64,000 nucleotides of DNA, taken from contig OZ244621.1 of assembly GCA_965218425.1 (NCBI GenBank), forward strand, positions 3,040,001 through 3,104,000, read 5' to 3'. Below are positions 1 to 64,000 of this stretch, in pieces. Each line of letters starts with the position of its first letter. Position 1 is the stretch's first letter. The position numbers and the translations under genes were made by a program. Under the pieces are notes generated by a model. That model had not been told where the DNA came from, made no database searches, and worked only from the letters and a program-made list of their open reading frames with translations. This DNA comes from an uncultured Candidatus Binatia bacterium (GTDB lineage Bacteria; Desulfobacterota; Binatia; UBA9968; CAXXLF01).

Positions 1-69
1 ATCCTTTCTTAGCTGTGTGTGAATTGTATATCATTCGCCCATTGTAGAGTCAAGGCTGTGACGTTATGC

Positions 70-1029
70 CTAGGCGGTGGCCCGTTTTGCGCTCCTGGGA
101 CGGTACTTCTCGCAAAGGCCCTTCCAATGTTCCACACGCGTTTGGATACTTTTCAGCACGTTCTCCGGCACGTTGATAAAGGGTGGGCGTAACGAACCCG
201 GGTTACAGTAACCCGCCTGCTGAATAGCGATCTTGGCCGCCGTTTCGCGCCAGCTCAGATTGGGTGGCCCGCCCATACCAGAGGTGAGGCCAAGGATAAT
301 CTCCCTGGCCGTTGCTACATCGTTCTCATTAATCGCATCCCGGAGACGTAACACGGGCCAAGGTCCCATCCAGGCATCAATGGACCAGCAACCGGCCGCC
401 CCAAGTGAGGCGAAGGGATGATACTGCGCCTGGTTTACGAAGACGCTCATTTTGCCATTGACAACCTCCATGAGCCTCATAAATTCCGGTGTGGTTCGGT
501 GACTGTCCTTCATGGCCACGACGTTGGGACTCTGGGTTATTCTTTTAAGGGCGTCTACGGGTAAAGTTACATTGTGCAGCGTAGGATTGTGGTAGACCAT
601 AATAGCCAGATCCGGGAACATCTCAGCGATGTCATGGTAGAATTGCACCGCATTATCCACGGTGGAAGGAAAATAGAAGGGAACACCTACCAGCACGCCG
701 GTTCCCCCGGCTTCCCGAATGAACTTCATCTTTTGGACGGTTTCCCGGCTATTCAGGCTGGTACAGCCTATGAAGAGCGGTACCCGGCCGTTCACCGCTT
801 CCACCGTGGCACGGGTTATGGTTTCAAACTCTTCCCATAAAAGCGTGTGAAATTCGCCAAAGCTTCCTGTGGTAGTGATAACGTCACCGCCGTCGGAGAT
901 CATCCGGTCGACACCCGCTTTTAAATTGTCCACATCAATGGTGGACGTGGAATGAATGTCATTGGCGTCTGGGGTGGCGAAGGCAGGCATCATTGCCATT
1001 ACTCCGTGGAGATCCTTCGCGGTTAGCAT
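70..1029 (-). CDS. DHDPS/NAL-family hydratase-aldolase, NahE/PhdJ-like (benzylidenepyruvate hydratase-aldolase subgroup)
   Basis: 319 aa; N-terminus LTAKDLHGVMAMMPAFATPDA, GSFGE motif, GRVPLFIGCTSLNSRE, VYHNP and Schiff-base KDS resemble the NahE subgroup; GGAGG RBS upstream. Confidence 0.8.
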   Translation of the reverse strand: MLTAKDLHGVMAMMPAFATPDANDIHSTSTIDVDNLKAGVDRMISDGGDVITTTGSFGEFHTLLWEEFETITRATVEAVNGRVPLFIGCTSLNSRETVQKMKFIREAGGTGVLVGVPFYFPSTVDNAVQFYHDIAEMFPDLAIMVYHNPTLHNVTLPVDALKRITQSPNVVAMKDSHRTTPEFMRLMEVVNGKMSVFVNQAQYHPFASLGAAGCWSIDAWMGPWPVLRLRDAINENDVATAREIILGLTSGMGGPPNLSWRETAAKIAIQQAGYCNPGSLRPPFINVPENVLKSIQTRVEHWKGLCEKYRPRSAKRATA

Positions 1030-1582
1030 ATGTTTCCTCCCCTTCTTCTGTTTGGTGGGTTGTTCAAAAACAATTTGACATTACCTGCCTATCTTATCAA
1101 TAATGGCCTCTAAGAACAAGCCTGTCGGTGTTGGATGTCCTCCTAGCCCTGGGCGCTCCGGAAAGTTTCTTTGCTCCACAAGACTCCAGTAGCGATCCTA
1201 TGGAGGCTTGCTCAGTGCTCCTCGGGGAACGAGTCTTCAGGCCGTGGGCAATAGGCCTGTAAATATCTGAAGCTGCACGTTCGATGCCCACGCCCTTCAC
1301 CTTCATTCCTCTCGTCGAACCTGAAGCAGCCCATGCGTTCCCAGTGTGGGCGGACCCCCTGCGCCTGCAATGTTTAGCTCAGTCCCCTGCCAGGACCAGG
1401 GTTTGTAGCGGTCTGAATCACTCTTTGTCTCAAAAACTTGAAAGGGCATTGTGCAAGTTGACAGCCTCCACCATTTCGCATACAAGATCGGAAGCAACTG
1501 AAACAAATTCTTGGGCTTGCGGTTCTAATGCTCGCTGCGAGTCTACTAACATAATAGGCTCTAGTTAATTAAGGAGGCAAGT

Positions 1583-3040
1583 ATGGGGTCCGTTGGATAC
1601 AACGATCTGCGGGAATTTATCGATGCGGCGAAGGAGATTAGTGATTTCCGACAGGTGGACGGGGCAGATTGGAACACTGAGATCGGTACCCTCATCGAGG
1701 CGACGACAGAATTGATCCCACAACCTCCCATGCTCATGTTCGATAACATCAAAGGCTACCCTAAGGGATACAGGGTGTTGAGCCTCCCTTTTGCCGCGTA
1801 TAAACGGGTGGCCCTTGCTTTGGGGCTCCCAACGGACAGGAGCAAGCTTGAAATTCTACGGTTGGCCACTCGCAAATTCAAATCGGCGACTCCCATTCCA
1901 CCCAAAGAGGTGTCCACCTCGCCTCTCATGGAGAACGTTTCCAAGGGAGACGAAGTGGATTTGTTAAAGTTCCCAGCCTTGCATTATCACGAACATGATG
2001 GAGGACGCTATCTTGGGACCGGCGATTGCCTCATTAATGCCGACCTAGAGGGGAACTTCATCAACATGGGCACCTATCGGATGCAACTCCACGATAAAAA
2101 TCTACTGGGATTGTGGATGAGTCCCGGGCAGCATGGGAGGCTCATCTGCATGAAGTATTGGGAACAGGGCAAAGCCTGTCCCGTGGTAGCCGCCTTCAGC
2201 GTGCATCCACTTGCATTCATGGTCTCCCATTCCAAGGTTCCCTGGGGCCATTCGGAATTGGAACTTGTGGGGGGGCTTATGGGCAAACCGTTTGAAGTCA
2301 TTCGTGGGCCCATTACCGGTCTTCCCATACCAGCCAGTGCAGAGATTGCCATTGAAGGGGAAGTTCCTCCACCCAATAAGGAAGCTCGCGATGAGGGTCC
2401 ATACGGCGAATGGCCGGGATATTACTCCGGTGGGACCATAGGGACGGGTGAAGCTCAACCGGTTATCAAGGTTAAGGCACTGTACCACAGAAACAATCCC
2501 ATCCTTGAAGACGAGGCCCCGCAATGGACAATGGCCATGAAGATGGACATAAGCATATCCTCAGGGGTCTTGTGGGATCAGCTGGAGAGCGCAGGGATCC
2601 AGGACGTGGTAGGGGTGTATAGCCATAGTCCTTACCTGGTAGTTGTTTCCATTAAGCAACGGTACGCAGGGCATGCGAGACAGGCAGGATTGGCTGCTCT
2701 GAGCTGCTCGGCTGCGGCCCGTAACGGAAGATACGTTGTGGTGGTGGACGAAGATATCGATCCTACAAACATTAAGGATGTGCAGTGGGCCATGATGACC
2801 CGCGTGGATCCTAAAACCAACATTGATATTATAGATCAGTGTTGGAGTACTCCTCTGGATCCGCGCATGCCTCCGGACAGGCGAGATTCCGGTGATCACA
2901 CCAATAGCAGGGCCGTTTTTTACGCAGTCAGGCCGTTTGAATGGCGCGATAAGTTTCCCAAGGTTAGCCGGAGCCGGCGGGATCTGCGCGAACAGGTCAT
3001 AAAGAAGTTTCAGGGAATCATCCCTTTCCCCGGAGTGTAA
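1583..3040 (+). CDS. UbiD-family (prFMN-dependent) decarboxylase
   Basis: YNDLREFI start, GTYRMQ, EGPYGEWPGY, VVVVDEDIDP, WAMMTRVDP, STPLDP; AAGGAGG RBS. Confidence 0.92.
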   Translation: MGSVGYNDLREFIDAAKEISDFRQVDGADWNTEIGTLIEATTELIPQPPMLMFDNIKGYPKGYRVLSLPFAAYKRVALALGLPTDRSKLEILRLATRKFKSATPIPPKEVSTSPLMENVSKGDEVDLLKFPALHYHEHDGGRYLGTGDCLINADLEGNFINMGTYRMQLHDKNLLGLWMSPGQHGRLICMKYWEQGKACPVVAAFSVHPLAFMVSHSKVPWGHSELELVGGLMGKPFEVIRGPITGLPIPASAEIAIEGEVPPPNKEARDEGPYGEWPGYYSGGTIGTGEAQPVIKVKALYHRNNPILEDEAPQWTMAMKMDISISSGVLWDQLESAGIQDVVGVYSHSPYLVVVSIKQRYAGHARQAGLAALSCSAAARNGRYVVVVDEDIDPTNIKDVQWAMMTRVDPKTNIDIIDQCWSTPLDPRMPPDRRDSGDHTNSRAVFYAVRPFEWRDKFPKVSRSRRDLREQVIKKFQGIIPFPGV

Positions 3041-3119
3041 ATCGGAAAGCGTGATATACTATTGCGGATTAGATTAAAACGAGTTCTTTCGGCGCAATAA
3101 CTCCAAGGGGGCAAAAGCT

Positions 3120-4424
3120 ATGATGACTCAAGAAGAGAACGAACTGTTAACTCGAGTGGGTCCCGGCACACCGGCTGGCGAGATGCTCAGACGTTATTGG
3201 CAACCGGTGGCATTGGCCGAGGAGCTGCCACCGGGGGGAGCCCCAAAGGCGGTTAGGTTCTTCGGCGAGGACCTGGTGCTCTTTCGAGACGATCAGGGAA
3301 AAATCGGTCTCCTGGACATTCACTGCTGCCACCGTGGCGCAGATCTCAGCTATGGGCGGGTGGAAGACGGAGGACTCCGCTGTATTTATCATGGTTGGCT
3401 CTATGATGTGAAGGGAAACTGTTTAGACCAGCCTGGCGAGGCCGAAGGGGGCAAGAACCGTGAAGCCATTCGGCACAAAGCCTATCCCTGCCAGGAGAAG
3501 GCGGGGTTGATCTTCGGATACTTTGGTCCTGGCGAGCCGCCCCTGCTGCCGGCATACGAGATATTTGAGATTCCAGAGGAGTACCGATTCGCCCACAAAG
3601 TCTACTCCGAATGTAACTATTTACAGGGGAACGAGGGTAATATTGACCCGCGTCACCTTTCCTTCCTGCATCGTTTTTTCGACGAGAATCTAGTGGTTGA
3701 GTCGAGAGAGTCCCGGTACAGGACGGTGGGCAGGAGCAATAGCTCACCCAATCAGCTCTGCGGTGAGAATCTGGCTCCGCCCATTGAACTCGAACTGGAA
3801 GATTTCGGCGTGCGTATCCATACCTGGCGCCCGGTGGGGGAAAACGCCTACCTCAGGGTTTCCAATTTTGTGATGCCAAACCTCTGTACCGTTCCCGGAG
3901 AGACCCAAGGAGCGGGATACCTTGTTAACTGGCACGTGCCCATCGACGACGAACATCATTGGAAATTTATGATCGTTTTCAGTCGTGAGGAACCTCTGAA
4001 CAAGGAAGTGTTTCACAGTCGCTATACTACGGGGATGCTTCCTGGATACCAATCAGCGCGCAATGCCTCTAATCGCTATCTCCAGGATCGAAATGAGTTG
4101 AAAACCCGGTCCTATACGGGGATGGGATCGTCCTTTCCAGTGCACGATCTCTATGCCACGGAGAGTCAGGGGGCCATTCAGGATCGGACCAAGGAACACC
4201 TGGTCACTTCAGACAAAGCCATTGTTGCGGCGCGTAAACAGCTCTTGAAAGCGATTAAAGATGTTCAAGAAGGCCGCGATCCGATGCATGTGATCCGCAA
4301 TTCTGAACAGAACCGCTTCCCGCATATGCTTGTCATATCGGAAGTTGTTCCCACCTCGACTGATATGAAAAACTATGTGCAGGAGGTGGAATCGGGAGCG
4401 CAGGAAAAGTCGAGCGTCGTGTAG
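3120..4424 (+). CDS. Rieske oxygenase, phthalate 4,5-dioxygenase/LigXa-like oxygenase subunit
   Basis: MTQEENELLTRVGPGTPAGEMLRRYW start; CCHRG...CIYHGW Rieske motif; EGNIDPRHLSFLH; ESQGAIQDRTKEHL. Confidence 0.9.
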   Translation: MMTQEENELLTRVGPGTPAGEMLRRYWQPVALAEELPPGGAPKAVRFFGEDLVLFRDDQGKIGLLDIHCCHRGADLSYGRVEDGGLRCIYHGWLYDVKGNCLDQPGEAEGGKNREAIRHKAYPCQEKAGLIFGYFGPGEPPLLPAYEIFEIPEEYRFAHKVYSECNYLQGNEGNIDPRHLSFLHRFFDENLVVESRESRYRTVGRSNSSPNQLCGENLAPPIELELEDFGVRIHTWRPVGENAYLRVSNFVMPNLCTVPGETQGAGYLVNWHVPIDDEHHWKFMIVFSREEPLNKEVFHSRYTTGMLPGYQSARNASNRYLQDRNELKTRSYTGMGSSFPVHDLYATESQGAIQDRTKEHLVTSDKAIVAARKQLLKAIKDVQEGRDPMHVIRNSEQNRFPHMLVISEVVPTSTDMKNYVQEVESGAQEKSSVV

Positions 4425-4449
4425 TTTGTGCTCATTCTAAGGGGGTGTT

Positions 4450-5637
4450 ATGGCTCGAGTGTTGAGAATGGGAATGGCGGGCCTTGGAGTCGCCAGCACT
4501 CAAATCCTTCCCTCTGTGGCGAGGCTTTCACATATAAAAATCGCCGCAGCGGTGGATGTTCGAAAAGAAGCCATGGGAAAGTTTCGTGAAGAATACGGGG
4601 GAAAGACCTTCGATACCGTTGAGGAGATGTGCAAGAGCGACACCATCGACTTTATTTATATAGCCACCCCCAATGAGCTACATGCCGAGCATGTGATCAC
4701 GGCCGCAAAGCACGGCAAACATGCCATTGTGGAAAAGCCCATGGCGCTGTCCATTGAACAAAGTGAGGCCATGAACGACGCGGCGGAAAAATACGGGACT
4801 AAACTGCTGTGCGGACACACCCACAGCTTCGATCCCCCCGTCAGGAAGATACGGGAAATCGTCAAAAATGGCGAGCTGGGTAGGCTCTGCATGATCAACA
4901 CCTGGAATTACAACGAGTTCATGTACCGCCCGAGGATGAAGCATGAGCTGGCCACGAGCCGGGGAGTGGTGTTAAACCAGGGGCCCCATCAGGTGGATGT
5001 GGTCCGATTGATTGGCGGAGGAATGGTCAGGAGTGTCAGAGCCACCACTGGCATCTGGGACCCATCCCGTGTCCACGAGGGAAGTTATGTAGTCTATTTA
5101 GAATTTGAAAACGGAGTACCTGCCACTCTGGTCTATAGCGGTTACGGTTTCTTTGACACGGCTGAGCTCCACTGGTGGGTGGGGGAAGGGGGCCAGCCAA
5201 GGAAGCCAGATCATAATCTCAATGTGCGACGCAGGCTCCGTGCAATCAGTGACCCCGAAAAGGAGGAATCACTTAAGGAGCAAATGCGCTACGGGGGGCA
5301 ACGTGAGGGAGAGTACAGTCACAGGTCTCAGGGTGAGAGGAAACAACCCTTCTTTGGCTTCACTGTAGTGACTTGTGAAAAGGGCGACATCCGGCAGTCT
5401 CAGGACGGGTTGATTATTTATGGAGATGAAGAAAAGCGCGAGGTGCCCCTTGAGGCGCGTCGAATCGGACGGGAAGCCGAGATGGACGAGCTTTACAATG
5501 CGGTGGTGAACAAACGGCCGGTCTTTCACGATGGTCGCTGGGGTGAGGCAACCCTCGAGGTTTGCATTGCGATATTGGAATCTGCCAAGCAACGGAAGGA
5601 ATTATCTCTTTCCCATCAGGTACCGAGCCCCGAATGA
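4450..5637 (+). CDS. Gfo/Idh/MocA oxidoreductase, phthalate 4,5-cis-dihydrodiol dehydrogenase-like
   Basis: GMAGLG, ATPNELH, VEKPMA, GHTHSFD, FMYRPR, NQGPHQVD, HDGRWGEATLEVC; directly follows the Rieske oxygenase. Confidence 0.85.
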   Translation: MARVLRMGMAGLGVASTQILPSVARLSHIKIAAAVDVRKEAMGKFREEYGGKTFDTVEEMCKSDTIDFIYIATPNELHAEHVITAAKHGKHAIVEKPMALSIEQSEAMNDAAEKYGTKLLCGHTHSFDPPVRKIREIVKNGELGRLCMINTWNYNEFMYRPRMKHELATSRGVVLNQGPHQVDVVRLIGGGMVRSVRATTGIWDPSRVHEGSYVVYLEFENGVPATLVYSGYGFFDTAELHWWVGEGGQPRKPDHNLNVRRRLRAISDPEKEESLKEQMRYGGQREGEYSHRSQGERKQPFFGFTVVTCEKGDIRQSQDGLIIYGDEEKREVPLEARRIGREAEMDELYNAVVNKRPVFHDGRWGEATLEVCIAILESAKQRKELSLSHQVPSPE

Positions 5638-5693
5638 GCATTGGAGCTGTGTGATAGCGTGGTGCAATTCTAGCGGAGAAAAGGCGGTATAAG

Positions 5694-6860
5694 ATGTTTA
5701 GTCAATTAAGATCGAAGCCGAGCAATTGGTCCGTTGTGCTTTCTTCTTTCGTTATTTTGTTGGCTTGGGGTTCGCTGACAAACGCCAAGGCTCAATCGGC
5801 CAGGCAATCGGAGTGGGAAAAGACCCTGGAGGCTGCCCATCGGGAGGGACGGGTGGTTTTAAACGTGGCCAGGAGGTATGATCGGATTTTTCGTCATTTT
5901 CAAAAGAAATATCCGAAGATCAAAGTAATCACCATCGGCGGACGCGGGAGTCAGATTGCGGAGCGCGTGATGGCAGAGCGACGGGCCGGAAAGTACCTCT
6001 CGGATATTTATCTCAGCGGTTCGGGAACGCCCTATAGGATTTTTTATCGGCGAAGGGTCCTGGCCTCGGTTAAATCAACTCTAATATTACCCGAAGTCCT
6101 GGATCAGTCGAAGTGGTGGGGAGGCAAGCATTTTTATCATGATGATGACAGTGAATATATCCTTGCCTTTAATGGGATCCCCCAGTCCTACTTCGCCTAC
6201 AACACAAATGTAGTCAACCCGAAGGAAATCAAATCATACTGGGATTTTCTCGATCCAAAATGGAAAGGAAAGATCGTTAGCCTGGACCCCACCATGGGAG
6301 GAGCCGTTAGTGGCGTGCTAACGTTTATCTATCGGAACCCCAAGCTTGGCCTTGACTATCTAAGACGGTTTTTAAGTGAAACGGATCTCACGCCTACCCG
6401 TAGCGGGATTCAGTTGGTGAACTGGTTGGCGGTAGGTAAATACCCGATTTCCGCTTTGGCTCCGCCCGACAGAGTAGGCATCTACGATGCTCAGAAGCAG
6501 GGCCTGCCGGTGAACATTTTTGATTCCCGGAATTTTAAGGAAGGAATTCCCTTGAGTACCAGTAGCGGCAATGTGGCATTGTTCAAAAATGCCCCCAACC
6601 CTAACGCAGCGAAAGTGGCCATTAACTGGCTCCTTTCCCGAGAGGGGCAGAAAGTCTATCAAAAGGTCAATCTGGACAAGAACTCATTGCGCATTGACAT
6701 TCCGAAGGACGATGTACTGTCGCACGTGCAGCGGGAAAAAGGAGTTGAATACCAGATCCTTGCAGGACCAGGGTTAAAAGAATTGGGACCGGTGCTGGAG
6801 GTCATAAGAGAGGTTTGGAAAAAGAAAAGGCCCGGGAGGAAGGGCAAGAAAAAGTCATAA
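5694..6860 (+). CDS. ABC transporter substrate-binding protein (AfuA/FbpA-like cluster)
   Basis: Signal peptide; WEKTLEAAHREG; AYNTNVV; DFLDPKWKGKI; APNPNAAKVAINWLLSREGQ. Confidence 0.85.
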   Translation: MFSQLRSKPSNWSVVLSSFVILLAWGSLTNAKAQSARQSEWEKTLEAAHREGRVVLNVARRYDRIFRHFQKKYPKIKVITIGGRGSQIAERVMAERRAGKYLSDIYLSGSGTPYRIFYRRRVLASVKSTLILPEVLDQSKWWGGKHFYHDDDSEYILAFNGIPQSYFAYNTNVVNPKEIKSYWDFLDPKWKGKIVSLDPTMGGAVSGVLTFIYRNPKLGLDYLRRFLSETDLTPTRSGIQLVNWLAVGKYPISALAPPDRVGIYDAQKQGLPVNIFDSRNFKEGIPLSTSSGNVALFKNAPNPNAAKVAINWLLSREGQKVYQKVNLDKNSLRIDIPKDDVLSHVQREKGVEYQILAGPGLKELGPVLEVIREVWKKKRPGRKGKKKS

Positions 6861-6902
6861 TTAGGTTATTCCCGGTAAATCGCCGAGAAGGTTATTGTTC
6901 TC

Positions 6903-7868
6903 ATGGCTCCTGCTCCGGTTATGGTCATTGGCGGGTCCGGTTTTCTCGGCTCCCACGTTTGCCTCGAGCTGGCTGAGAAAAGTATCGACGTCATCTCCTT
7001 TGACGTTCAAGCCCCTGATTTCGAGGTGCCTAAATCGACCCCTGGTTCCATAAGGTCCGTTGTGGGGGATATTTTGGACCCGAAATCGTTGTCCGATTGT
7101 GTTCGTGACCTTGGCGTCGGCGCAATCATTCATACTGTGGCCTTCGGTAACGAGGCTGCCGCAAGACAGAGTCCCCATCCTGCGATTACACTGAATGTTC
7201 AAGGCACCTTGAACGTTTTGGAGGCGGCTAGGAAAAACGAGATCCAAAGGCTTGTTTATATCAGTACCGCCGGGGTCTACGGCAAACAAAGCGAAGAAGC
7301 TCCCATCAAGGAAGACCAGGCCATCACCTGGCGGGGAACCATCTATCATCCGAGCCATTACATGGGCGAAATCCTGGTGGAGATGTTTCACCAGGTCTAC
7401 GGTGTGCAGGGGGTTATTCTCCGTCCCCTGTCACTCTACGGGCCCGCCCTCTCATCGAACAAGGACAAACACCTAAGGACAAAATCTCTGTTCCTGGGAG
7501 GGTGGATTAAGCAGGCCCTTAAGGGAGAGGTCACGGAGATCCATCATGCGGACACTCTCACTGATCTTACCTACGTAAAGGACTTGGCCACCGCGGTATT
7601 GTTGGCCTATGCCACGCCAAAATTAAAGCAATGGGTGTTTAACATTAGCTCGGGGGTTCTGGTGTCCTATAGAGACATTGCCCTAGCCATTCAGAACAAT
7701 CTACCCAGTGCGGAATTTGAGTTTCACCCGGGAACACAGGACAACCCCCTAAGGCCCAACCGAGGCCCGTTGGATATTTCCAGGGCCAAAGAGGAGTTTC
7801 AGTTCGTGCCGCAGTATGATCTACAGCACGGGATGCATAAATTTATTGCTTGGTGTATGGCTGGTTAA
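6903..7868 (+). CDS. NAD-dependent epimerase/dehydratase (extended SDR)
   Basis: GGSGFLG, NVQGTLNVLEAA, LRPLSLYGP, DLTYVKD; the YxxxK position reads YHPSH. Confidence 0.85.
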   Translation: MAPAPVMVIGGSGFLGSHVCLELAEKSIDVISFDVQAPDFEVPKSTPGSIRSVVGDILDPKSLSDCVRDLGVGAIIHTVAFGNEAAARQSPHPAITLNVQGTLNVLEAARKNEIQRLVYISTAGVYGKQSEEAPIKEDQAITWRGTIYHPSHYMGEILVEMFHQVYGVQGVILRPLSLYGPALSSNKDKHLRTKSLFLGGWIKQALKGEVTEIHHADTLTDLTYVKDLATAVLLAYATPKLKQWVFNISSGVLVSYRDIALAIQNNLPSAEFEFHPGTQDNPLRPNRGPLDISRAKEEFQFVPQYDLQHGMHKFIAWCMAG

Positions 7869-7900
7869 GCGAAGGCTGGAAGCATTTTTGGAGGAAAGGG

Positions 7901-8626
7901 ATGGACGTCGTCATGTCGGAATCAAATGTAGGAACCTTTAATGAATATGAGAAATGGTGGGATCAGGAAGCGAAACCGCTATATGAGAAGTGGATGGCGC
8001 TGCCATTTTTTACTGACCTACGGGCTGGAAAACTCACGGAAGAACGACTCAAGACATGGCTGGGTAACTGGTACGGCCATGTGCAGGAAGGCGATATGCA
8101 TCGGGCTCTCCTGTGGTCCAGGCACCATTACATTCTCGGGCGGTTCCCCGAAATGGAGGAAATTGTTACCGAGAGAGCTGGAAAATCCCTCAACTATCCT
8201 TACCCGGGCGGGCAGGTGCGTGGCCTTCTCAAATTGAGCGACGCTTTGGGAGTGAGCCACCAGCAGTTACTTCAGTCCCGTACAGGCCCATTCACGGTTC
8301 ACCTCACCAGTTTTCTGAAATCCTTGTATCTGGAAGGAACCTTGGCAGAATCTGCCTCTCAACTCATTGGGGAAGAGTATCTTTTGCAATTTTGCGAACT
8401 ATTCCAGGAGGCCCTTGGCAAACCCCCTTTTAAACTCAAGGGCGATGCGTTGGACTATTTTAAATTTTGGAAAAGATGCTTGCTGATGGACCATGGCAGT
8501 CCAGGAAGGTTCCTTCTCAAGTCTCTTTTTGATAAAGGGCTGGTGGAGGAGCGACCCAACGCGGGTATCAGGCATGTGGGAAAGAGGTACGCCGAATATT
8601 TGATCCGAGTGTATCAAAGTCTTTAA
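7901..8626 (+). CDS. Heme-oxygenase-like (TenA/PqqC/CADD superfamily) protein lacking most metal ligands
   Basis: LPFFTDLRAGKL; aligns by eye with the downstream paralog (YPYPGGQ vs DPRPGGH; DHGSPGRFLLKSLFDKGLV vs EHGPEGELLLARLYKLGLV); start set at ATG 7901 after GGAGG. Confidence 0.7.
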   Translation: MDVVMSESNVGTFNEYEKWWDQEAKPLYEKWMALPFFTDLRAGKLTEERLKTWLGNWYGHVQEGDMHRALLWSRHHYILGRFPEMEEIVTERAGKSLNYPYPGGQVRGLLKLSDALGVSHQQLLQSRTGPFTVHLTSFLKSLYLEGTLAESASQLIGEEYLLQFCELFQEALGKPPFKLKGDALDYFKFWKRCLLMDHGSPGRFLLKSLFDKGLVEERPNAGIRHVGKRYAEYLIRVYQSL

Positions 8627-8668
8627 TAACAGGCTTTTGCTATAAATTTTCTCTAAAGGGGACAACCT

Positions 8669-9436
8669 ATGGCCGGTGAGCTAGTGCAATTTCCTACCTT
8701 CCAGTCTTTTAAATCCTGGTTTGACGAAAAGACGAAGACTCATCCTTTTAAAACAGGGAAGGAGCGGGGGCGTTTTTATGATGATTTCGCCCAGGGAAAA
8801 GTCCCCAGGGATTTTTTGAAGGAGTATGCCAAGCAATACTATATCTTTATACAGCTAACCAATACCAACGTGACTTGGACCATTGTGAACTACCTGGATC
8901 TGTGGCGTAAAAACCCTGATCTCTACGATATCGTGGCTTCGAAGATCGGATCCGAGCTGGCTGACCCCAGACCAGGCGGCCATGGTCGTACCTATATAAA
9001 ATTCGCACGCTACCTGGGTCTGAAGGACGAAGACCTCCATTACTCAAAGCCCATCCCGGAGCTGGAGGCCCGTTTCAACACTGCCCTCGTTTACCGGTCG
9101 CAGAGTCCTGCGCTGACCGCAGTCAGGTGGATGTTGGAAGGATTTGTCGGATACAGCATGAAGTTTTGGCGTGACGTCCTGCATGAAAAATACGACATTC
9201 CCGATGAGCTGCTGGAGTATTGGGATATTCACGTAGTGGCAGATCTAGAGGAGCATGGACCAGAGGGCGAACTGCTACTTGCCAGGCTGTATAAACTCGG
9301 CCTGGTTAGGGAAGACGATTACGATGGAATGAAGGTGCAGGTGGATAGGGCTGTGGAAGGGGCGCGTCCAGGAAGCAAGACTCTCCCGTGGCCCGACGCC
9401 CTCTACGCCAGTTACTGTGAGCGCCACCCGCAATGA
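8669..9436 (+). CDS. Heme-oxygenase-like putative diiron oxidase (PqqC/CADD-like), paralog 1
   Basis: HPF, FAQGK, EYAKQYY, ELADPRPGGH, MLEG, YWDIHVVADLEEH: an E/H/E/H/D/H ligand pattern like CADD. Confidence 0.8.
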   Translation: MAGELVQFPTFQSFKSWFDEKTKTHPFKTGKERGRFYDDFAQGKVPRDFLKEYAKQYYIFIQLTNTNVTWTIVNYLDLWRKNPDLYDIVASKIGSELADPRPGGHGRTYIKFARYLGLKDEDLHYSKPIPELEARFNTALVYRSQSPALTAVRWMLEGFVGYSMKFWRDVLHEKYDIPDELLEYWDIHVVADLEEHGPEGELLLARLYKLGLVREDDYDGMKVQVDRAVEGARPGSKTLPWPDALYASYCERHPQ

Positions 9437-9563
9437 GCAATGCGGGCAGTCAGAACAGAAGGCACCGTTCAAAAAAGGGAGTTTGTCTTCACCTGAGTTC
9501 TGATTGCGATGGTATTACCGGCGGAAACCGAATAGTCAATCAGATTTCCCGAAGAAAGGGGCA

Positions 9564-11120
9564 ATGATGATGAAACGAATTATGGTGATAACCGTTTGTT
9601 TCGGACTCCTTGTGGGTTTGGCACTGGAAGGCATTGCGGATCAGCCAAAGCGCGGTGGGACCCTTAGAATGGCCATCCGAAAAGACATCGATATTATGAA
9701 CCCGTTGGTCGGCACAAAGTCCACCGATGGGCGGATTCGCGAGCTGATGTTCGAGCCGTTGTTGGGGATCGACCTGCAAGGCAATGTCCACCCAAACCTG
9801 GCGGAGTCGTGGGAGATGTCTCAAGGCGGTAGGGTTTACACTTTCAAGCTCCGCAAAGGGGTGAAGTTCCACAACGGGAGAGAGATGACCGCAGAGGATG
9901 TAAAGTTTTCCATTGACTACACCCTGAACCCGAAGAATGGTGCCTACGGCTTGGTTCGGCTTGCCTTGTTAGACCGGGCGGAGGTGGTTGGCAAGTACCG
10001 CTTGAAGCTGTACCTGAAGAAAGCTGGCCCGGGTTTTCTCTCCGTGTTGACCAACATCCAAACCTTCTCAGTGGTTCCCAAAGAGTCACTGCCGGAGGGG
10101 ATCGAGAAACTCGTTAACTTTCCGCCCGGAACCGGTCCTTTTAAGCTGGTAGAATGGAAGCCTGGACGGCGAATCGTAATGGAACGTTACGACGACTACT
10201 GGGGGCATAAGGCTTATATCGATAAACTGGTTCTAAGGCCGGTGAGGGACGCGACGGTGCGTTTCACGGCGCTGCGGTCGGGAGATGTGGACTTGGTGGC
10301 ACGGACACCCCTGGAGTGGGTACGGCAGGTGGCCGACGGCAAGGTAAAGGGGGTCAAATTTTCTGCGGCTACTCATGCGGAATTTCGTAGCATTGAGTTC
10401 AACCTGGTTCGTCCGCCCTTTGACAACAAGAAGTTGCGCCAGGCCGTCGTCCATGCCGTTAATAAGAACGAGCTCCTGGAGGCCGGCTTCTTTGGCTTCG
10501 GCGATCCCACCGACCAAAAATACCCCAAAGGACATGCCTGGTACCTGGAGGGAGTGCCATCCTATACCTATGATCCCGATAAGGCGATGAAGCTGCTGAA
10601 AGAGGCCGGTTACAAAGGACAAGCCATCGAGATGTTGGTCCAACAGTCGGCGGCACGAGAGGCCGAGGCGGCCATGCTCCAGGCCCAGCTCAAGAAAGTG
10701 GGAATGAATATCAAGCTCGCTATGGTAGGACGTGGGGTCTACAATGCGCTCCTGCGCAAGGGCGAATTTTCCTTTCATGCCGGCGGTGGCAGCTACTACG
10801 CGGACCCTTCGATTACCTATGGGCCGGATCTCAGGTGTGCCCCGGACCTAAAGAAGCGCAGCAGCAATAACTCCGGATACTGCCGGCAGGAGATGGATAC
10901 CTTGCTCGATAAGGCGGAATCGGAATCGGATCCGGCTAAGAGAAAGATGCTGTTCAAACAGATCGTTAAGATATCAGTTGAAGATTTACCGGAAATGAAT
11001 ATTGGCTTTGGGCCACAGTTCTATACCTTCCGCGATTATATCAAGGGTTTTACCACTGACAGTGATGCTGCGTTTCGTTGGTGGGGAGGCGGGATAAGCC
11101 ACACGTGGATTGACAAGTAG
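9564..11120 (+). CDS. ABC transporter substrate-binding protein, peptide/nickel (SBP_bac_5) family
   Basis: PKRGGTLR, PNLAESWE, YTFKLRKGVKFHNG, PGTGPFKL, PPFDNKKLRQA. Confidence 0.92.
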   Translation: MMMKRIMVITVCFGLLVGLALEGIADQPKRGGTLRMAIRKDIDIMNPLVGTKSTDGRIRELMFEPLLGIDLQGNVHPNLAESWEMSQGGRVYTFKLRKGVKFHNGREMTAEDVKFSIDYTLNPKNGAYGLVRLALLDRAEVVGKYRLKLYLKKAGPGFLSVLTNIQTFSVVPKESLPEGIEKLVNFPPGTGPFKLVEWKPGRRIVMERYDDYWGHKAYIDKLVLRPVRDATVRFTALRSGDVDLVARTPLEWVRQVADGKVKGVKFSAATHAEFRSIEFNLVRPPFDNKKLRQAVVHAVNKNELLEAGFFGFGDPTDQKYPKGHAWYLEGVPSYTYDPDKAMKLLKEAGYKGQAIEMLVQQSAAREAEAAMLQAQLKKVGMNIKLAMVGRGVYNALLRKGEFSFHAGGGSYYADPSITYGPDLRCAPDLKKRSSNNSGYCRQEMDTLLDKAESESDPAKRKMLFKQIVKISVEDLPEMNIGFGPQFYTFRDYIKGFTTDSDAAFRWWGGGISHTWIDK

Positions 11121-11163
11121 CCGCGGCCGCCGAGAGAATCAGTATCAAGCAAAGGGGTTTGCG

Positions 11164-12291
11164 ATGAAGCGTCCTGTGAGCATGACAAAGGTCCCTCCCA
11201 TGACCAGTTACGAGGAGTGGATGAAAGGAGAGGGGATACCCGTGATTGAGGCAGAAGGTGGGATTGAAGACGTTAAAGAGGTTGACCGTAAACCCTGGGC
11301 CCGTACCGGTGGTAAGGGGGCGTTAATTTATTTGAAGGGGTTGAAGCAATCAGGCTTTACCGGAATGTATGTGGGGGAAATCGACCCGGGAAAGGTCCTC
11401 AACCCCGAGCGGCATCTCTATGAGGAACTGATCTACATTCTGAAGGGTCAGGGGGCCACTGAGATCTGGCAGGAGGGCCAACCTAAGAAGACTTTTGAAT
11501 GGGGTGAGGGGAGCTTCTTCGCTCCTTCATTAAATGCCTGGCATCGATTATACAACGTGGGTAAGGAACCGGTAATTTTCCTCGGTGTTACCAATGCTCC
11601 CATAGTGATGGATCTCTACCACAATCCGGACTTTGTTTTTGGAGATAGTTTTAAGTTCACAGACCGGTATGACGGCGAAGAGGACTACTTCAAAACAGCC
11701 AATCGGGTGGAACGGGGCAAAGGGGAACACTTGGTCTTGGAAACGAATTTCATTTCTGATCTGAAAAGCGCCTTCGTGGATCCCCGCAAGCGGCCAAAAG
11801 GGGAGGGTGTCCGGATCATGGGATTCGAGATCTCAGAAAACATCCTCACCGGGCATATCTCTGAGTGGCCGGTGGGTATGTACCATAAGGCCCACTATCA
11901 TGGACCAGGTGCTATACTCCTTGGCTTGAAATCGAAAGGTTATGTCCTAATGTGGCCCAAAGAGTTAGGGACTACTCCCTTTAAGGACGGGTATGGGGAT
12001 CAAGTTCTCCGGATCAACTGGGGAGATGGGGCAGTCTATAGCCCGGGAAACGGCTGGTTCCATCAACACTTTAACACCGGGGTAGAACCGGCACGCCACA
12101 TCGCCTTTCGTACCGGCGGTGCAAAGTATCGCATTGGGCTTCGCGGCAGCGACAACACAAGGGCCACCGTCACCAGTATCAAAGAGGGAGGTGCCATGAT
12201 CGAGTACGAAGATGAGGACCCCCAGGTGAGGCGAGACTTTGAGGAGGCGTTGCGGGAGGCCGGGATTGCCTGTGAAATGCCAACCCTATGA
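11164..12291 (+). CDS. Two-domain cupin protein
   Basis: ERHLYEELIY...WHRLYN and HKAHYHG...WFHQHFN cupin motifs; start placed at ATG 11164. Confidence 0.82.
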   Translation: MKRPVSMTKVPPMTSYEEWMKGEGIPVIEAEGGIEDVKEVDRKPWARTGGKGALIYLKGLKQSGFTGMYVGEIDPGKVLNPERHLYEELIYILKGQGATEIWQEGQPKKTFEWGEGSFFAPSLNAWHRLYNVGKEPVIFLGVTNAPIVMDLYHNPDFVFGDSFKFTDRYDGEEDYFKTANRVERGKGEHLVLETNFISDLKSAFVDPRKRPKGEGVRIMGFEISENILTGHISEWPVGMYHKAHYHGPGAILLGLKSKGYVLMWPKELGTTPFKDGYGDQVLRINWGDGAVYSPGNGWFHQHFNTGVEPARHIAFRTGGAKYRIGLRGSDNTRATVTSIKEGGAMIEYEDEDPQVRRDFEEALREAGIACEMPTL

Positions 12292-12448
12292 GAATTGTGG
12301 TTTTCGGAGCCAAGGGAGAGAGGACGGCCGGCCCCTTGGATACGAGCTAGTGTAAGGACCGCTCCCAATGAACGATCGAGAAGTTACCCTTCTGCGCCTT
12401 TGAAGCAGAGATCGGCCTGGTAAGAACGGTCTTCGCCAAGAAAAACCC

Positions 12449-13219
12449 ATGGACACACAGGCAACACAATTTCCAACTTTTGATTCGTTCAAGGTCTGGT
12501 TTGATGAGAAAACCAGGAGCCATCCATTTAGAACCGGCAAGATAGAAGGGCAGTTCCTGAAAGATTTTGTTCAGGGAAAGGTTCCCATTGACTTTCTCAA
12601 GCAGTACGTCCAACAAAATTATTTCTTCATCCAGAATACCAATGCCAGTTTGGCTTGGACACTCGTGAATCACCTTGATTTGTGGCGGCGACATCCCGAC
12701 CTTTACGATATGGTGGCCGCCAAGATAGGAGAGGAGTTTTGCGATCCTGGTCCGGGTGGTCATGGTCGCACCTATATTAAGTTCGCTCGCTATTTGGGTG
12801 TAAAAGACGAGGAACTTATCCATGCCAAGCCCATTCCTGAGATGGAAATCAGGTGGCTCAATGTAAGTAGCACATATCGCTCCCAACGACCCACTGTGTT
12901 AGCAGTGAGTTGGATCATGGAGGGGTTTGTTGGTTACGATATGAAGCTCTGGCGTGACATATTGCATGATAAGTATAGTGTCCCCGACGAATTCCTTGAG
13001 TTTTTTGATATTCATGTGAAGGCGGACCTTGAGGAGCATGGTCCCATGGGTGAGATGTTGCTGGCGAGACTCTATGAGCTGGGCTTGGTGCAGGAACAGG
13101 ACTACGACGAAATGAGGGCTTGGGTTGACAGGATCGGTAACGAAGCCCTGCAACGTGCCCGAGGCAACTCCTGGCGAGATGCCATCTATCTTCGATTCTG
13201 CGCAAGTCATGCCATCTGA
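12449..13219 (+). CDS. Heme-oxygenase-like putative diiron oxidase, paralog 2
   Basis: EEFCDPGPGGH, IMEG, FFDIHVKADLEEH; clear paralog of 8669..9436. Confidence 0.8.
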   Translation: MDTQATQFPTFDSFKVWFDEKTRSHPFRTGKIEGQFLKDFVQGKVPIDFLKQYVQQNYFFIQNTNASLAWTLVNHLDLWRRHPDLYDMVAAKIGEEFCDPGPGGHGRTYIKFARYLGVKDEELIHAKPIPEMEIRWLNVSSTYRSQRPTVLAVSWIMEGFVGYDMKLWRDILHDKYSVPDEFLEFFDIHVKADLEEHGPMGEMLLARLYELGLVQEQDYDEMRAWVDRIGNEALQRARGNSWRDAIYLRFCASHAI

Positions 13220-13356
13220 CTCGACCATGGAATCCTGTCTTGAAAATCGGGTACTCGTGCTTTCATGACCTCTAGAACTCGTCAGGATATAATCTAGAAC
13301 CATTGTGATCTGCGAAATGGAAATGTACGTTGCGAGATCAAGGGAGGGCGAAAAAG

Positions 13357-14778
13357 ATGGCCTACAATGACTTAAGAGAATTTACCGATGCGCTTGAGCA
13401 GGAAGGTGAGCTACATCGCATTACCGTGCCGGTAGATCGCGAGTGGGAGGTGGGGGCCATATGTCGCGAAGTATCGGACCGAAATGGGCCGGCGTTGTTG
13501 TTCGAGCGGGTAGGGGATTTTACAACGCCGTTGGTTACAGGTGTCCTGGGGACCCGCAAGCGTTACGGGAAGGCTTTAGATGTGGGACCGGACATTTCGA
13601 GCATTTCAAAACGTTGGGAACAGGCCTATGCCTGTCCGGTTTCTCCGCGGGAAACCACAAAAGCATCTTGCAAGGAGGTGATCCTACGGGATGTTGATTT
13701 TTTCAAGGATCCGTTTCCCATTCCCCGTTGGCATCACCTGGATGGAAAGTACATGCTGGGGACCTATCATGCTGTGATCACCCAGGACCCGGAGACAGGC
13801 TGGATTAACCTGGGAACCTACAGGAACGCCATCTTTGAGCCCAATATCCTTGGCTGTGCTTCTTCACCACGCCGCCACCTCTGGCAGCACTGGAGCAAGT
13901 ACAAGGCCATGGGCCGACCTATGCCCATTGCCATTGCCATTGGATTGGATCCCTATCTCGCGCTTGTTACTGTCAGTGCGGTGCCCCCGGGTATTGGGGA
14001 CTATGCCGTTGCGGGTGGTCTCAAACGGGGTCCTATTGAAACCGTGAAGGCTGAGACCAGCGATCTTCTGGTTCCGGCCCATGCGGAAATGATTATTGAA
14101 GGGGAAATGCCCACGGATAAAACCTACGAGTCTTCGGACGGACCCTTTGGTGAATTCGCAGGTTACATGGGCGGATCACGACCTCGTCACTGGTACATCG
14201 ATGCAAAGATGGTAACCCATCGGCAGAGTCCAATTTTTCAGGGAACCTACGAGGGGCGTGCCCCAAACGAGAGCACCACGGTGCGGGCCACGGGTGGATC
14301 CATGGGTTTAAAACAGTTTCTGCAAAAGTCCGGGATACCTGGGGTCGTTGGTGCCTGCATAACCGAAGGTGGTTGCGGCACGTTCCATGCCGTAGTGAGC
14401 ATCCAGAAATCCTATCCGGGACAGGTCCAGGATATCTTAAGCCTCGTGTGGGGTATGCCCACCCTGTCTGTCAAGCTATGTATTGTCGTGGACGATGACG
14501 TTGATCCGTGGAATCCTCAAAAGGTTGAATGGGCTTTGGCGACTCGGATGCAAGCGAGTCGAGATGTTGAGATCATTCGTCATAGCCGGGGCCTGGCCCT
14601 GGATCCGTCGAAACCGCCTTCCAATAGCCTGCGGTCTGACAAAATGGGTATCGACGCGACAAGGCCAGAGTTCGAATACAAGCAGGAAGATCAGGAGTTC
14701 CCGGCCTCGGCGGATCCTAATCAAGAACACCTGGAGCAGGTGCGCGGTCGCTGGAGTGAGTACGGATTTCGTTTCTGA
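13357..14778 (+). CDS. UbiD-family decarboxylase
   Basis: MAYNDLREF, NLGTYR, DGPFGEFAGY, IVVDDDVDP, WALATR, KMGIDAT. Confidence 0.92.
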   Translation: MAYNDLREFTDALEQEGELHRITVPVDREWEVGAICREVSDRNGPALLFERVGDFTTPLVTGVLGTRKRYGKALDVGPDISSISKRWEQAYACPVSPRETTKASCKEVILRDVDFFKDPFPIPRWHHLDGKYMLGTYHAVITQDPETGWINLGTYRNAIFEPNILGCASSPRRHLWQHWSKYKAMGRPMPIAIAIGLDPYLALVTVSAVPPGIGDYAVAGGLKRGPIETVKAETSDLLVPAHAEMIIEGEMPTDKTYESSDGPFGEFAGYMGGSRPRHWYIDAKMVTHRQSPIFQGTYEGRAPNESTTVRATGGSMGLKQFLQKSGIPGVVGACITEGGCGTFHAVVSIQKSYPGQVQDILSLVWGMPTLSVKLCIVVDDDVDPWNPQKVEWALATRMQASRDVEIIRHSRGLALDPSKPPSNSLRSDKMGIDATRPEFEYKQEDQEFPASADPNQEHLEQVRGRWSEYGFRF

Positions 14779-14797
14779 GAAGTTTTCAGTCTCTGGT

Positions 14798-15104
14798 AAC
14801 TTAACCGAAGAATTTCGCCAATTATCGCAGACGAAAAACAGCAAAGCGCATGGCGCAAAGCGTTAAGAAAACTTAACCGCAGACTCACGCAGATTAACGC
14901 AGACGAGAAATGGCAAAGACCAGAACGCAAAGCGTCCACTTTAAAGCCATCAGCTCTCAGCCTTCAGATCAGGACTTATGGTTACCATCTGCTAGCTTCT
15001 TTTTGTCTTGAAGTCCCGCCGTCAGTAGTCTTATTACGCTTTGCGCCATGCCCTTTGCGCTTAGCTGTTTAGGCTCAGTCCTCAGTACCCTCTACTCAGT
15101 GCTG
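14798..15104. repeat. Intergenic cluster of short direct, inverted and tandem repeats between convergent genes
   Basis: 41-nt direct repeat 14798-14838/14870-14910 (33/41); 23-nt inverted repeat 14841-14863/15036-15058 (22/23); CGCAGA and TCAG short-period units. Confidence 0.8.
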
Positions 15105-15134
15105 ATCTCGCTGTGCGCCCTCTGTTGATACTCT

Positions 15135-17450
15135 TTACGGTTTTTCAACGGGCGGTTTGACCATTGGTTCACCGAGGGCGCGCCACACCCTTTCGCTTTT
15201 GAGAGGCACGTGCTTGATCCTCACGCCGGTGGCGTTAAAGACCGCATTGCACACTGCAGGGGCCACCCCAAGAATTCCTCCCTCACCCACTCCCTTGGCC
15301 CCGTAAGGTCCCGGCCCGCCGGTGTCCTCACGAATTCGACTGGTAAAAACATGCGGCAGGTCACGGAAGCGAGGCAACCGATAATCCACCAGGTTAGGGT
15401 TGGCGAGTCGCCCGTCTTCGTAGAGTAACTCTTCAAACAGGCTTAGCCCAATGCCGAACACCGCCGCCCCCTCATCCTGTCCCCGGCAATGCACCGGGTG
15501 GATCATTTTTCCTGCATCTGTCACAGAGACGTATTTTAGAATCCTGATGGCCCCCGTCCATTCATCCACCTCCACCTCCGCCCCGCCAAAACCCACCTCC
15601 CAAAAAGGAGAGCGTTGCCCGAGGGGGACGTTTTCATCCCGGGTCTGGTTAAAACTACCCTGCCCCACCACTTCGCCGCCGAAATTTGCAAAACACAGAC
15701 GCATGACCTCCGGCAAACTCAGACTTTTTTCTTTAACGATGATTCTCCCTTCCCTGAGCTGGACTTCTTCCACAGGGACTCCCATTGCAGCGGCGGCTCC
15801 CGTCACTAGTTGCCGGCGCGCGTCCTGGGCCGCGCGCTGTACCGCCTGGCCCATGACGATGGTGGCGCTGCTCGCGTTGGTGGAATGATCATAGGGGGTG
15901 GAGTGGGTGTCCAGTGCCGCCACTTCCACTTTGTCTGCTGGTAGAGTCAGCTCTTCGGCGGTGACCTGAAGCATGGTGGTGCGCACACCCTGACCGATCT
16001 CCACGGATCCGGTGGAAAGAACCGCGCTGCCGTCGCTCATGATCCGTACTGTGGCGCTGGCTGACTTTCCTGACCCGCCGCCGTCTTTAACCGCACAGGC
16101 GATTCCTTTACCCCGTTTGAATCGTGGGTTCTTAGGGGCCTCTGCTTTTTTGTCCCATCCGATGGTTTCCACCAGCTCGTCTAACATAGCCTTGAGATCG
16201 CAATCGATGGGGGTATCCCCCGCGGCGTATTCATCGCCGCGACCCAGGAGATTGCGGCGTCTCAGTTCGACGGGATCCATCTCCAGCCGATGGGCGATGA
16301 TGTCAGCCTGGGATTCATAGGCAAAGGCGGCTTGGTGCCCGCCGAAGCCGCGGAAGGCTCCTGCCGGAACCGTATTGGTGTATACCGCGTAGGAATCCGT
16401 TTGGACGTAAGGGAGATGATAGGGCCCGTGGGCTCGATAGCCGGCTTTCTCCGCTACCGACGGCGTGCTGTAAACATAGGCTCCCGCATTTAAATAGACC
16501 TGGGACTGGCGCGCGACAAAAGTCCCGTCCTTCTTAACTCCGGTTTTGACTACAATCTTTATTTGCGGCTGGCAGATGGTTTTGAAATTCTCATCGGCAC
16601 TGAAGGCTACTCGCACTGGCCGACCCACGTATTGGGATAATGCCACAGCAAGAATGGAGGTGAGCCCGCCTTTAGCTCCGCCGTAACCGCCTCCCACGTG
16701 GGGGACAATGACGCGGATATGGCTCAAGGGCAACCCAAAGACCCGGGAAATCTCCTGGCGGGCAGAAAATGGCGCCTGACTAGGGCTCCATACGGTAACG
16801 GAGTCCCCTTCGAAGCTGGCCACAGAGATAGTGGGTTCCATGGGGTAGTGTTGGGCCGTGGGATAAAGGAACTCATCCTCAAAGATGACATCGGATTGAC
16901 GGAACCCTTCGTTTATGTCGCTCCGCTCGTAATGGAAGTGGTGACATATATTACTGTGCTCGTGCACGATATAGCTGGCCCCGGCGCCGTAAGCGGGAGG
17001 ACGGCTGCGCTGGATCTTGTCATGAACCAGCGGTGCAGCAGGACTCAGCGCGTCATCGACAGACATTACAGAAGGCAGTTCCTCATAGTCCACCTCGATG
17101 GCCCTGAGGGCCTCTTCCGCCGCGGCTTCGTCCAAGGCGGCCACCGCTGCCACCACGTCGCCGGCGTAGCGCGCCTTTTCTATGGCGATAAACGGTTGAT
17201 CCTTGATCATGGCGCCGATGTAAGGGGTTTCCACTTTCAAGTTGTCGCGGGTCAGGACTCCGACAACGCCGGGAATGCTTTCCGCTTTGCGGGAGTCGAT
17301 GCTGCGAATCCGTGCATGGGGGTAGGGGCAGCGTAGAACCTTACCTTGAACCATGCCGGGTAATCTAAGATCACCGGTATAGAGAGCCTTACCTCTAACC
17401 TTCTCCTGTCCGTCCACCCGGGAAACGTTTTCACCAATGACCTTGCTCAG
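15135..17450 (-). CDS. Xanthine-oxidase-family molybdopterin-binding large subunit (CoxL/CutL-like)
   Basis: IGENVSRVDGQEKVRG, VGGGYGG, GAFRGFG, GSVEIGQG, GPYGAKGVGE; probable CTG start at 17450. Confidence 0.92.
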   Translation of the reverse strand: MSKVIGENVSRVDGQEKVRGKALYTGDLRLPGMVQGKVLRCPYPHARIRSIDSRKAESIPGVVGVLTRDNLKVETPYIGAMIKDQPFIAIEKARYAGDVVAAVAALDEAAAEEALRAIEVDYEELPSVMSVDDALSPAAPLVHDKIQRSRPPAYGAGASYIVHEHSNICHHFHYERSDINEGFRQSDVIFEDEFLYPTAQHYPMEPTISVASFEGDSVTVWSPSQAPFSARQEISRVFGLPLSHIRVIVPHVGGGYGGAKGGLTSILAVALSQYVGRPVRVAFSADENFKTICQPQIKIVVKTGVKKDGTFVARQSQVYLNAGAYVYSTPSVAEKAGYRAHGPYHLPYVQTDSYAVYTNTVPAGAFRGFGGHQAAFAYESQADIIAHRLEMDPVELRRRNLLGRGDEYAAGDTPIDCDLKAMLDELVETIGWDKKAEAPKNPRFKRGKGIACAVKDGGGSGKSASATVRIMSDGSAVLSTGSVEIGQGVRTTMLQVTAEELTLPADKVEVAALDTHSTPYDHSTNASSATIVMGQAVQRAAQDARRQLVTGAAAAMGVPVEEVQLREGRIIVKEKSLSLPEVMRLCFANFGGEVVGQGSFNQTRDENVPLGQRSPFWEVGFGGAEVEVDEWTGAIRILKYVSVTDAGKMIHPVHCRGQDEGAAVFGIGLSLFEELLYEDGRLANPNLVDYRLPRFRDLPHVFTSRIREDTGGPGPYGAKGVGEGGILGVAPAVCNAVFNATGVRIKHVPLKSERVWRALGEPMVKPPVEKP

Positions 17451-17932
17451 GGGTTCCTCCTCAATTTCTCGGCGGCAGCCGTTACGGACTCGATAATCAT
17501 CTGGTATCCCGTGCAGCGGCAGAGGTTTGCGTCCATATACTCTCGGACTTCCTCTTCCGTGGGAACCTGTTTTTCGTCTAATAGCGATTTGGCCAACAGG
17601 ATCATGCCCGGCGTGCAAAAGCCGCATTGAAAACCGCCGCATTGAATAAAGGCTTCCTGAATGGGGTGAAGCCCTCCCTCAGGAGCAAGCCCTTCAATGG
17701 TAAGAACATCTTTGCCGTCCACGTCAAATGCAAATAGAGAACAGGAACTTGTGGCTTTGCCATTGACCAAGACGGTGCAGGATCCGCAGATCTCCATGTC
17801 ACAGGACCTCTTGGTGCCGGTAAGACCGAGGCGGTCACGGATCAAATCGATCAGAAGCTCCTGGGAAGGAACCTGCACGGCGTGCTGCTGGCCGTTCAGA
17901 CGAAAGCGGACGGAAACCACATTTTCATCCAT
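17447..17932 (-). CDS. 2x[2Fe-2S] small subunit (CoxS/CutS-like)
   Basis: GTKRSCDMEICGSCTV, QCGFCTPG, NLCRCTGY. Confidence 0.93.
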   Translation of the reverse strand: MDENVVSVRFRLNGQQHAVQVPSQELLIDLIRDRLGLTGTKRSCDMEICGSCTVLVNGKATSSCSLFAFDVDGKDVLTIEGLAPEGGLHPIQEAFIQCGGFQCGFCTPGMILLAKSLLDEKQVPTEEEVREYMDANLCRCTGYQMIIESVTAAAEKLRRNP

Positions 17933-18800
17933 TGCTTGTCCTCTCCCTGGAAACACGGCAAAGCCCATCAGCCACCAGCGCCTTTATGACCTGGCGTTTG
18001 TATTCCACCGAACCCCAAAGGTCCTCCACTGGATCGCAGAGGCCTGCCGCCTCTTGCGCCACTTCGGCCGACTCTGCGGCAATTTCTCTCGCCGTTTTCC
18101 CTTTCAACCTGTCTTCCACCGCAGCAACCCGAAAAGGCTTGGAACCCACGCAGCCCAAAGCAAGTCGAGTATCCGATGCCACCCCGTCGCTCCAGCCCAG
18201 GGCGAGGGCGGCGTTGGCCATGGGGCGCTCCGCCGGACAGAACCTCAGGTACGCGGCGCGGAAATTCGCAGGAAGCTTGTTCACTTCAATGGAGGTCACC
18301 ACCTCGTCTTCCGCGAGGGCGGTGCGGTAGTCATCGATGAAAAAGTCCGCAAGGTCAAGGGGCCTCTCCCCCCTCGTGCTCCGCGTGTTTACTCTTGCCC
18401 CATGTGCAAGGAGCAATGTGCCGGGGTCGGCATGGGGCTCGGCAAAGCAAAGGTTGCCAATCAAGGTGCCCACATTACGGACCCTCACGTTGGCCAGGGT
18501 CTGTTCCATCTCCACAAGGAGCGGAAAATGATCTCTCACCACCGGGGACTGCTCGATCCAACGGTGGGTTACCAGGGCCCCGATACGCAGAACCTGATCT
18601 TCCGAATCGAATTCGACGTCGTCTAGCCCCGCGACTTTCTTTAAATTTATGACGTGGGGCGACCTCACCAGGCCCAGTTTTAATAGCAGGATCAGCTCGC
18701 TTCCTCCTGCCAGGAGCTTCGCATCGCCGCCGTAACGACCCAGAAGGGAAGCAGCCTCTTCAATGGAACCTGGTTGGTGAAGGACAAAAGGTGAAATCAT
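17925..18800 (-). CDS. FAD-binding medium subunit (CoxM/CutM-like)
   Basis: KLLAGGSEL, RIGALVT, RVRNVGTLIGNLC, GSVEYKR. Confidence 0.92.
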   Translation of the reverse strand: MISPFVLHQPGSIEEAASLLGRYGGDAKLLAGGSELILLLKLGLVRSPHVINLKKVAGLDDVEFDSEDQVLRIGALVTHRWIEQSPVVRDHFPLLVEMEQTLANVRVRNVGTLIGNLCFAEPHADPGTLLLAHGARVNTRSTRGERPLDLADFFIDDYRTALAEDEVVTSIEVNKLPANFRAAYLRFCPAERPMANAALALGWSDGVASDTRLALGCVGSKPFRVAAVEDRLKGKTAREIAAESAEVAQEAAGLCDPVEDLWGSVEYKRQVIKALVADGLCRVSRERTSNG

Positions 18801-19170
18801 AAAGGCACTCCACTGAATAACTTACATGGAATTATTCGTGCAGATGGAGCCTATCACGGGGAAAGGGGATAAAGTCAAGGGGTTCTAGCGCCGGTTCATT
18901 AGTGCACATTCTATGCTCCTGCATTTTGGGGCTTGGGAGACGGCTCCCCTCGATCTTCCTCGCGGTTGCGAGCAACTTTCTTCGGTGCAAGCCCCCTTCG
19001 CCCCAAAACCGCAATGGACCAGGGGAGCTAGGCAGGTCGCCTCAGGTCACAGCAGTGCCAGTGAACTTGACTTTAAACCTCCCCATGGAATATGTGAGAA
19101 GGGGATTGGCAGGTTTTTATTACCAGTAAAGATAAAAATTAGATGTAAACTACTTACAAGGAGCACGCCG

Positions 19171-20295
19171 GTGAGAAAAACAGCAGAGACAACCTACGAG
19201 AAATGGATGAAGAAAGAGGGGATCCCCATCATTGAGGATTATGGATTGCGAAACCTGCGGGAATTGGAACGTCGGCCATGGTCGCGCACGGGCGGTTTGG
19301 GTGCCTTTGTTGAACTCAAAGGCATGGAAGGTTTTACCGGCACATACATAGGCGAGATTCCGGGCGGCCAAGCCCTCAAACCGGAACGTCACATGTATGA
19401 GGAAGTGATCTATATCCTCGAGGGGTTGGGCCTCACCGAGGTCTGGGCATCGAGTTCGGGGAATGAAAAGGTCCGATTTGAATGGGGACCAGGGAGTATG
19501 TTTGCCATACCTCTCAACGCCCGGCATCGCCTTTATAATGGTGCCCGGGACCCTGTGGTCTTTTTGGCAGTGACGAGTGCCCCGGTTATGATGGACCTGC
19601 TGCATAACGAGGATTTTATTTTTAACTGCGATTACTGGTTTGCCGATCGCTTTAACGGTAGCGCCGATTATTTTAAGACCAGCAACAATCGATACCGAAG
19701 CGAAAGTGGAAGCGAAGTCTGGGAAACCAACTTCATCGCAAACGTTAACGGTGCCTTGACCGATCATAAACGTCATCACAAGGCCGTGGGCGGCGGCACC
19801 ACCCTGTTTCAGATTGCCGAAAACGCCCTCGTAGGCCACATCGCGGAGTGGCCCACAGGCAGTTACCATAAAGCACACTGGCATGGCGGCGGAGCCGTTC
19901 TGTTCCCCATCAGTTCCGAAGGGTACGTTTTACTGTGGCCTAGGGAAGCTGGTACCCGCCCCTATCAACAAGGAAATGGAGACAAGGTGGTCAAGGTGTA
20001 TTGGCAAGAAGGGGGCATGTACAGCCCGCCCACCGGGTGGTTTCATCAGCATTTCAATACCGGTGGGGAGCAGGCAAAACACGTGGCGTTTCGTTATTCG
20101 GAAAACAATCACAAATACGCCTTTGGCATCTTCAAGGCCTCCGTGCTCGGGGGTGTCAATGTGAGCATCCGAGATGGCGGGAATCTTATTGAGTATGAGG
20201 ATGAGGACCCCAAGATCAGGCGGGATTATGAGGAGGAGCTCGCAGAAAAGGGAATTAAATGCGAGATGCCTCCGGTGGACTATCGATTGGATTAA
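19171..20295 (+). CDS. Two-domain cupin protein, paralog of 11164..12291
   Basis: YEKWMKKEGIP, ERHMYEE, HKAHWHG, WFHQHFNTG, IEYEDEDP; GTG start after AAGGAG. Confidence 0.82.
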   Translation: MRKTAETTYEKWMKKEGIPIIEDYGLRNLRELERRPWSRTGGLGAFVELKGMEGFTGTYIGEIPGGQALKPERHMYEEVIYILEGLGLTEVWASSSGNEKVRFEWGPGSMFAIPLNARHRLYNGARDPVVFLAVTSAPVMMDLLHNEDFIFNCDYWFADRFNGSADYFKTSNNRYRSESGSEVWETNFIANVNGALTDHKRHHKAVGGGTTLFQIAENALVGHIAEWPTGSYHKAHWHGGGAVLFPISSEGYVLLWPREAGTRPYQQGNGDKVVKVYWQEGGMYSPPTGWFHQHFNTGGEQAKHVAFRYSENNHKYAFGIFKASVLGGVNVSIRDGGNLIEYEDEDPKIRRDYEEELAEKGIKCEMPPVDYRLD

Positions 20296-20336
20296 GTGGG
20301 GCCATGTTGTAAGGTGCCGCACAGGAGAATCGTAGG

Positions 20337-21683
20337 ATGAAAAAAACCAGAAAAAGTGTCCAGCCCAGGAAGAAGCCATCCCAATCGGGAAACGGTTTCT
20401 TGAACAAGCTGGTGCAGGTGGATAAGGGGGTCATAAGCTCGCGGATCTTTAATGACCCCGAGATCAATCGACTGGAGATGGAGCGGATCTTTACCCGAAG
20501 TTGGCTTTATGTTGCCCATGAGTCGGAAATACCCAAGGCCGGGGATTTCGTAACCCGTTATATGGGGGAGGATCCCGTAATTGTGTGGCGGGGGCAGGAC
20601 GGCAAGGTGAGAGTGTTTTTAAATGTCTGTCGCCACCGTGGGATGAGAGTGTGTGGTCAGGATATGGGTAAAGCCTCTCAATTTCGATGTTCCTACCATG
20701 GCTGGACGTACAGCAATCTGGGGGAGCTGATTTCTGTCCCGTTTTACGAAGGATACCATGGGGCGTTGGACATGAGCAGTCTGGGCCTCTGTCGGGCTCC
20801 AAGGGTGGAAAGCTACCATGGGCTTGTATTTGCCCACTGGGAACCAAAAGGGCAATCCCTGGACGATTACCTGGGCGAGATGAAGTGGGTGTTGGATATC
20901 CTATTCGGGCGTTCCGCGGAAATGGAAGTGGTGGGGGCCCCCATGAGGTGGGAAGCGGATGCCAATTGGAAGTTGGGAGCCGCGAACTTCTCTGGAGACG
21001 GCGTGCATCTCTTTACCACCCACGGATTCAGGTCGGCTCTGGGTTTAGAAGATAAGATGCAGGGTGAGCGTAAGAGTTTTCGCATGATCACTGAAAACGG
21101 ACATGCCTCCTCCCTCACAGGGTTTACGGGTAATTTTGCCATGGGATTACCGGAAGAATTACGGCCAGAAATGGAACGCCACCTCACCGCACAACAGTTG
21201 AAGTTTCTCGACCCTCTGCTCATTGCTGTGGGCAACGTTTTTCCGAACATGAGTTTTCTTAACAGCGGGCAACACACTTCCGCAGAGTGGGGAGGTGGCG
21301 ACGCCGGGAAGGATGTGGTTTCTTTTCTTACCCTGCGCCTATGGCAACCAAAAGGGGCGGACAAGATGGAAATTTGGTCCTGGTGTTTCGTGGACAAGAA
21401 CACCTCGGATGAATGGAAGCGGGCATCCAAGGAATCCTATCTTCGTGTGTTTGGCGCAGGGGGGATGTTTGAACAGGATGACATGGAGAATTGGGGCGAA
21501 ATCACCCAGGGCCTGCGGGGCCCCATAGCAAAGCGACTCATGCTGCAATACAAAATGGGAGTGGGTGTACCGCGTAAAGATCGTCCCATCAAGGGCCTCA
21601 AAGATATGATGGTGGGCGGCTTGAGTGAGGACAGCGAGCGTTCGTTTTACCGCAATTGGCACAAGCTCATGATGCAGGAATAG
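20337..21683 (+). CDS. Aromatic ring-hydroxylating dioxygenase alpha subunit
   Basis: NVCRHRG...CSYHGW; NWKLGAANFSGDGVHLFTTH; FEQDDMEN. Confidence 0.93.
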   Translation: MKKTRKSVQPRKKPSQSGNGFLNKLVQVDKGVISSRIFNDPEINRLEMERIFTRSWLYVAHESEIPKAGDFVTRYMGEDPVIVWRGQDGKVRVFLNVCRHRGMRVCGQDMGKASQFRCSYHGWTYSNLGELISVPFYEGYHGALDMSSLGLCRAPRVESYHGLVFAHWEPKGQSLDDYLGEMKWVLDILFGRSAEMEVVGAPMRWEADANWKLGAANFSGDGVHLFTTHGFRSALGLEDKMQGERKSFRMITENGHASSLTGFTGNFAMGLPEELRPEMERHLTAQQLKFLDPLLIAVGNVFPNMSFLNSGQHTSAEWGGGDAGKDVVSFLTLRLWQPKGADKMEIWSWCFVDKNTSDEWKRASKESYLRVFGAGGMFEQDDMENWGEITQGLRGPIAKRLMLQYKMGVGVPRKDRPIKGLKDMMVGGLSEDSERSFYRNWHKLMMQE

Positions 21684-21687
21684 AAGA

Positions 21688-22218
21688 ATGGAGATGGGTG
21701 GCAACGGGAGGAACCTGAGCCCCGCTGATCCCTGTTACGCGGAGATCGTCGAATTCCTCCATCGGGAGGCGGAGCTCTTGGATCACGGGCGATTTTCGGA
21801 TTGGTTGGGGATGCTCGCCGGGGATGTGAGGTATCGCATGCCGGTACGTTCGAACCTGGCGCCAGCACGGTCGGATTATAGGGAAAAAACGGAAATCTTC
21901 TCTGAGAATATGGCCTCACTGCAGGTCCGGGTGAAGCGGTTGAGTACGGACTATGCCTGGGCCGAAAGCCCCCGGTCTCGGACCCGCCATCTCGTTACCA
22001 ATGTGCGCGTACGGGTGACGGAAAACCCACAGGAAGTGGAAGTGTCGAGCTATATCCTTGTTTATCGCAACCGGTCGAACTCGTCGAGCCAGGACCTGCT
22101 ATCCGGGGAAAGACAAGATAGGATGCGCCGGGTTGATGGGAAATGGCGCTTGGCTTCAAGGACGGTTTTATTGGATCAGGTGGTGGTTGGGTCGAGGAAC
22201 CTTAGTATTTTCTTCTAA
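21688..22218 (+). CDS. Ring-hydroxylating dioxygenase beta subunit
   Basis: FLHREAELLD, YRMPVR, WAESPRSRTRHLVTNV, NLSIFF. Confidence 0.93.
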   Translation: MEMGGNGRNLSPADPCYAEIVEFLHREAELLDHGRFSDWLGMLAGDVRYRMPVRSNLAPARSDYREKTEIFSENMASLQVRVKRLSTDYAWAESPRSRTRHLVTNVRVRVTENPQEVEVSSYILVYRNRSNSSSQDLLSGERQDRMRRVDGKWRLASRTVLLDQVVVGSRNLSIFF

Positions 22219-22223
22219 CGTCA

Positions 22224-22994
22224 ATGGAGCCTAACCAAAGAATAAGCTTTCCAACCTTTAGTTCATTTAGGGACTGGTTTCATGAGAAAACGAAGAACCA
22301 TCCGTTTAAAACTGGCAGGAACCGGGGCCCATTCCATGAGGATTTCGCTCGAGGGAAAGTGCCCATGGATTTTCTGAAGGAGTACGCGAAGCAGTACTAC
22401 ATCTTTATCCAACTGACCAATACGAATGTGACCTGGACCCTGGTGAACTACCTCGACCTGTGGCGGCGCAATCCTGACCTCTACGATATCGTGGCCGCGA
22501 AGATCGGGTCCGAGCTGGCGGACCCCAGACCCGGGGGGCATGGTCGAACCTACATCAAATTTGCCCGTTACCTCGGGCTAAAGGATGAAGATCTCCATTA
22601 TTCCAGGCCCATCCCAGAGCTGGAAGCCCGCTGTAATACCGCGCTCGTGTATCGGTCCCAGACTCCGGCCCAGACGGCGGTCAGGTGGATGCTAGAAGGC
22701 TTTGTGGGTTATTACATGAAGTCCTATCGCGAGATACTGCATGAAAAATATGGTGTTCCAGACGAGATGCTCGAGTATTTCGACATCCATGTGCTGGCGG
22801 ATCTTGAAGAACATGGCCCTGAAGGCGAGTTGTTGCTGGCGAGGCTCTACAAGCTAGGTTTGGTCAATGAGGAGGACTATGAAGGGATGCGGGTACAGGT
22901 GGAACGAGCGGCTGGAGGCCCCCAACCTGGTAGCCAATACTTCTCATGGCCAGATGTACTCTATGACCGCTACCGGAGCCAACATCCCCTGTAG
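22224..22994 (+). CDS. Heme-oxygenase-like putative diiron oxidase, paralog 3
   Basis: Long identical blocks shared with 8669..9436 (KEYAKQYYIFIQLTNTNVTW; KIGSELADPRPGGHGRTYIKFARYLGLKDEDLHYS); HVLADLEEH. Confidence 0.8.
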   Translation: MEPNQRISFPTFSSFRDWFHEKTKNHPFKTGRNRGPFHEDFARGKVPMDFLKEYAKQYYIFIQLTNTNVTWTLVNYLDLWRRNPDLYDIVAAKIGSELADPRPGGHGRTYIKFARYLGLKDEDLHYSRPIPELEARCNTALVYRSQTPAQTAVRWMLEGFVGYYMKSYREILHEKYGVPDEMLEYFDIHVLADLEEHGPEGELLLARLYKLGLVNEEDYEGMRVQVERAAGGPQPGSQYFSWPDVLYDRYRSQHPL

Positions 22995-23167
22995 GGGTTG
23001 AGGTGACTGGGTCCAAGATGGCCTTGCCGTCATTAAAAAAATGGTAGTCATGTGTCCCATCAACCGGTTTCTGAACAAAAAACGACCAAAGGGTTTGACG
23101 GTTTACAAAAGCAGTTTGAGTCCCACGGCAATTTTATGCTATTGATCCGCAGTCCTATGGGGTCTAT

Positions 23168-24418
23168 GTGAGTAACGACGCGTCGGCAGCATCTCGAAAC
23201 CAAGTGAGAAGACCGCTACTGGCGGGAACTCGAGTCCTCGATTTCACTCATGTGCTGGCAGGTCCGTTCTGTACGCGATTGCTAGCCGATTTGGGTAGCG
23301 ACGTGCTCAAGGTGGAGTCTGCCACCAGGCCGGAGCGCATGGGCTCCAGAAAAGCGGCATCGAACGCCGCACCCAGGAGTCGACAGGACCGAGCACCTTC
23401 CTTCCTCAATACCAATCGAAGCAAACGATCCATCACCATCAATCTTAAAACCGATGCCGGTCGCGATTTGGCGAAGCAACTCGCCGGCGTGGCCGACGTT
23501 GTGGTGGAGAACTTCAGCGCCGGAGTCATGGACCGCCTGCGGCTTGGGTACGGGCACCTGCAGCCGCTCAATCCCAAGTTGATTTACGTAAGCATGTCGG
23601 GGTATGGCCACGACGGGCCGCGCAAGGCCTGGACCAGCATGAATATGAACCTTCAGGCCTACACCGGTTTAATGATGGTGACCGGCGCAGAGGAGGACCC
23701 TCCAACGGCCATCGCCAATTCCTGGAATGACTACATCGGAGGGTTGCATGCCTGCTTCGGTATCCTTCAGACCTTGACGGAACGAACAAAGACGGGCCGG
23801 GGCGCCAAAATAGATCTAAGCCAGTTTGAGTGTAGCGTCTCCACCTTTGGGCCATTATTGTTGAGTAGTATTGTAAACCAAACCGTGCCTCCGCGATTTG
23901 GCAACCGTTCGCTGGTGGCGGCTCCCCAGGGGGTTTACCGTTGCACAGGTTCCGACGAGTGGTGCGCCATTAGCATCCAAAATGACGACCAGTGGCGCGC
24001 GTTCATCGCCGCCGTGGGAAACCCTTCCTGGGCTAGGGAGGATCGGTTTGCGACGTTGCAGGGAAGGCTCGGCCATCATGATGATCTCGATAATCTGGTC
24101 GAGAGCTGGACTAGCCGGTTGTCGAATATTGAAGTAGAACGATGCCTCAAGGAGGCCGGGGTTCCGGCAGAGCGCATGCGGCGGATTCCAGAGGTACTGA
24201 ATGGTCCGGACCGGGCCCAGGTATTTCACCCTTGGGATGATCCCCAGGGCGGTTCGGAACTCACCACCGGAGACCCGTTTTCCTTCAGTATGAGCCTCTT
24301 GTCTCCCTTACGTCCGGCCCCGATGCTGGGTGAGCACACAAAGGAAGCGTTGAGCGAGTGGCTCGGCCTCTCGGAGAATGATATCAGGGAGTTGAAGGAC
24401 CAAGGGGCCTTAACTTAA
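23168..24418 (+). CDS. Class III CoA-transferase (CaiB/BaiF), catalytic-type subunit
   Basis: RVLDFTHVLAGP, NRSKRS, DVVVENF, SGYGHDGP, NDYIGG (catalytic Asp region), PAPMLGEHT. Confidence 0.92.
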   Translation: MSNDASAASRNQVRRPLLAGTRVLDFTHVLAGPFCTRLLADLGSDVLKVESATRPERMGSRKAASNAAPRSRQDRAPSFLNTNRSKRSITINLKTDAGRDLAKQLAGVADVVVENFSAGVMDRLRLGYGHLQPLNPKLIYVSMSGYGHDGPRKAWTSMNMNLQAYTGLMMVTGAEEDPPTAIANSWNDYIGGLHACFGILQTLTERTKTGRGAKIDLSQFECSVSTFGPLLLSSIVNQTVPPRFGNRSLVAAPQGVYRCTGSDEWCAISIQNDDQWRAFIAAVGNPSWAREDRFATLQGRLGHHDDLDNLVESWTSRLSNIEVERCLKEAGVPAERMRRIPEVLNGPDRAQVFHPWDDPQGGSELTTGDPFSFSMSLLSPLRPAPMLGEHTKEALSEWLGLSENDIRELKDQGALT

Positions 24419-24456
24419 AGCGGTTTTAGTTTTCCCTCGGGAGGAAATTCCAATTC

Positions 24457-25581
24457 ATGGCTCGCATTATTGACTTGACCGCTCATCCAGGTGTCTATGC
24501 TACCCGTCTCCTGGCTGAAACCGGGAATGAAGTGATTCGGGTGGAATCCGCCTCCGGCGACGACCTAAGAAAGTTGGGCCCCTACCTCGGCCAGAAGCCG
24601 GATCTGGAAAAGGGTGCCTACCATCAGTTTTTCAATGCCGGCAAGAAGAGTTTTAAACTCAACCTGGAATCCCCTACCGCCAGGAATGTACTTCTCAATC
24701 TCATCGGTACCGCGGATGCCGTGGTGGCCAGTACCCCGCTATCGTTCGACGAAAACCAGCTGTTGGAAGGGAATCCAAGGCTGGTTCTTGTCAAAGTCAT
24801 TGAGGACGAGCCTGAGCTTTGCGCTGTGGCCCGGTCGGGCCTGTTGACTCTCACCGGTCACCCGGGGCAACGGCCGGTCTTGCTGGGCGGCCATGTGGTT
24901 TATGCGGCTACCGGGCTTTATGTGGCTGTAGCCACGGCTGGGGCATTGTTCGCCTTGCAGTTAACGGGTCAAGGGCAGCTGGTGGAGGTTTCCATCAGGC
25001 AGTGTTTGGAGTCCCTGGCGGAGCAATCCATGGTGGACTACACAAGCTTGGGACAAGTGACCGAGCGCTGTGGCTATAGGGGGGCCATTACCGCGGTCTC
25101 CGGGGCGTTTCCCTGTAGTGACGGTTACTGGATGGTCAGTGTGCCCCATTCGCGGGAGGGGTGGGGAAAGTTCGTCGATTGGGTTCGAGACCCGGTGCTA
25201 TCCGCTGACCCATCCTTGGCCGATGAGGCGGAGCGCGACGCGAAGAAGGATTTGGTGGTTGAGCGATTGGGCATGTGGTCAAAGCGCTTCTCCAAGATCG
25301 ACATCGTAACCGAGGCACAGAAACGCCATGTGCCTGCATCTCCCGTGTCTACACCGCTGGATCTGGTCAATGACCCCCAGCTTACTGCTCGTGGGTTTCT
25401 CTGTGAAACGGATCACCCGGAATTCGGTCGCATTCTGTTTCCCCAGGGGGCCATTGGAAGCCTGAAGGGAATGCGCATTGGCCCCGCGCCATCGTTGGGT
25501 CAGCACAATGCTGAGATCCTGGTTCAACTGGGGTATACGGATTCTCAACGTCAAGAGCTCCTAAGCTCTGGAGCCATGTGA
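24457..25581 (+). CDS. Class III CoA-transferase, probable non-catalytic partner subunit
   Basis: YATRLLA, EVIRVE, NAGKKS, APSLGQHN; no Asp at the catalytic position (GHVVYAATG). Confidence 0.82.
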   Translation: MARIIDLTAHPGVYATRLLAETGNEVIRVESASGDDLRKLGPYLGQKPDLEKGAYHQFFNAGKKSFKLNLESPTARNVLLNLIGTADAVVASTPLSFDENQLLEGNPRLVLVKVIEDEPELCAVARSGLLTLTGHPGQRPVLLGGHVVYAATGLYVAVATAGALFALQLTGQGQLVEVSIRQCLESLAEQSMVDYTSLGQVTERCGYRGAITAVSGAFPCSDGYWMVSVPHSREGWGKFVDWVRDPVLSADPSLADEAERDAKKDLVVERLGMWSKRFSKIDIVTEAQKRHVPASPVSTPLDLVNDPQLTARGFLCETDHPEFGRILFPQGAIGSLKGMRIGPAPSLGQHNAEILVQLGYTDSQRQELLSSGAM

Positions 25582-25663
25582 GACCGGTGGTGAAACCTCG
25601 CCAGCAAATCCAATCCCCGGGATCCTCTTTACTAATTCCCTCGGATACGGCGCGGAGTTGAGC

Positions 25664-26824
25664 ATGGCAAATATCCGAGGCCGATATGCCATTGTGGGCA
25701 TCGGGGAGACCCAGGTGGGAAGACGATCCGATAAGTCGGGTACGGCTCTAGGCCTCGAGGCTGCTGCTGCGGCCATTGGAGACTCAGGCTTAGACAAACA
25801 TCGAATCGACGGCGTTATCACCCATCAGGCTCGGAGCAATCCGCAGCCAAACTGTTCGGCCTTTTTGGCCGAACGTTTGGGTATCACTCCCGCCTATATC
25901 AACGATATCAGTCTAGGCGGCTCCGCTGCAGTTTCCATGGTGTTGAACGCCGTGTCCGCTATCGAGGCGGGATTGTGTTCCACCGTTCTGTGTGCTTCGG
26001 CGGGTGGCGAACAGCCCTTGGGCCGGCACGGACGTAAACACGGTCATCTGGCGTCGGGGTGGGAAGACTTTATGTTTCCCTTTGGCGCGGTGGGTGCCCC
26101 CATTGACTATGCCCTGGGCGCCCGTCGCCATATGCATGAGTACGGTACCACCTCGCGACAATTCGGGGCCATTGCAGTGGCCTGCCGCAAGCATGCGTCG
26201 CTTAATCCCAACGCACAGATGCGAACCCCTATCACCCTTGAAGACCATCAGAAATCGAGGATGATTGCCGCCCCGTTTCGCCTGTTGGACTGCTCCCTGG
26301 TTTCCGTGGGGGAGGGCGCGGTCATCGTGACAGGCGCAGAGCGGGCCAAGGACTTTCCCCATCCGCCGGCCTATGTGTTGGGCATGGGCTATTCCTGTCG
26401 ATTTGGCAGCATCGCCTATGCCGACAACCTCACCACGGTTGCTGGCAAGGAGGCCTCCGCCCAGGCCTTCCAGATGGCGGGGCTCACTCCGAAGGATGTG
26501 GATGTGGTGGAGCTATACGACTGCTTCACGTATACCGTCTTGGTGACTCTCGAGGACTACGGGTTTTGCAAAAAGGGTGAAGGGGGAGGCTTTGTAGAAA
26601 ATGGGAGAATCGAATTGGGCGGCGAGTTGCCGGTAAACACCCACGGTGGTTTGCTGTCACAAGCCCATGTGGGCGGTATCCTCCACGTGACTGAAGCGGT
26701 CACCCAGCTCCGCCACGATGCCGGGGGACGCCAGGTGAAAGATGCGAAAGTGGCCGCCGTGAGCGGTCAGTGTGGGCAGCTGGGTATTCATACCACTCTT
26801 TTACTCGCTGCTAGTCCCAACTGA
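25664..26824 (+). CDS. Thiolase-superfamily protein (SCP-x/Ltp2-like)
   Basis: AIVGIGET, PFRLLDC, ELYDCFT, PVNTHGGLLS; canonical N-terminal nucleophile Cys not seen (LGGSAA). Confidence 0.88.
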   Translation: MANIRGRYAIVGIGETQVGRRSDKSGTALGLEAAAAAIGDSGLDKHRIDGVITHQARSNPQPNCSAFLAERLGITPAYINDISLGGSAAVSMVLNAVSAIEAGLCSTVLCASAGGEQPLGRHGRKHGHLASGWEDFMFPFGAVGAPIDYALGARRHMHEYGTTSRQFGAIAVACRKHASLNPNAQMRTPITLEDHQKSRMIAAPFRLLDCSLVSVGEGAVIVTGAERAKDFPHPPAYVLGMGYSCRFGSIAYADNLTTVAGKEASAQAFQMAGLTPKDVDVVELYDCFTYTVLVTLEDYGFCKKGEGGGFVENGRIELGGELPVNTHGGLLSQAHVGGILHVTEAVTQLRHDAGGRQVKDAKVAAVSGQCGQLGIHTTLLLAASPN

Positions 26825-26838
26825 ACAAAGTCCCTGCC

Positions 26839-27252
26839 GTGATGGAAAAGACGACCCAGCCACTTCCGATTCCCAACCCGGACACTGAGCCGTTCTGGCA
26901 GGGTTGTGGCCGGAGCCAACTGTTGCTTCAGCGCTGCTCGTCGTGCCATTCCCTTCGGCATCCCCCCAGCCCCATATGTGGTTCCTGTCTTTCGCCGGAC
27001 AACGAGTGGGTGCCGGCCAGTGGTGATGGGACCGTATACAGCTTTGTCATTGTGCGGGAGTCATTGCGCGGGTGGAAATTTACAGTCCCGTACGTTGTGG
27101 CAATTATCGAATTGGCGGAGGGTCCCCATATGCTGAGCAACGTAACGGGGATTTCCCCTGAGCAGGTCCAGATTGGACTGCGGGTCGGAGTGTTTTTCGA
27201 GCGAGTGAATGAAGAAATTACCTTGCCGAAGTTTAAGCCGTTGGAGGTTTGA
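26839..27252 (+). CDS. Zn-ribbon/OB-fold protein (DUF35)
   Basis: PFWQG, QRCSSC...PICGSC, GTVYSF, PYVVAIIELAEGP. Confidence 0.92.
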   Translation: MMEKTTQPLPIPNPDTEPFWQGCGRSQLLLQRCSSCHSLRHPPSPICGSCLSPDNEWVPASGDGTVYSFVIVRESLRGWKFTVPYVVAIIELAEGPHMLSNVTGISPEQVQIGLRVGVFFERVNEEITLPKFKPLEV

Positions 27253-27253
27253 G

Positions 27254-28357
27254 ATGCGTTTTGTGTGGTTGCTGGTTGTTATTATTGGTTGGTTTATTCC
27301 GGGCACCACAGTGGCAGAGTCGTCCTGGAAGGCTGAATGGCAAGAAACCCTAAAGGCGGCCAAGCAGGAAGGACGGGTTGTCCTTTATGTCAGTGATGTC
27401 TATTTCGAAGTGTTTCAGCAGTTTCAAAAAAAATATCCCGATATAAAAGTGACCTCAGTGATGGGTAGGGGGAGTCAACTCTCCCAGCGAGTCATGGCTG
27501 AACGCAGGGCCGGCAAGTACCTAGCCGACCTCTATATGGGGGGTTCCGGCACTCTCTATAATGTTTTTTACAAGGGAGGGGTTCTCAGTCCAGTCAAGCG
27601 TTTGTTGATCCTCCCCGAAGTGGTGGATGAGTCCAAGTGGTGGAGTGGGAGGCATATCTATCACGACGATGAGAGTCGCTACATGCTTGCGTATAACGGG
27701 AACGCGCAGTCCTACTTTTCCTACAACACCAAGCTCGTAAATCCGAAAAAATTTAGCTCTTACTGGGATTTCCTCGATCCCTCCTGGAAAGGACAAATGG
27801 TTTCCTATGACCCAACCATGGGGGGTGCGGTGAGCGGCGTCTTGATGTTTCTTTACAAAAACCCCCAGCTGGGGCCAAAATTTATCCGGCGAATTCTGAC
27901 TGAGATGGATCTGAGGGCGACCCGTGACTCCCGCCAGTTGGTTAACTGGTTGGCGGTGGGAAAATATCCTCTTGCCGCATTGGTGGGCCCCAATAGGGCG
28001 GGGATCTATAGCGCTAGGGAACAGGGACTTCCCGTCAATACTTTTGATTCCCGGCGCTTCAAGGAAGGTGGACCCTTGAGTACCAGTAACGGGAACGTGG
28101 CGTTTTTTGACGGGTCCCCTCATCCCAATGCAGCGAAGGTGGCACTCAACTGGCTGCTGTCCCGTGAAGGCCAGATAGCCTATCAAAGATTCGGCTACGA
28201 TAAGGATTCCTTGCGCATCGATATACCGAAGGACAAAGTCCCGCCCCGGGTCCGGCGATTGGAGGGTGTCGACTACCTTGTGCTGGCAGGACCCGGGTTC
28301 AAGAATATGGAGCCAATCAACAGGATCATTCGGGAGGTGTGGAGAAAAAAGAAATGA
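27254..28357 (+). CDS. ABC substrate-binding protein, paralog of 5694..6860
   Basis: Signal peptide; RVMAERRAGKYL, DPTMGGAVSGVL and NWLLSREGQ shared with the first copy. Confidence 0.85.
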   Translation: MRFVWLLVVIIGWFIPGTTVAESSWKAEWQETLKAAKQEGRVVLYVSDVYFEVFQQFQKKYPDIKVTSVMGRGSQLSQRVMAERRAGKYLADLYMGGSGTLYNVFYKGGVLSPVKRLLILPEVVDESKWWSGRHIYHDDESRYMLAYNGNAQSYFSYNTKLVNPKKFSSYWDFLDPSWKGQMVSYDPTMGGAVSGVLMFLYKNPQLGPKFIRRILTEMDLRATRDSRQLVNWLAVGKYPLAALVGPNRAGIYSAREQGLPVNTFDSRRFKEGGPLSTSNGNVAFFDGSPHPNAAKVALNWLLSREGQIAYQRFGYDKDSLRIDIPKDKVPPRVRRLEGVDYLVLAGPGFKNMEPINRIIREVWRKKK

Positions 28358-28576
28358 GGATCTTTGCAAAAATCATGGTGGATTTCTCTTGCACTCGAAT
28401 TGACTTCATGGGATATGGTCTTTTCATTGACTCAATTTAAATCTAATGATATCGATGACCCGGAAGAGTCGCTGTGAAAGTAAGGTACGAAACCCTGAAA
28501 AATTTTAGTTTGTGGAATTTCACGTCGGTCCCTGGGGTCTCCTCCATGGCGACCCGTTGACCCAGGAGGAAATTTC

Positions 28577-30304
28577 ATGCCTGAGATGAACCATGTTGAA
28601 GTAGGAACTGCGCCCCGGCCCAAGAAAATATCCCCCTTGAATTGGGGGCTGTTTCTAATGATCATCCTCATTGGGTTTATGGGGTTCTATATCCTTTATC
28701 CCCTGCTCTTGATCCTGATCAACAGCTTTAACGTCGCAACCATAGCCGATCCTCCGGAGTATGGTTTTGGCGCTTGGGTAGAGGCCTTCAGTGAGTACGG
28801 GATTAGGGAAGCCCTATGGAACACCATCAAGGTGACCGTTGTCCGCCAGAGTATCGTCTTCGTCATCGGCGTGGGTTTAGCCTGGATCCTTGCACGTACC
28901 AATACTCCCTTCTCCAGGGGGTTCGAGTTTTTCTTCTGGATGTCTTTTATGTTGCCAAGCGTGGCGACCACCTACGGTTGGATTCTCCTTTTGGATCCTG
29001 ATACCGGCCTCGTCAATAGTTGGTTTAGCGACCTATTCGGCGTTATGCCGTTCGATATCTACTCCTTCTGGGGTATCATCTGGGTGCACACCATTAGTGG
29101 GTTGGATACCAAGGTCATGCTGCTGACCCCGGCATTCCGTAACATGGATGCCTCCATGGAAGAAGCAAGCCGCATGTCCGGCGCCAGCACGTTAAGGACC
29201 ATGTTTAGCGTGACCCTTCCCGTGATGACGCCCGCATTGATTGTGGTACTGCTGCTTAGCCTTGTTCGCTTGTTTGAGTCTTTTGAGACCGAGCTCCTGC
29301 TTGGTGTTCCATGGGGTTTTTACGTTTATTCCACCATGATTGTGGATCTGGCAAGGCAAGAACCCCCCCTCACCAACCAGGCGGCGGCATTGGGAAGCCT
29401 CATTCTACTTTTTTTAGCGGTCTTTATACCTCTGCAGAGAAAGCTCATCGGCCGAAGGCACTTTACGACCATTACCAGCGCGTTCAAGCCAAAGATCATT
29501 GATCTTGGCTTCTGGAAGTATCCATCGGTGATAGGGATAGCAATCGTTGCCTTCCTGGCCGTGGGGGTCCCTATTATCAGCGTAGCGGGTGGGAGCGTGA
29601 TGACTCGCTTCGGCTTTTTTAACCTACCCGTAACCTGGACCCTGGACTACTGGAGGATCGCTTTAAACGACCCGCGATTATTGCTGGCCCTGAAAAACAC
29701 TTTGATTATTGCCGGCTGCGCGGCAGCAATCGGGCCATTTCTCTTTTCCATCATTGCGTATATTATCGCTCGGACCAAGCTTCCCGGTCGGGGCATTCTG
29801 GATTCCATCTGTTGGATGCCTTCGGCCGTGCCCGGGGTACTTTCAGGACTGGGACTCCTCTGGATGTTTCTAGGGACTCCGTTCTTTCGGCCCCTTTACG
29901 GAACAATTTTTCTATTAATTATCGCCTCTATGTTTGGTGGGGTCACTCTTGCGACCCAGGTTTTCAAAGCAAACTTCGTTCAGTTGGGTCAGGAACTGGA
30001 AGAGGCCTCTCGCATGTCCGGGGCGGGCTTTTGGCGGACCTATTTTAAGGTGGTGCTACCATTGATGGCACAGACCATGATCCTGATCGCGGTATTGAAG
30101 TTTTTGTTTGCAGCCCGCAGTGCTTCTAGTGTAATCCTATTAGCCACTTCGGAGACCAGAACGTTGGCATTGTTGGCCCTGGATCAAATTGCAGCTGGAT
30201 ACCGCGAGGCGGCGAGCATTACGGTGTTACTGATTGTATTGCTGACCACCGGCTTGGCCCTGGTCGCGAGAATGTTTGGTCTCAAGGTTGGTATCCGTGC
30301 TTAA
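28577..30304 (+). CDS. ABC transporter permease (FbpB-like, two TM domains)
   Basis: Hydrophobic; two EAA loops (MEEASRMSGA, LEEASRMSGA). Confidence 0.9.
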   Translation: MPEMNHVEVGTAPRPKKISPLNWGLFLMIILIGFMGFYILYPLLLILINSFNVATIADPPEYGFGAWVEAFSEYGIREALWNTIKVTVVRQSIVFVIGVGLAWILARTNTPFSRGFEFFFWMSFMLPSVATTYGWILLLDPDTGLVNSWFSDLFGVMPFDIYSFWGIIWVHTISGLDTKVMLLTPAFRNMDASMEEASRMSGASTLRTMFSVTLPVMTPALIVVLLLSLVRLFESFETELLLGVPWGFYVYSTMIVDLARQEPPLTNQAAALGSLILLFLAVFIPLQRKLIGRRHFTTITSAFKPKIIDLGFWKYPSVIGIAIVAFLAVGVPIISVAGGSVMTRFGFFNLPVTWTLDYWRIALNDPRLLLALKNTLIIAGCAAAIGPFLFSIIAYIIARTKLPGRGILDSICWMPSAVPGVLSGLGLLWMFLGTPFFRPLYGTIFLLIIASMFGGVTLATQVFKANFVQLGQELEEASRMSGAGFWRTYFKVVLPLMAQTMILIAVLKFLFAARSASSVILLATSETRTLALLALDQIAAGYREAASITVLLIVLLTTGLALVARMFGLKVGIRA

Positions 30305-30349
30305 GTAAGAATGAGCGTTGGTGATTTTTCATAGGAGGCAGGAAATCAG

Positions 30350-31462
30350 ATGAGTTTTCTTCGACTCCAAAACCTGCACAAATTCTTCAACGAAGTCCAG
30401 GCGGTAAATGGCGTGAACCTCGAGGTTCATGAGGGGGAGTTTTTTACCCTCCTGGGTCCAAGTGGCTGTGGTAAGACCACCACCCTTCGGATGGTTGGCG
30501 GTTTGGAAGAACCGGATGAGGGAGAGATTCTCCTGGGGGACGGCTGCTTGGTATCGGTCAGCAGGGGGGTCTTCGTCAATCCCGACAAGCGAGATATGGG
30601 CATGGTGTTTCAGTCCTATGCCCTGTGGCCCCATATGACCGTTTTTGAGAATGTGGCCTATCCGCTTAAGCTTCGTTGGATGAAAAGACCGGTGATTCGA
30701 GACAAGGTCCTTGCGGCATTGGAACTCGTGGGTTTGACGGGATTGGAGGATCGACCCATTCCGGCCCTCAGCGGCGGACAGCAGCAGCGGGTTGCGCTGG
30801 CCCGGGCCCTGGTCTTTTCGCCGAAGGTTTTGCTTCTGGATGAACCCCTGAGCAACCTGGATGCGCAGCTGCGCGACGAGATGCGCAGGGAGTTAAAATC
30901 CCTGCAGAGACGAGTTGGCGTTACGGTGCTATTCGTAACCCACGATCAGATCGAGGCTCTGAGTCTGTCCGATCGAATCGGGATTATGTCCAAGGGAAAG
31001 TTAGAGCAGGTGGGCAGCCCCGAAGAGGTGTACCACAAGCCGGTGACCACGTTCGCGCGGGATTTTCTGGGCAAGACGTTTATCGTCCTGGGCAAAGTGA
31101 CCAGGATGGGCGACCCGGTCCAGGTTGAACCCCACGGGATTAAAGAAGCTTCACTGTCCATTGATCAGGCCAATATCCCTTCTACGGTCGCCGGTTCTCT
31201 CAAGGACGGGAGCGAGGTGGTGGTGTCCATTCGGCCGGACCATATCAGAGTTTCGGGAACCGGGCCGAATTCCAACCCTAATGTGCTTCCGGCGATTTTG
31301 GAGAACGTGCATTTCTTGGGAGATCGGTACGAGTACACGGTGTCCATGGGGTCGGATACACGGGTGCTGGTTTTGCCTGCGTCCCAGGTGCTCAAACCGG
31401 GTGAAAAAATCTTTTTGGATTTAAAGACAGAAAGCCTCTCTCTGTGGCCCCGGGAGATGTAA
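30350..31462 (+). CDS. ABC transporter ATP-binding protein (PotA/FbpC-like, C-terminal TOBE)
   Basis: GPSGCGKT, LSGGQQQR, LLLDEPLSNLD, VTHDQ. Confidence 0.95.
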   Translation: MSFLRLQNLHKFFNEVQAVNGVNLEVHEGEFFTLLGPSGCGKTTTLRMVGGLEEPDEGEILLGDGCLVSVSRGVFVNPDKRDMGMVFQSYALWPHMTVFENVAYPLKLRWMKRPVIRDKVLAALELVGLTGLEDRPIPALSGGQQQRVALARALVFSPKVLLLDEPLSNLDAQLRDEMRRELKSLQRRVGVTVLFVTHDQIEALSLSDRIGIMSKGKLEQVGSPEEVYHKPVTTFARDFLGKTFIVLGKVTRMGDPVQVEPHGIKEASLSIDQANIPSTVAGSLKDGSEVVVSIRPDHIRVSGTGPNSNPNVLPAILENVHFLGDRYEYTVSMGSDTRVLVLPASQVLKPGEKIFLDLKTESLSLWPREM

Positions 31463-31568
31463 GGGCGATGATTTAGAGCGCAAATTCGTGAGGGGGGCCT
31501 TGACAAAAGAAGTCCAATATGGTGTAAGACGGTATTTTTAAGGGTCAAGTTTCGAAAGGAGGAGTGAG

Positions 31569-31958
31569 ATGAAAAGGATCTATCTAATGGCCGTGGCGGT
31601 CCTGATGATTTTGAGTTTTGTTGGGACTGCTGATGCGCAGAGGAAGAAGAAGAGTCAGGGGAAGCGGATTCAGACGATGGATATCGTGATCAGCGAGGTG
31701 GGTGAGGCGACCGTTGGTTACCAGGTCCGGCGGAGGGGAAGGATGCGGACGAGTTACATCGGCGTGGCGGATGTCACCAGAGTCCAGAAGGCTGACTACA
31801 AGGATGTCGCTCTCAAGGATTTAAAGAAGGGCGATAAGGCTCTAGTTACCCTTTACAAGGACCCTGACGATCCATACTTTCCTGCACTGTCGATTAAAGT
31901 GTATGGGAAGGCGGTTATGATGAAGAAGGCTCGAAGGGCCAAAAAGAAGAAAAAGTAA
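31569..31958 (+). CDS. Small, very basic exported hypothetical protein (possible OB-fold)
   Basis: AAGGAGGAG RBS; signal peptide ending ADA; LKDLKKGDKALV; poly-Lys C-terminus. Confidence 0.75.
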   Translation: MKRIYLMAVAVLMILSFVGTADAQRKKKSQGKRIQTMDIVISEVGEATVGYQVRRRGRMRTSYIGVADVTRVQKADYKDVALKDLKKGDKALVTLYKDPDDPYFPALSIKVYGKAVMMKKARRAKKKKK

Positions 31959-31986
31959 GAGGGTTCCTTCCAACCATGATTTAGCG

Positions 31987-32033
31987 CTGTGCCATCTGGT
32001 GAGCGGTTCCTGCCGTATCTCCAGATGGTACAG
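31987..32033. terminator. Stem-loop downstream of the basic protein gene
   Basis: CTGTGCCATCTGG (31987-31999) pairs with CCAGATGGTACAG (32021-32033); no clear U-tract. Confidence 0.5.
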
Positions 32034-32140
32034 TCTTAATCAACCTCCGCTGGTTGACGACAAAATCATAATTCGTCTGCATTCCAGAGGGATGTCTCGC
32101 CAATTCATTAATCTATCTTTCAGCCGGCCGCGAATTTAAA

Positions 32141-32586
32141 TTGGGTTTATTGGTGCCTCTTTACAGAATTTTCTATTCCTTTATTTCTCTGTGCTTACTT
32201 TTTCCAGCTGTAGCGGCAGCTCAATCCCAGGGTATAAGCGTCAGCCTCACATCAAACAAAGCGAGGCATATACCGGGGGAATCCATCGGCGTATAAGTGA
32301 AGGTTGTAAATGAAGGCTCGGAACCTCTCCGGCTCAATTTTGGTACGTCTCAGCGTTTCGAAATTCTCGTTCAGGACCAGCAGGGCCGTGTCGTCTGGCG
32401 GTGATCCCACGGCAAGTACTTTTCCCGGGTTCTGGGAAAAGAGGTTTTAGAGCCGTCGGGGGAGGTGAGCTTCTTTACCGGACCACTGTGGAAGGAAGGT
32501 TCTTTCCTGGAATCTATCAGTTAATGGCAATCATCCCTGCGATGGGACGCTCCATGTCGGCCACCACCACCGTTAACATCAGATGA
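32141..32586 (+). pseudogene. BsuPI (intracellular proteinase inhibitor)-domain exported protein, pseudogene
   Basis: Hand translation ...PGESIGV*VKVVNEGSEPLRLNFGTSQRFEILVQDQQGRVVWR*SHGKYF...; stops at 32294 and 32402; likely frameshift near 32460. Confidence 0.7.
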
Positions 32587-32611
32587 AGGTAGTAGGTGAT
32601 CCGGTTACGGA

Positions 32612-32645
32612 GACCCGCAAAAGGACTATCGGCTTTTTGCGGGTC
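32612..32645. terminator. Hairpin at the junction of convergent genes
   Basis: GACCCGCAAAA (32612-32622) / TTTTGCGGGTC (32635-32645), overlapping the 3' end of the VOC gene. Confidence 0.45.
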
Positions 32646-33033
32646 CCTGCCGGTTGGGAGTGGGAAAGTGGAGTTCCAGGTAATTCCCTTCAGGGTCAAA
32701 CAGATAGATGGTCTTGCCCGACGGGCGGTCCACGCAGCGGTCAAACCTTCCCGTCTCTTTGACCTCTTTCAGGGCGTCCTCGTAGTCATCCCATTGCATA
32801 TCAAAGGCTTGGTGCGCTATGCCGTCTTGTTCCAGGGCGTTCTTGTGAATCGGCTTCGGCCGTTCGAACAGAACAACGTCGCTGCTTCCGCATTTTAGGC
32901 GGTCTAATCTTGGATCCGCGCCGCCCCCGACTCGGTCGAGAAACCGCATGCCAAGGATCTTGGTATAAAACTCCCGAGCCCGGTCGATATCATCCACGGG
33001 AATACCCACGTGGTAGAGATCCTTAAGTTTCAT
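32626..33033 (-). CDS. VOC/glyoxalase-family protein
   Basis: HVGIPVDDIDRAREFY, HQAF, YLFDPEGNYLEL. Confidence 0.9.
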   Translation of the reverse strand: MKLKDLYHVGIPVDDIDRAREFYTKILGMRFLDRVGGGADPRLDRLKCGSSDVVLFERPKPIHKNALEQDGIAHQAFDMQWDDYEDALKEVKETGRFDRCVDRPSGKTIYLFDPEGNYLELHFPTPNRQGPAKSR

Positions 33034-33107
33034 CGCCTTTGACTCCTGTCAGCAAATTCCATTTACCTCTGAGATTGTTTTTTCACTCGAAAAAAATCAC
33101 TCGCGGG

Positions 33108-33698
33108 CTATTTCCCAGCCGCTTGCTGCTTGGCGGTCCAGTCCGGATGATCCTCCACGTGCTCAAACATATTCCCAAGCACTTCTGAAAACGGATGATA
33201 TCGGAAGGCCATCCACTTGGCGGATTGTCCAGGGGAACGGTTGAAGTGCTGGTGCTCGCAGCCATTGGGCTTAACCGGTAAAATAATCAAGTCCCATTTC
33301 TCCCAATCCACCTTCTTTCCATCCACCGTCGTGTATCCTTCGCCTTCCAGCACGAACAGCTGAATTCCACCCTGGTGCTTGTGTTTTCCTGAATGGGTTT
33401 TGACGTGCTGAATGAAACAGGTCCAGCCCTGGGCGGCCGCTTCCAACACTGCCCCGTCCGCCACCTTGTGCCAATTAAGGTATCTCTTCGAAAGGCCCTG
33501 ACGGCCCTGGCGCCACGGAAGATCCTTGGCCCGGATAACGATCTTGCCTGTTTTAGCTTGTTCTCGGGCCGCGGAGTACTGCCGGAGGGTTTCCTCGTAA
33601 TGGGCTCCTTCTTCCAACTGGACGGGTTCTCTTTCTCTTACCCTTTCTCTTTCCACAGTAGTTCTCTCCCTTCGACCTTTTGGACCCTTACTTATCAT
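33108..33698 (-). CDS. Single cupin-domain protein
   Basis: SGKHKHQGG, VLEGEGYTTVDG, EHQHFN. Confidence 0.82.
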   Translation of the reverse strand: MISKGPKGRRERTTVERERVREREPVQLEEGAHYEETLRQYSAAREQAKTGKIVIRAKDLPWRQGRQGLSKRYLNWHKVADGAVLEAAAQGWTCFIQHVKTHSGKHKHQGGIQLFVLEGEGYTTVDGKKVDWEKWDLIILPVKPNGCEHQHFNRSPGQSAKWMAFRYHPFSEVLGNMFEHVEDHPDWTAKQQAAGK

Positions 33699-33812
33699 GG
33701 TTTCACAACCCTGTCCATACGGATGCACTTGACAGGTTTAAGGGGGAGCAGTTATAAGACCCACGTTCAACCACTCCTGGGTGGGTCATTGGATTATTAC
33801 TAGGGAGGTGCG

Positions 33813-34889
33813 ATGCTAATATTAAATGACGAAGAGGTTCGACAATCGCTCCCCATGACGGAGACCATCCAGGCCATGGAAGAATCGTACCGGGAAGTTG
33901 CGGACGGGCCAGGTAAAAACCTTCCGAGACAAAGAATTCGAACAGCTCCCGACCAGGATGGTTTCGGTTACTTTTTTAATTGTATTCCTGGACTGCTGCC
34001 CAGCCGGGGAGTGATGGCTGTACGGTTGGACTCCATTGTCCGAGAGGTCCGTGCGGAGCGAGCAAGCGGACGGTATGCCGGGGATCAGTACTGCGGGTGG
34101 GTGATTGTCTACAGCTTGAAAACCAGTGAACCCCTGGCGATCATGGATGACTTCAGCCTCTCGGCCATTCGCGTGGGAGCCACCACTGGGATGGCGGTGA
34201 AATACATGGCGAGACAAGATGCGAAACAGGTGGCGCTATTTGGTTCTGGTAAGCAAGCACGAACAAATCTTGAAGCCGTCTCCAAGGTCCGAAAGCTTGA
34301 CCAAGTGAAGATCTACAGTCCAAACCCAAACCATCGCCGGCTCTTTGCCGAAGAGATGACAGAGGTGATCGGAGCTGAGATCATTCCTGTGGATAGCCCG
34401 GTAAAGGCCATGGACGGGGCGAACATTGTGCTCTGCATGGGCAACTCGGTCAACCCGCTATTTGACGGGAATTGGCTAAAGCCCGGAATGCATGTCGCCT
34501 CTATTTCAGCGGGACGGGACAAGACTCATGAGGATCTCGGCCAAGAGGAACGCAAGGAACTCGATGATACGACGCTTGAGCGGAGCTCTCTCATCGTGAT
34601 TAGCTCCAGAGCGCAGATGGCGTGGGACGAACAGAAGAGACTGTCGAGCCAAAACCATAAGCTTTTTGACTTAGGCGAGTTGCTGCAGGGAAAGGTTAAT
34701 GGGAGAAAAAGCGCAGAAGAAATAAACCTGTTTGCAAGCAACGCAGGTACGGGAAACCAGTTTGCGGCTGCCGGGGCAGTGGTTTACGAAAAGGCGAGGG
34801 AAAGAGGTCTCGGCAAAGAAATTCCAACGGAATGGTTAATGACAGATGTAAAAAAATGGGCAGACCGGGGCTTCTTCCCGTCACCGTAG
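33813..34889 (+). CDS. Ornithine cyclodeaminase/mu-crystallin family protein
   Basis: IRVGATTG, LFGSGKQARTNL, WLKPGMHV, GNQFAAAG; GGGAGG RBS. Confidence 0.9.
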   Translation: MLILNDEEVRQSLPMTETIQAMEESYREVADGPGKNLPRQRIRTAPDQDGFGYFFNCIPGLLPSRGVMAVRLDSIVREVRAERASGRYAGDQYCGWVIVYSLKTSEPLAIMDDFSLSAIRVGATTGMAVKYMARQDAKQVALFGSGKQARTNLEAVSKVRKLDQVKIYSPNPNHRRLFAEEMTEVIGAEIIPVDSPVKAMDGANIVLCMGNSVNPLFDGNWLKPGMHVASISAGRDKTHEDLGQEERKELDDTTLERSSLIVISSRAQMAWDEQKRLSSQNHKLFDLGELLQGKVNGRKSAEEINLFASNAGTGNQFAAAGAVVYEKARERGLGKEIPTEWLMTDVKKWADRGFFPSP

Positions 34890-35334
34890 GGAATCAATTA
34901 GACTCGAACCTTTTTTGACGACGCGGTCAAGATGTGTGGGCATTTCCAAAGGGCCTACGCACACGATGGCAACTAGACCAGTTTCTAATACCTGAACGGA
35001 CTACCCGTTATAGTCGTTTTCCTAGTTACCAGTTTTGTTCGGGAACGACGGTAGGGTGTAAGGGCAACCGCCCGCCCCAGGGACGTGGGCCTGATTCCAC
35101 TTAGCCCCTTTAATTCTCAAGGGAGAGTAGGAGCCCCCCTATTTTTTAACGCTGTCTAGGACTTGGTGACTACCATCTCTCCAAATGGACCTCCTCCCGT
35201 CCTGAAGTCTTGCGCGAGGGTGGTGACAAAGCATACTAACCGCCATACTTCAATTCTCTCCAAGGACCTCAATCACGTGATGTATTCCCAGAATTCTCGT
35301 TCAGCTTTTTTCGACGGGCACTTAAGAATTTGTG

Positions 35335-35607
35335 TCATCTTTTCCCCCCAGCAGGCCCTCTTGACTGCCGCACGCGAGTCCGGCTTTCGTCCGCGACCGC
35401 AAGGTATCCTTCTAGCGACTCCAGGCCTTGCTCGGCTAATACCCGCTTTATAACTCGTAGTACCGAGCTGCGTCCCTTGCTACGTGGGCGGGGAAGCAGT
35501 ATGCCTGGGTGAGATCCCGGTCTGTGGCGGCGGGCATCTGAGAATCCTAGGTCAAGGGTGATCAGGAACCTCCTCTCGCCCCTGACATGGCGGCAAATTC
35601 GAGACAT
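35335..35607 (-). pseudogene. C-terminal remnant of a DUF5615 PIN-like (toxin-type) protein
   Basis: ERRFLITLDLGFSDARRHRPGSHPGILLPRPRS...LAVADESRTRVR matches the DUF5615 C-terminal half; the N-terminal DEN motif is absent. Confidence 0.65.
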
Positions 35608-35612
35608 GGGGC

Positions 35613-35784
35613 CAATGCTGTCCCAACGTTTTCAAATAGGGCCGCTTTGGAGACTCCAAGTGTTTGATTTCTAGACGTCACGGAATTCGATGGCATTTCA
35701 AATCGATTACATTATTTCACTGTCAAAGTTCTTAGGATTCAATGACTTTCATAAAATTTCCAAACAAACGTTGGGACACCCGTG
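35613..35784. mobile_element. 172-bp MITE-like non-autonomous element
   Basis: Ends CAATGCTGTCCCAACGTTT ... AAACGTTGGGACACCCGTG with a 13-bp perfect core IR; 9-bp direct repeat ACATGGGGC at 35604-35612 and 35785-35793. Confidence 0.78.
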
Positions 35785-35843
35785 ACATGGGGCTTATTGT
35801 GAGTTACCCTCGCATAACCCACGATGCCCTCTGGATGTGAGTT

Positions 35844-36524
35844 TTACGAACCCGTCTGCACCACGGACGGGAGTTCGCCGAGACTCGCTATGATTCGATT
35901 GGCTCCTGCTTCAACCAGCCGATCTTTCTTTGCCAGTCCGGAAACCACTCCGACCGTGAAGATCGAAAGCGGTTTGGCCGACAGAATGTCATCCGGACTA
36001 TCCCCCACGAGTAGCGTTTCCTCTGCGCTCCACCCCAGGGAAGTGAGACAAGCCTGATTTTGATCCGGGTAAGGTTTCAAACGACAGGGGGGATCGCGAC
36101 CGAAAACTCCATTGAAACAGTCGCTAATTCCCAAGCATTCCAGAATACGCCCCACCGCGGCCGTTCCGTTGGAGGTGACAATGGCACAGGGGTAGCCTTT
36201 GGATCGCAACCAGGAGAGGGTTGGCTCAGTCTCTTGCAGTGGCTTGGCCCTGCCGGCGCCCTGGAGCTCGTAGCTCTCCAGGGCGTCGAAGACCCGCCCC
36301 TGGATCTGTTGGGTCCGATCTGATGGGAGAGCCTCAAGCATGAAGTCATACACCGTTCGCATGAGTTTAAATCCCACACCCCTGCTCTGTTCTAGCACCT
36401 TTGGCGGGATTCCTTCCTTTAGATAGATGCTTTCGATTTCCTCGATTGCTCGACGCCAGTCCACATGAGGTCCGAGCTCCACCAGAGTATGGTCAAAGTC
36501 AAAGATTATTTGATTGCGTTTCAC
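35844..36524 (-). CDS. HAD-family hydrolase (phosphoglycolate phosphatase-like)
   Basis: IFDFDHTL, IVTSN, KPYPD, LVGDSPDD. Confidence 0.9.
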   Translation of the reverse strand: MKRNQIIFDFDHTLVELGPHVDWRRAIEEIESIYLKEGIPPKVLEQSRGVGFKLMRTVYDFMLEALPSDRTQQIQGRVFDALESYELQGAGRAKPLQETEPTLSWLRSKGYPCAIVTSNGTAAVGRILECLGISDCFNGVFGRDPPCRLKPYPDQNQACLTSLGWSAEETLLVGDSPDDILSAKPLSIFTVGVVSGLAKKDRLVEAGANRIIASLGELPSVVQTGS

Positions 36525-36539
36525 GGTAAAACCACCTGA

Positions 36540-37886
36540 TTATTCCAAGTGCGGCCCGAGGATACGCCTCACCTTCTCTCGTACCGTACTGGCCACGGCG
36601 ACCCGTCGGAAGAGAGCGGCATTTTCTGCCATGGCGGTGGCGTCGATCCCCACGCGGGGCACCGGTTTGCCTGGCTGCACCGATGGGTCGATGCCCATTC
36701 CCTTGCCTCCCTTTTCTGACCAGAGTCCTTCGTCCGCCCGCAACCGGGTGGACATAGCCCACCAGACATCCGCGCCCCCCTCCAGGGGAACGTCTGCATC
36801 CACCACGACGACATTCTTGGCCACGGGCATCATTTCCCAAATAGCCTGGATGAGGGTTTTAACCTCTGCATGGGGCATGGGCTCCACCGCCGCCAGCACA
36901 CTCAATCCAAGACTCCGGGGCGGGATGTGAATTCGTGCCAGGGAAGGAAATCGTTGTTTTAGTTGCGGGAAGTTCTCGGCCTCCCATAAAAATTCGGACA
37001 GAGTGGAATCCTCCCCGCTGAAGGGTACCAGGGCATGGTAAATAGGGTTCTTCCTATGGGTCACCGCTGTGATCTTTCCCACTGGGCATTCAAAAGTTAA
37101 GTAGTAGCCGGAAGATTCCCCGAAGGGGCCTTCCGTTTCCCGGACTCCTGGAAGAATCTCTCCCTCAAGAACTAGTTCTGCATAGGCGGGAACCTCCAGG
37201 TCGGAAGTGACACAGCGAACCATTTTGATGGGCCGGGAGGCAAGTCCCCCTCCCATGGCAAATTTTTCCCCGTCCGGCGCGCGAATGACGGAAGCGAGCA
37301 GGGTCAGGGGATCGCAGCCTATGACAAATGCCATGGGCAGCGGTTTCTTATTGGCCTCAGCCCTGCCGAAAAAGGCGGCGATGGGAGGATTGTTGAGTAG
37401 GATGCCGATTTTGTTCCCACCTTTGATCTGTACGCGGTGAATCCCGCAGCTGAGTTTTCCTGTCTCCAGATCTCGGGCAACGGCAATGGCACTGGTCAAA
37501 TAGGGGCCCACGTCCCCCTCATGGTGCGTTAAGACGGGGGCCATCTGTGGAATGTCTATACCCTCGCGGTGAACGACTTCATGTACCGGGCCATCGTTAA
37601 CCGATTCGGGTGGAATGAGCTCCTTACGTCTTTCTGCGTATTGGGCCAAGAGGTCCCTGGGTTTTCCAAAGGCCATCTCTACTCGTCTTCGATGGCCAAG
37701 CAGATTTCCCACTAACGAAAACGGATACCCCGAGACCTGGGGCAGGTGGAGAGCCTTTCCTTTTCTCTCTTCCACCTCACGAATGGCGGCGGATATCTCC
37801 TGATTGGGTGAGAGTTTTTCCGCGACAGTTAAGATCTCGCCCTCTCGCTGAAGGAGATCCACAAATTCCCTCAAATCGCGAAACAT
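36540..37886 (-). CDS. UbiD-family decarboxylase
   Basis: MFRDLREF, GIHRVQ, EGPFGESSGY, VVVVDADV, WAMSTR, GIDAT. Confidence 0.9.
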   Translation of the reverse strand: MFRDLREFVDLLQREGEILTVAEKLSPNQEISAAIREVEERKGKALHLPQVSGYPFSLVGNLLGHRRRVEMAFGKPRDLLAQYAERRKELIPPESVNDGPVHEVVHREGIDIPQMAPVLTHHEGDVGPYLTSAIAVARDLETGKLSCGIHRVQIKGGNKIGILLNNPPIAAFFGRAEANKKPLPMAFVIGCDPLTLLASVIRAPDGEKFAMGGGLASRPIKMVRCVTSDLEVPAYAELVLEGEILPGVRETEGPFGESSGYYLTFECPVGKITAVTHRKNPIYHALVPFSGEDSTLSEFLWEAENFPQLKQRFPSLARIHIPPRSLGLSVLAAVEPMPHAEVKTLIQAIWEMMPVAKNVVVVDADVPLEGGADVWWAMSTRLRADEGLWSEKGGKGMGIDPSVQPGKPVPRVGIDATAMAENAALFRRVAVASTVREKVRRILGPHLE

Positions 37887-38075
37887 ATTTGACCTCCCTG
37901 GTCTCGGGTTTGGCTCCACCGTTGGAGCCGTGTTAGTTTGCTATGGTGTCGAGCACACCACGGGTTACGAATCAAATACTCCGTAAAATGTGTTATAGTC
38001 AAGGGACTGCCGGTGCGCGGCTTCGGTTCACTTCTATCCTTGCTCCCCCTGAGCTTCCTTGGTATTTTTTCGCAA

Positions 38076-40118
38076 ATGGAACGAAAAAGAAAAGATGGCC
38101 AGTTTCGCCTGGTGACTGATTTCAAACCCAAAGGGGATCAGCCCCAAGCCATTGAGAAACTGGTTCAGGGGTCTAAGAAGGGCCTTGCTCACCAGACGCT
38201 TCTGGGGGTTACAGGTTCGGGAAAGACCTTTACCATGGCCAATGTCATCGCCAGGTTGAATCAACCGACCTTGGTGATTGCCCCCAATAAAACCCTGGCT
38301 GCTCAGCTTTACAATGAATTCAAAGAACTGTTTCCGGAAAATGCGGTTCGGTACTTTGTGAGCTACTACGACTATTATCAGCCTGAGGCGTACGTGCCGT
38401 CCACAGACACCTTCATCGAGAAGGACGCTTCCATAAACGATGAAATTGATAAGTTACGCCACGCCGCCACCATGGCCCTGTTGGAAAGACGTGATGCATT
38501 GATTGTAGCCAGCGTCTCGTGCATCTACGGTCTGGGCTCACCTGAGGCCTATTTTGAGATGATGGTCTACCTGGAAGAAGGCATGAAGATGGAGCGCGAC
38601 GTCGTGCTTAGAAAACTGGTGGATATTCAGTACCAGAGAAATGACTACGACTTCCATCGCGGCACCTTTCGGGTTAGAGGGGACGTGGTTGAGGTTTTTC
38701 CCACCTATGAGGATAGCTCATCCATTCGCATGGAATTTTTCGACGATCGGATAGAGTCGCTTCAGGAGTTCGATCCCGTGCGAGGAAAAGTGCATCGGCG
38801 CGTGGATCGGGTGGCCATCTATCCTGCGAGTCATTACGTGACCAATGAAGTAACGTTGCAAAGGGCGGTTAAGAACATCCGGTCGGAGCTAGAGGAACGG
38901 CTCCAGGAACTTCGGGGAGAGAGTAAACTCCTTGAGGCGCAGAGATTAGAACAAAGGACACGGTACGATCTCGAGCTCCTCGCCGAAATGGGATTTTGTC
39001 CGGGCATCGAAAACTACTCGCGTCATCTCACCGGTCGCAAACCGGGAGAGCCACCCCCAACCCTTCTGAATTACTTCCCGAAAGATTTTCTCCTGTTTAT
39101 CGATGAGAGCCACGTGACGGTTCCTCAAATCGGCGGGATGTACCGCGGTGACCGGTCACGCAAGGAAACCTTGGTGGAATACGGTTTTCGTCTTCCCTCC
39201 GCCCTGGACAACCGACCGTTGAACTTCGAGGAATTTGAATCAATCTTGAATCAAACGGTTTTTGTTTCAGCGACGCCCGCGCATTTCGAGCTGGAAAAAA
39301 GCCGTGGGACTGCCGTGGAGCAAATTATTCGACCCACTGGCTTGATGGACCCCGAGGTGTTGGTTCGCCGGGCCCGAACCCAGGTGGATAATCTTCTGGA
39401 GGAAATCCGTAAGAGAGCTGAGGTACGCGAGAGGGTGTTGGTCACCACACTGACCAAACGAATGGCGGAAGACCTCACGGATTATTTTCAGGATTTGAAC
39501 GTCAAAGTGCGTTACCTTCACTCTGATATCGAAACCCTCGAGCGGGTGGAGATCATTCGAGAGCTCAGAAAGGGTACCTTTGACGTGCTGATTGGTATCA
39601 ATCTGCTGCGTGAAGGGTTGGACCTGCCAGAGGTGTCCCTGGTGGCGATATTGGACGCCGACAAAGAGGGGTTTCTTCGTTCGGAACGGTCTTTGATCCA
39701 AACCATAGGTCGGGCGTCCCGTAACGTGAACGGGACCGTGATCCTCTATGCGGATTCCACCACCCAATCCATGAAACAGGCCATGGACGAAACCAGCCGC
39801 CGCCGGCGTCTCCAGGCGGAGTTCAATAAGAAACACAAAATTACGCCCAAGACAGTGGTGAAGTCCTTGGGGGCACCACTGGTTAAAGTCTACAACGCTG
39901 ATTATGTGACGGTGCCCATTGCGGCAGAAAAGGGTGAAGGTTTTTCGTCGGTGGAAGCGATTCCAAAGCTGATTGAGGGTCTCAGGAAGGAAATGAAGCG
40001 GGCGGCGGCCAATCTGGAGTTCGAGAAGGCTGCAGAGATCAGGGACCAGATTAACGAACTTCAAGAAAGGGAACTAGGCTTGAAAAATCCACTGGTGGCA
40101 CGGGGGTCCGGGGATTAG
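38076..40118 (+). CDS. uvrB: Excinuclease ABC subunit B
   Basis: [40 protein letters not shown]; start at ATG 38076. Confidence 0.98.
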
Positions 40119-40132
40119 CCTCGGCATCATTT

Positions 40133-41983
40133 TTGTCCATTCAAGAAAGACTCGATAGCTTTCCATCTCACCCCGGGGTCTATCTGATGAAAGACCGGGG
40201 TGGCAAAGTCATCTACATCGGCAAGGCAAAGGATCTTCGAAATCGGGTAAGGGCCTACTTTCGTGGTGGGGACGGTCGATCTCAAATCGACTTTTTGATG
40301 CGCCGAGTAAAAGATGTAGAGACCCTGGTCACCACCAACGAGAAAGAGGCCTTCATTCTCGAGAACAACCTGATCAAGCAATACAAACCCCGCTACAACA
40401 TCCGGCTGAAAGACGACAAGAGCTATCTCAGCATCAAGGTTACCGTATCCCATCCCTGGCCCAGGATCCTCGCTACGCGCAAGATTGTCAAAGACGAAAA
40501 TCGTTATTTTGGGCCGTACTCTTCCGCCTTTGCGGCCCGGGAGACCATCGATATCATCGAAAAGCATTTCCTCTTGAGGACCTGTACGGATTATAACTTC
40601 AAAAACCGCGCGCGTCCCTGTCTTCAATTTCAGATCCGGCGCTGTCTGGGTCCCTGCGTTTTAACTGTGGATCGCCGGGAATATGAAGAGCAGCTCAAAC
40701 AGGCGATCCTCTTTATCGAGGGAAAGAGCCGTGAGTTGTTGGAGGAGCTAAAGGCGAGGATGGAGGAGAGGTCTGAGGCCCTGGAATTCGAGGCGGCGGC
40801 TAAAATCAGAGATCAGATCCAGGCGGTGGAGCAGACCCTGGAAAAACAGAGGATGGTTTCCCACTGGGGAGCCGATCAGGATATCTTTGGGCTCTATCGG
40901 GAGGGCGGGTTTTTCGAGGTGCAAGTCCTTTTTGTCCGGCAGGGAAAACTCACAGGGAACCAGGCCTATTCCTTCGAGGACCTGATGTTCTCCGATGAGG
41001 AGTTGATGGAATCGTTGCTCACCCAGTTCTACCAAGGGGAGCGTTTCATTCCCGACGAGGTCCTTTTGCCCGTGGAACTGGAGGATCAGGGAGTGCGCGA
41101 GGAATATCTTTCAGAACGCAGAGGCAAGCGAGTGGCCCTGCTAAGCCCGCGTAGGGGAGATCGGCGGAAACTCTTAGAGATGGCGGGACAGAACGCCCGC
41201 CAGAGTTTTTCGGAGCGTCATAACAAGGAAAAGGAAAGAGAGACCATGCTCCTGGAGCTTCAGCAAAAGCTTCGACTGAAGCATTATCCCCAAAGGATCG
41301 AGTGTTATGACATATCGAATATCTCCGGCAAACAGGCGGTGGGGTCCCAGGTCACTTTCTTCGACGGGGAACCGGACAAGAAGCGATATCGCCATTACCG
41401 AATTAGATCGCCGCAAGCGGTCCGGGGTGGAGACGACTTTGAGATGATGTACGAGGTGCTGGAACGTCGATTCCGCCGGGGAGTTGAAGAAGGAGACTTT
41501 CCCGACCTTGTGGTTGTGGATGGGGGTAAAGGTCAGCTGGGGATGGCCCTGGCCGCGTTGCGGGACCTTGGGATCGAAGATATCGACGTGATTGCCCTGG
41601 CAAAGACGCGTGTTCAATCGTCGCCGCGTAGCCGCGATATTGAACGTACCGAGGAGAGGGTTTTTTGTCCCGGGCAGGCCAATCCCGTCACCCTAAGCCG
41701 TAATTCCAACGCCCTGTTTCTTCTCCAGCGTGTCCGGGACGAGGCCCACCGGTTTGCCATCACCCATCACAAAAAACTGAGATCGAAACAATCATTGCAT
41801 TCCGTCCTGGACCGAATTCCTGGAATCGGGGGAGTACGCAAACGGGCACTGCTGCGTGCCCTGGGCAGCCTAAAGCGCATCGAAGAAGCCACCTTGGAGG
41901 ACCTATTAAAAGTTCCTTCCATCAACGAGAAGATTGCCCGGGACATCCTTGAGACCTTGGGGTCAACTTCCAAGGACGATTGA
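40133..41983 (+). CDS. uvrC: Excinuclease ABC subunit C
   Basis: PGVYLM...IYIGKAKDLRNRV (GIY-YIG), ECYDIS, VDGGKGQ, RDEAHRFA, HhH. Confidence 0.98.
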   Translation: MSIQERLDSFPSHPGVYLMKDRGGKVIYIGKAKDLRNRVRAYFRGGDGRSQIDFLMRRVKDVETLVTTNEKEAFILENNLIKQYKPRYNIRLKDDKSYLSIKVTVSHPWPRILATRKIVKDENRYFGPYSSAFAARETIDIIEKHFLLRTCTDYNFKNRARPCLQFQIRRCLGPCVLTVDRREYEEQLKQAILFIEGKSRELLEELKARMEERSEALEFEAAAKIRDQIQAVEQTLEKQRMVSHWGADQDIFGLYREGGFFEVQVLFVRQGKLTGNQAYSFEDLMFSDEELMESLLTQFYQGERFIPDEVLLPVELEDQGVREEYLSERRGKRVALLSPRRGDRRKLLEMAGQNARQSFSERHNKEKERETMLLELQQKLRLKHYPQRIECYDISNISGKQAVGSQVTFFDGEPDKKRYRHYRIRSPQAVRGGDDFEMMYEVLERRFRRGVEEGDFPDLVVVDGGKGQLGMALAALRDLGIEDIDVIALAKTRVQSSPRSRDIERTEERVFCPGQANPVTLSRNSNALFLLQRVRDEAHRFAITHHKKLRSKQSLHSVLDRIPGIGGVRKRALLRALGSLKRIEEATLEDLLKVPSINEKIARDILETLGSTSKDD

Positions 41984-44478
41984 ATTCTATGGATTCCCTC
42001 CCGTCCTTTGATCCAGGGAAGGACCCATTAGAGAGAAATCCAGCTTCCCTGTTAGTGGTTCCAACCCTTTCGCTTCTTCTCGGTCAAACTGCGGTTTCAC
42101 TGTCCTTCCGAGTGGCGGTAATCTCCTCCATCGCAATCCTCATGGCATCCGCGTGCGCCTGGCTGTTGGGAAAACGAAAATGGGCGTTACTGTTTTTCTT
42201 CTCCGGCGTGGCATTCATCACCGGATATGGGATGCACCAACGCTTGCTGACGCCTCAGTTCCCAGATCATCACCTTCGACTCCTGACTGATGGGAGGAAG
42301 GCGGTCCAGGTGGAAGGCTTTTTCTATCGAGAACCAGAAACGCGATTTGGCTGGAGCCGGTGGTACTTGCGGGCGGAGTACATTTGGCGACCACTTGGCG
42401 CCCGGAAGGCTGTTGGGAATGTTCTAATCACGGTGCGGAAGGTTCAAAGGAAGTGGCACTACGGTGACCGGGTTCGCCTTCGAGTGAGAGTTCGACCACC
42501 CCGCCCCGCACGGAACCCGGGGGAATTTGATTACAGGGCCTATTTGGCACGACGGGAAATCTACCTGACCGGTTTTCTCGGTGATGATGGAGGGGTGGAG
42601 CTCCTTCACAGAGACAACAGAGGTGTGTGGAAATGGATGCAGCATGTTCGTGGAGAGATCCAGGGCTTCACGGACCGTAACCTTCCTCCACGCGAAGCGG
42701 GTCTATTGAAGGCCCTGGTGATCGGGGACAGGGGAGGTCTATCCAGGGAGACCCGTGAGAGTTTTGCCGCCGCCGGTGTGGCCCATGTTCTTTCCATATC
42801 AGGTCTTCACGTGGGAATGCTGGGTTTAGTCGCATTTATTGTGGTTCGATTCCTGGGATCATTGAGCAGCACCCTGATGCTCCGTTGGAACCTGTTCAAA
42901 ATTGCGACCTTTTTATCTTTCATTGTCGTATTATTCTATGCGGCCCTGGCTGGAGGGAGGATTCCAACGATTCGGGCGGCCATAATGGTCGGTGTTTATG
43001 TGCTGGCGGTTTTATTTGATCGCGAGGAAGAGTTTTACATAAGCCTTGCCCTTGCCGCCCTTCTGATCGGCCTGATCTGGCCTGGGGTTGTCATGGATAC
43101 CTCTTTCCAACTCTCTTTCCTCGCCGTTTTATTCATCGTTTGGGGTCTACGCCGAATTCAACAACTCAGGGAACTCAAACCGAAGGACAACCTTTTACAA
43201 TTTCAAACCCAGAACTGGCTTCGACGGCGAGTCCCTCAAATCGCACTCTATCTTGCCGTTCCGGTGCTGGCGACCCTCGGGACCGGGCCTGTCGTGACCT
43301 ATCATTTTGGTCGGCTTTCCCTGGCGGGTTTCCTCGCCAACCCAATTCTAGTCCCAATTGTGGGTTGGGTGCTTGTGCCCCTGGGATTCTTGATCGGTTT
43401 CCTCTGTTTGTTCTCAACGGCCCTTGCCCTCCCTCTGCTTTGGATTGCCAAGCCCCTACTTTCCTTGACCCTGTGGATGGTGGAGTTGTTCTCAGAGTTG
43501 CCCATGGGGGTTATCACCGTGCCCAAACCCAACTTATTGGAATTGGGTATCGTTTACCTGGCCATCTGCTCTATCCTGGTATTGCAACGGCGGACTCATG
43601 TCTATGTGCTCCTGGTTTTCTTGATAGTCGCCATGGCGGCGGACGGCGCTTATTGGTGGCGGCAGAGATGGGGGCGCAGAGATCTACGCATCACCTATCT
43701 CAGCGTAGGTCACGGCGATGCAGCGGTGGTGGAGTTTCCCGACTCCAGGGTTCTTCTCATCGACGCCGGTGGAAGCTCATTTCCTCAGTACGATCCCGGA
43801 AGGTCCATTGTTGCGCCATTTTTACGGTCTCGGCGGATTGCAAAGGTGGATTACGTGCTTGTGAGCCATCCAAGGATTGATCACTACGGAGGGATGAAGA
43901 GCATACTGGAGGAATTTGCCCCTTCGGAGTTCTGGTCCGGCCCCGTCGGGGGAGGGACTCGACGCTATGTTGAATTGGAAGAGGCGGCGAGACACTTAGG
44001 TGTTAGACGGGTCCTTCTTAATCAAAGCGATTCCTGTCGTGACATTGGAAAGGTTCGGATTTGTGTCTTATACCCTTCGGATGCCGGTGGAGAAGAATCT
44101 TCCGTGGTAATGAGGCTATCCCTGGGTCGATACCATTTTCTTTTTCCTGGGGACATTAATAAACAAGACGAAGAAAGGCTTGTGGGATTGAAGACGGAGC
44201 TCGCGAGCCAGGTTCTAAAAGTCCCCCGGCACGGGAGCCTTACTGCCAATACGAAGTCGTTTGTGGGTGCTGTGGCTCCAAGTCTAGCTATATTTTCTAT
44301 GGGTTACCGATCACCTCGAGCGGAAGTGATCGCTAGGTATGACGACGCCGGATCCGAAGTTCTCCGCACCGATGAGGACGGTGCAATCATCGTTGAAACA
44401 AACGGAAACAGACTTTCCTACACAACCCATCTTAGTGGGAAAAGAGGGAAAATCCCCTTATCCATGGAGGTAAATTAA
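41980..44478 (+). CDS. comEC: DNA internalization competence protein ComEC/Rec2
   Basis: NPGEFDY, HVLSISGLHVG, SFQLSF, VGHGDA, SHPRIDHYGG, YRTD-like VLRTDEDG. Confidence 0.93.
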   Translation: MNSMDSLPSFDPGKDPLERNPASLLVVPTLSLLLGQTAVSLSFRVAVISSIAILMASACAWLLGKRKWALLFFFSGVAFITGYGMHQRLLTPQFPDHHLRLLTDGRKAVQVEGFFYREPETRFGWSRWYLRAEYIWRPLGARKAVGNVLITVRKVQRKWHYGDRVRLRVRVRPPRPARNPGEFDYRAYLARREIYLTGFLGDDGGVELLHRDNRGVWKWMQHVRGEIQGFTDRNLPPREAGLLKALVIGDRGGLSRETRESFAAAGVAHVLSISGLHVGMLGLVAFIVVRFLGSLSSTLMLRWNLFKIATFLSFIVVLFYAALAGGRIPTIRAAIMVGVYVLAVLFDREEEFYISLALAALLIGLIWPGVVMDTSFQLSFLAVLFIVWGLRRIQQLRELKPKDNLLQFQTQNWLRRRVPQIALYLAVPVLATLGTGPVVTYHFGRLSLAGFLANPILVPIVGWVLVPLGFLIGFLCLFSTALALPLLWIAKPLLSLTLWMVELFSELPMGVITVPKPNLLELGIVYLAICSILVLQRRTHVYVLLVFLIVAMAADGAYWWRQRWGRRDLRITYLSVGHGDAAVVEFPDSRVLLIDAGGSSFPQYDPGRSIVAPFLRSRRIAKVDYVLVSHPRIDHYGGMKSILEEFAPSEFWSGPVGGGTRRYVELEEAARHLGVRRVLLNQSDSCRDIGKVRICVLYPSDAGGEESSVVMRLSLGRYHFLFPGDINKQDEERLVGLKTELASQVLKVPRHGSLTANTKSFVGAVAPSLAIFSMGYRSPRAEVIARYDDAGSEVLRTDEDGAIIVETNGNRLSYTTHLSGKRGKIPLSMEVN

Positions 44479-44490
44479 TTCGTAACCAGC

Positions 44491-44811
44491 CTAGAGCTCA
44501 ATGATGGCTCTGGTCCAGTTGTCTTTAGGTGCGATGGTGTGGCCCTTCCCGGTGAAGTCTTCGGCTAGAAAAACATCCCCCGGCCCAAAGGTTTTCACCG
44601 TCCCGTCCCCGATGGTTACGTCCACCGAGCCAGATAGGGTGATGAGAAACCGACGATGAGGTGCGTTGTGCCATTCGCTGCTTTGGCCCGGTGCGACGTT
44701 CCTGAAAATCACTCCCTTGGCCGGCTGCAGCTTGGCAAATTGGGCAGGGTCTAGATCCTTAAAGTGGGATTGTCCATCGGAACCGCTGAAAAGTCTTACA
44801 AATTTCATCAT
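44491..44811 (-). CDS. Small cupin-domain protein
   Basis: DGQSHF, WHNAPHRR, GPGDVFLAEDFTGKGH. Confidence 0.85.
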   Translation of the reverse strand: MMKFVRLFSGSDGQSHFKDLDPAQFAKLQPAKGVIFRNVAPGQSSEWHNAPHRRFLITLSGSVDVTIGDGTVKTFGPGDVFLAEDFTGKGHTIAPKDNWTRAIIEL

Positions 44812-44856
44812 TGCCTCCTTGTAGCGACTTAAACATCATAGTAAAGGAGAGGTCAA

Positions 44857-45855
44857 ATGGCGGATTCAAACCCTTCACCGGAAAACATTGATAAGCTCGA
44901 ATACGCAGTTTGGCCCTCGTATTCGTTGCTAGCAGGAATCCAACTCGACCTCTTCACCGCGCTTAAAGACGCAGCCATGAGCGTCGAGCAAATTGCCGAT
45001 GCTTTAGGTGTCAGGGCGGACAAGCTGCAGCCACTCCTCTATGCACTGGTGGCCATTGGGCTGTTGAGGGTGGATGGATGCCTTTTTTCCAATACTGTCG
45101 AAGCAAGTCACTTCTTGGTCCGAGGGAATCCGACCTACAGGGGCGGAAAGCACGAAACCTTCTTAAATAATTGGAAAGCCGGACTCGGGACTGCTGACTC
45201 GATTCGAGCCGGATCACCCCAGGCCAAGCTTGATTTCTCAGCCGCGTCCCAAAACCGGTTGGAGATGTTCTACCGGAGCACTTATGCGCAGGCACTTCGC
45301 AGAGGGCGTGAGCTCGCTGGAATCTACGATTTTTCGGCTCATCGCTCATTGTTAGACGTTGGTGGAGGGACTGGTGGTTTGGCGATTGCGATGACGGAGG
45401 CCTGTCCAGGTTTGCATGCAACAGTGGCTGATCTGCCTACGGTGATACCTTTCACGGAACGATTCATTGACGAGGGGGGTGCTAGGGGCCGAGTCGATGC
45501 GGTGGCGGCCGATCTCAGTAGGGAGAGCATCACAGGCTCATTTGACTCTGCCGTGTTGAGCTCCCTGATTCAGGTGGTCTCCCCCGACAAGGCATGCTCC
45601 CTGCTCAAGAATGTGGGCAAGGTGATGAATCTGGGCGGTATTCTCTATATACGAGGCGACGTTCTTGACGATTCGCGTGTTTCTCCCATGAGATCAGTTA
45701 TGCGGAATCTTATATATCTGAACCTGTATGATGAAGGGCAGGCCTATACAGAGAGAGAGCACAGAGAGTGGTTAGAGGAGGCGGGATTTAATCATTTTGA
45801 ACGGAAGATTCTACCCGATGAATTTAGTCTAATGCGTGCTAGAAAGGCACCATAG
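44857..45855 (+). CDS. Class I SAM-dependent O-methyltransferase with dimerisation domain
   Basis: LDLFTAL, LLDVGGGTG, ADLP, EGQAYT...WLEEAGF. Confidence 0.9.
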   Translation: MADSNPSPENIDKLEYAVWPSYSLLAGIQLDLFTALKDAAMSVEQIADALGVRADKLQPLLYALVAIGLLRVDGCLFSNTVEASHFLVRGNPTYRGGKHETFLNNWKAGLGTADSIRAGSPQAKLDFSAASQNRLEMFYRSTYAQALRRGRELAGIYDFSAHRSLLDVGGGTGGLAIAMTEACPGLHATVADLPTVIPFTERFIDEGGARGRVDAVAADLSRESITGSFDSAVLSSLIQVVSPDKACSLLKNVGKVMNLGGILYIRGDVLDDSRVSPMRSVMRNLIYLNLYDEGQAYTEREHREWLEEAGFNHFERKILPDEFSLMRARKAP

Positions 45856-46196
45856 AAGTCAAAGAGCTCTTTCTCTATAAGATGGATTATCCTTTTCCCA
45901 TTCTCCGGCGAACTGGGTTAGAATCTTATCCAAGCTGTCCCGAACCCGGGAGACAGCCCCGTTTAGCGGTCCCGTGATGCTCCGCGCCCGATACTACATC
46001 ATTCCCGTAACCGATTGCCACGTTTTCTTGATAGTCACTGCCCGATAAGCCCCTGCCCAAACTGCACCGTAGTAAACAGTCTATCCGTTTCTCATATTTG
46101 TAAGGGCCAAACGAGTATTGATCCAAAGGAAAGAATCCGTCGAAACATGGTAGATCCCTCTTTCATGTAGGGAGTGGGCCGTTTGTGGCCTTCAAC

Positions 46197-47382
46197 TGAC
46201 CTGCCCCCCTTGATTGTCCTCACCTGGAGGGTAGTCTTTGACCCAAGAGGAGGGGGACGCATGCGCAGGAGCCGATTCAGCGAACAACAGATCATCGGGA
46301 AACTGAAGGAGCACCAGGCGAGACTGGGGGTGGCGGAGCTGTGTCGCAAGCACGGCATCAGTGAGGCGACGTTTTACAAGTGGCGCTCGAAGTAGGGCGG
46401 GCTGGAGGTGTCTGAGGCGAAACGGCTTCGGAACCTGGAAGCGCAGAACACCAAGCTGAAGCGCCTTTTGGCGGAAGCGATGCTGGACGTATCGACGCTT
46501 AAGGAGATGGTGGGAAAAGACTTCTGACGCCGGGGTCCAAGAGAGAAGCCGTGGACTGGGCGATGAAGGAAGGGGGCCACTCACAGCGGCGGGCTTGCGC
46601 TCTGGTGGACATTGAGCCGCGGGTGTAGCGGTATCGGTCGATGAGACCAGATGACGGGGAGCTACGGCAGAGGCTGCGGGAGCTGGCGGCGGAACGGCGT
46701 CGGTTTGGGTATCGGCGCCTGCACCTGTTGCTTTTGCGGGAGGGCGTGGTGTTGAATCGCAAGAAGCTCTACCGGCTCTACAAGGAGGAGAAGTTGGCGG
46801 TGCGCAAGAGGGTGCTTGGGAGCCGGGCGCCGATGACGATCCCGCAGGGGGCCAATCAGCGCTGGTCGGTGGACTTCGCATCCGACGCCCTGATCGACAG
46901 CCGGCATTTCGGTGTGCTCTGCGTCATCGACGACTTCACACGGGAGTGCCTGGCCACCATCGTCAGCAACTCCATCACCGGTGAGCGGGTTGCCACAGAG
47001 CTGGACAACATTGCGCAATGGCGTGGTAATCCCTTGTTGGTGGTTTCCGACAACGGCACCGAGTTCACGTCCAATGCGATGCTACGATGGCAGCAGGGTC
47101 GCCGGGTAGAGTGGCACGACATCGCTCCAGGCAAGCCCATGCACAACGGGCTGGTCGAGAGCTTCATCGGGCCTCTGGGTGATGAATGCCTGAACGAGCA
47201 CATGTTCACAAGCTAGCGCAAAGCCCGCGAGATCATCGAAGACTGGAGGGCCGACTACAACGCCAGGAGACCACACACGAGCCTCCACGGACTGACGCCG
47301 ACGGAGTTTGCAATCCGGTCCCGATCGGAACACAGTGAAACACGGCTAACTTATACGTGAGGACAAAAAGGGGTGCAGGCCA
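46197..47382 (+). mobile_element. IS3-family (IS407-group-like) insertion sequence, inactivated
   Basis: IRL TGACCTGCCCCCCTTGATTGTCCTCAC and IRR GTGAGGACAAAAAGGGGTGCAGGCCA; orfA MRRSRFSEQQII from 46261; orfB FGYRRL, WSVDF, SDNGTEF, PGKP; in-frame TAG at 46393, 46626 and 47214. Confidence 0.93.
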
Positions 47383-47741
47383 ATGAAATCTACAGCGATT
47401 ACAAGGACAAGGTTGTGTTCTTTGGGGTTTACGTTTCAGAGGCGCACCCCATGGATGGAAGGGTGTCAGAGAAAAATGTCGATGCCGGCGTCTGCTTTCT
47501 ACAGCCAAAGACCATCGAGGAACGGAACACTGTGGCCAAGTCGTTCATGCAGGATATGAAGTTTAAAATTCCTCTGCTCCTGGACACCATGGACAATGTC
47601 ACCGCCGAGAAGTACAGCGCGTTGCCCGACCGGCTGGTGGTGATCCACAAGACCGGCGCGGTTGCTTATGCAGGTGCCATAGGACCCCACGGTTTTGGTC
47701 CGGATGCGTGGCTGGCAACCATCCGTAAGGTGGTTTCTTAG
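47383..47741 (+). pseudogene. Iodothyronine-deiodinase-like thioredoxin-fold protein, 5' end interrupted by the IS3
   Basis: VYVSEAHPMDG, QPKTIEER, LLDTMDN, YSALPDRL, GPHGF; the ORF-track start 47373 lies inside the IS IRR. Confidence 0.75.
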
Positions 47742-47773
47742 CTGTAGGCAACTTATTTTAGAGGAGCAATAAT

Positions 47774-48163
47774 ATGAAAAGGATCATTCAGCCCAAGAGC
47801 CTACAAGACCCCAGGCCGAGATATTCTTTAGCTATACTCACTGACCCGGGTAAGCTTTTATTTATAGCTGGCCAGACGGCTTCGGATAAGGATGGAAATG
47901 TTGTGGGGGTGGGGGATATCGAGGCCCAGGCGAGGCAGGCGTTCGAAAAGATCAAGATCATCGTGGAAGAGGCGGGAGGAACCTTAGCCGACATTGTAAA
48001 GACCACCGTCTACATCACGGACGCCAAATATCGGGAAGGCCAACGCAAGGTCCGAAGTGAGTATATTAAAGACGATCCTCCCACGAGTACGCTTATCATT
48101 GTTAAGGGCTTGGCGCGAGAAGAGTTTCTGATCGAAGTGGAAGCCATGGCGGTGCTGAAGTAA
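47774..48163 (+). CDS. RidA/YjgF-family protein
   Basis: LFIAGQ, DIVKTTVY, PTSTL, LIEVEAMA; GAGGAG RBS. Confidence 0.92.
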   Translation: MKRIIQPKSLQDPRPRYSLAILTDPGKLLFIAGQTASDKDGNVVGVGDIEAQARQAFEKIKIIVEEAGGTLADIVKTTVYITDAKYREGQRKVRSEYIKDDPPTSTLIIVKGLAREEFLIEVEAMAVLK

Positions 48164-48219
48164 GCAGTCGGGGAGGCAAATTTTTGCTCGCTCTCATCTT
48201 GGACTAGGGAACGATCAAA

Positions 48220-49308
48220 ATGCTGGATCGATTCAAGGTTCAGTCTGAAGACCGGATGCGCGTGTCGCCGGCGACATTGCGTCGGACTGTCAGCCACATT
48301 TTTGAGAAGATGGGCCTGACCCAAGAGGACGCAGCACTGGGCGCGGATGTGCTGGTGACCGCCGACCTGCGCGGTGTGGATTCACATGGTGTGTCCAATA
48401 TGTTGCGGGAATACGTGCGGGGCTTCCGGGAAGGGGAGCTCAATCCCAAGCCCAACTGGAGAATCGTGCGTGAGTCCCCAAGCACCGCCACCATCGACGC
48501 GGATCGTGGCCTGGGTATTGTCCTGGGTCCCAAGGCCATGCGGATCGCAATGGACAAAGCCCGGAACGTGGGGGTTGGCATTGTCACCATGAACCACGGG
48601 CGCCACCTGGGAGCGGTTGGGCATCATGCCATGCTCGCAGCCCAGGAAGACATGGTGGGGATGTGTATGACAGCCACGCGCCCGGCGGTTGTTCCTACCT
48701 TTGGCGCTGAGCCCTGGCTTGGCACCAATCCGGTGTCCATTGCGGCGCCTGCCAAGAAGGAGCCCCCTGTGTTGTTTGACGCCGCCACCTGCTCTATCGC
48801 AAATAATAAGGTCCGACTGGCTGCCCGGATGGGGACGACGTTGTACCCCGGCTGGGTGACGGACAAGGCAGGGAATCCGATTATGGAGGAAAGTCCGCCC
48901 CTCGAACGTGGGCAGTTCTTTCTCTTGCCCCTTGGAGCCACCAGAGAAATGGGTTCCCACAAAGGCTATGGCCTCGCCTTGATGGTGGAAATCTTGGGCT
49001 CGCTTCTATCAGGCGCCTTACCCCACGCCCTCGATCCTAGCAGTGGGTACAAGCACTATTTTGCCGCTTATAATATCTCTGCGTTCACGGACGTTGCACA
49101 GTTCAAGGAGACTATGGACCAGATGCTTCGGTCACTCCGGAGTATAAAGCCAGCCCAGGGACACGACCGCGTCTTCTATCCCGGACTCTTGGAGTATGAA
49201 GAAGAGCAGGAGCGCCGCTCCCATGGTATCCCGCTCCATAAGGAGGTCGTAGTTTGGTTTGGGAAAATCACCAGCGAGTTGGGTATACCTTCTTTGGAAA
49301 CTCTATGA
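48220..49308 (+). CDS. Ldh_2-family oxidoreductase (malate/L-lactate/ureidoglycolate dehydrogenase-like)
   Basis: ADLRGVDSHG, HLGA, GTNP, GSHKGYGL. Confidence 0.92.
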   Translation: MLDRFKVQSEDRMRVSPATLRRTVSHIFEKMGLTQEDAALGADVLVTADLRGVDSHGVSNMLREYVRGFREGELNPKPNWRIVRESPSTATIDADRGLGIVLGPKAMRIAMDKARNVGVGIVTMNHGRHLGAVGHHAMLAAQEDMVGMCMTATRPAVVPTFGAEPWLGTNPVSIAAPAKKEPPVLFDAATCSIANNKVRLAARMGTTLYPGWVTDKAGNPIMEESPPLERGQFFLLPLGATREMGSHKGYGLALMVEILGSLLSGALPHALDPSSGYKHYFAAYNISAFTDVAQFKETMDQMLRSLRSIKPAQGHDRVFYPGLLEYEEEQERRSHGIPLHKEVVVWFGKITSELGIPSLETL

Positions 49309-49476
49309 GTAAAGAATTCAAGAACCTTTTCAAGAGGTTCCATTTAGGTTGACAAGCGACGATCCACTATTTTTTTCCAAGTTTCAATTTTCCACGCTAT
49401 TTTTGTCTTAAATATTCCTAAAAATTCCCAAAAACTCGCAACTGAATTGTGCAAAAACGCTCACCTGTGGCTGTGA

Positions 49477-50403
49477 CGCAGCAACTTCATGAGCGACTTC
49501 AGTGAATCAGTGGAGGGCATCGAGGAAAGCAAAACTATTCCACGGTTCTGGCAGGCCAGCGGCGGTGCCGACGCGCCAATAAAGGCGCTGAGTGTACCTG
49601 GTGTAGTGGTGGGTAAGATCAAACAGACGAAGCGATTGACCCGGCATGCAGTGGACTCTCTGAAGCAGCATAGTCCCGGTGGTTTCAAGATCACTCTACC
49701 ATCAGCCAACCAGTTCCCGGCCATATTCTATAAAAAAGGAGTTGCCGATAAAGTTTACCCCAGCCATTCAGCATTGCTCTGGGACATTGTCCCCGTGATC
49801 AAGGCGCAGATTCAGGCCCTGGTGGGTGAAGGAGTGCCCTATGTGCAAATTGGTGCCCCCCGCTACAGTTACTACGTCGATCCCGAGTGGCAGAACTATA
49901 TCAAAAATGAATTGGCTCTAGACCCCCGCCGGGCACTGGATGAGGCGGTTCAGGCTGACTATGCCTGTCTAGAGGGCGTCATGCGTGCGGGTGTAAATCT
50001 GGCCGTTCACCTCTGCAGGGGCAATAACCGGAGCCAATGGTTGGCGGAGGGAGGATACGATGCCATCGCGGAGAAACTCTTCGGCCAGCTTCAGGTGGAT
50101 ACCTTCCTCCTTGAATACGACACGGAGCGGGCTGGTGGCTTCGAACCCCTTCGATTTGTGCCGCGGCGTAAGAATGTCGTCCTGGGACTGGCAAGCACGA
50201 AGGTGCCGGATCTGGAAACGCAAGATGATTTGACTAGGCGTATTGACCAAGCCGGCAAGTACATTCCTCTGGAAAACCTTGCCCTCAGCCCCCAGTGCGG
50301 CTTTGCCTCTGTCATGGAGGGCAATCTGATCAATGAAGGCGATCAGTGGCGTAAGCTCAAGCTAGTGGTTGATGCCGCCGCCATGGTGTGGGGCTATGGT
50401 TAG
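49477..50403 (+). pseudogene. Cobalamin-independent methionine synthase II-family protein, N-terminally truncated
   Basis: HLCRGN, LEYDTERAG, VVLGL, LSPQCGFAS; frame begins ...*RSNFMSDF and lacks the N-terminal HVGSLLRP/DGE region. Confidence 0.72.
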
Positions 50404-50570
50404 AATCGTCAAAGCTTCAGCACGATTCGATCGATGTTTAGTTCTGCCGGGCCATTTACTCCTAGGTATCATAGGTTTTTTTGTTACTGTTGACGTGCTA
50501 GAAATGGGGAACGAGGTGGAAGGCCGTCCTGTTTGTCGTCACACGTTGATTTTATAGTTTTAGCCGCCCG

Positions 50571-51851
50571 ATGAAAATCACAAGAATCCGAGGATTTTCC
50601 GATCTCCTTCCGGGAGAGACCGAAACCTGGCAATTCGTGGAAAGTGTAGCGCGGGAGGTTTTCGCCCGCTACAACTTCTCCGAGATCCGGATCCCTATTT
50701 TGGAAAAGACGGAGCTGTTCAGCCGATCGCTGGGTGAGACCACGGATATCGTGGAGAAAGAGATGTACACGTTTTCGGATCAGGATGCCAAAGGCTCCAT
50801 GCTTACATTGAGACCGGAAGGCACCGCCGGCGTAGTGCGAGCATACATAGAAGCGGGTCTCGCCCAGGTGGAACCGACGCAAAAGCTCTACTACCTGGGC
50901 CCCATGTTCCGCCGCGAGCGGCCGCAAAAGGGGAGGTTCAGGCAGTTTTATCAGATCGGCGCAGAGGTGCTGGGGCGAAAGGACCCGGTGGCGGATGCTG
51001 AGCTGCTGTTGTTGCTCCACGATTTCTTCTCCACTTTGGGGTTGCACGATTTATCTCTGGAGCTTAATTCACTCGGCTGTTCGCAGTGTCGCCCGCGCTA
51101 CCGAGGCCAGCTGCTCAAGTTTTTGAAGCGGAGAGAAGATCAACTTTGCGACAACTGCCGGCGCCGCATGGAACGCAATCCTCTGCGTGTTCTGGATTGT
51201 AAGGAGCAGTCTTGCTCTGAGCTGACCAGGAAGGCGCCCCGTATCATCGATTATCTCTGCCAGGCCTGTCAGGACCACTTCGGCGAAGTGAAGCGTTTGC
51301 TCGAAGAGACCAAGGTGTCTTACGTTGTCAACCCCAAAATGGTACGAGGTCTGGATTACTACGGGCGCACGACATTCGAGTGGACCACAAACCGTTTAGG
51401 GTCTCAAAGCGCGGTGGCGGCCGGGGGACGTTACGATGGTCTGGTTAAAGAGCTGGGAGGTCCTGCCGTGGCTGGGGTGGGGTTCGCCCTAGGCATGGAG
51501 CGGCTGGTGCTCTTGTTAGGGTCGGGAGAAGAAAGTCGATTCAATCGCCCGGGCCTTTATCTGGCCTGGATGGGAAAGGCCGCCGGTGATTGGGCCTTCC
51601 CGGTTGCCCATGCGCTACGTCAAAAAGGAGTTGTGGTGGAGATGGAAGGAGAGGAGAAGAGCTTGAAGAGTCAGATGAGACGGGCGGACAAGGTCAAGGC
51701 CCAGTACGTCTTTATTGTGGGTGAGGACGAACTGAACAAAGGCAAGGGAATCCTGCGGCACATGGGTAGTAGGGAACAGGTGGCAGTGGGTCTCAAGGGG
51801 GTTCTGGCCGAACTGTCGGGTAAGTTGCCCACGTCCAAGACAGTCCTATGA
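50571..51851 (+). CDS. hisS: Histidine--tRNA ligase
   Basis: DIVEKEMY, LRPEGTA, FRRERPQKGRFRQF, VRGLDYY, GGRYDGL. Confidence 0.98.
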   Translation: MKITRIRGFSDLLPGETETWQFVESVAREVFARYNFSEIRIPILEKTELFSRSLGETTDIVEKEMYTFSDQDAKGSMLTLRPEGTAGVVRAYIEAGLAQVEPTQKLYYLGPMFRRERPQKGRFRQFYQIGAEVLGRKDPVADAELLLLLHDFFSTLGLHDLSLELNSLGCSQCRPRYRGQLLKFLKRREDQLCDNCRRRMERNPLRVLDCKEQSCSELTRKAPRIIDYLCQACQDHFGEVKRLLEETKVSYVVNPKMVRGLDYYGRTTFEWTTNRLGSQSAVAAGGRYDGLVKELGGPAVAGVGFALGMERLVLLLGSGEESRFNRPGLYLAWMGKAAGDWAFPVAHALRQKGVVVEMEGEEKSLKSQMRRADKVKAQYVFIVGEDELNKGKGILRHMGSREQVAVGLKGVLAELSGKLPTSKTVL

Positions 51852-53659
51852 GTCAAGCAAATACAGAAAGAGTTTTTTCCGATCCCTTGGGGGATTGGAA
51901 AAGAAGCTGCTTCTGCGCCGAGCCTCGCGGTTCATCTGAAGGGAAAGAGCTTGTCCTCATGGGCTGGGTCCTGCGCCGGCGTGACCATGGCGGACTGGTT
52001 TTTATGGACCTCCGTGATCGTACCGGTATCGTTCAGGTTGTCTTCAATCCGGCAGTGGATGGCACGGCCCATGAACGGGCGAAGCATATCCGGCACGAGG
52101 ATGTTTTGGCCGTGCGGGGAGTTTTGTCAAAAAGAACCCCTGAAACCATTAACCCCGAAATCGCCACGGGCGAAGTGGAGCTCATGGTCAGGGAGGTCAA
52201 GCTCTTGAGTGCGTCGCGGGTGCCGCCTTTTTCCCTGGAGGATGACACCGACGCCAACGAGAACACGCGGCTAAAATACCGCTACCTCGATATACGCCGT
52301 CCCCAGAGTTTGCAACATCTCGTTTTGCGCCATCGGATGGTGAAAAAAATTCGCGACTACCTGGACGGTCTAGGTTTCATCGAAGTGGAGACTCCCATGT
52401 TAACCAAGAGCACGCCGGAGGGGGCGAGGGACTATCTTGTCCCTAGTCGAGTCTATCCGGGTAAGTTCTACGCGCTGCCCCAATCGCCTCAACTGTTCAA
52501 GCAGGTTCTCATGGTGGGGGGTGTGGATCGCTATTTTCAGATCGTGCGGTGCTTCCGTGACGAGGATCTTCGGGCCGACCGGCAACCGGAATTCACTCAG
52601 CTCGACGTGGAAATGTCTTTTGTTCAGCCGGAGGACGTATTTCAAGCGGTTGAGGGCATGATGGTGCTGCTCTTCAAGGAGCTCAAAGGCGTGGAGATCA
52701 AAGGGCCGTTCCCACGTCTGTCATACGCCGATGCCATGTCTCTGTATGGATCCGACAAGCCGGACCTTCGCTTTGGGCTCGAGCTATCGGAATTTTCCGC
52801 CGTCTTTCAGGGCTCGAAGGTGACGGTATTTTCCAAGGCACTGGAAAAGGGCGGGATTGTCAAAGGACTCTGCGTACCGGGTGGGGCAAGCCTGTCACGC
52901 AAGGAGTTGGATGACCTAACGGCCTATGTGGCGGAGTTTGGTGCCAAGGGCATGGCATGGATCAAGATTTCAGATAAGGGATGGCAGTCTCCCCTCACAA
53001 AGTTTCTTTCCGCAACTGAACGGGACGAGATCCAAAAGATCACCAAGACAAAGGAAGGAGATATCATATTATTCGCTGCCGACCAGGCAAGCATCGTCCA
53101 TGAATCACTGGCCAACCTTCGCCTGCGACTGATCGACAAGATGGGGCTCAAGCCCAAGCAGGAGTACAATCTGACATGGGTCGTGGATTTCCCACTGCTA
53201 GGGTACGACACAGGTGAGAAGCGGTACGTTGCCGTCCACCATCCGTTTACGGCTCCTCGAGATGAGGACCACTCATTACTCGGCACCGATCCTTCAAGGG
53301 TGCGCTCCAAGGCCTATGATTTGGTCCTCAACGGCGTTGAGGTGGGGGGTGGAAGCATCCGTATCCACCAGGTGGAATTGCAGAAGGAGATCCTGGCACT
53401 CCTGGGTATCGCTGCTGATGAGGCGCAGTCGCAGTTCGGGTTTTTTCTGGAAGCGTTGAGTTTCGGCGCGCCGCCTCATGGTGGCATCGCCTTCGGCATT
53501 GACCGGCTTGCCATGCTTATGAGCGGCGCCCAATCCCTCCGGGAGGTCATCGCATTTCCCAAGAGCCAAAAGGCCGTTTGCTTGCTCACCGATGCTCCGA
53601 GTCGTGTGGACCCCAAGCAACTGAGGGAACTTGGGATCAAGACCGTGACCGGTGATTGA
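51848..53659 (+). CDS. aspS: Aspartate--tRNA ligase
   Basis: RRRDHGG, STPEGARDY, LPQSPQLFKQ, FRDEDLRADRQPEF, GAPPHGG. Confidence 0.98.
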   Translation: MSQANTERVFSDPLGDWKRSCFCAEPRGSSEGKELVLMGWVLRRRDHGGLVFMDLRDRTGIVQVVFNPAVDGTAHERAKHIRHEDVLAVRGVLSKRTPETINPEIATGEVELMVREVKLLSASRVPPFSLEDDTDANENTRLKYRYLDIRRPQSLQHLVLRHRMVKKIRDYLDGLGFIEVETPMLTKSTPEGARDYLVPSRVYPGKFYALPQSPQLFKQVLMVGGVDRYFQIVRCFRDEDLRADRQPEFTQLDVEMSFVQPEDVFQAVEGMMVLLFKELKGVEIKGPFPRLSYADAMSLYGSDKPDLRFGLELSEFSAVFQGSKVTVFSKALEKGGIVKGLCVPGGASLSRKELDDLTAYVAEFGAKGMAWIKISDKGWQSPLTKFLSATERDEIQKITKTKEGDIILFAADQASIVHESLANLRLRLIDKMGLKPKQEYNLTWVVDFPLLGYDTGEKRYVAVHHPFTAPRDEDHSLLGTDPSRVRSKAYDLVLNGVEVGGGSIRIHQVELQKEILALLGIAADEAQSQFGFFLEALSFGAPPHGGIAFGIDRLAMLMSGAQSLREVIAFPKSQKAVCLLTDAPSRVDPKQLRELGIKTVTGD

Positions 53660-53695
53660 TCGGTCTAAGTTTTCCTGCCGTGCCGGCATCTGAAT

Positions 53696-54229
53696 TTACC
53701 GATTGATCCAGTAGCGGGCGAATTCGGGAAGGTAGGTAAGGCTGGTTAGATCTTTCATCCGATCGAGGAAGACCTTCCCCTGCAAGTGGTCCCATTCGTG
53801 CTGGACAACGCGGGCGTGAAATCCACATGCGACGAAGTCCAGTGCTTTCCCCTCGCGGTTGAAACCCACCACCTTGATCTCTTTGTAACGCGGGACCTTC
53901 CCGCGCATCTCGATGATGCTGAGGCATCCCTCCCAGTCCTCTTCCATTTCCTCGGATAGCGGTTCAATCTTTGGGTTTATCAGCACCGATAGGGGGACTT
54001 CAGGTTTTTGCGGGTAACGGGGATTATCGGCCACCTCTAGGACGGCAATTTGACTGGGTATATGAACCTGCACGGCGGCAAGGCCTACCCCATCGTATTC
54101 TTTCATGGTTTCCACCATGTTATCGATTAGTCGCTGAGTCTCGGGGGTGGTGATCTCTTTCCGTGCCAGATCCTTGGCAACACCACGCAGCACGGGATGT
54201 CCCAGCCTTGCCACCTTGAGGATGGACAT
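53696..54229 (-). CDS. def: Peptide deformylase
   Basis: GVGLAAVQ, EGCLS, QHEWDHL. Confidence 0.97.
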   Translation of the reverse strand: MSILKVARLGHPVLRGVAKDLARKEITTPETQRLIDNMVETMKEYDGVGLAAVQVHIPSQIAVLEVADNPRYPQKPEVPLSVLINPKIEPLSEEMEEDWEGCLSIIEMRGKVPRYKEIKVVGFNREGKALDFVACGFHARVVQHEWDHLQGKVFLDRMKDLTSLTYLPEFARYWINR

Positions 54230-54384
54230 GCCTGATTTAATAGCATAGGTGGAAGGGGTGGGGGAAGGGAATTAGCCGGAAGTGTGTTTTAAATGGGGCG
54301 AGAGCACTCTCCAACGGTGCCTATTTCACGCCGTGAACGACAGTATCCCCAATTTTCCTCAATTGACTCAAAGCGTTGCAGCTA

Positions 54385-54414
54385 TTGACATTGTGGATTT
54401 TCTAGGTCTATATT
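54385..54414 (+). promoter_or_regulatory. Candidate sigma70 promoter for the Rrf2-nuoB-suf unit
   Basis: TTGACA (54385-54390), 18-nt spacer, TATATT (54409-54414), upstream of an AAGGAGGT RBS. Confidence 0.5.
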
Positions 54415-54449
54415 ACACAAGTAGCGACTTTTGCAAGGAGGTGTCACCT

Positions 54450-54944
54450 GTGCAGGATGACGGCTCATTCAAGTCCATGAAAAACGACAGAAGTTCCCTG
54501 ATGAATGTGGGGCGTCGGGTAGATTACGCGGTTCGTGCGCTTTCCTATCTGGCAGCTCAGCCCCTAAACAGGGTCATCGGTAGCCGGGAGATCACACAGA
54601 AGCAGGATATTCCGTCCCACTACCTATCCAAGATCATGAAAGACTTAGTTGCCATGGGGTTGGTCAAGTCTCATGTGGGGTGCAGGGGAGGATTTAGCCT
54701 CGCCAAACCGGCGGATGCCATTAGCCTGAAGGAAGTATATGAGGCGGTGGAAAAACCCCTGGTCCTTATGGAATGCCTGGATAAAGGGGAGCCATCCTGT
54801 CCTTACGATGCTGTCTGTACCCAGATCTCAGTGTGGGATAGGGCGCAGAGCCTCCTTACGAACTACCTTGCTGGAATTTCCCTGGGAAGCATTGCGGATG
54901 AAAGCGGACTCAAGAGACGGATAGCAAGCCCCGTCCCTTTTTGA
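54450..54944 (+). CDS. Rrf2-family transcriptional regulator (IscR-like, three Cys)
   Basis: DYAVRAL, YLSKIM, GGFSLAKP, ECLDKGEPSCPYDAVC; start uncertain (GTG 54450 with strong RBS, or ATG 54501). Confidence 0.9.
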   Translation: MQDDGSFKSMKNDRSSLMNVGRRVDYAVRALSYLAAQPLNRVIGSREITQKQDIPSHYLSKIMKDLVAMGLVKSHVGCRGGFSLAKPADAISLKEVYEAVEKPLVLMECLDKGEPSCPYDAVCTQISVWDRAQSLLTNYLAGISLGSIADESGLKRRIASPVPF

Positions 54945-55076
54945 TTTTTTTAGCCATAAGGTAGATTCAGTAGGTCCATTTTTGTCTAGGGGCGAAACTT
55001 TAATGGGGAATCACTGCTTATCGGGCTATTTATTAGAGTTCAATCATAAAAACACCAGGCCGCGCGGAGGAGATCA

Positions 55077-55568
55077 ATGCCATTAACCAACACTCTACCT
55101 GAAACGGTCTTTACGACAAAAGTCGATGACCTGCTCAATTGGGGCAGGGCCTCTTCACAGTGGTACATGCTGTTTGGCCTGGCGTGCTGCGCCATTGAGT
55201 TGATGCAGACGGGTGGGCCGCGAGCCGATGTGGACCGCTTTGGCTGCGTTCCAAGGGCAACGCCGCGCCAGTCGGATCTAATGATCGTGGCCGGTACGCT
55301 TACCTATAAAATGGCCAAGCGCACGAAGCTCCTTTACGACCAAATGCCCGATCCAAAGTACGTTATCTCCATGGGGAGCTGCTCGAATTGTGGCGGTCTC
55401 TTTCAGATGGCCTATTCTGTGTGTAAAGGCGTAGATAAAATCATTCCCGTGGATGTTTATGTTCCCGGGTGCCCTCCTCGGCCCGAGGCCCTAACGGAAG
55501 GGTTGTTGAGGATCCAGGACAAGATCATGAAGGAGCGATGGCTGGTAAAGAGTGCTGCAGCAATCTAG
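55077..55568 (+). CDS. nuoB: NADH-quinone oxidoreductase subunit B-like Fe-S protein (no other nuo genes nearby)
   Basis: [43 protein letters not shown]. Confidence 0.93.
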
Positions 55569-55606
55569 GGCCGGCTAACTGAGGTGGCGGCGAAGCAGGC
55601 GAAATT

Positions 55607-57052
55607 ATGATCGATGAAGCCGTTGTAAAGCAGGACTATAAGTACGGATTCGTCACCGATGTGGCCGCGGACACTGTCCCACGTGGCCTGAACGAGGACA
55701 TAGTTCAGACCATCTCCGCCAAGAAGAACGAGCCCCAATGGTTATTGGACTGGCGACTCAAGGCCTACCGGCATTGGGTCAAAATGGAAAAGAAAGAAGG
55801 GGCACCGAAGTGGGCCAACGTTCACCATCCACCGATTAACTATCAGGACATTATTTACTATTCGGCGCCGAAGGCCGTGGCAGATCGACCGAAGAGCCTT
55901 GAAGAGGTTGACCCGGAGCTGCTCAAGACCTATGAAAAGCTGGGAATCCCTCTCATGGAGCAGGAAAAATTGGCAGGGGTGGCCGTGGATGCAGTCTTCG
56001 ACAGCGTCTCCGTTGCCACAACGTTTAAAGAAAAGCTGGGCGAGATGGGGGTTCTGTTCTGCTCATTTTCAGAGGCGGTTCAGCAGTATCCGGACCTCGT
56101 TAAAAAGTATCTCGGATCAGTGGTGCCCTACACGGACAATTTCTATGCCAGTTTGAACTCTGCGGTCTTCAGTGACGGATCGTTTTGCTATGTGCCCAAA
56201 GGCGTGAGATGTCCCATGGAGCTTTCCACCTACTTTCGAATCAACGCCGCGGAAACGGGTCAGTTCGAGCGGACTCTCATTGTGGCGGAAGAGGGTAGCT
56301 ACGTAAGCTACCTTGAAGGATGTACGGCCCCCATGCGGGATATCAATCAATTGCATGCTGCGGTGGTGGAGTTGGTTGCACTCGATAACGCGCAGATCAA
56401 ATACTCCACGGTTCAAAATTGGTATCCTGGGGACAAGGATGGCAAGGGCGGCATCTACAATTTCGTCACCAAGCGTGGCAAATGCCTTGGCAAAAACTCA
56501 AAGATATCGTGGACCCAGGTGGAAACCGGATCCGCCATCACCTGGAAGTATCCCAGTTGCATTTTGCAGGGGGACAACTCGGTGGGTGAGTTTTATTCGG
56601 TGGCCCTTACCAACAATTTTCAGCAGGCAGATACCGGAACTAAAATGATTCACATGGGGAAGAACACACGGAGCACCATCATCTCCAAGGGCATCTCTGC
56701 CGGCCATGGCCAAAACAGCTACCGTGGTCTGGTGAAAGTCCTCAAGGGGGCCACCGGTGCTCGAAACTATTCCCAGTGCGATTCGTTGCTGCTGGGGGAC
56801 CAATGTGGTGCCCATACCTTCCCGTACCTCGAGGTGATGAACAGCTCGGCCCAGGTGGAGCATGAGGCTTCGACTTCGAAGATCGGTGAGGATCAGCTCT
56901 TCTATTGCAAGCAACGGGGGATCTCAGCCGAGGACGCGGTTACCATGATCGTAAGTGGCTTCTGTAAGCAGGTCTTTCGTGAGCTGCCCATGGAGTTTGC
57001 AGTGGAAGCCCAAAAGCTGCTGGGAGTCAGTCTCGAAGGCAGCGTTGGATGA
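55607..57052 (+). CDS. sufB: Fe-S cluster assembly protein SufB
   Basis: [40 protein letters not shown]. Confidence 0.98.
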
Positions 57053-57079
57053 GCCGGGAGAGGCGCAAAGGGGAATATC

Positions 57080-57847
57080 GTGCTGACGATTAAAGATTTA
57101 AAGGCCAATGCAGAGGGCAATGAAATCCTGAAGGGAATTAATCTCACAGTCAACGCCGGTGAAGTTCATGCCGTCATGGGTCCCAATGGTTCGGGTAAAA
57201 GTACTCTGGCCCACGTTCTTGCGGGACGGGAAGGTTATGAAGTGACCGGGGGCGAGGTGAGGTACGAAGGAAGGGACCTGCTGGCCATGTCACCTGAGGA
57301 ACGGGCTCGCCAGGGAGTCTTCCTGGCGTTTCAATATCCAGTGGAAATTCCTGGAGTGAGCACCACCTACTTTATGAAGGCTGCCCTCAACGCGGTGAGA
57401 AAAGGACGTGGCCTTGAAGAGCTGGATGCGATGGATTTCTTGGCCCTGGCTAAGGAGAAGATGAAACTGGTGGAGATGGACCGGGATCTTCTGAATCGGC
57501 CAATCAACGAGGGGTTTTCCGGCGGTGAGAAAAAACGCAACGAGATTTTTCAGATGGCGGTGTTGGAGCCGAAGCTGGCCATCTTGGACGAGACGGATTC
57601 CGGACTGGACATCGATGCCCTAAGAATCGTAGCGGGGGGTGTCAACTCCCTGCGTAACAAGGACACCGCTATGATTGTGGTGACTCATTACCAGCGATTG
57701 TTGGACTACATTGTGCCGGACTATGTCCACGTTCTCTTCGATGGCCGCATCGTCAAATCCGGAGACCGGAGTCTTGCCCTGGAGTTGGAAGAAAGAGGAT
57801 ATGGCTGGGTTGAGGGGCAGGTCCAGGGCGCTCAGGCCTCAACCTAA
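57080..57847 (+). CDS. sufC: Fe-S cluster assembly ATPase SufC
   Basis: MGPNGSGKST, AFQYPVEIPGV, GFSGGEKKRNE, LDETDSGLDID. Confidence 0.98.
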   Translation: MLTIKDLKANAEGNEILKGINLTVNAGEVHAVMGPNGSGKSTLAHVLAGREGYEVTGGEVRYEGRDLLAMSPEERARQGVFLAFQYPVEIPGVSTTYFMKAALNAVRKGRGLEELDAMDFLALAKEKMKLVEMDRDLLNRPINEGFSGGEKKRNEIFQMAVLEPKLAILDETDSGLDIDALRIVAGGVNSLRNKDTAMIVVTHYQRLLDYIVPDYVHVLFDGRIVKSGDRSLALELEERGYGWVEGQVQGAQAST

Positions 57848-57865
57848 AAAAGGACAATTCCCGCT

Positions 57866-59206
57866 GTGATGAATACCACCGAAGCAAGGGACTTCTATCG
57901 AGACCACTTCGTTCAATTCGAAAAGGACCTCCATAGCAACCAGGCATGGACTCACTTGGTTCGCCGGGAGGCCATCTCTCGGTTCTCCGAGCTTGGGTTT
58001 CCAAGCGCCGGTCATGAGGAATGGAAGTATACCAACGTTGCACCCATCGCGAAGATCCCTTTTGAGCCGGCTCGGGATGGGCTCAACGGCGTCACATCCG
58101 AGACCCTCGCCCGACTGGGTGTTGGGAATCTGGTGGATCATAGGATTGTTTTCATTAACGGCCGCTACTCTCGCAATCTCTCGTCTTTCGAAATCCCCGA
58201 AAATGTTCGGGTCGGTAGCCTGTCTGCGGTTCTGGGTGATCATCCCGCAAGTGTGGAGCCTTACCTGGCGCGCTACGCCAGCTACCAGGACCAAGCCTTT
58301 GTGGCCTTGAACACGGCGTGGATGAATGATGGTTGCTTTGTTCATGTCCCGAAGGGCAGTATCCTTGGGGAGCCCATCCATCTGATTTTCTTTTCAACCA
58401 CCCAAGGCGAAGCCACGGTTTCTTACCCTCGCAACCTCATTGTAATCGGTGACGAGGGCCAGGCGAGCATCGTGGAAACCTATCTGGGCGTGAAAGACGA
58501 AGTCTACTTCACCAACGCCGTGACCGAGATCGTGCTGGGTAAAGATGCCGTGGTGGATCATTACAAACTTCAATGTGAAAGCCGCAGCGCCTTCCACGTG
58601 GCCACCTTGCAGGTTCATCAGCACCGGAACAGCAACTTTTCCTCACATTCCGTTTCCCTGGGGGGGGCCCTTGCACGTAATGACTTTAATTCAGTGTTGG
58701 ACGGAGAGGGCAGCGAGTGTTCCCTCAACGGCCTCTACACGGTGGACGGGAAGCGGCATGTGGACAACCACACACGGGTGGACCATGTGAAACCCCATTG
58801 CAACAGCCGCGAGCTCTATAAAGGTATCTTGGGTGGGAGAGGGAAGGGAGTCTTCAATGGCAAGATCTACGTCCATGGGGCTGCTCCAGGGACTGATGCC
58901 AAACAGACCAATAAAAACCTCCTGCTGTCCGAGGAGGCTACCATTAACACCAAACCCCAATTGGAAATTTATAACGACAACGTAAAGTGCACGCACGGTT
59001 CCACGGTGGGCCAGCTGGATCCAGATGCCGTCTTTTACCTCCGCTCTCGAGGGATGGGTCTCCAGGATGCCCGTAGGCTCATGACTTTTGCGTTCGCGAG
59101 CGAAATTATCGGAACGGTTAAGCCGGCGAAGCTCCGTTCCTGGCTCGAAGAGACGTTTCACTCAAGGTCTTACCAGTCGGGTGATTCGGAATCCTTGGAG
59201 AAGTAA
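57866..59206 (+). CDS. sufD: Fe-S cluster assembly protein SufD
   Basis: EEWKYT, GVFNGKI, KPQLEIYNDNVKCTHG, FYLRSRG. Confidence 0.97.
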   Translation: MMNTTEARDFYRDHFVQFEKDLHSNQAWTHLVRREAISRFSELGFPSAGHEEWKYTNVAPIAKIPFEPARDGLNGVTSETLARLGVGNLVDHRIVFINGRYSRNLSSFEIPENVRVGSLSAVLGDHPASVEPYLARYASYQDQAFVALNTAWMNDGCFVHVPKGSILGEPIHLIFFSTTQGEATVSYPRNLIVIGDEGQASIVETYLGVKDEVYFTNAVTEIVLGKDAVVDHYKLQCESRSAFHVATLQVHQHRNSNFSSHSVSLGGALARNDFNSVLDGEGSECSLNGLYTVDGKRHVDNHTRVDHVKPHCNSRELYKGILGGRGKGVFNGKIYVHGAAPGTDAKQTNKNLLLSEEATINTKPQLEIYNDNVKCTHGSTVGQLDPDAVFYLRSRGMGLQDARRLMTFAFASEIIGTVKPAKLRSWLEETFHSRSYQSGDSESLEK

Positions 59207-59211
59207 ATCAG

Positions 59212-60483
59212 ATGACCGTAAGCAGACAGAGCGTCGCGGCCAGTGATTGGAAAAACCCGGAGAGACCCTTTGACGTAGGGGAAATCCGGAAGGACTTTCC
59301 GATCCTGCAGCGAAAAGTCCATGGTAAATCGCTGGTCTACCTTGACAATGCCGCTACAAGTCAGAAGCCGCAGGCGGTTATTGATGCCATTGACAGATAC
59401 TACAGCAACGAAAATTCGAATATTCATCGTGGCGTCCATCAATTAAGCGAGGAGGCCACAAAGAACTATGAAGACGCCCGGAAAAAAATCCGGCGTTTCA
59501 TCAATGCTCCAAAGGATCGGGAAATTGTCTTTGTGCGCAGCACCACGGAGGCCATAAACCTTGTGGCTCAGAGTTACGGCAGGAAGTTTATCCGTACGGG
59601 TGAGGAAATTGTCATTTCGGCCATGGAGCATCACTCGAATATCGTGCCGTGGCAGATGCTGTGCGAGGCGACCGGCGCTAAGCTCCGTGTGATCCCCATT
59701 AGCCAGGAAGGGGAAATACTGTTTGATGAGTATCGGGGCCTGTTAAATGATCGGACCAGATTGGTCTCCGTGGCCCATGTTTCGAACGCGCTTGGCACCA
59801 TCAATCCGGTCAAGGAGATGGTTGAGGAGGCCCATCACCGAAAAATACCCGTGTTCGTCGATGGAGCCCAGGCGGCGCCTCACATGAAAATCGATGTTCA
59901 GGACCTGGGTTGTGATTTCTACGCGTTCTCAGGGCACAAGTTATTTGGTCCCACGGGAATCGGTGTGCTTTACGGCAAGGCGAGCCTGCTGGAGGCCATG
60001 CCGCCCTATCAAGGGGGCGGTGACATGATCAGTCTGGTGACCTTCGAGAAAACCCATTACAATGTTTTGCCATATAGATTCGAAGCGGGCACCCCGAACA
60101 TTGCCGGGGGAATCGGATTGGGCGCGGCCATTGACTATCTCGACGGGATTGGGTTCGCGGCAGTGGAAGCCCATGAAAGCCAGATCCTGTCCTATGCCAC
60201 GGAAGCCCTTTCGTCCATTCCAGGGCTGCGGTTCATCGGAACGCCGAAACGGAGGGCAGGCGTGATCTCCTTCCTGTTGGAAGGTATTCACGCCCATGAT
60301 ATCGGTACAATCTTGGATCAGGAGGGAGTTGCTATCCGAACGGGACATCACTGCGCCATGCCTGTCATGCAGCGCTTTGGCGTGCCCGCAACGGCAAGGG
60401 CATCCTTCGCCTTTTACAATACAAAAGACGAAGTAGGCGCTTTGGTCCGGGCCATGGGTAAAGTCCAAGAGGTATTTGGTTGA
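59212..60483 (+). CDS. sufS: Cysteine desulfurase SufS
   Basis: YLDNAATSQKP, EHHSNIVPW, SGHK, RTGHHCA. Confidence 0.97.
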   Translation: MTVSRQSVAASDWKNPERPFDVGEIRKDFPILQRKVHGKSLVYLDNAATSQKPQAVIDAIDRYYSNENSNIHRGVHQLSEEATKNYEDARKKIRRFINAPKDREIVFVRSTTEAINLVAQSYGRKFIRTGEEIVISAMEHHSNIVPWQMLCEATGAKLRVIPISQEGEILFDEYRGLLNDRTRLVSVAHVSNALGTINPVKEMVEEAHHRKIPVFVDGAQAAPHMKIDVQDLGCDFYAFSGHKLFGPTGIGVLYGKASLLEAMPPYQGGGDMISLVTFEKTHYNVLPYRFEAGTPNIAGGIGLGAAIDYLDGIGFAAVEAHESQILSYATEALSSIPGLRFIGTPKRRAGVISFLLEGIHAHDIGTILDQEGVAIRTGHHCAMPVMQRFGVPATARASFAFYNTKDEVGALVRAMGKVQEVFG

Positions 60484-60935
60484 TGTCAGACTTGAGCGAA
60501 CTCTATCAGGAGGTCATACTCGATCATAATAAAAGCCCACGGAACTTTCGCGTCCTGAAGGATGCGAATCGAACAGCCGAGGGCTACAACCCCCTGTGTG
60601 GTGACCAAATTACCGTCTATCTCAAGTTGGAAGACGGTGTCATTAAGGAAATCAGTTTCCAGGGCGCTGGCTGTGCCATTTCCAAGGCTTCGGCTTCCAT
60701 GATGACCGCAAGCTTAAAGGGGAAAACGGAGGCAGAGGCGAAGGCTCTTTTCGACCGGGTTCATAGGATGCTTTTGGGGGAACTGGACGCGAAGAGCGAC
60801 GAACACAACCTTGGGAAATTGTCGCTCCTTTCTGGCGTGTGCCATTTTCCCGCTCGCGTGAAGTGCGCAAGCCTTTCTTGGCATACGCTTCAGGCGGCAT
60901 TGAAAGGGGAGGAAGAGTTAGCCACCACCGAGTGA
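60483..60935 (+). CDS. sufU: SufU (NifU-type) Fe-S assembly protein
   Basis: LYQEVILDH, NPLCGD, GCAISKASAS, ARVKCA. Confidence 0.95.
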   Translation: MSDLSELYQEVILDHNKSPRNFRVLKDANRTAEGYNPLCGDQITVYLKLEDGVIKEISFQGAGCAISKASASMMTASLKGKTEAEAKALFDRVHRMLLGELDAKSDEHNLGKLSLLSGVCHFPARVKCASLSWHTLQAALKGEEELATTE

Positions 60936-60985
60936 ATCGGGTGAAAATCATTCAATTCCAAATGAAATCCAGGGGAGACGAACAT

Positions 60986-61543
60986 ATGGAAAGCGGTGAT
61001 GCGATAACACTGAACCGCGAGTGCGAAGCCGTCATGATTCCCAGTGGCGAAAAGCTGTCGCTATCAGCAGGCAGCCGGGTATGGATTACTCAGTCTCTGG
61101 GTGGCGGTTTTACCGTGACCACGGATCGCGGACATATGGTGCGTATTGCTGCCAGGGACGCCGGTGTTCTGGGCATGGAAGTCCCGACCCGCGCAGGGGG
61201 TCGGTCTTCAGTGGCGACGGAGGGCCCCGTGGAAATTGAAAATAAAGTATGGGGTCAGCTTCGAATGTGCTTTGACCCGGAAATCCCGGTAAATATCGTC
61301 GATCTGGGGCTGGTTTATCATTGTGAGGTAACCCCCATAGCCAAGGGAGAGAGCAGGGTGGAGGTGAAATTTACCTTAACGGCTCAAGGGTGTGGTATGG
61401 GCGAGGTCTTGAAGGAAGATATAAGAAATAAAATCACGAGTGTGCCGGGGATCAGTGAAGTTGATGTGGAGCTGGTCTGGGACCCACCTTGGGACCAGAG
61501 CATGATATCCGGCGCGGCAAAGCAAAGGCTCGGAATGCTTTAG
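60986..61543 (+). CDS. sufT: Fe-S assembly protein SufT, long form (N-terminal extension plus DUF59)
   Basis: ITQSLGGGFTV, FDPEIPVNIVDLGLVY, TLTAQGCGMG, WDPPW; start at ATG 60986. Confidence 0.88.
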   Translation: MESGDAITLNRECEAVMIPSGEKLSLSAGSRVWITQSLGGGFTVTTDRGHMVRIAARDAGVLGMEVPTRAGGRSSVATEGPVEIENKVWGQLRMCFDPEIPVNIVDLGLVYHCEVTPIAKGESRVEVKFTLTAQGCGMGEVLKEDIRNKITSVPGISEVDVELVWDPPWDQSMISGAAKQRLGML

Positions 61544-61572
61544 TCGCATTTTTCATATAAGGAATCCATTAG

Positions 61573-61893
61573 ATGGAGAGCATCAATTCAACCGTTATCG
61601 AGGCCCAGGTGGTGGAGGCTCTGCAGACCTGTTTTGATCCCGAAATTCCAGTTGACATCTATGAGCTTGGATTGATTTATGGAATCGAAGTGGACCCTTC
61701 GGGCAGTGTCACCATTACCATGACCCTCACTTCACCCGCCTGTCCCGCAGCCCAGTCCATTCCTGAGGAGGTTGAGAGCAAGGTGCAGGCCATCCCAGGG
61801 GTTACCGATGTCCACGTGGTGATCGTTTGGGAGCCCACCTGGGATCCAAGCAAAATGTCCGAAGCTGCTAAGCTACAGCTCGGTATGCTATAA
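61573..61893 (+). CDS. DUF59 (SufT/PaaD-like) Fe-S assembly protein, short form
   Basis: DPEIPVDIYELGLIY, MTLTSPACP, WEPTW. Confidence 0.9.
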   Translation: MESINSTVIEAQVVEALQTCFDPEIPVDIYELGLIYGIEVDPSGSVTITMTLTSPACPAAQSIPEEVESKVQAIPGVTDVHVVIVWEPTWDPSKMSEAAKLQLGML

Positions 61894-61946
61894 GATCAGT
61901 GTTTCAGTTCAGCATGACTCGTTAATAAAGGAGGAGTAAGAAGTTT

Positions 61947-62255
61947 ATGGCTGGATTTGTGAAGGTTGCGAAGGCAGATGACGTCTCTCCTGGTAAGGGT
62001 AAGATGGTGGATGTTAACGGAAAAAAGATTGCTCTCTTTAACGTTGAAGGGGCCTTTTACGCCATCGACGATACGTGTACCCATCGAGGAGGCCCCCTTT
62101 CCCAGGGGTTGATGGAAGAAAAACAGGTGCGGTGCCCGTGGCACGGCGCACTTTTTGATGTGACCAACGGTGAAGCCGTAGGCGCTCCTGCACCGTCGGG
62201 AGTGGCGCGGTACAATGTTCGAGTGGAAGGTTCCGATATCGAAGTCGAGGTCTGA
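61947..62255 (+). CDS. Rieske-type ferredoxin (dioxygenase ferredoxin-like)
   Basis: DTCTHRGGPL...CPWHGALFD; AAGGAGG RBS. Confidence 0.93.
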   Translation: MAGFVKVAKADDVSPGKGKMVDVNGKKIALFNVEGAFYAIDDTCTHRGGPLSQGLMEEKQVRCPWHGALFDVTNGEAVGAPAPSGVARYNVRVEGSDIEVEV

Positions 62256-62658
62256 TGGGACTCCATTGGGCCCTGACTGCCCCCTGGCGATTCTTTTCCA
62301 ATCGTAGGATTCCCAGTTCCAATATCATTGCTCTGGCTCCTCATTAGTTTCCAGGGGAACTTGTAGTCTTTGTCCTAATGGTTGGTGTGTGTGTGAACGA
62401 CTTCAGCCGTTTGGGATCCCGAGTTCAGTTGCAGAGCCTTGTTTAAAAATTCGGAGTTGCTCTCCGGACACTGTGAAAGGACCATGGTCGCATCATCGTA
62501 TCCCGGCGGTCTCACCGAGTAGCGTGGAAGCTCTAAAACCACCCTCTAACCAATAAAAAGTTCGCCAGTTTGTAAAAGTTGTGGTATTTCTAGTAATTAA
62601 GACCTTTACGCCGGGAATTTCCATTTTCGGGTGAGTCTGATCACTTAAGGATGTCAAA

Positions 62659-64000
62659 ATGGAGGATGTGAACGAACAGGTCGAGGTTCGCCTCGGCAAG
62701 CTCAAGAAGCTGAAAGAAGCGGGAGAAAACCTCTACCCCAATGACTATCGGCCCAGTCACATTGCGTCACAAATTTTCTCTCAGTTTGCTTCTTATACCG
62801 AGGAGCAATTGGGAAAGCTTCCCGCGGACATTTCCCTGGGTGGGCGCATCGTGAGGATTCGATCCTTCGGCAGGGCATCATTCTTTCACCTCCAGGACCG
62901 TGGAGGAAAGATCCAGGTATACGTTCGACAAGATCGTTTGGGGAAAGACGGTTACAACCTTTTCAAGTCTTTGGACATCGGCGACATCGTAGGGGTGTCG
63001 GGCAACCTGTTTCGTACCAAGACGAAGGAATTGACCTTGGAAGCCCATGACCTTCGCCTTCTCTGTAAATGCCTTCGCCCTCTACCGGAGAAATGGCATG
63101 GGCTAGCGGATGTTGAGGTTCGTTACCGACAACGATACTTGGATCTAATCGTAAATCCCGATGCAAGGGAGGTGTTCCGGAGACGCTCTCAAATCATCCG
63201 TCTAATTCGCGCATTCTTCGAAGAGAGGGATTTCCTTGAGGTGGAGACGCCCATGATGCAGTCCATTGCTGGAGGGGCGGCTGCAAAACCGTTTAAAACC
63301 CACCATAACGCGCTCGACATTGACCTCTATCTTAGGGTTGCCCCCGAACTGTACTTGAAGCGCCTTTTGGTGGGAGGTCTAGAGCGGGTCTTTGAGGTTA
63401 ATAGAAACTTTCGTAACGAGGGGATTTCAGTGCGTCACAATCCCGAATTCACCATGGTGGAATTCTATCAAGCCTACGCAACTTTCGAGGACCTTATAAG
63501 CCTCACGGAAGAGATGTTTATGACACTGGCCGAAAAGGTCGTTGGCGGTACTAAAATTACTCACGGTGGTCATGAAATTGAACTGAAGCCGCCTTGGAGG
63601 CGTCTGTCCATCTTGGAAGGAATCGAGCAGTACGGGCAGGTTACCCGGGACAAAGTGGCGAATAAAAGTGATCTTCGCGGGTTTGCCGAAAAGCAGGGTT
63701 TCTCGCTGGATCCCGAGATGTCCTATGAGAAGACGCTGGTGGAGGTGTTCGAAAGGGTTGCGGAACCCCATCTCATTCAACCCACCTTCGTAGTGGATTT
63801 TCCCTTGGAGGTTTCTCCCCTGGCTAGAAAGAACGATAAAAATCCTAAGCTGGTGGACCGATTCGAACTGTACATAGGCGGAAGGGAGCTTGCCAACGCC
63901 TTTTCAGAGTTGAATGATCCCGTGGATCAAAAAGGGCGATTCCAAGAGCAGGTCAAGGCCCGCAGCGCGGGAGATGAGACTGCCAATGAGATGGATGAAG
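62659..64000 (+). CDS. lysS: Lysine--tRNA ligase (class II), runs off the window end
   Basis: Hand translation from ATG 62659: LPEKWHGL, RYRQRYLDL, EVETPMM, GGAAAKPF, LRVAPELYLKRL, NFRNEG, HNPEF, NAFSELNDP; missing from the ORF track because there is no stop in the window. Confidence 0.96.
   Translation, partial: MEDVNEQVEVRLGKLKKLKEAGENLYPNDYRPSHIASQIFSQFASYTEEQLGKLPADISLGGRIVRIRSFGRASFFHLQDRGGKIQVYVRQDRLGKDGYNLFKSLDIGDIVGVSGNLFRTKTKELTLEAHDLRLLCKCLRPLPEKWHGLADVEVRYRQRYLDLIVNPDAREVFRRRSQIIRLIRAFFEERDFLEVETPMMQSIAGGAAAKPFKTHHNALDIDLYLRVAPELYLKRLLVGGLERVFEVNRNFRNEGISVRHNPEFTMVEFYQAYATFEDLISLTEEMFMTLAEKVVGGTKITHGGHEIELKPPWRRLSILEGIEQYGQVTRDKVANKSDLRGFAEKQGFSLDPEMSYEKTLVEVFERVAEPHLIQPTFVVDFPLEVSPLARKNDKNPKLVDRFELYIGGRELANAFSELNDPVDQKGRFQEQVKARSAGDETANEMDE

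Follow-up and report, generated by a model that had tools for sequence, protein, structure and literature searches.

A conserved ligand-poor protein of heme-oxygenase fold next to an intact HDO-type protein in Candidatus Binatia, with indirect support for a heteromeric HDO

The gene at 7901-8626 of the window (the whole stretch of 64,000 nucleotides analysed here) encodes a real, conserved protein of heme-oxygenase (HO) fold, P0001, which is poor in metal ligands and lies directly before an intact HDO-type protein, P0002. Several indirect lines of evidence, drawn from sequences and from structural models, support a heteromeric HDO. We consider it rather probable that P0001 is a non-catalytic subunit pairing with its intact neighbour, much as PaaC stands beside PaaA in phenylacetyl-CoA epoxidase. 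Relative to the HDO literature that we found, such an arrangement may be new. The whole window is present letter for letter in contigs from two runs of two studies, either of which may be its source, and the near relatives are Candidatus Binatia.

Table 1. Features of the window, with related loci of the source genome (C1) in the last rows
Feature	Position	Strand	Remarks
PhdJ/NahE-like hydratase-aldolase	70..1029	-	PhdJ E 1.3e-46
UbiD-family decarboxylase, phthalate-4,5-dioxygenase-type Rieske oxygenase, GFO-family dehydrogenase	1583..5637	+	
Extended SDR (epimerase-like)	6903..7868	+	YxxxH in place of YxxxK; directly upstream of the ligand-poor gene
Shine-Dalgarno-like GGAGG	7890..7894	+	ahead of the ligand-poor gene
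Ligand-poor HO-fold protein (P0001)	7901..8626	+	241 aa; motif S-Q-E-W-L-H; proposed non-catalytic subunit
Intact HDO-type protein A (P0002)	8669..9436	+	255 aa; full E-H-E-H-D-H; predicted binding partner
Family-5 binding protein, cupin protein, paralog B, second UbiD	9504..14778	+	
Cupin	11110..12291	+	
Intact HDO-type paralog B (P0003)	12449..13219	+	159/255 positions identical to A; interface 20/33
Cupin	18913..20295	+	
Rieske alpha and beta subunits, paralog C, two class III CoA transferases, thiolase-like protein	20337..26824	+	
Intact HDO-type paralog C (P0004)	22224..22994	+	200/255 positions identical to A; interface 30/33; candidate second partner
Tandem class III CoA-transferase genes	23168..25581	+	
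ORF resembling insertion-sequence integrase fragment	46641..47216	+	
Two lineage II tandem pairs, intact and ligand-poor	C1:174652-176402 (L043), 4285315-4286959 (L044)		amidohydrolase, cupin, UbiD and aldolase genes around
Lone ligand-poor gene behind a UbiD gene	C1:1165504-1166307 (L045)		
Distant lone intact lineage II gene	C1:3953750-3954601 (L046)		

Sequence, fold and conservation of the ligand-poor protein

Both genes lie on the forward strand with open reading frames, separated by 42 nt. The initial annotation had described the upstream gene as intact with a strong ribosome-binding site, which is correct: the frame is open and a GGAGG stands 6 nt before the ATG. P0001 and P0002 share 24% identity over 226 columns (BLASTP, E = 9e-15), and the profiles of their families match over 219 columns (profile-profile comparison, probability 98.6, E = 9.6e-16).

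The ligand motif of HDOs, as given in the available text of PMC11363339, is E-H-E-H-(D/E)-H. This dimetal motif is present in P0002 (E96, H105, E157, H188, D192 and H196, equivalent to E81, H88, E142, H174, D178 and H181 of CADD, where the CADD numbers are counted from the profile alignment of the P0002 family) and absent in P0001, which has S96, Q105, E158, W190, L194 and H198 at the same sites, that is, two of the six HDO ligands. The motifs quoted in the initial annotation are exact and their segments align without gaps, so that the change of metal ligands between the two proteins, as it had claimed, is confirmed.

To see how far these changes are shared, we compared 18 ligand-poor sequences (the protein search gave 18 matches; one near-identical to the query was omitted, and 17 at 62-87% identity were kept with the query) with 57 intact ones (the query and 56 of 62 matches, six short ones being omitted). 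All six ligands are found in each of the 57 intact members, whereas the full motif occurs in none of the 18 ligand-poor members, with a maximum of three ligands in any of them. The first Glu is lost in all 18 (P, S or A instead), the first helix-3 His is Trp in all 18, and the motif Asp is replaced by L, W or F across the family, a fixed loss. The four substitutions listed in the annotation (E to S, H to Q, H to W and D to L) are all present in P0001, but the second is not fixed in the family, as the helix-1 His (Q105 in P0001) is retained in 10 of 18 members. The last motif His is kept in P0001 and in five members overall, with Tyr in the other 13, and the bridging Glu is invariant. The residues R68, R74, H75, R92, E158 and E159 are invariant and lie outside the interface predicted below; H134 is found in 17 of 18 members, C165 is invariant and C193 nearly so. 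Conserved Trp/Tyr columns number 16 versus 11 in the two families, an excess that could hint at a radical relay, with a similar overall Trp/Tyr content (0.089 versus 0.083).

P0002 matches PF14518 above the cut-off and, judging by its residues, is likely a diiron oxidase. It is not a member of the CADD family as defined by TIGR04305 (28.8 bits, cut-off 200); its whole family scores 25-35 bits against that cut-off, and the equivalent of the CADD substrate residue Tyr27 is retained in just 26 of the 57 members. P0001 scores 14.7 bits with the PqqC model TIGR02111 (cut-off 240) and has no match to the thiaminase II model TIGR04306 at E = 0.1, while two of the 18 family members do match the latter (best E = 0.02). 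Weak matches to PF03070 are seen in 16 of 18 members.

The AlphaFold2 model of P0001 (pLDDT 81.5, with residues 91-102 uncertain) has the seven-helix HO-like fold. Using Foldseek and VIA-align we found CADD, UndA, PqqC and TenA as top matches; in all rows shown the matches are HO-fold proteins, and the model does not have the ferritin-like fold. The closest structure is CADD (Z 20.6, rmsd 2.7, 207 aligned), followed by a TenA-annotated homologue and UndA (18.3-18.7), PqqC (18.0) and other TenA proteins (16.4-16.9). We were not able to find any meaningful relative in PDB sequence searches with P0001 or with its alignment, and in the ESM Atlas the matches were confined to PF14518/PF03070 clusters without a name.

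The ligand-poor gene is under strong purifying selection. Its dN/dS is 0.032-0.140 in 9 of the 28 pairs among eight loci (the remaining pairs are saturated), and for the closest pair it is 0.057, where the intact neighbour has 0.026 and the SDR gene 0.166; mean dN is 0.20 for the ligand-poor and 0.17 for the intact gene. In quick trees (five rows were removed before the first, and 47 rows were kept in a later one) the ligand-poor family stands as a separate clade with a long branch and is not embedded within the neighbours. Neither the topology in which it is sister to the neighbour's clade (p-AU = 0.615) nor that in which all ligand-poor groups form one clade (p-AU = 0.729) was rejected. That the gene might be a decaying duplicate of its neighbour is hardly credible: one metagenomic copy (L027) is split by a frame break, but the low dN/dS with mostly saturated synonymous sites, the identity retained among the 17 other family members and a clade far from that of the neighbour all speak against it. 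The view of the annotation that the gene does not look like decay is thus borne out; a pseudogene or recently decayed duplicate is rejected by dN/dS and clade position, and a recent duplication of 8669-9436 as the origin of the gene by its own clade and long branch.

Conserved pairing and its recurrence

An intact gene of the P0002 type lies downstream of the ligand-poor gene in all nine non-redundant other loci, adjacent in seven and after one cupin gene in two; a cupin of the type at 11110-12291 sits between the two genes in L025 and L028. Of 123 genomes of the order, four carry the ligand-poor gene, in single copy, and the same four carry the intact type, in 3, 5, 3 and 2 copies; a class sample of 301 genomes gave no further orthologue. 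The pair is therefore conserved across genomes, a check that the annotation had proposed. Note, however, that linkage and co-occurrence alone cannot separate a complex from a pathway, since the genomes are related and carry these genes within a single cluster.

The intact neighbours across loci do not form one clade, and a dedicated one-to-one partner clade is rejected (p-AU = 0.0057). Together with the interface residues that paralog C has in common with P0002, this is what one would expect if the partner is shared and not dedicated. The ligand-poor protein may thus be a subunit common to several intact paralogs, given one ligand-poor gene per two to five intact genes in a genome and neighbours that come from different paralog branches.

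The SDR gene is found directly upstream of the ligand-poor gene in all eight other loci with upstream sequence and is single-copy in the same 4 of 123 genomes, one to one with the ligand-poor gene; it is at least as tightly linked to it as the intact HDO. The usual SDR motif is YxxxK, which is also seen in the best PDB match of this protein, whereas YHPSH (YxxxH) is invariant in all nine sequences. The protein may be an atypical oxidoreductase or itself non-catalytic. A further database sequence, P0089, is probably a chimera of assembly: its first 68 residues match the ligand-poor family and the rest resembles the SDR. In one RNA run (5% of words), each of the three genes is covered in part by short contigs that stem from relatives and are 90-99% alike; these demonstrate neither co-transcription nor level of expression. 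In scans for promoters and terminators, the number of sites did not exceed that in shuffled sequences.

In the source genome (4.46 Mb) there are 36 HO-fold ORFs representing 35 genes; one is broken into two frames (C1:3609922-3610754), and most have a full or nearly full motif. Three or more ligands are lost in five of the genes, four of which lie within 100 nt of an intact gene, and in four of the five tandem HO-fold pairs just one of the two genes is ligand-poor (permutation p = 0.006, rising to 0.015 when a sixth borderline gene is counted, with labels set after inspection). In one other HO-fold gene (C1:3838938-3839663) the first helix-3 His is Ala and the other sites are apparently kept; the end of a related gene is seen just downstream of the intact HDO in G038 (L004:1-384).

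The pairing recurs in what we call lineage II, in which a ligand-poor clade is matched by an intact one. Their copy numbers match: three of each in the source genome and one of each in G214, G105 and G297. At the thresholds used, we did not find lineage II in the other genomes of the 123, and a phylum-wide sample of 401 genomes gave one weak extra match. In three places the intact and ligand-poor genes are neighbours, in three others they are widely separated, and one ligand-poor type is without an adjacent intact gene in three genomes. In G214 and G105, too, the lone ligand-poor and lone intact types occur once each and at a distance from one another, suggesting a pair that acts in trans.

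In a search of 1.84 billion representatives, four of the 62 matches are proteins of 507-519 aa in which two separate stretches match (P0086, P0091, P0093 and P0123), and all four consist of an intact N-terminal and a ligand-poor C-terminal half. The same order is found in a 540-codon ORF (L029:5704-7326), which brings the full-length fusions to five, and in the partial sequence P0102. The clusters of the four proteins hold 7, 3, 7 and 2 members, so that isolated errors of assembly are an unlikely source of the fusions. Two of them, P0093 and L029, are fused forms of lineage II. The domain order, intact first, is the reverse of the gene order in our window. In P0086, the stretch that best matches the ligand-poor family studied here is the intact half; a single-sequence fold of this fusion reached pLDDT 40, and it had no relative in viral contigs. 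A weak search of 8000 scored candidates gave no fused or longer form of the subfamily of P0001 itself.

Predicted complex and alternative roles

We folded P0001 with P0002, together with controls. The heterodimer, modelled with both alignments, scored 0.70, compared to 0.01 for the best of three controls; this score is reached by 116 of 157 solved complexes and by 2 of 215 mismatched pairs, a calibration that holds only roughly for our own alignments. The runs agree in at least 92% of contacts, with a partner pLDDT of at least 89, and the predicted interface is pseudo-symmetric, formed mainly by residues about 59-125 of both chains. A heterodimer prediction, one side of the hetero- versus homodimer comparison that the initial annotation had suggested as a check, thus passes its controls, although it may reflect likeness to the known dimer rather than a preference for the heterodimer, because the solved HDOs are homodimers: UndA, BesC, CADD, AetD, SznF and FlcD are so in crystals (PMC11363339, available part). 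We were not able to find a significant excess of conservation at the interface (0.84 versus 0.78 elsewhere, p = 0.077).

If the model is right, P0001 would take the place of the second protomer in a pseudo-symmetric dimer, and a homodimer with two sites would become a heterodimer with one. The intact chain would, to judge by its motif and gene context, bind two metals and activate O2 on a ring intermediate. The ligand-poor chain might, by analogy with PaaC and PaaA, stabilise the intact chain or shape or gate its pocket.

The claim of the annotation that P0001 is a non-catalytic partner subunit is therefore supported in part. In its favour are the contrast in ligands between the two families, purifying selection, the conserved pair, the heterodimer model, the intact and ligand-poor fusions, the matched copies of lineage II and the tandem pairs of the source genome. 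Of the three refuting conditions that the annotation had set, a pair that is not conserved and a degenerate copy that evolves neutrally are both contradicted. Against the claim, intact genes outnumber ligand-poor ones by about 3:1 and some lie far from any ligand-poor gene, one ligand-poor type of lineage II is without an intact neighbour in three genomes, the copy in L027 is split, and a 2026 review describes the HDOs examined to date as needing no effector protein (PMC13108848). The score of the model may echo the known homodimers, its interface is not significantly more conserved, and no fusion of the subfamily was seen in the weak search. Potentially, P0001 could be instead an enzyme or a ligand-binding protein that works on its own and independently of metal in the same pathway, acting for example on a polycarboxylated ring intermediate. 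This is the main rival, and we judge it unlikely. Two enzymes of one pathway in related loci would give linkage and co-occurrence just as well as a complex would, the invariant residues outside the interface, with H134, could form a pocket of their own, and P0001 is conserved about as well as the intact enzyme. PqqC and TenA, which have the HO fold in common with P0001, use it free of metal (PMC11363339, available part), and the active-site residues of TenA are Cys135 and Glu205 (PMC10277260, available part). On the other hand, P0001 is far below the family cut-offs of both and structurally nearer to CADD than to either, the heterodimer model passed, and a stand-alone role by itself predicts neither repeated fusion to intact domains nor the matched copies of lineage II.

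Two further readings concern other partners and other metal sites. The main partner of P0001 might be the SDR, be it as the sole partner or in a complex of three that includes the intact HDO, which the SDR's constant upstream position, single copy and invariant YxxxH would favour; this is improbable, as no such SDR adjoins the other pairs and fusions examined and the modelled interface is with the HDO. Still less probable is that P0001 binds one metal at a rearranged site, like the mononuclear HDOs FlcD and HamA, which have the HO fold with a changed ligand motif, as P0001 does. The invariant bridging Glu, a second Glu following it and the helix-1 His kept in 10 of 18 members would be available for this. 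FlcD, however, is a homodimer in which E-H-E-H is retained with one iron and just the two final residues of the motif are missing (PMC11363339, available part). In P0001 the FlcD-type motif of first Glu, first His and first helix-3 His is absent; no member of its family has the first Glu or the first helix-3 His, and none has more than three of the six ligands.

Extending the preferred reading of a non-catalytic subunit, one may think of a branch of alpha/beta HDO enzymes in Binatia, in which a metal-free twin (adjacent, distant or fused, depending on the lineage) would be an obligate effector gating cluster assembly or O2 activation and helping to bind a carboxylated aromatic substrate. In the window, one beta subunit and the YxxxH SDR would then serve several interchangeable alpha paralogs, and the whole would be a multicomponent oxygenase of modular build that converged on the design of the multicomponent monooxygenases with ferritin fold. 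We regard this larger scheme as conceivable but doubtful.

Related systems and genomic surroundings

HDOs are known mostly from natural-product biosynthesis. The annotation knew of no characterised HDO with an arrangement such as that proposed here, and our literature search agrees, in that it found no heteromeric or tandem-domain HDO, with most subscription papers and supplements outside its reach. The words "heterodimer" and "subunit" have no occurrence in the available text of the review PMC13108848, and the partner that it names is the reductase MboB. MboA is indeed an HDO with a dedicated partner, but MboB is a flavin and Fe-S reductase and not an HDO paralog (PMC13185094, available part). 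About 9% of the sequence groups of HDOs are without a predictable motif (PMC11363339, available part).

CADD (CT610) and NePabS, the HDO 4-aminobenzoate synthases (PDB 1RCW, 8VA9, 9PJ4), are related to both proteins: CADD is the nearest structure to P0001 and heads the sequence matches of the intact family (E = 2.5e-4), with the six-residue motif in common with P0002. It differs in being a homodimer whose chains each have a metal site, where P0001 has two of six sites, and in that the context of P0001 and P0002 is catabolic. The closest working analogy for P0002 and P0001 is PaaA and PaaC, also from aromatic catabolism, where the catalytic diiron subunit PaaA pairs with the structural PaaC of the same fold at 17% identity (PMC4498308, available part). 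PaaA and PaaC have the ferritin-like fold and work with PaaB and the reductase PaaE, whereas P0001 and P0002 have the HO fold; we identified no PaaB-like or PaaE-like partners next to the pair.

If a heteromeric, catabolic branch of HDOs is real, it would change how the family is mined, lone intact genes might fail when expressed alone, and ligand-poor members of the family would not be junk. The single-chain fusions and the short pair in our window make the idea of a heteromer testable, and the fusions are good targets for structure determination.

The genes around the pair (see Table 1) suggest that the cluster likely breaks down carboxylated aromatic compounds, as far as gene content tells; there are no thiamin or PQQ genes among the annotated neighbours. 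The two class III CoA-transferase genes stand in tandem, the second being shorter and lower in score (212 versus 343 bits), and may be another two-subunit pair. The two cupins listed are related to each other and have weak matches to named dioxygenases. Further downstream, the ORF at 46641-47216 resembles a fragment of an insertion-sequence integrase, an impression gained from its translation.
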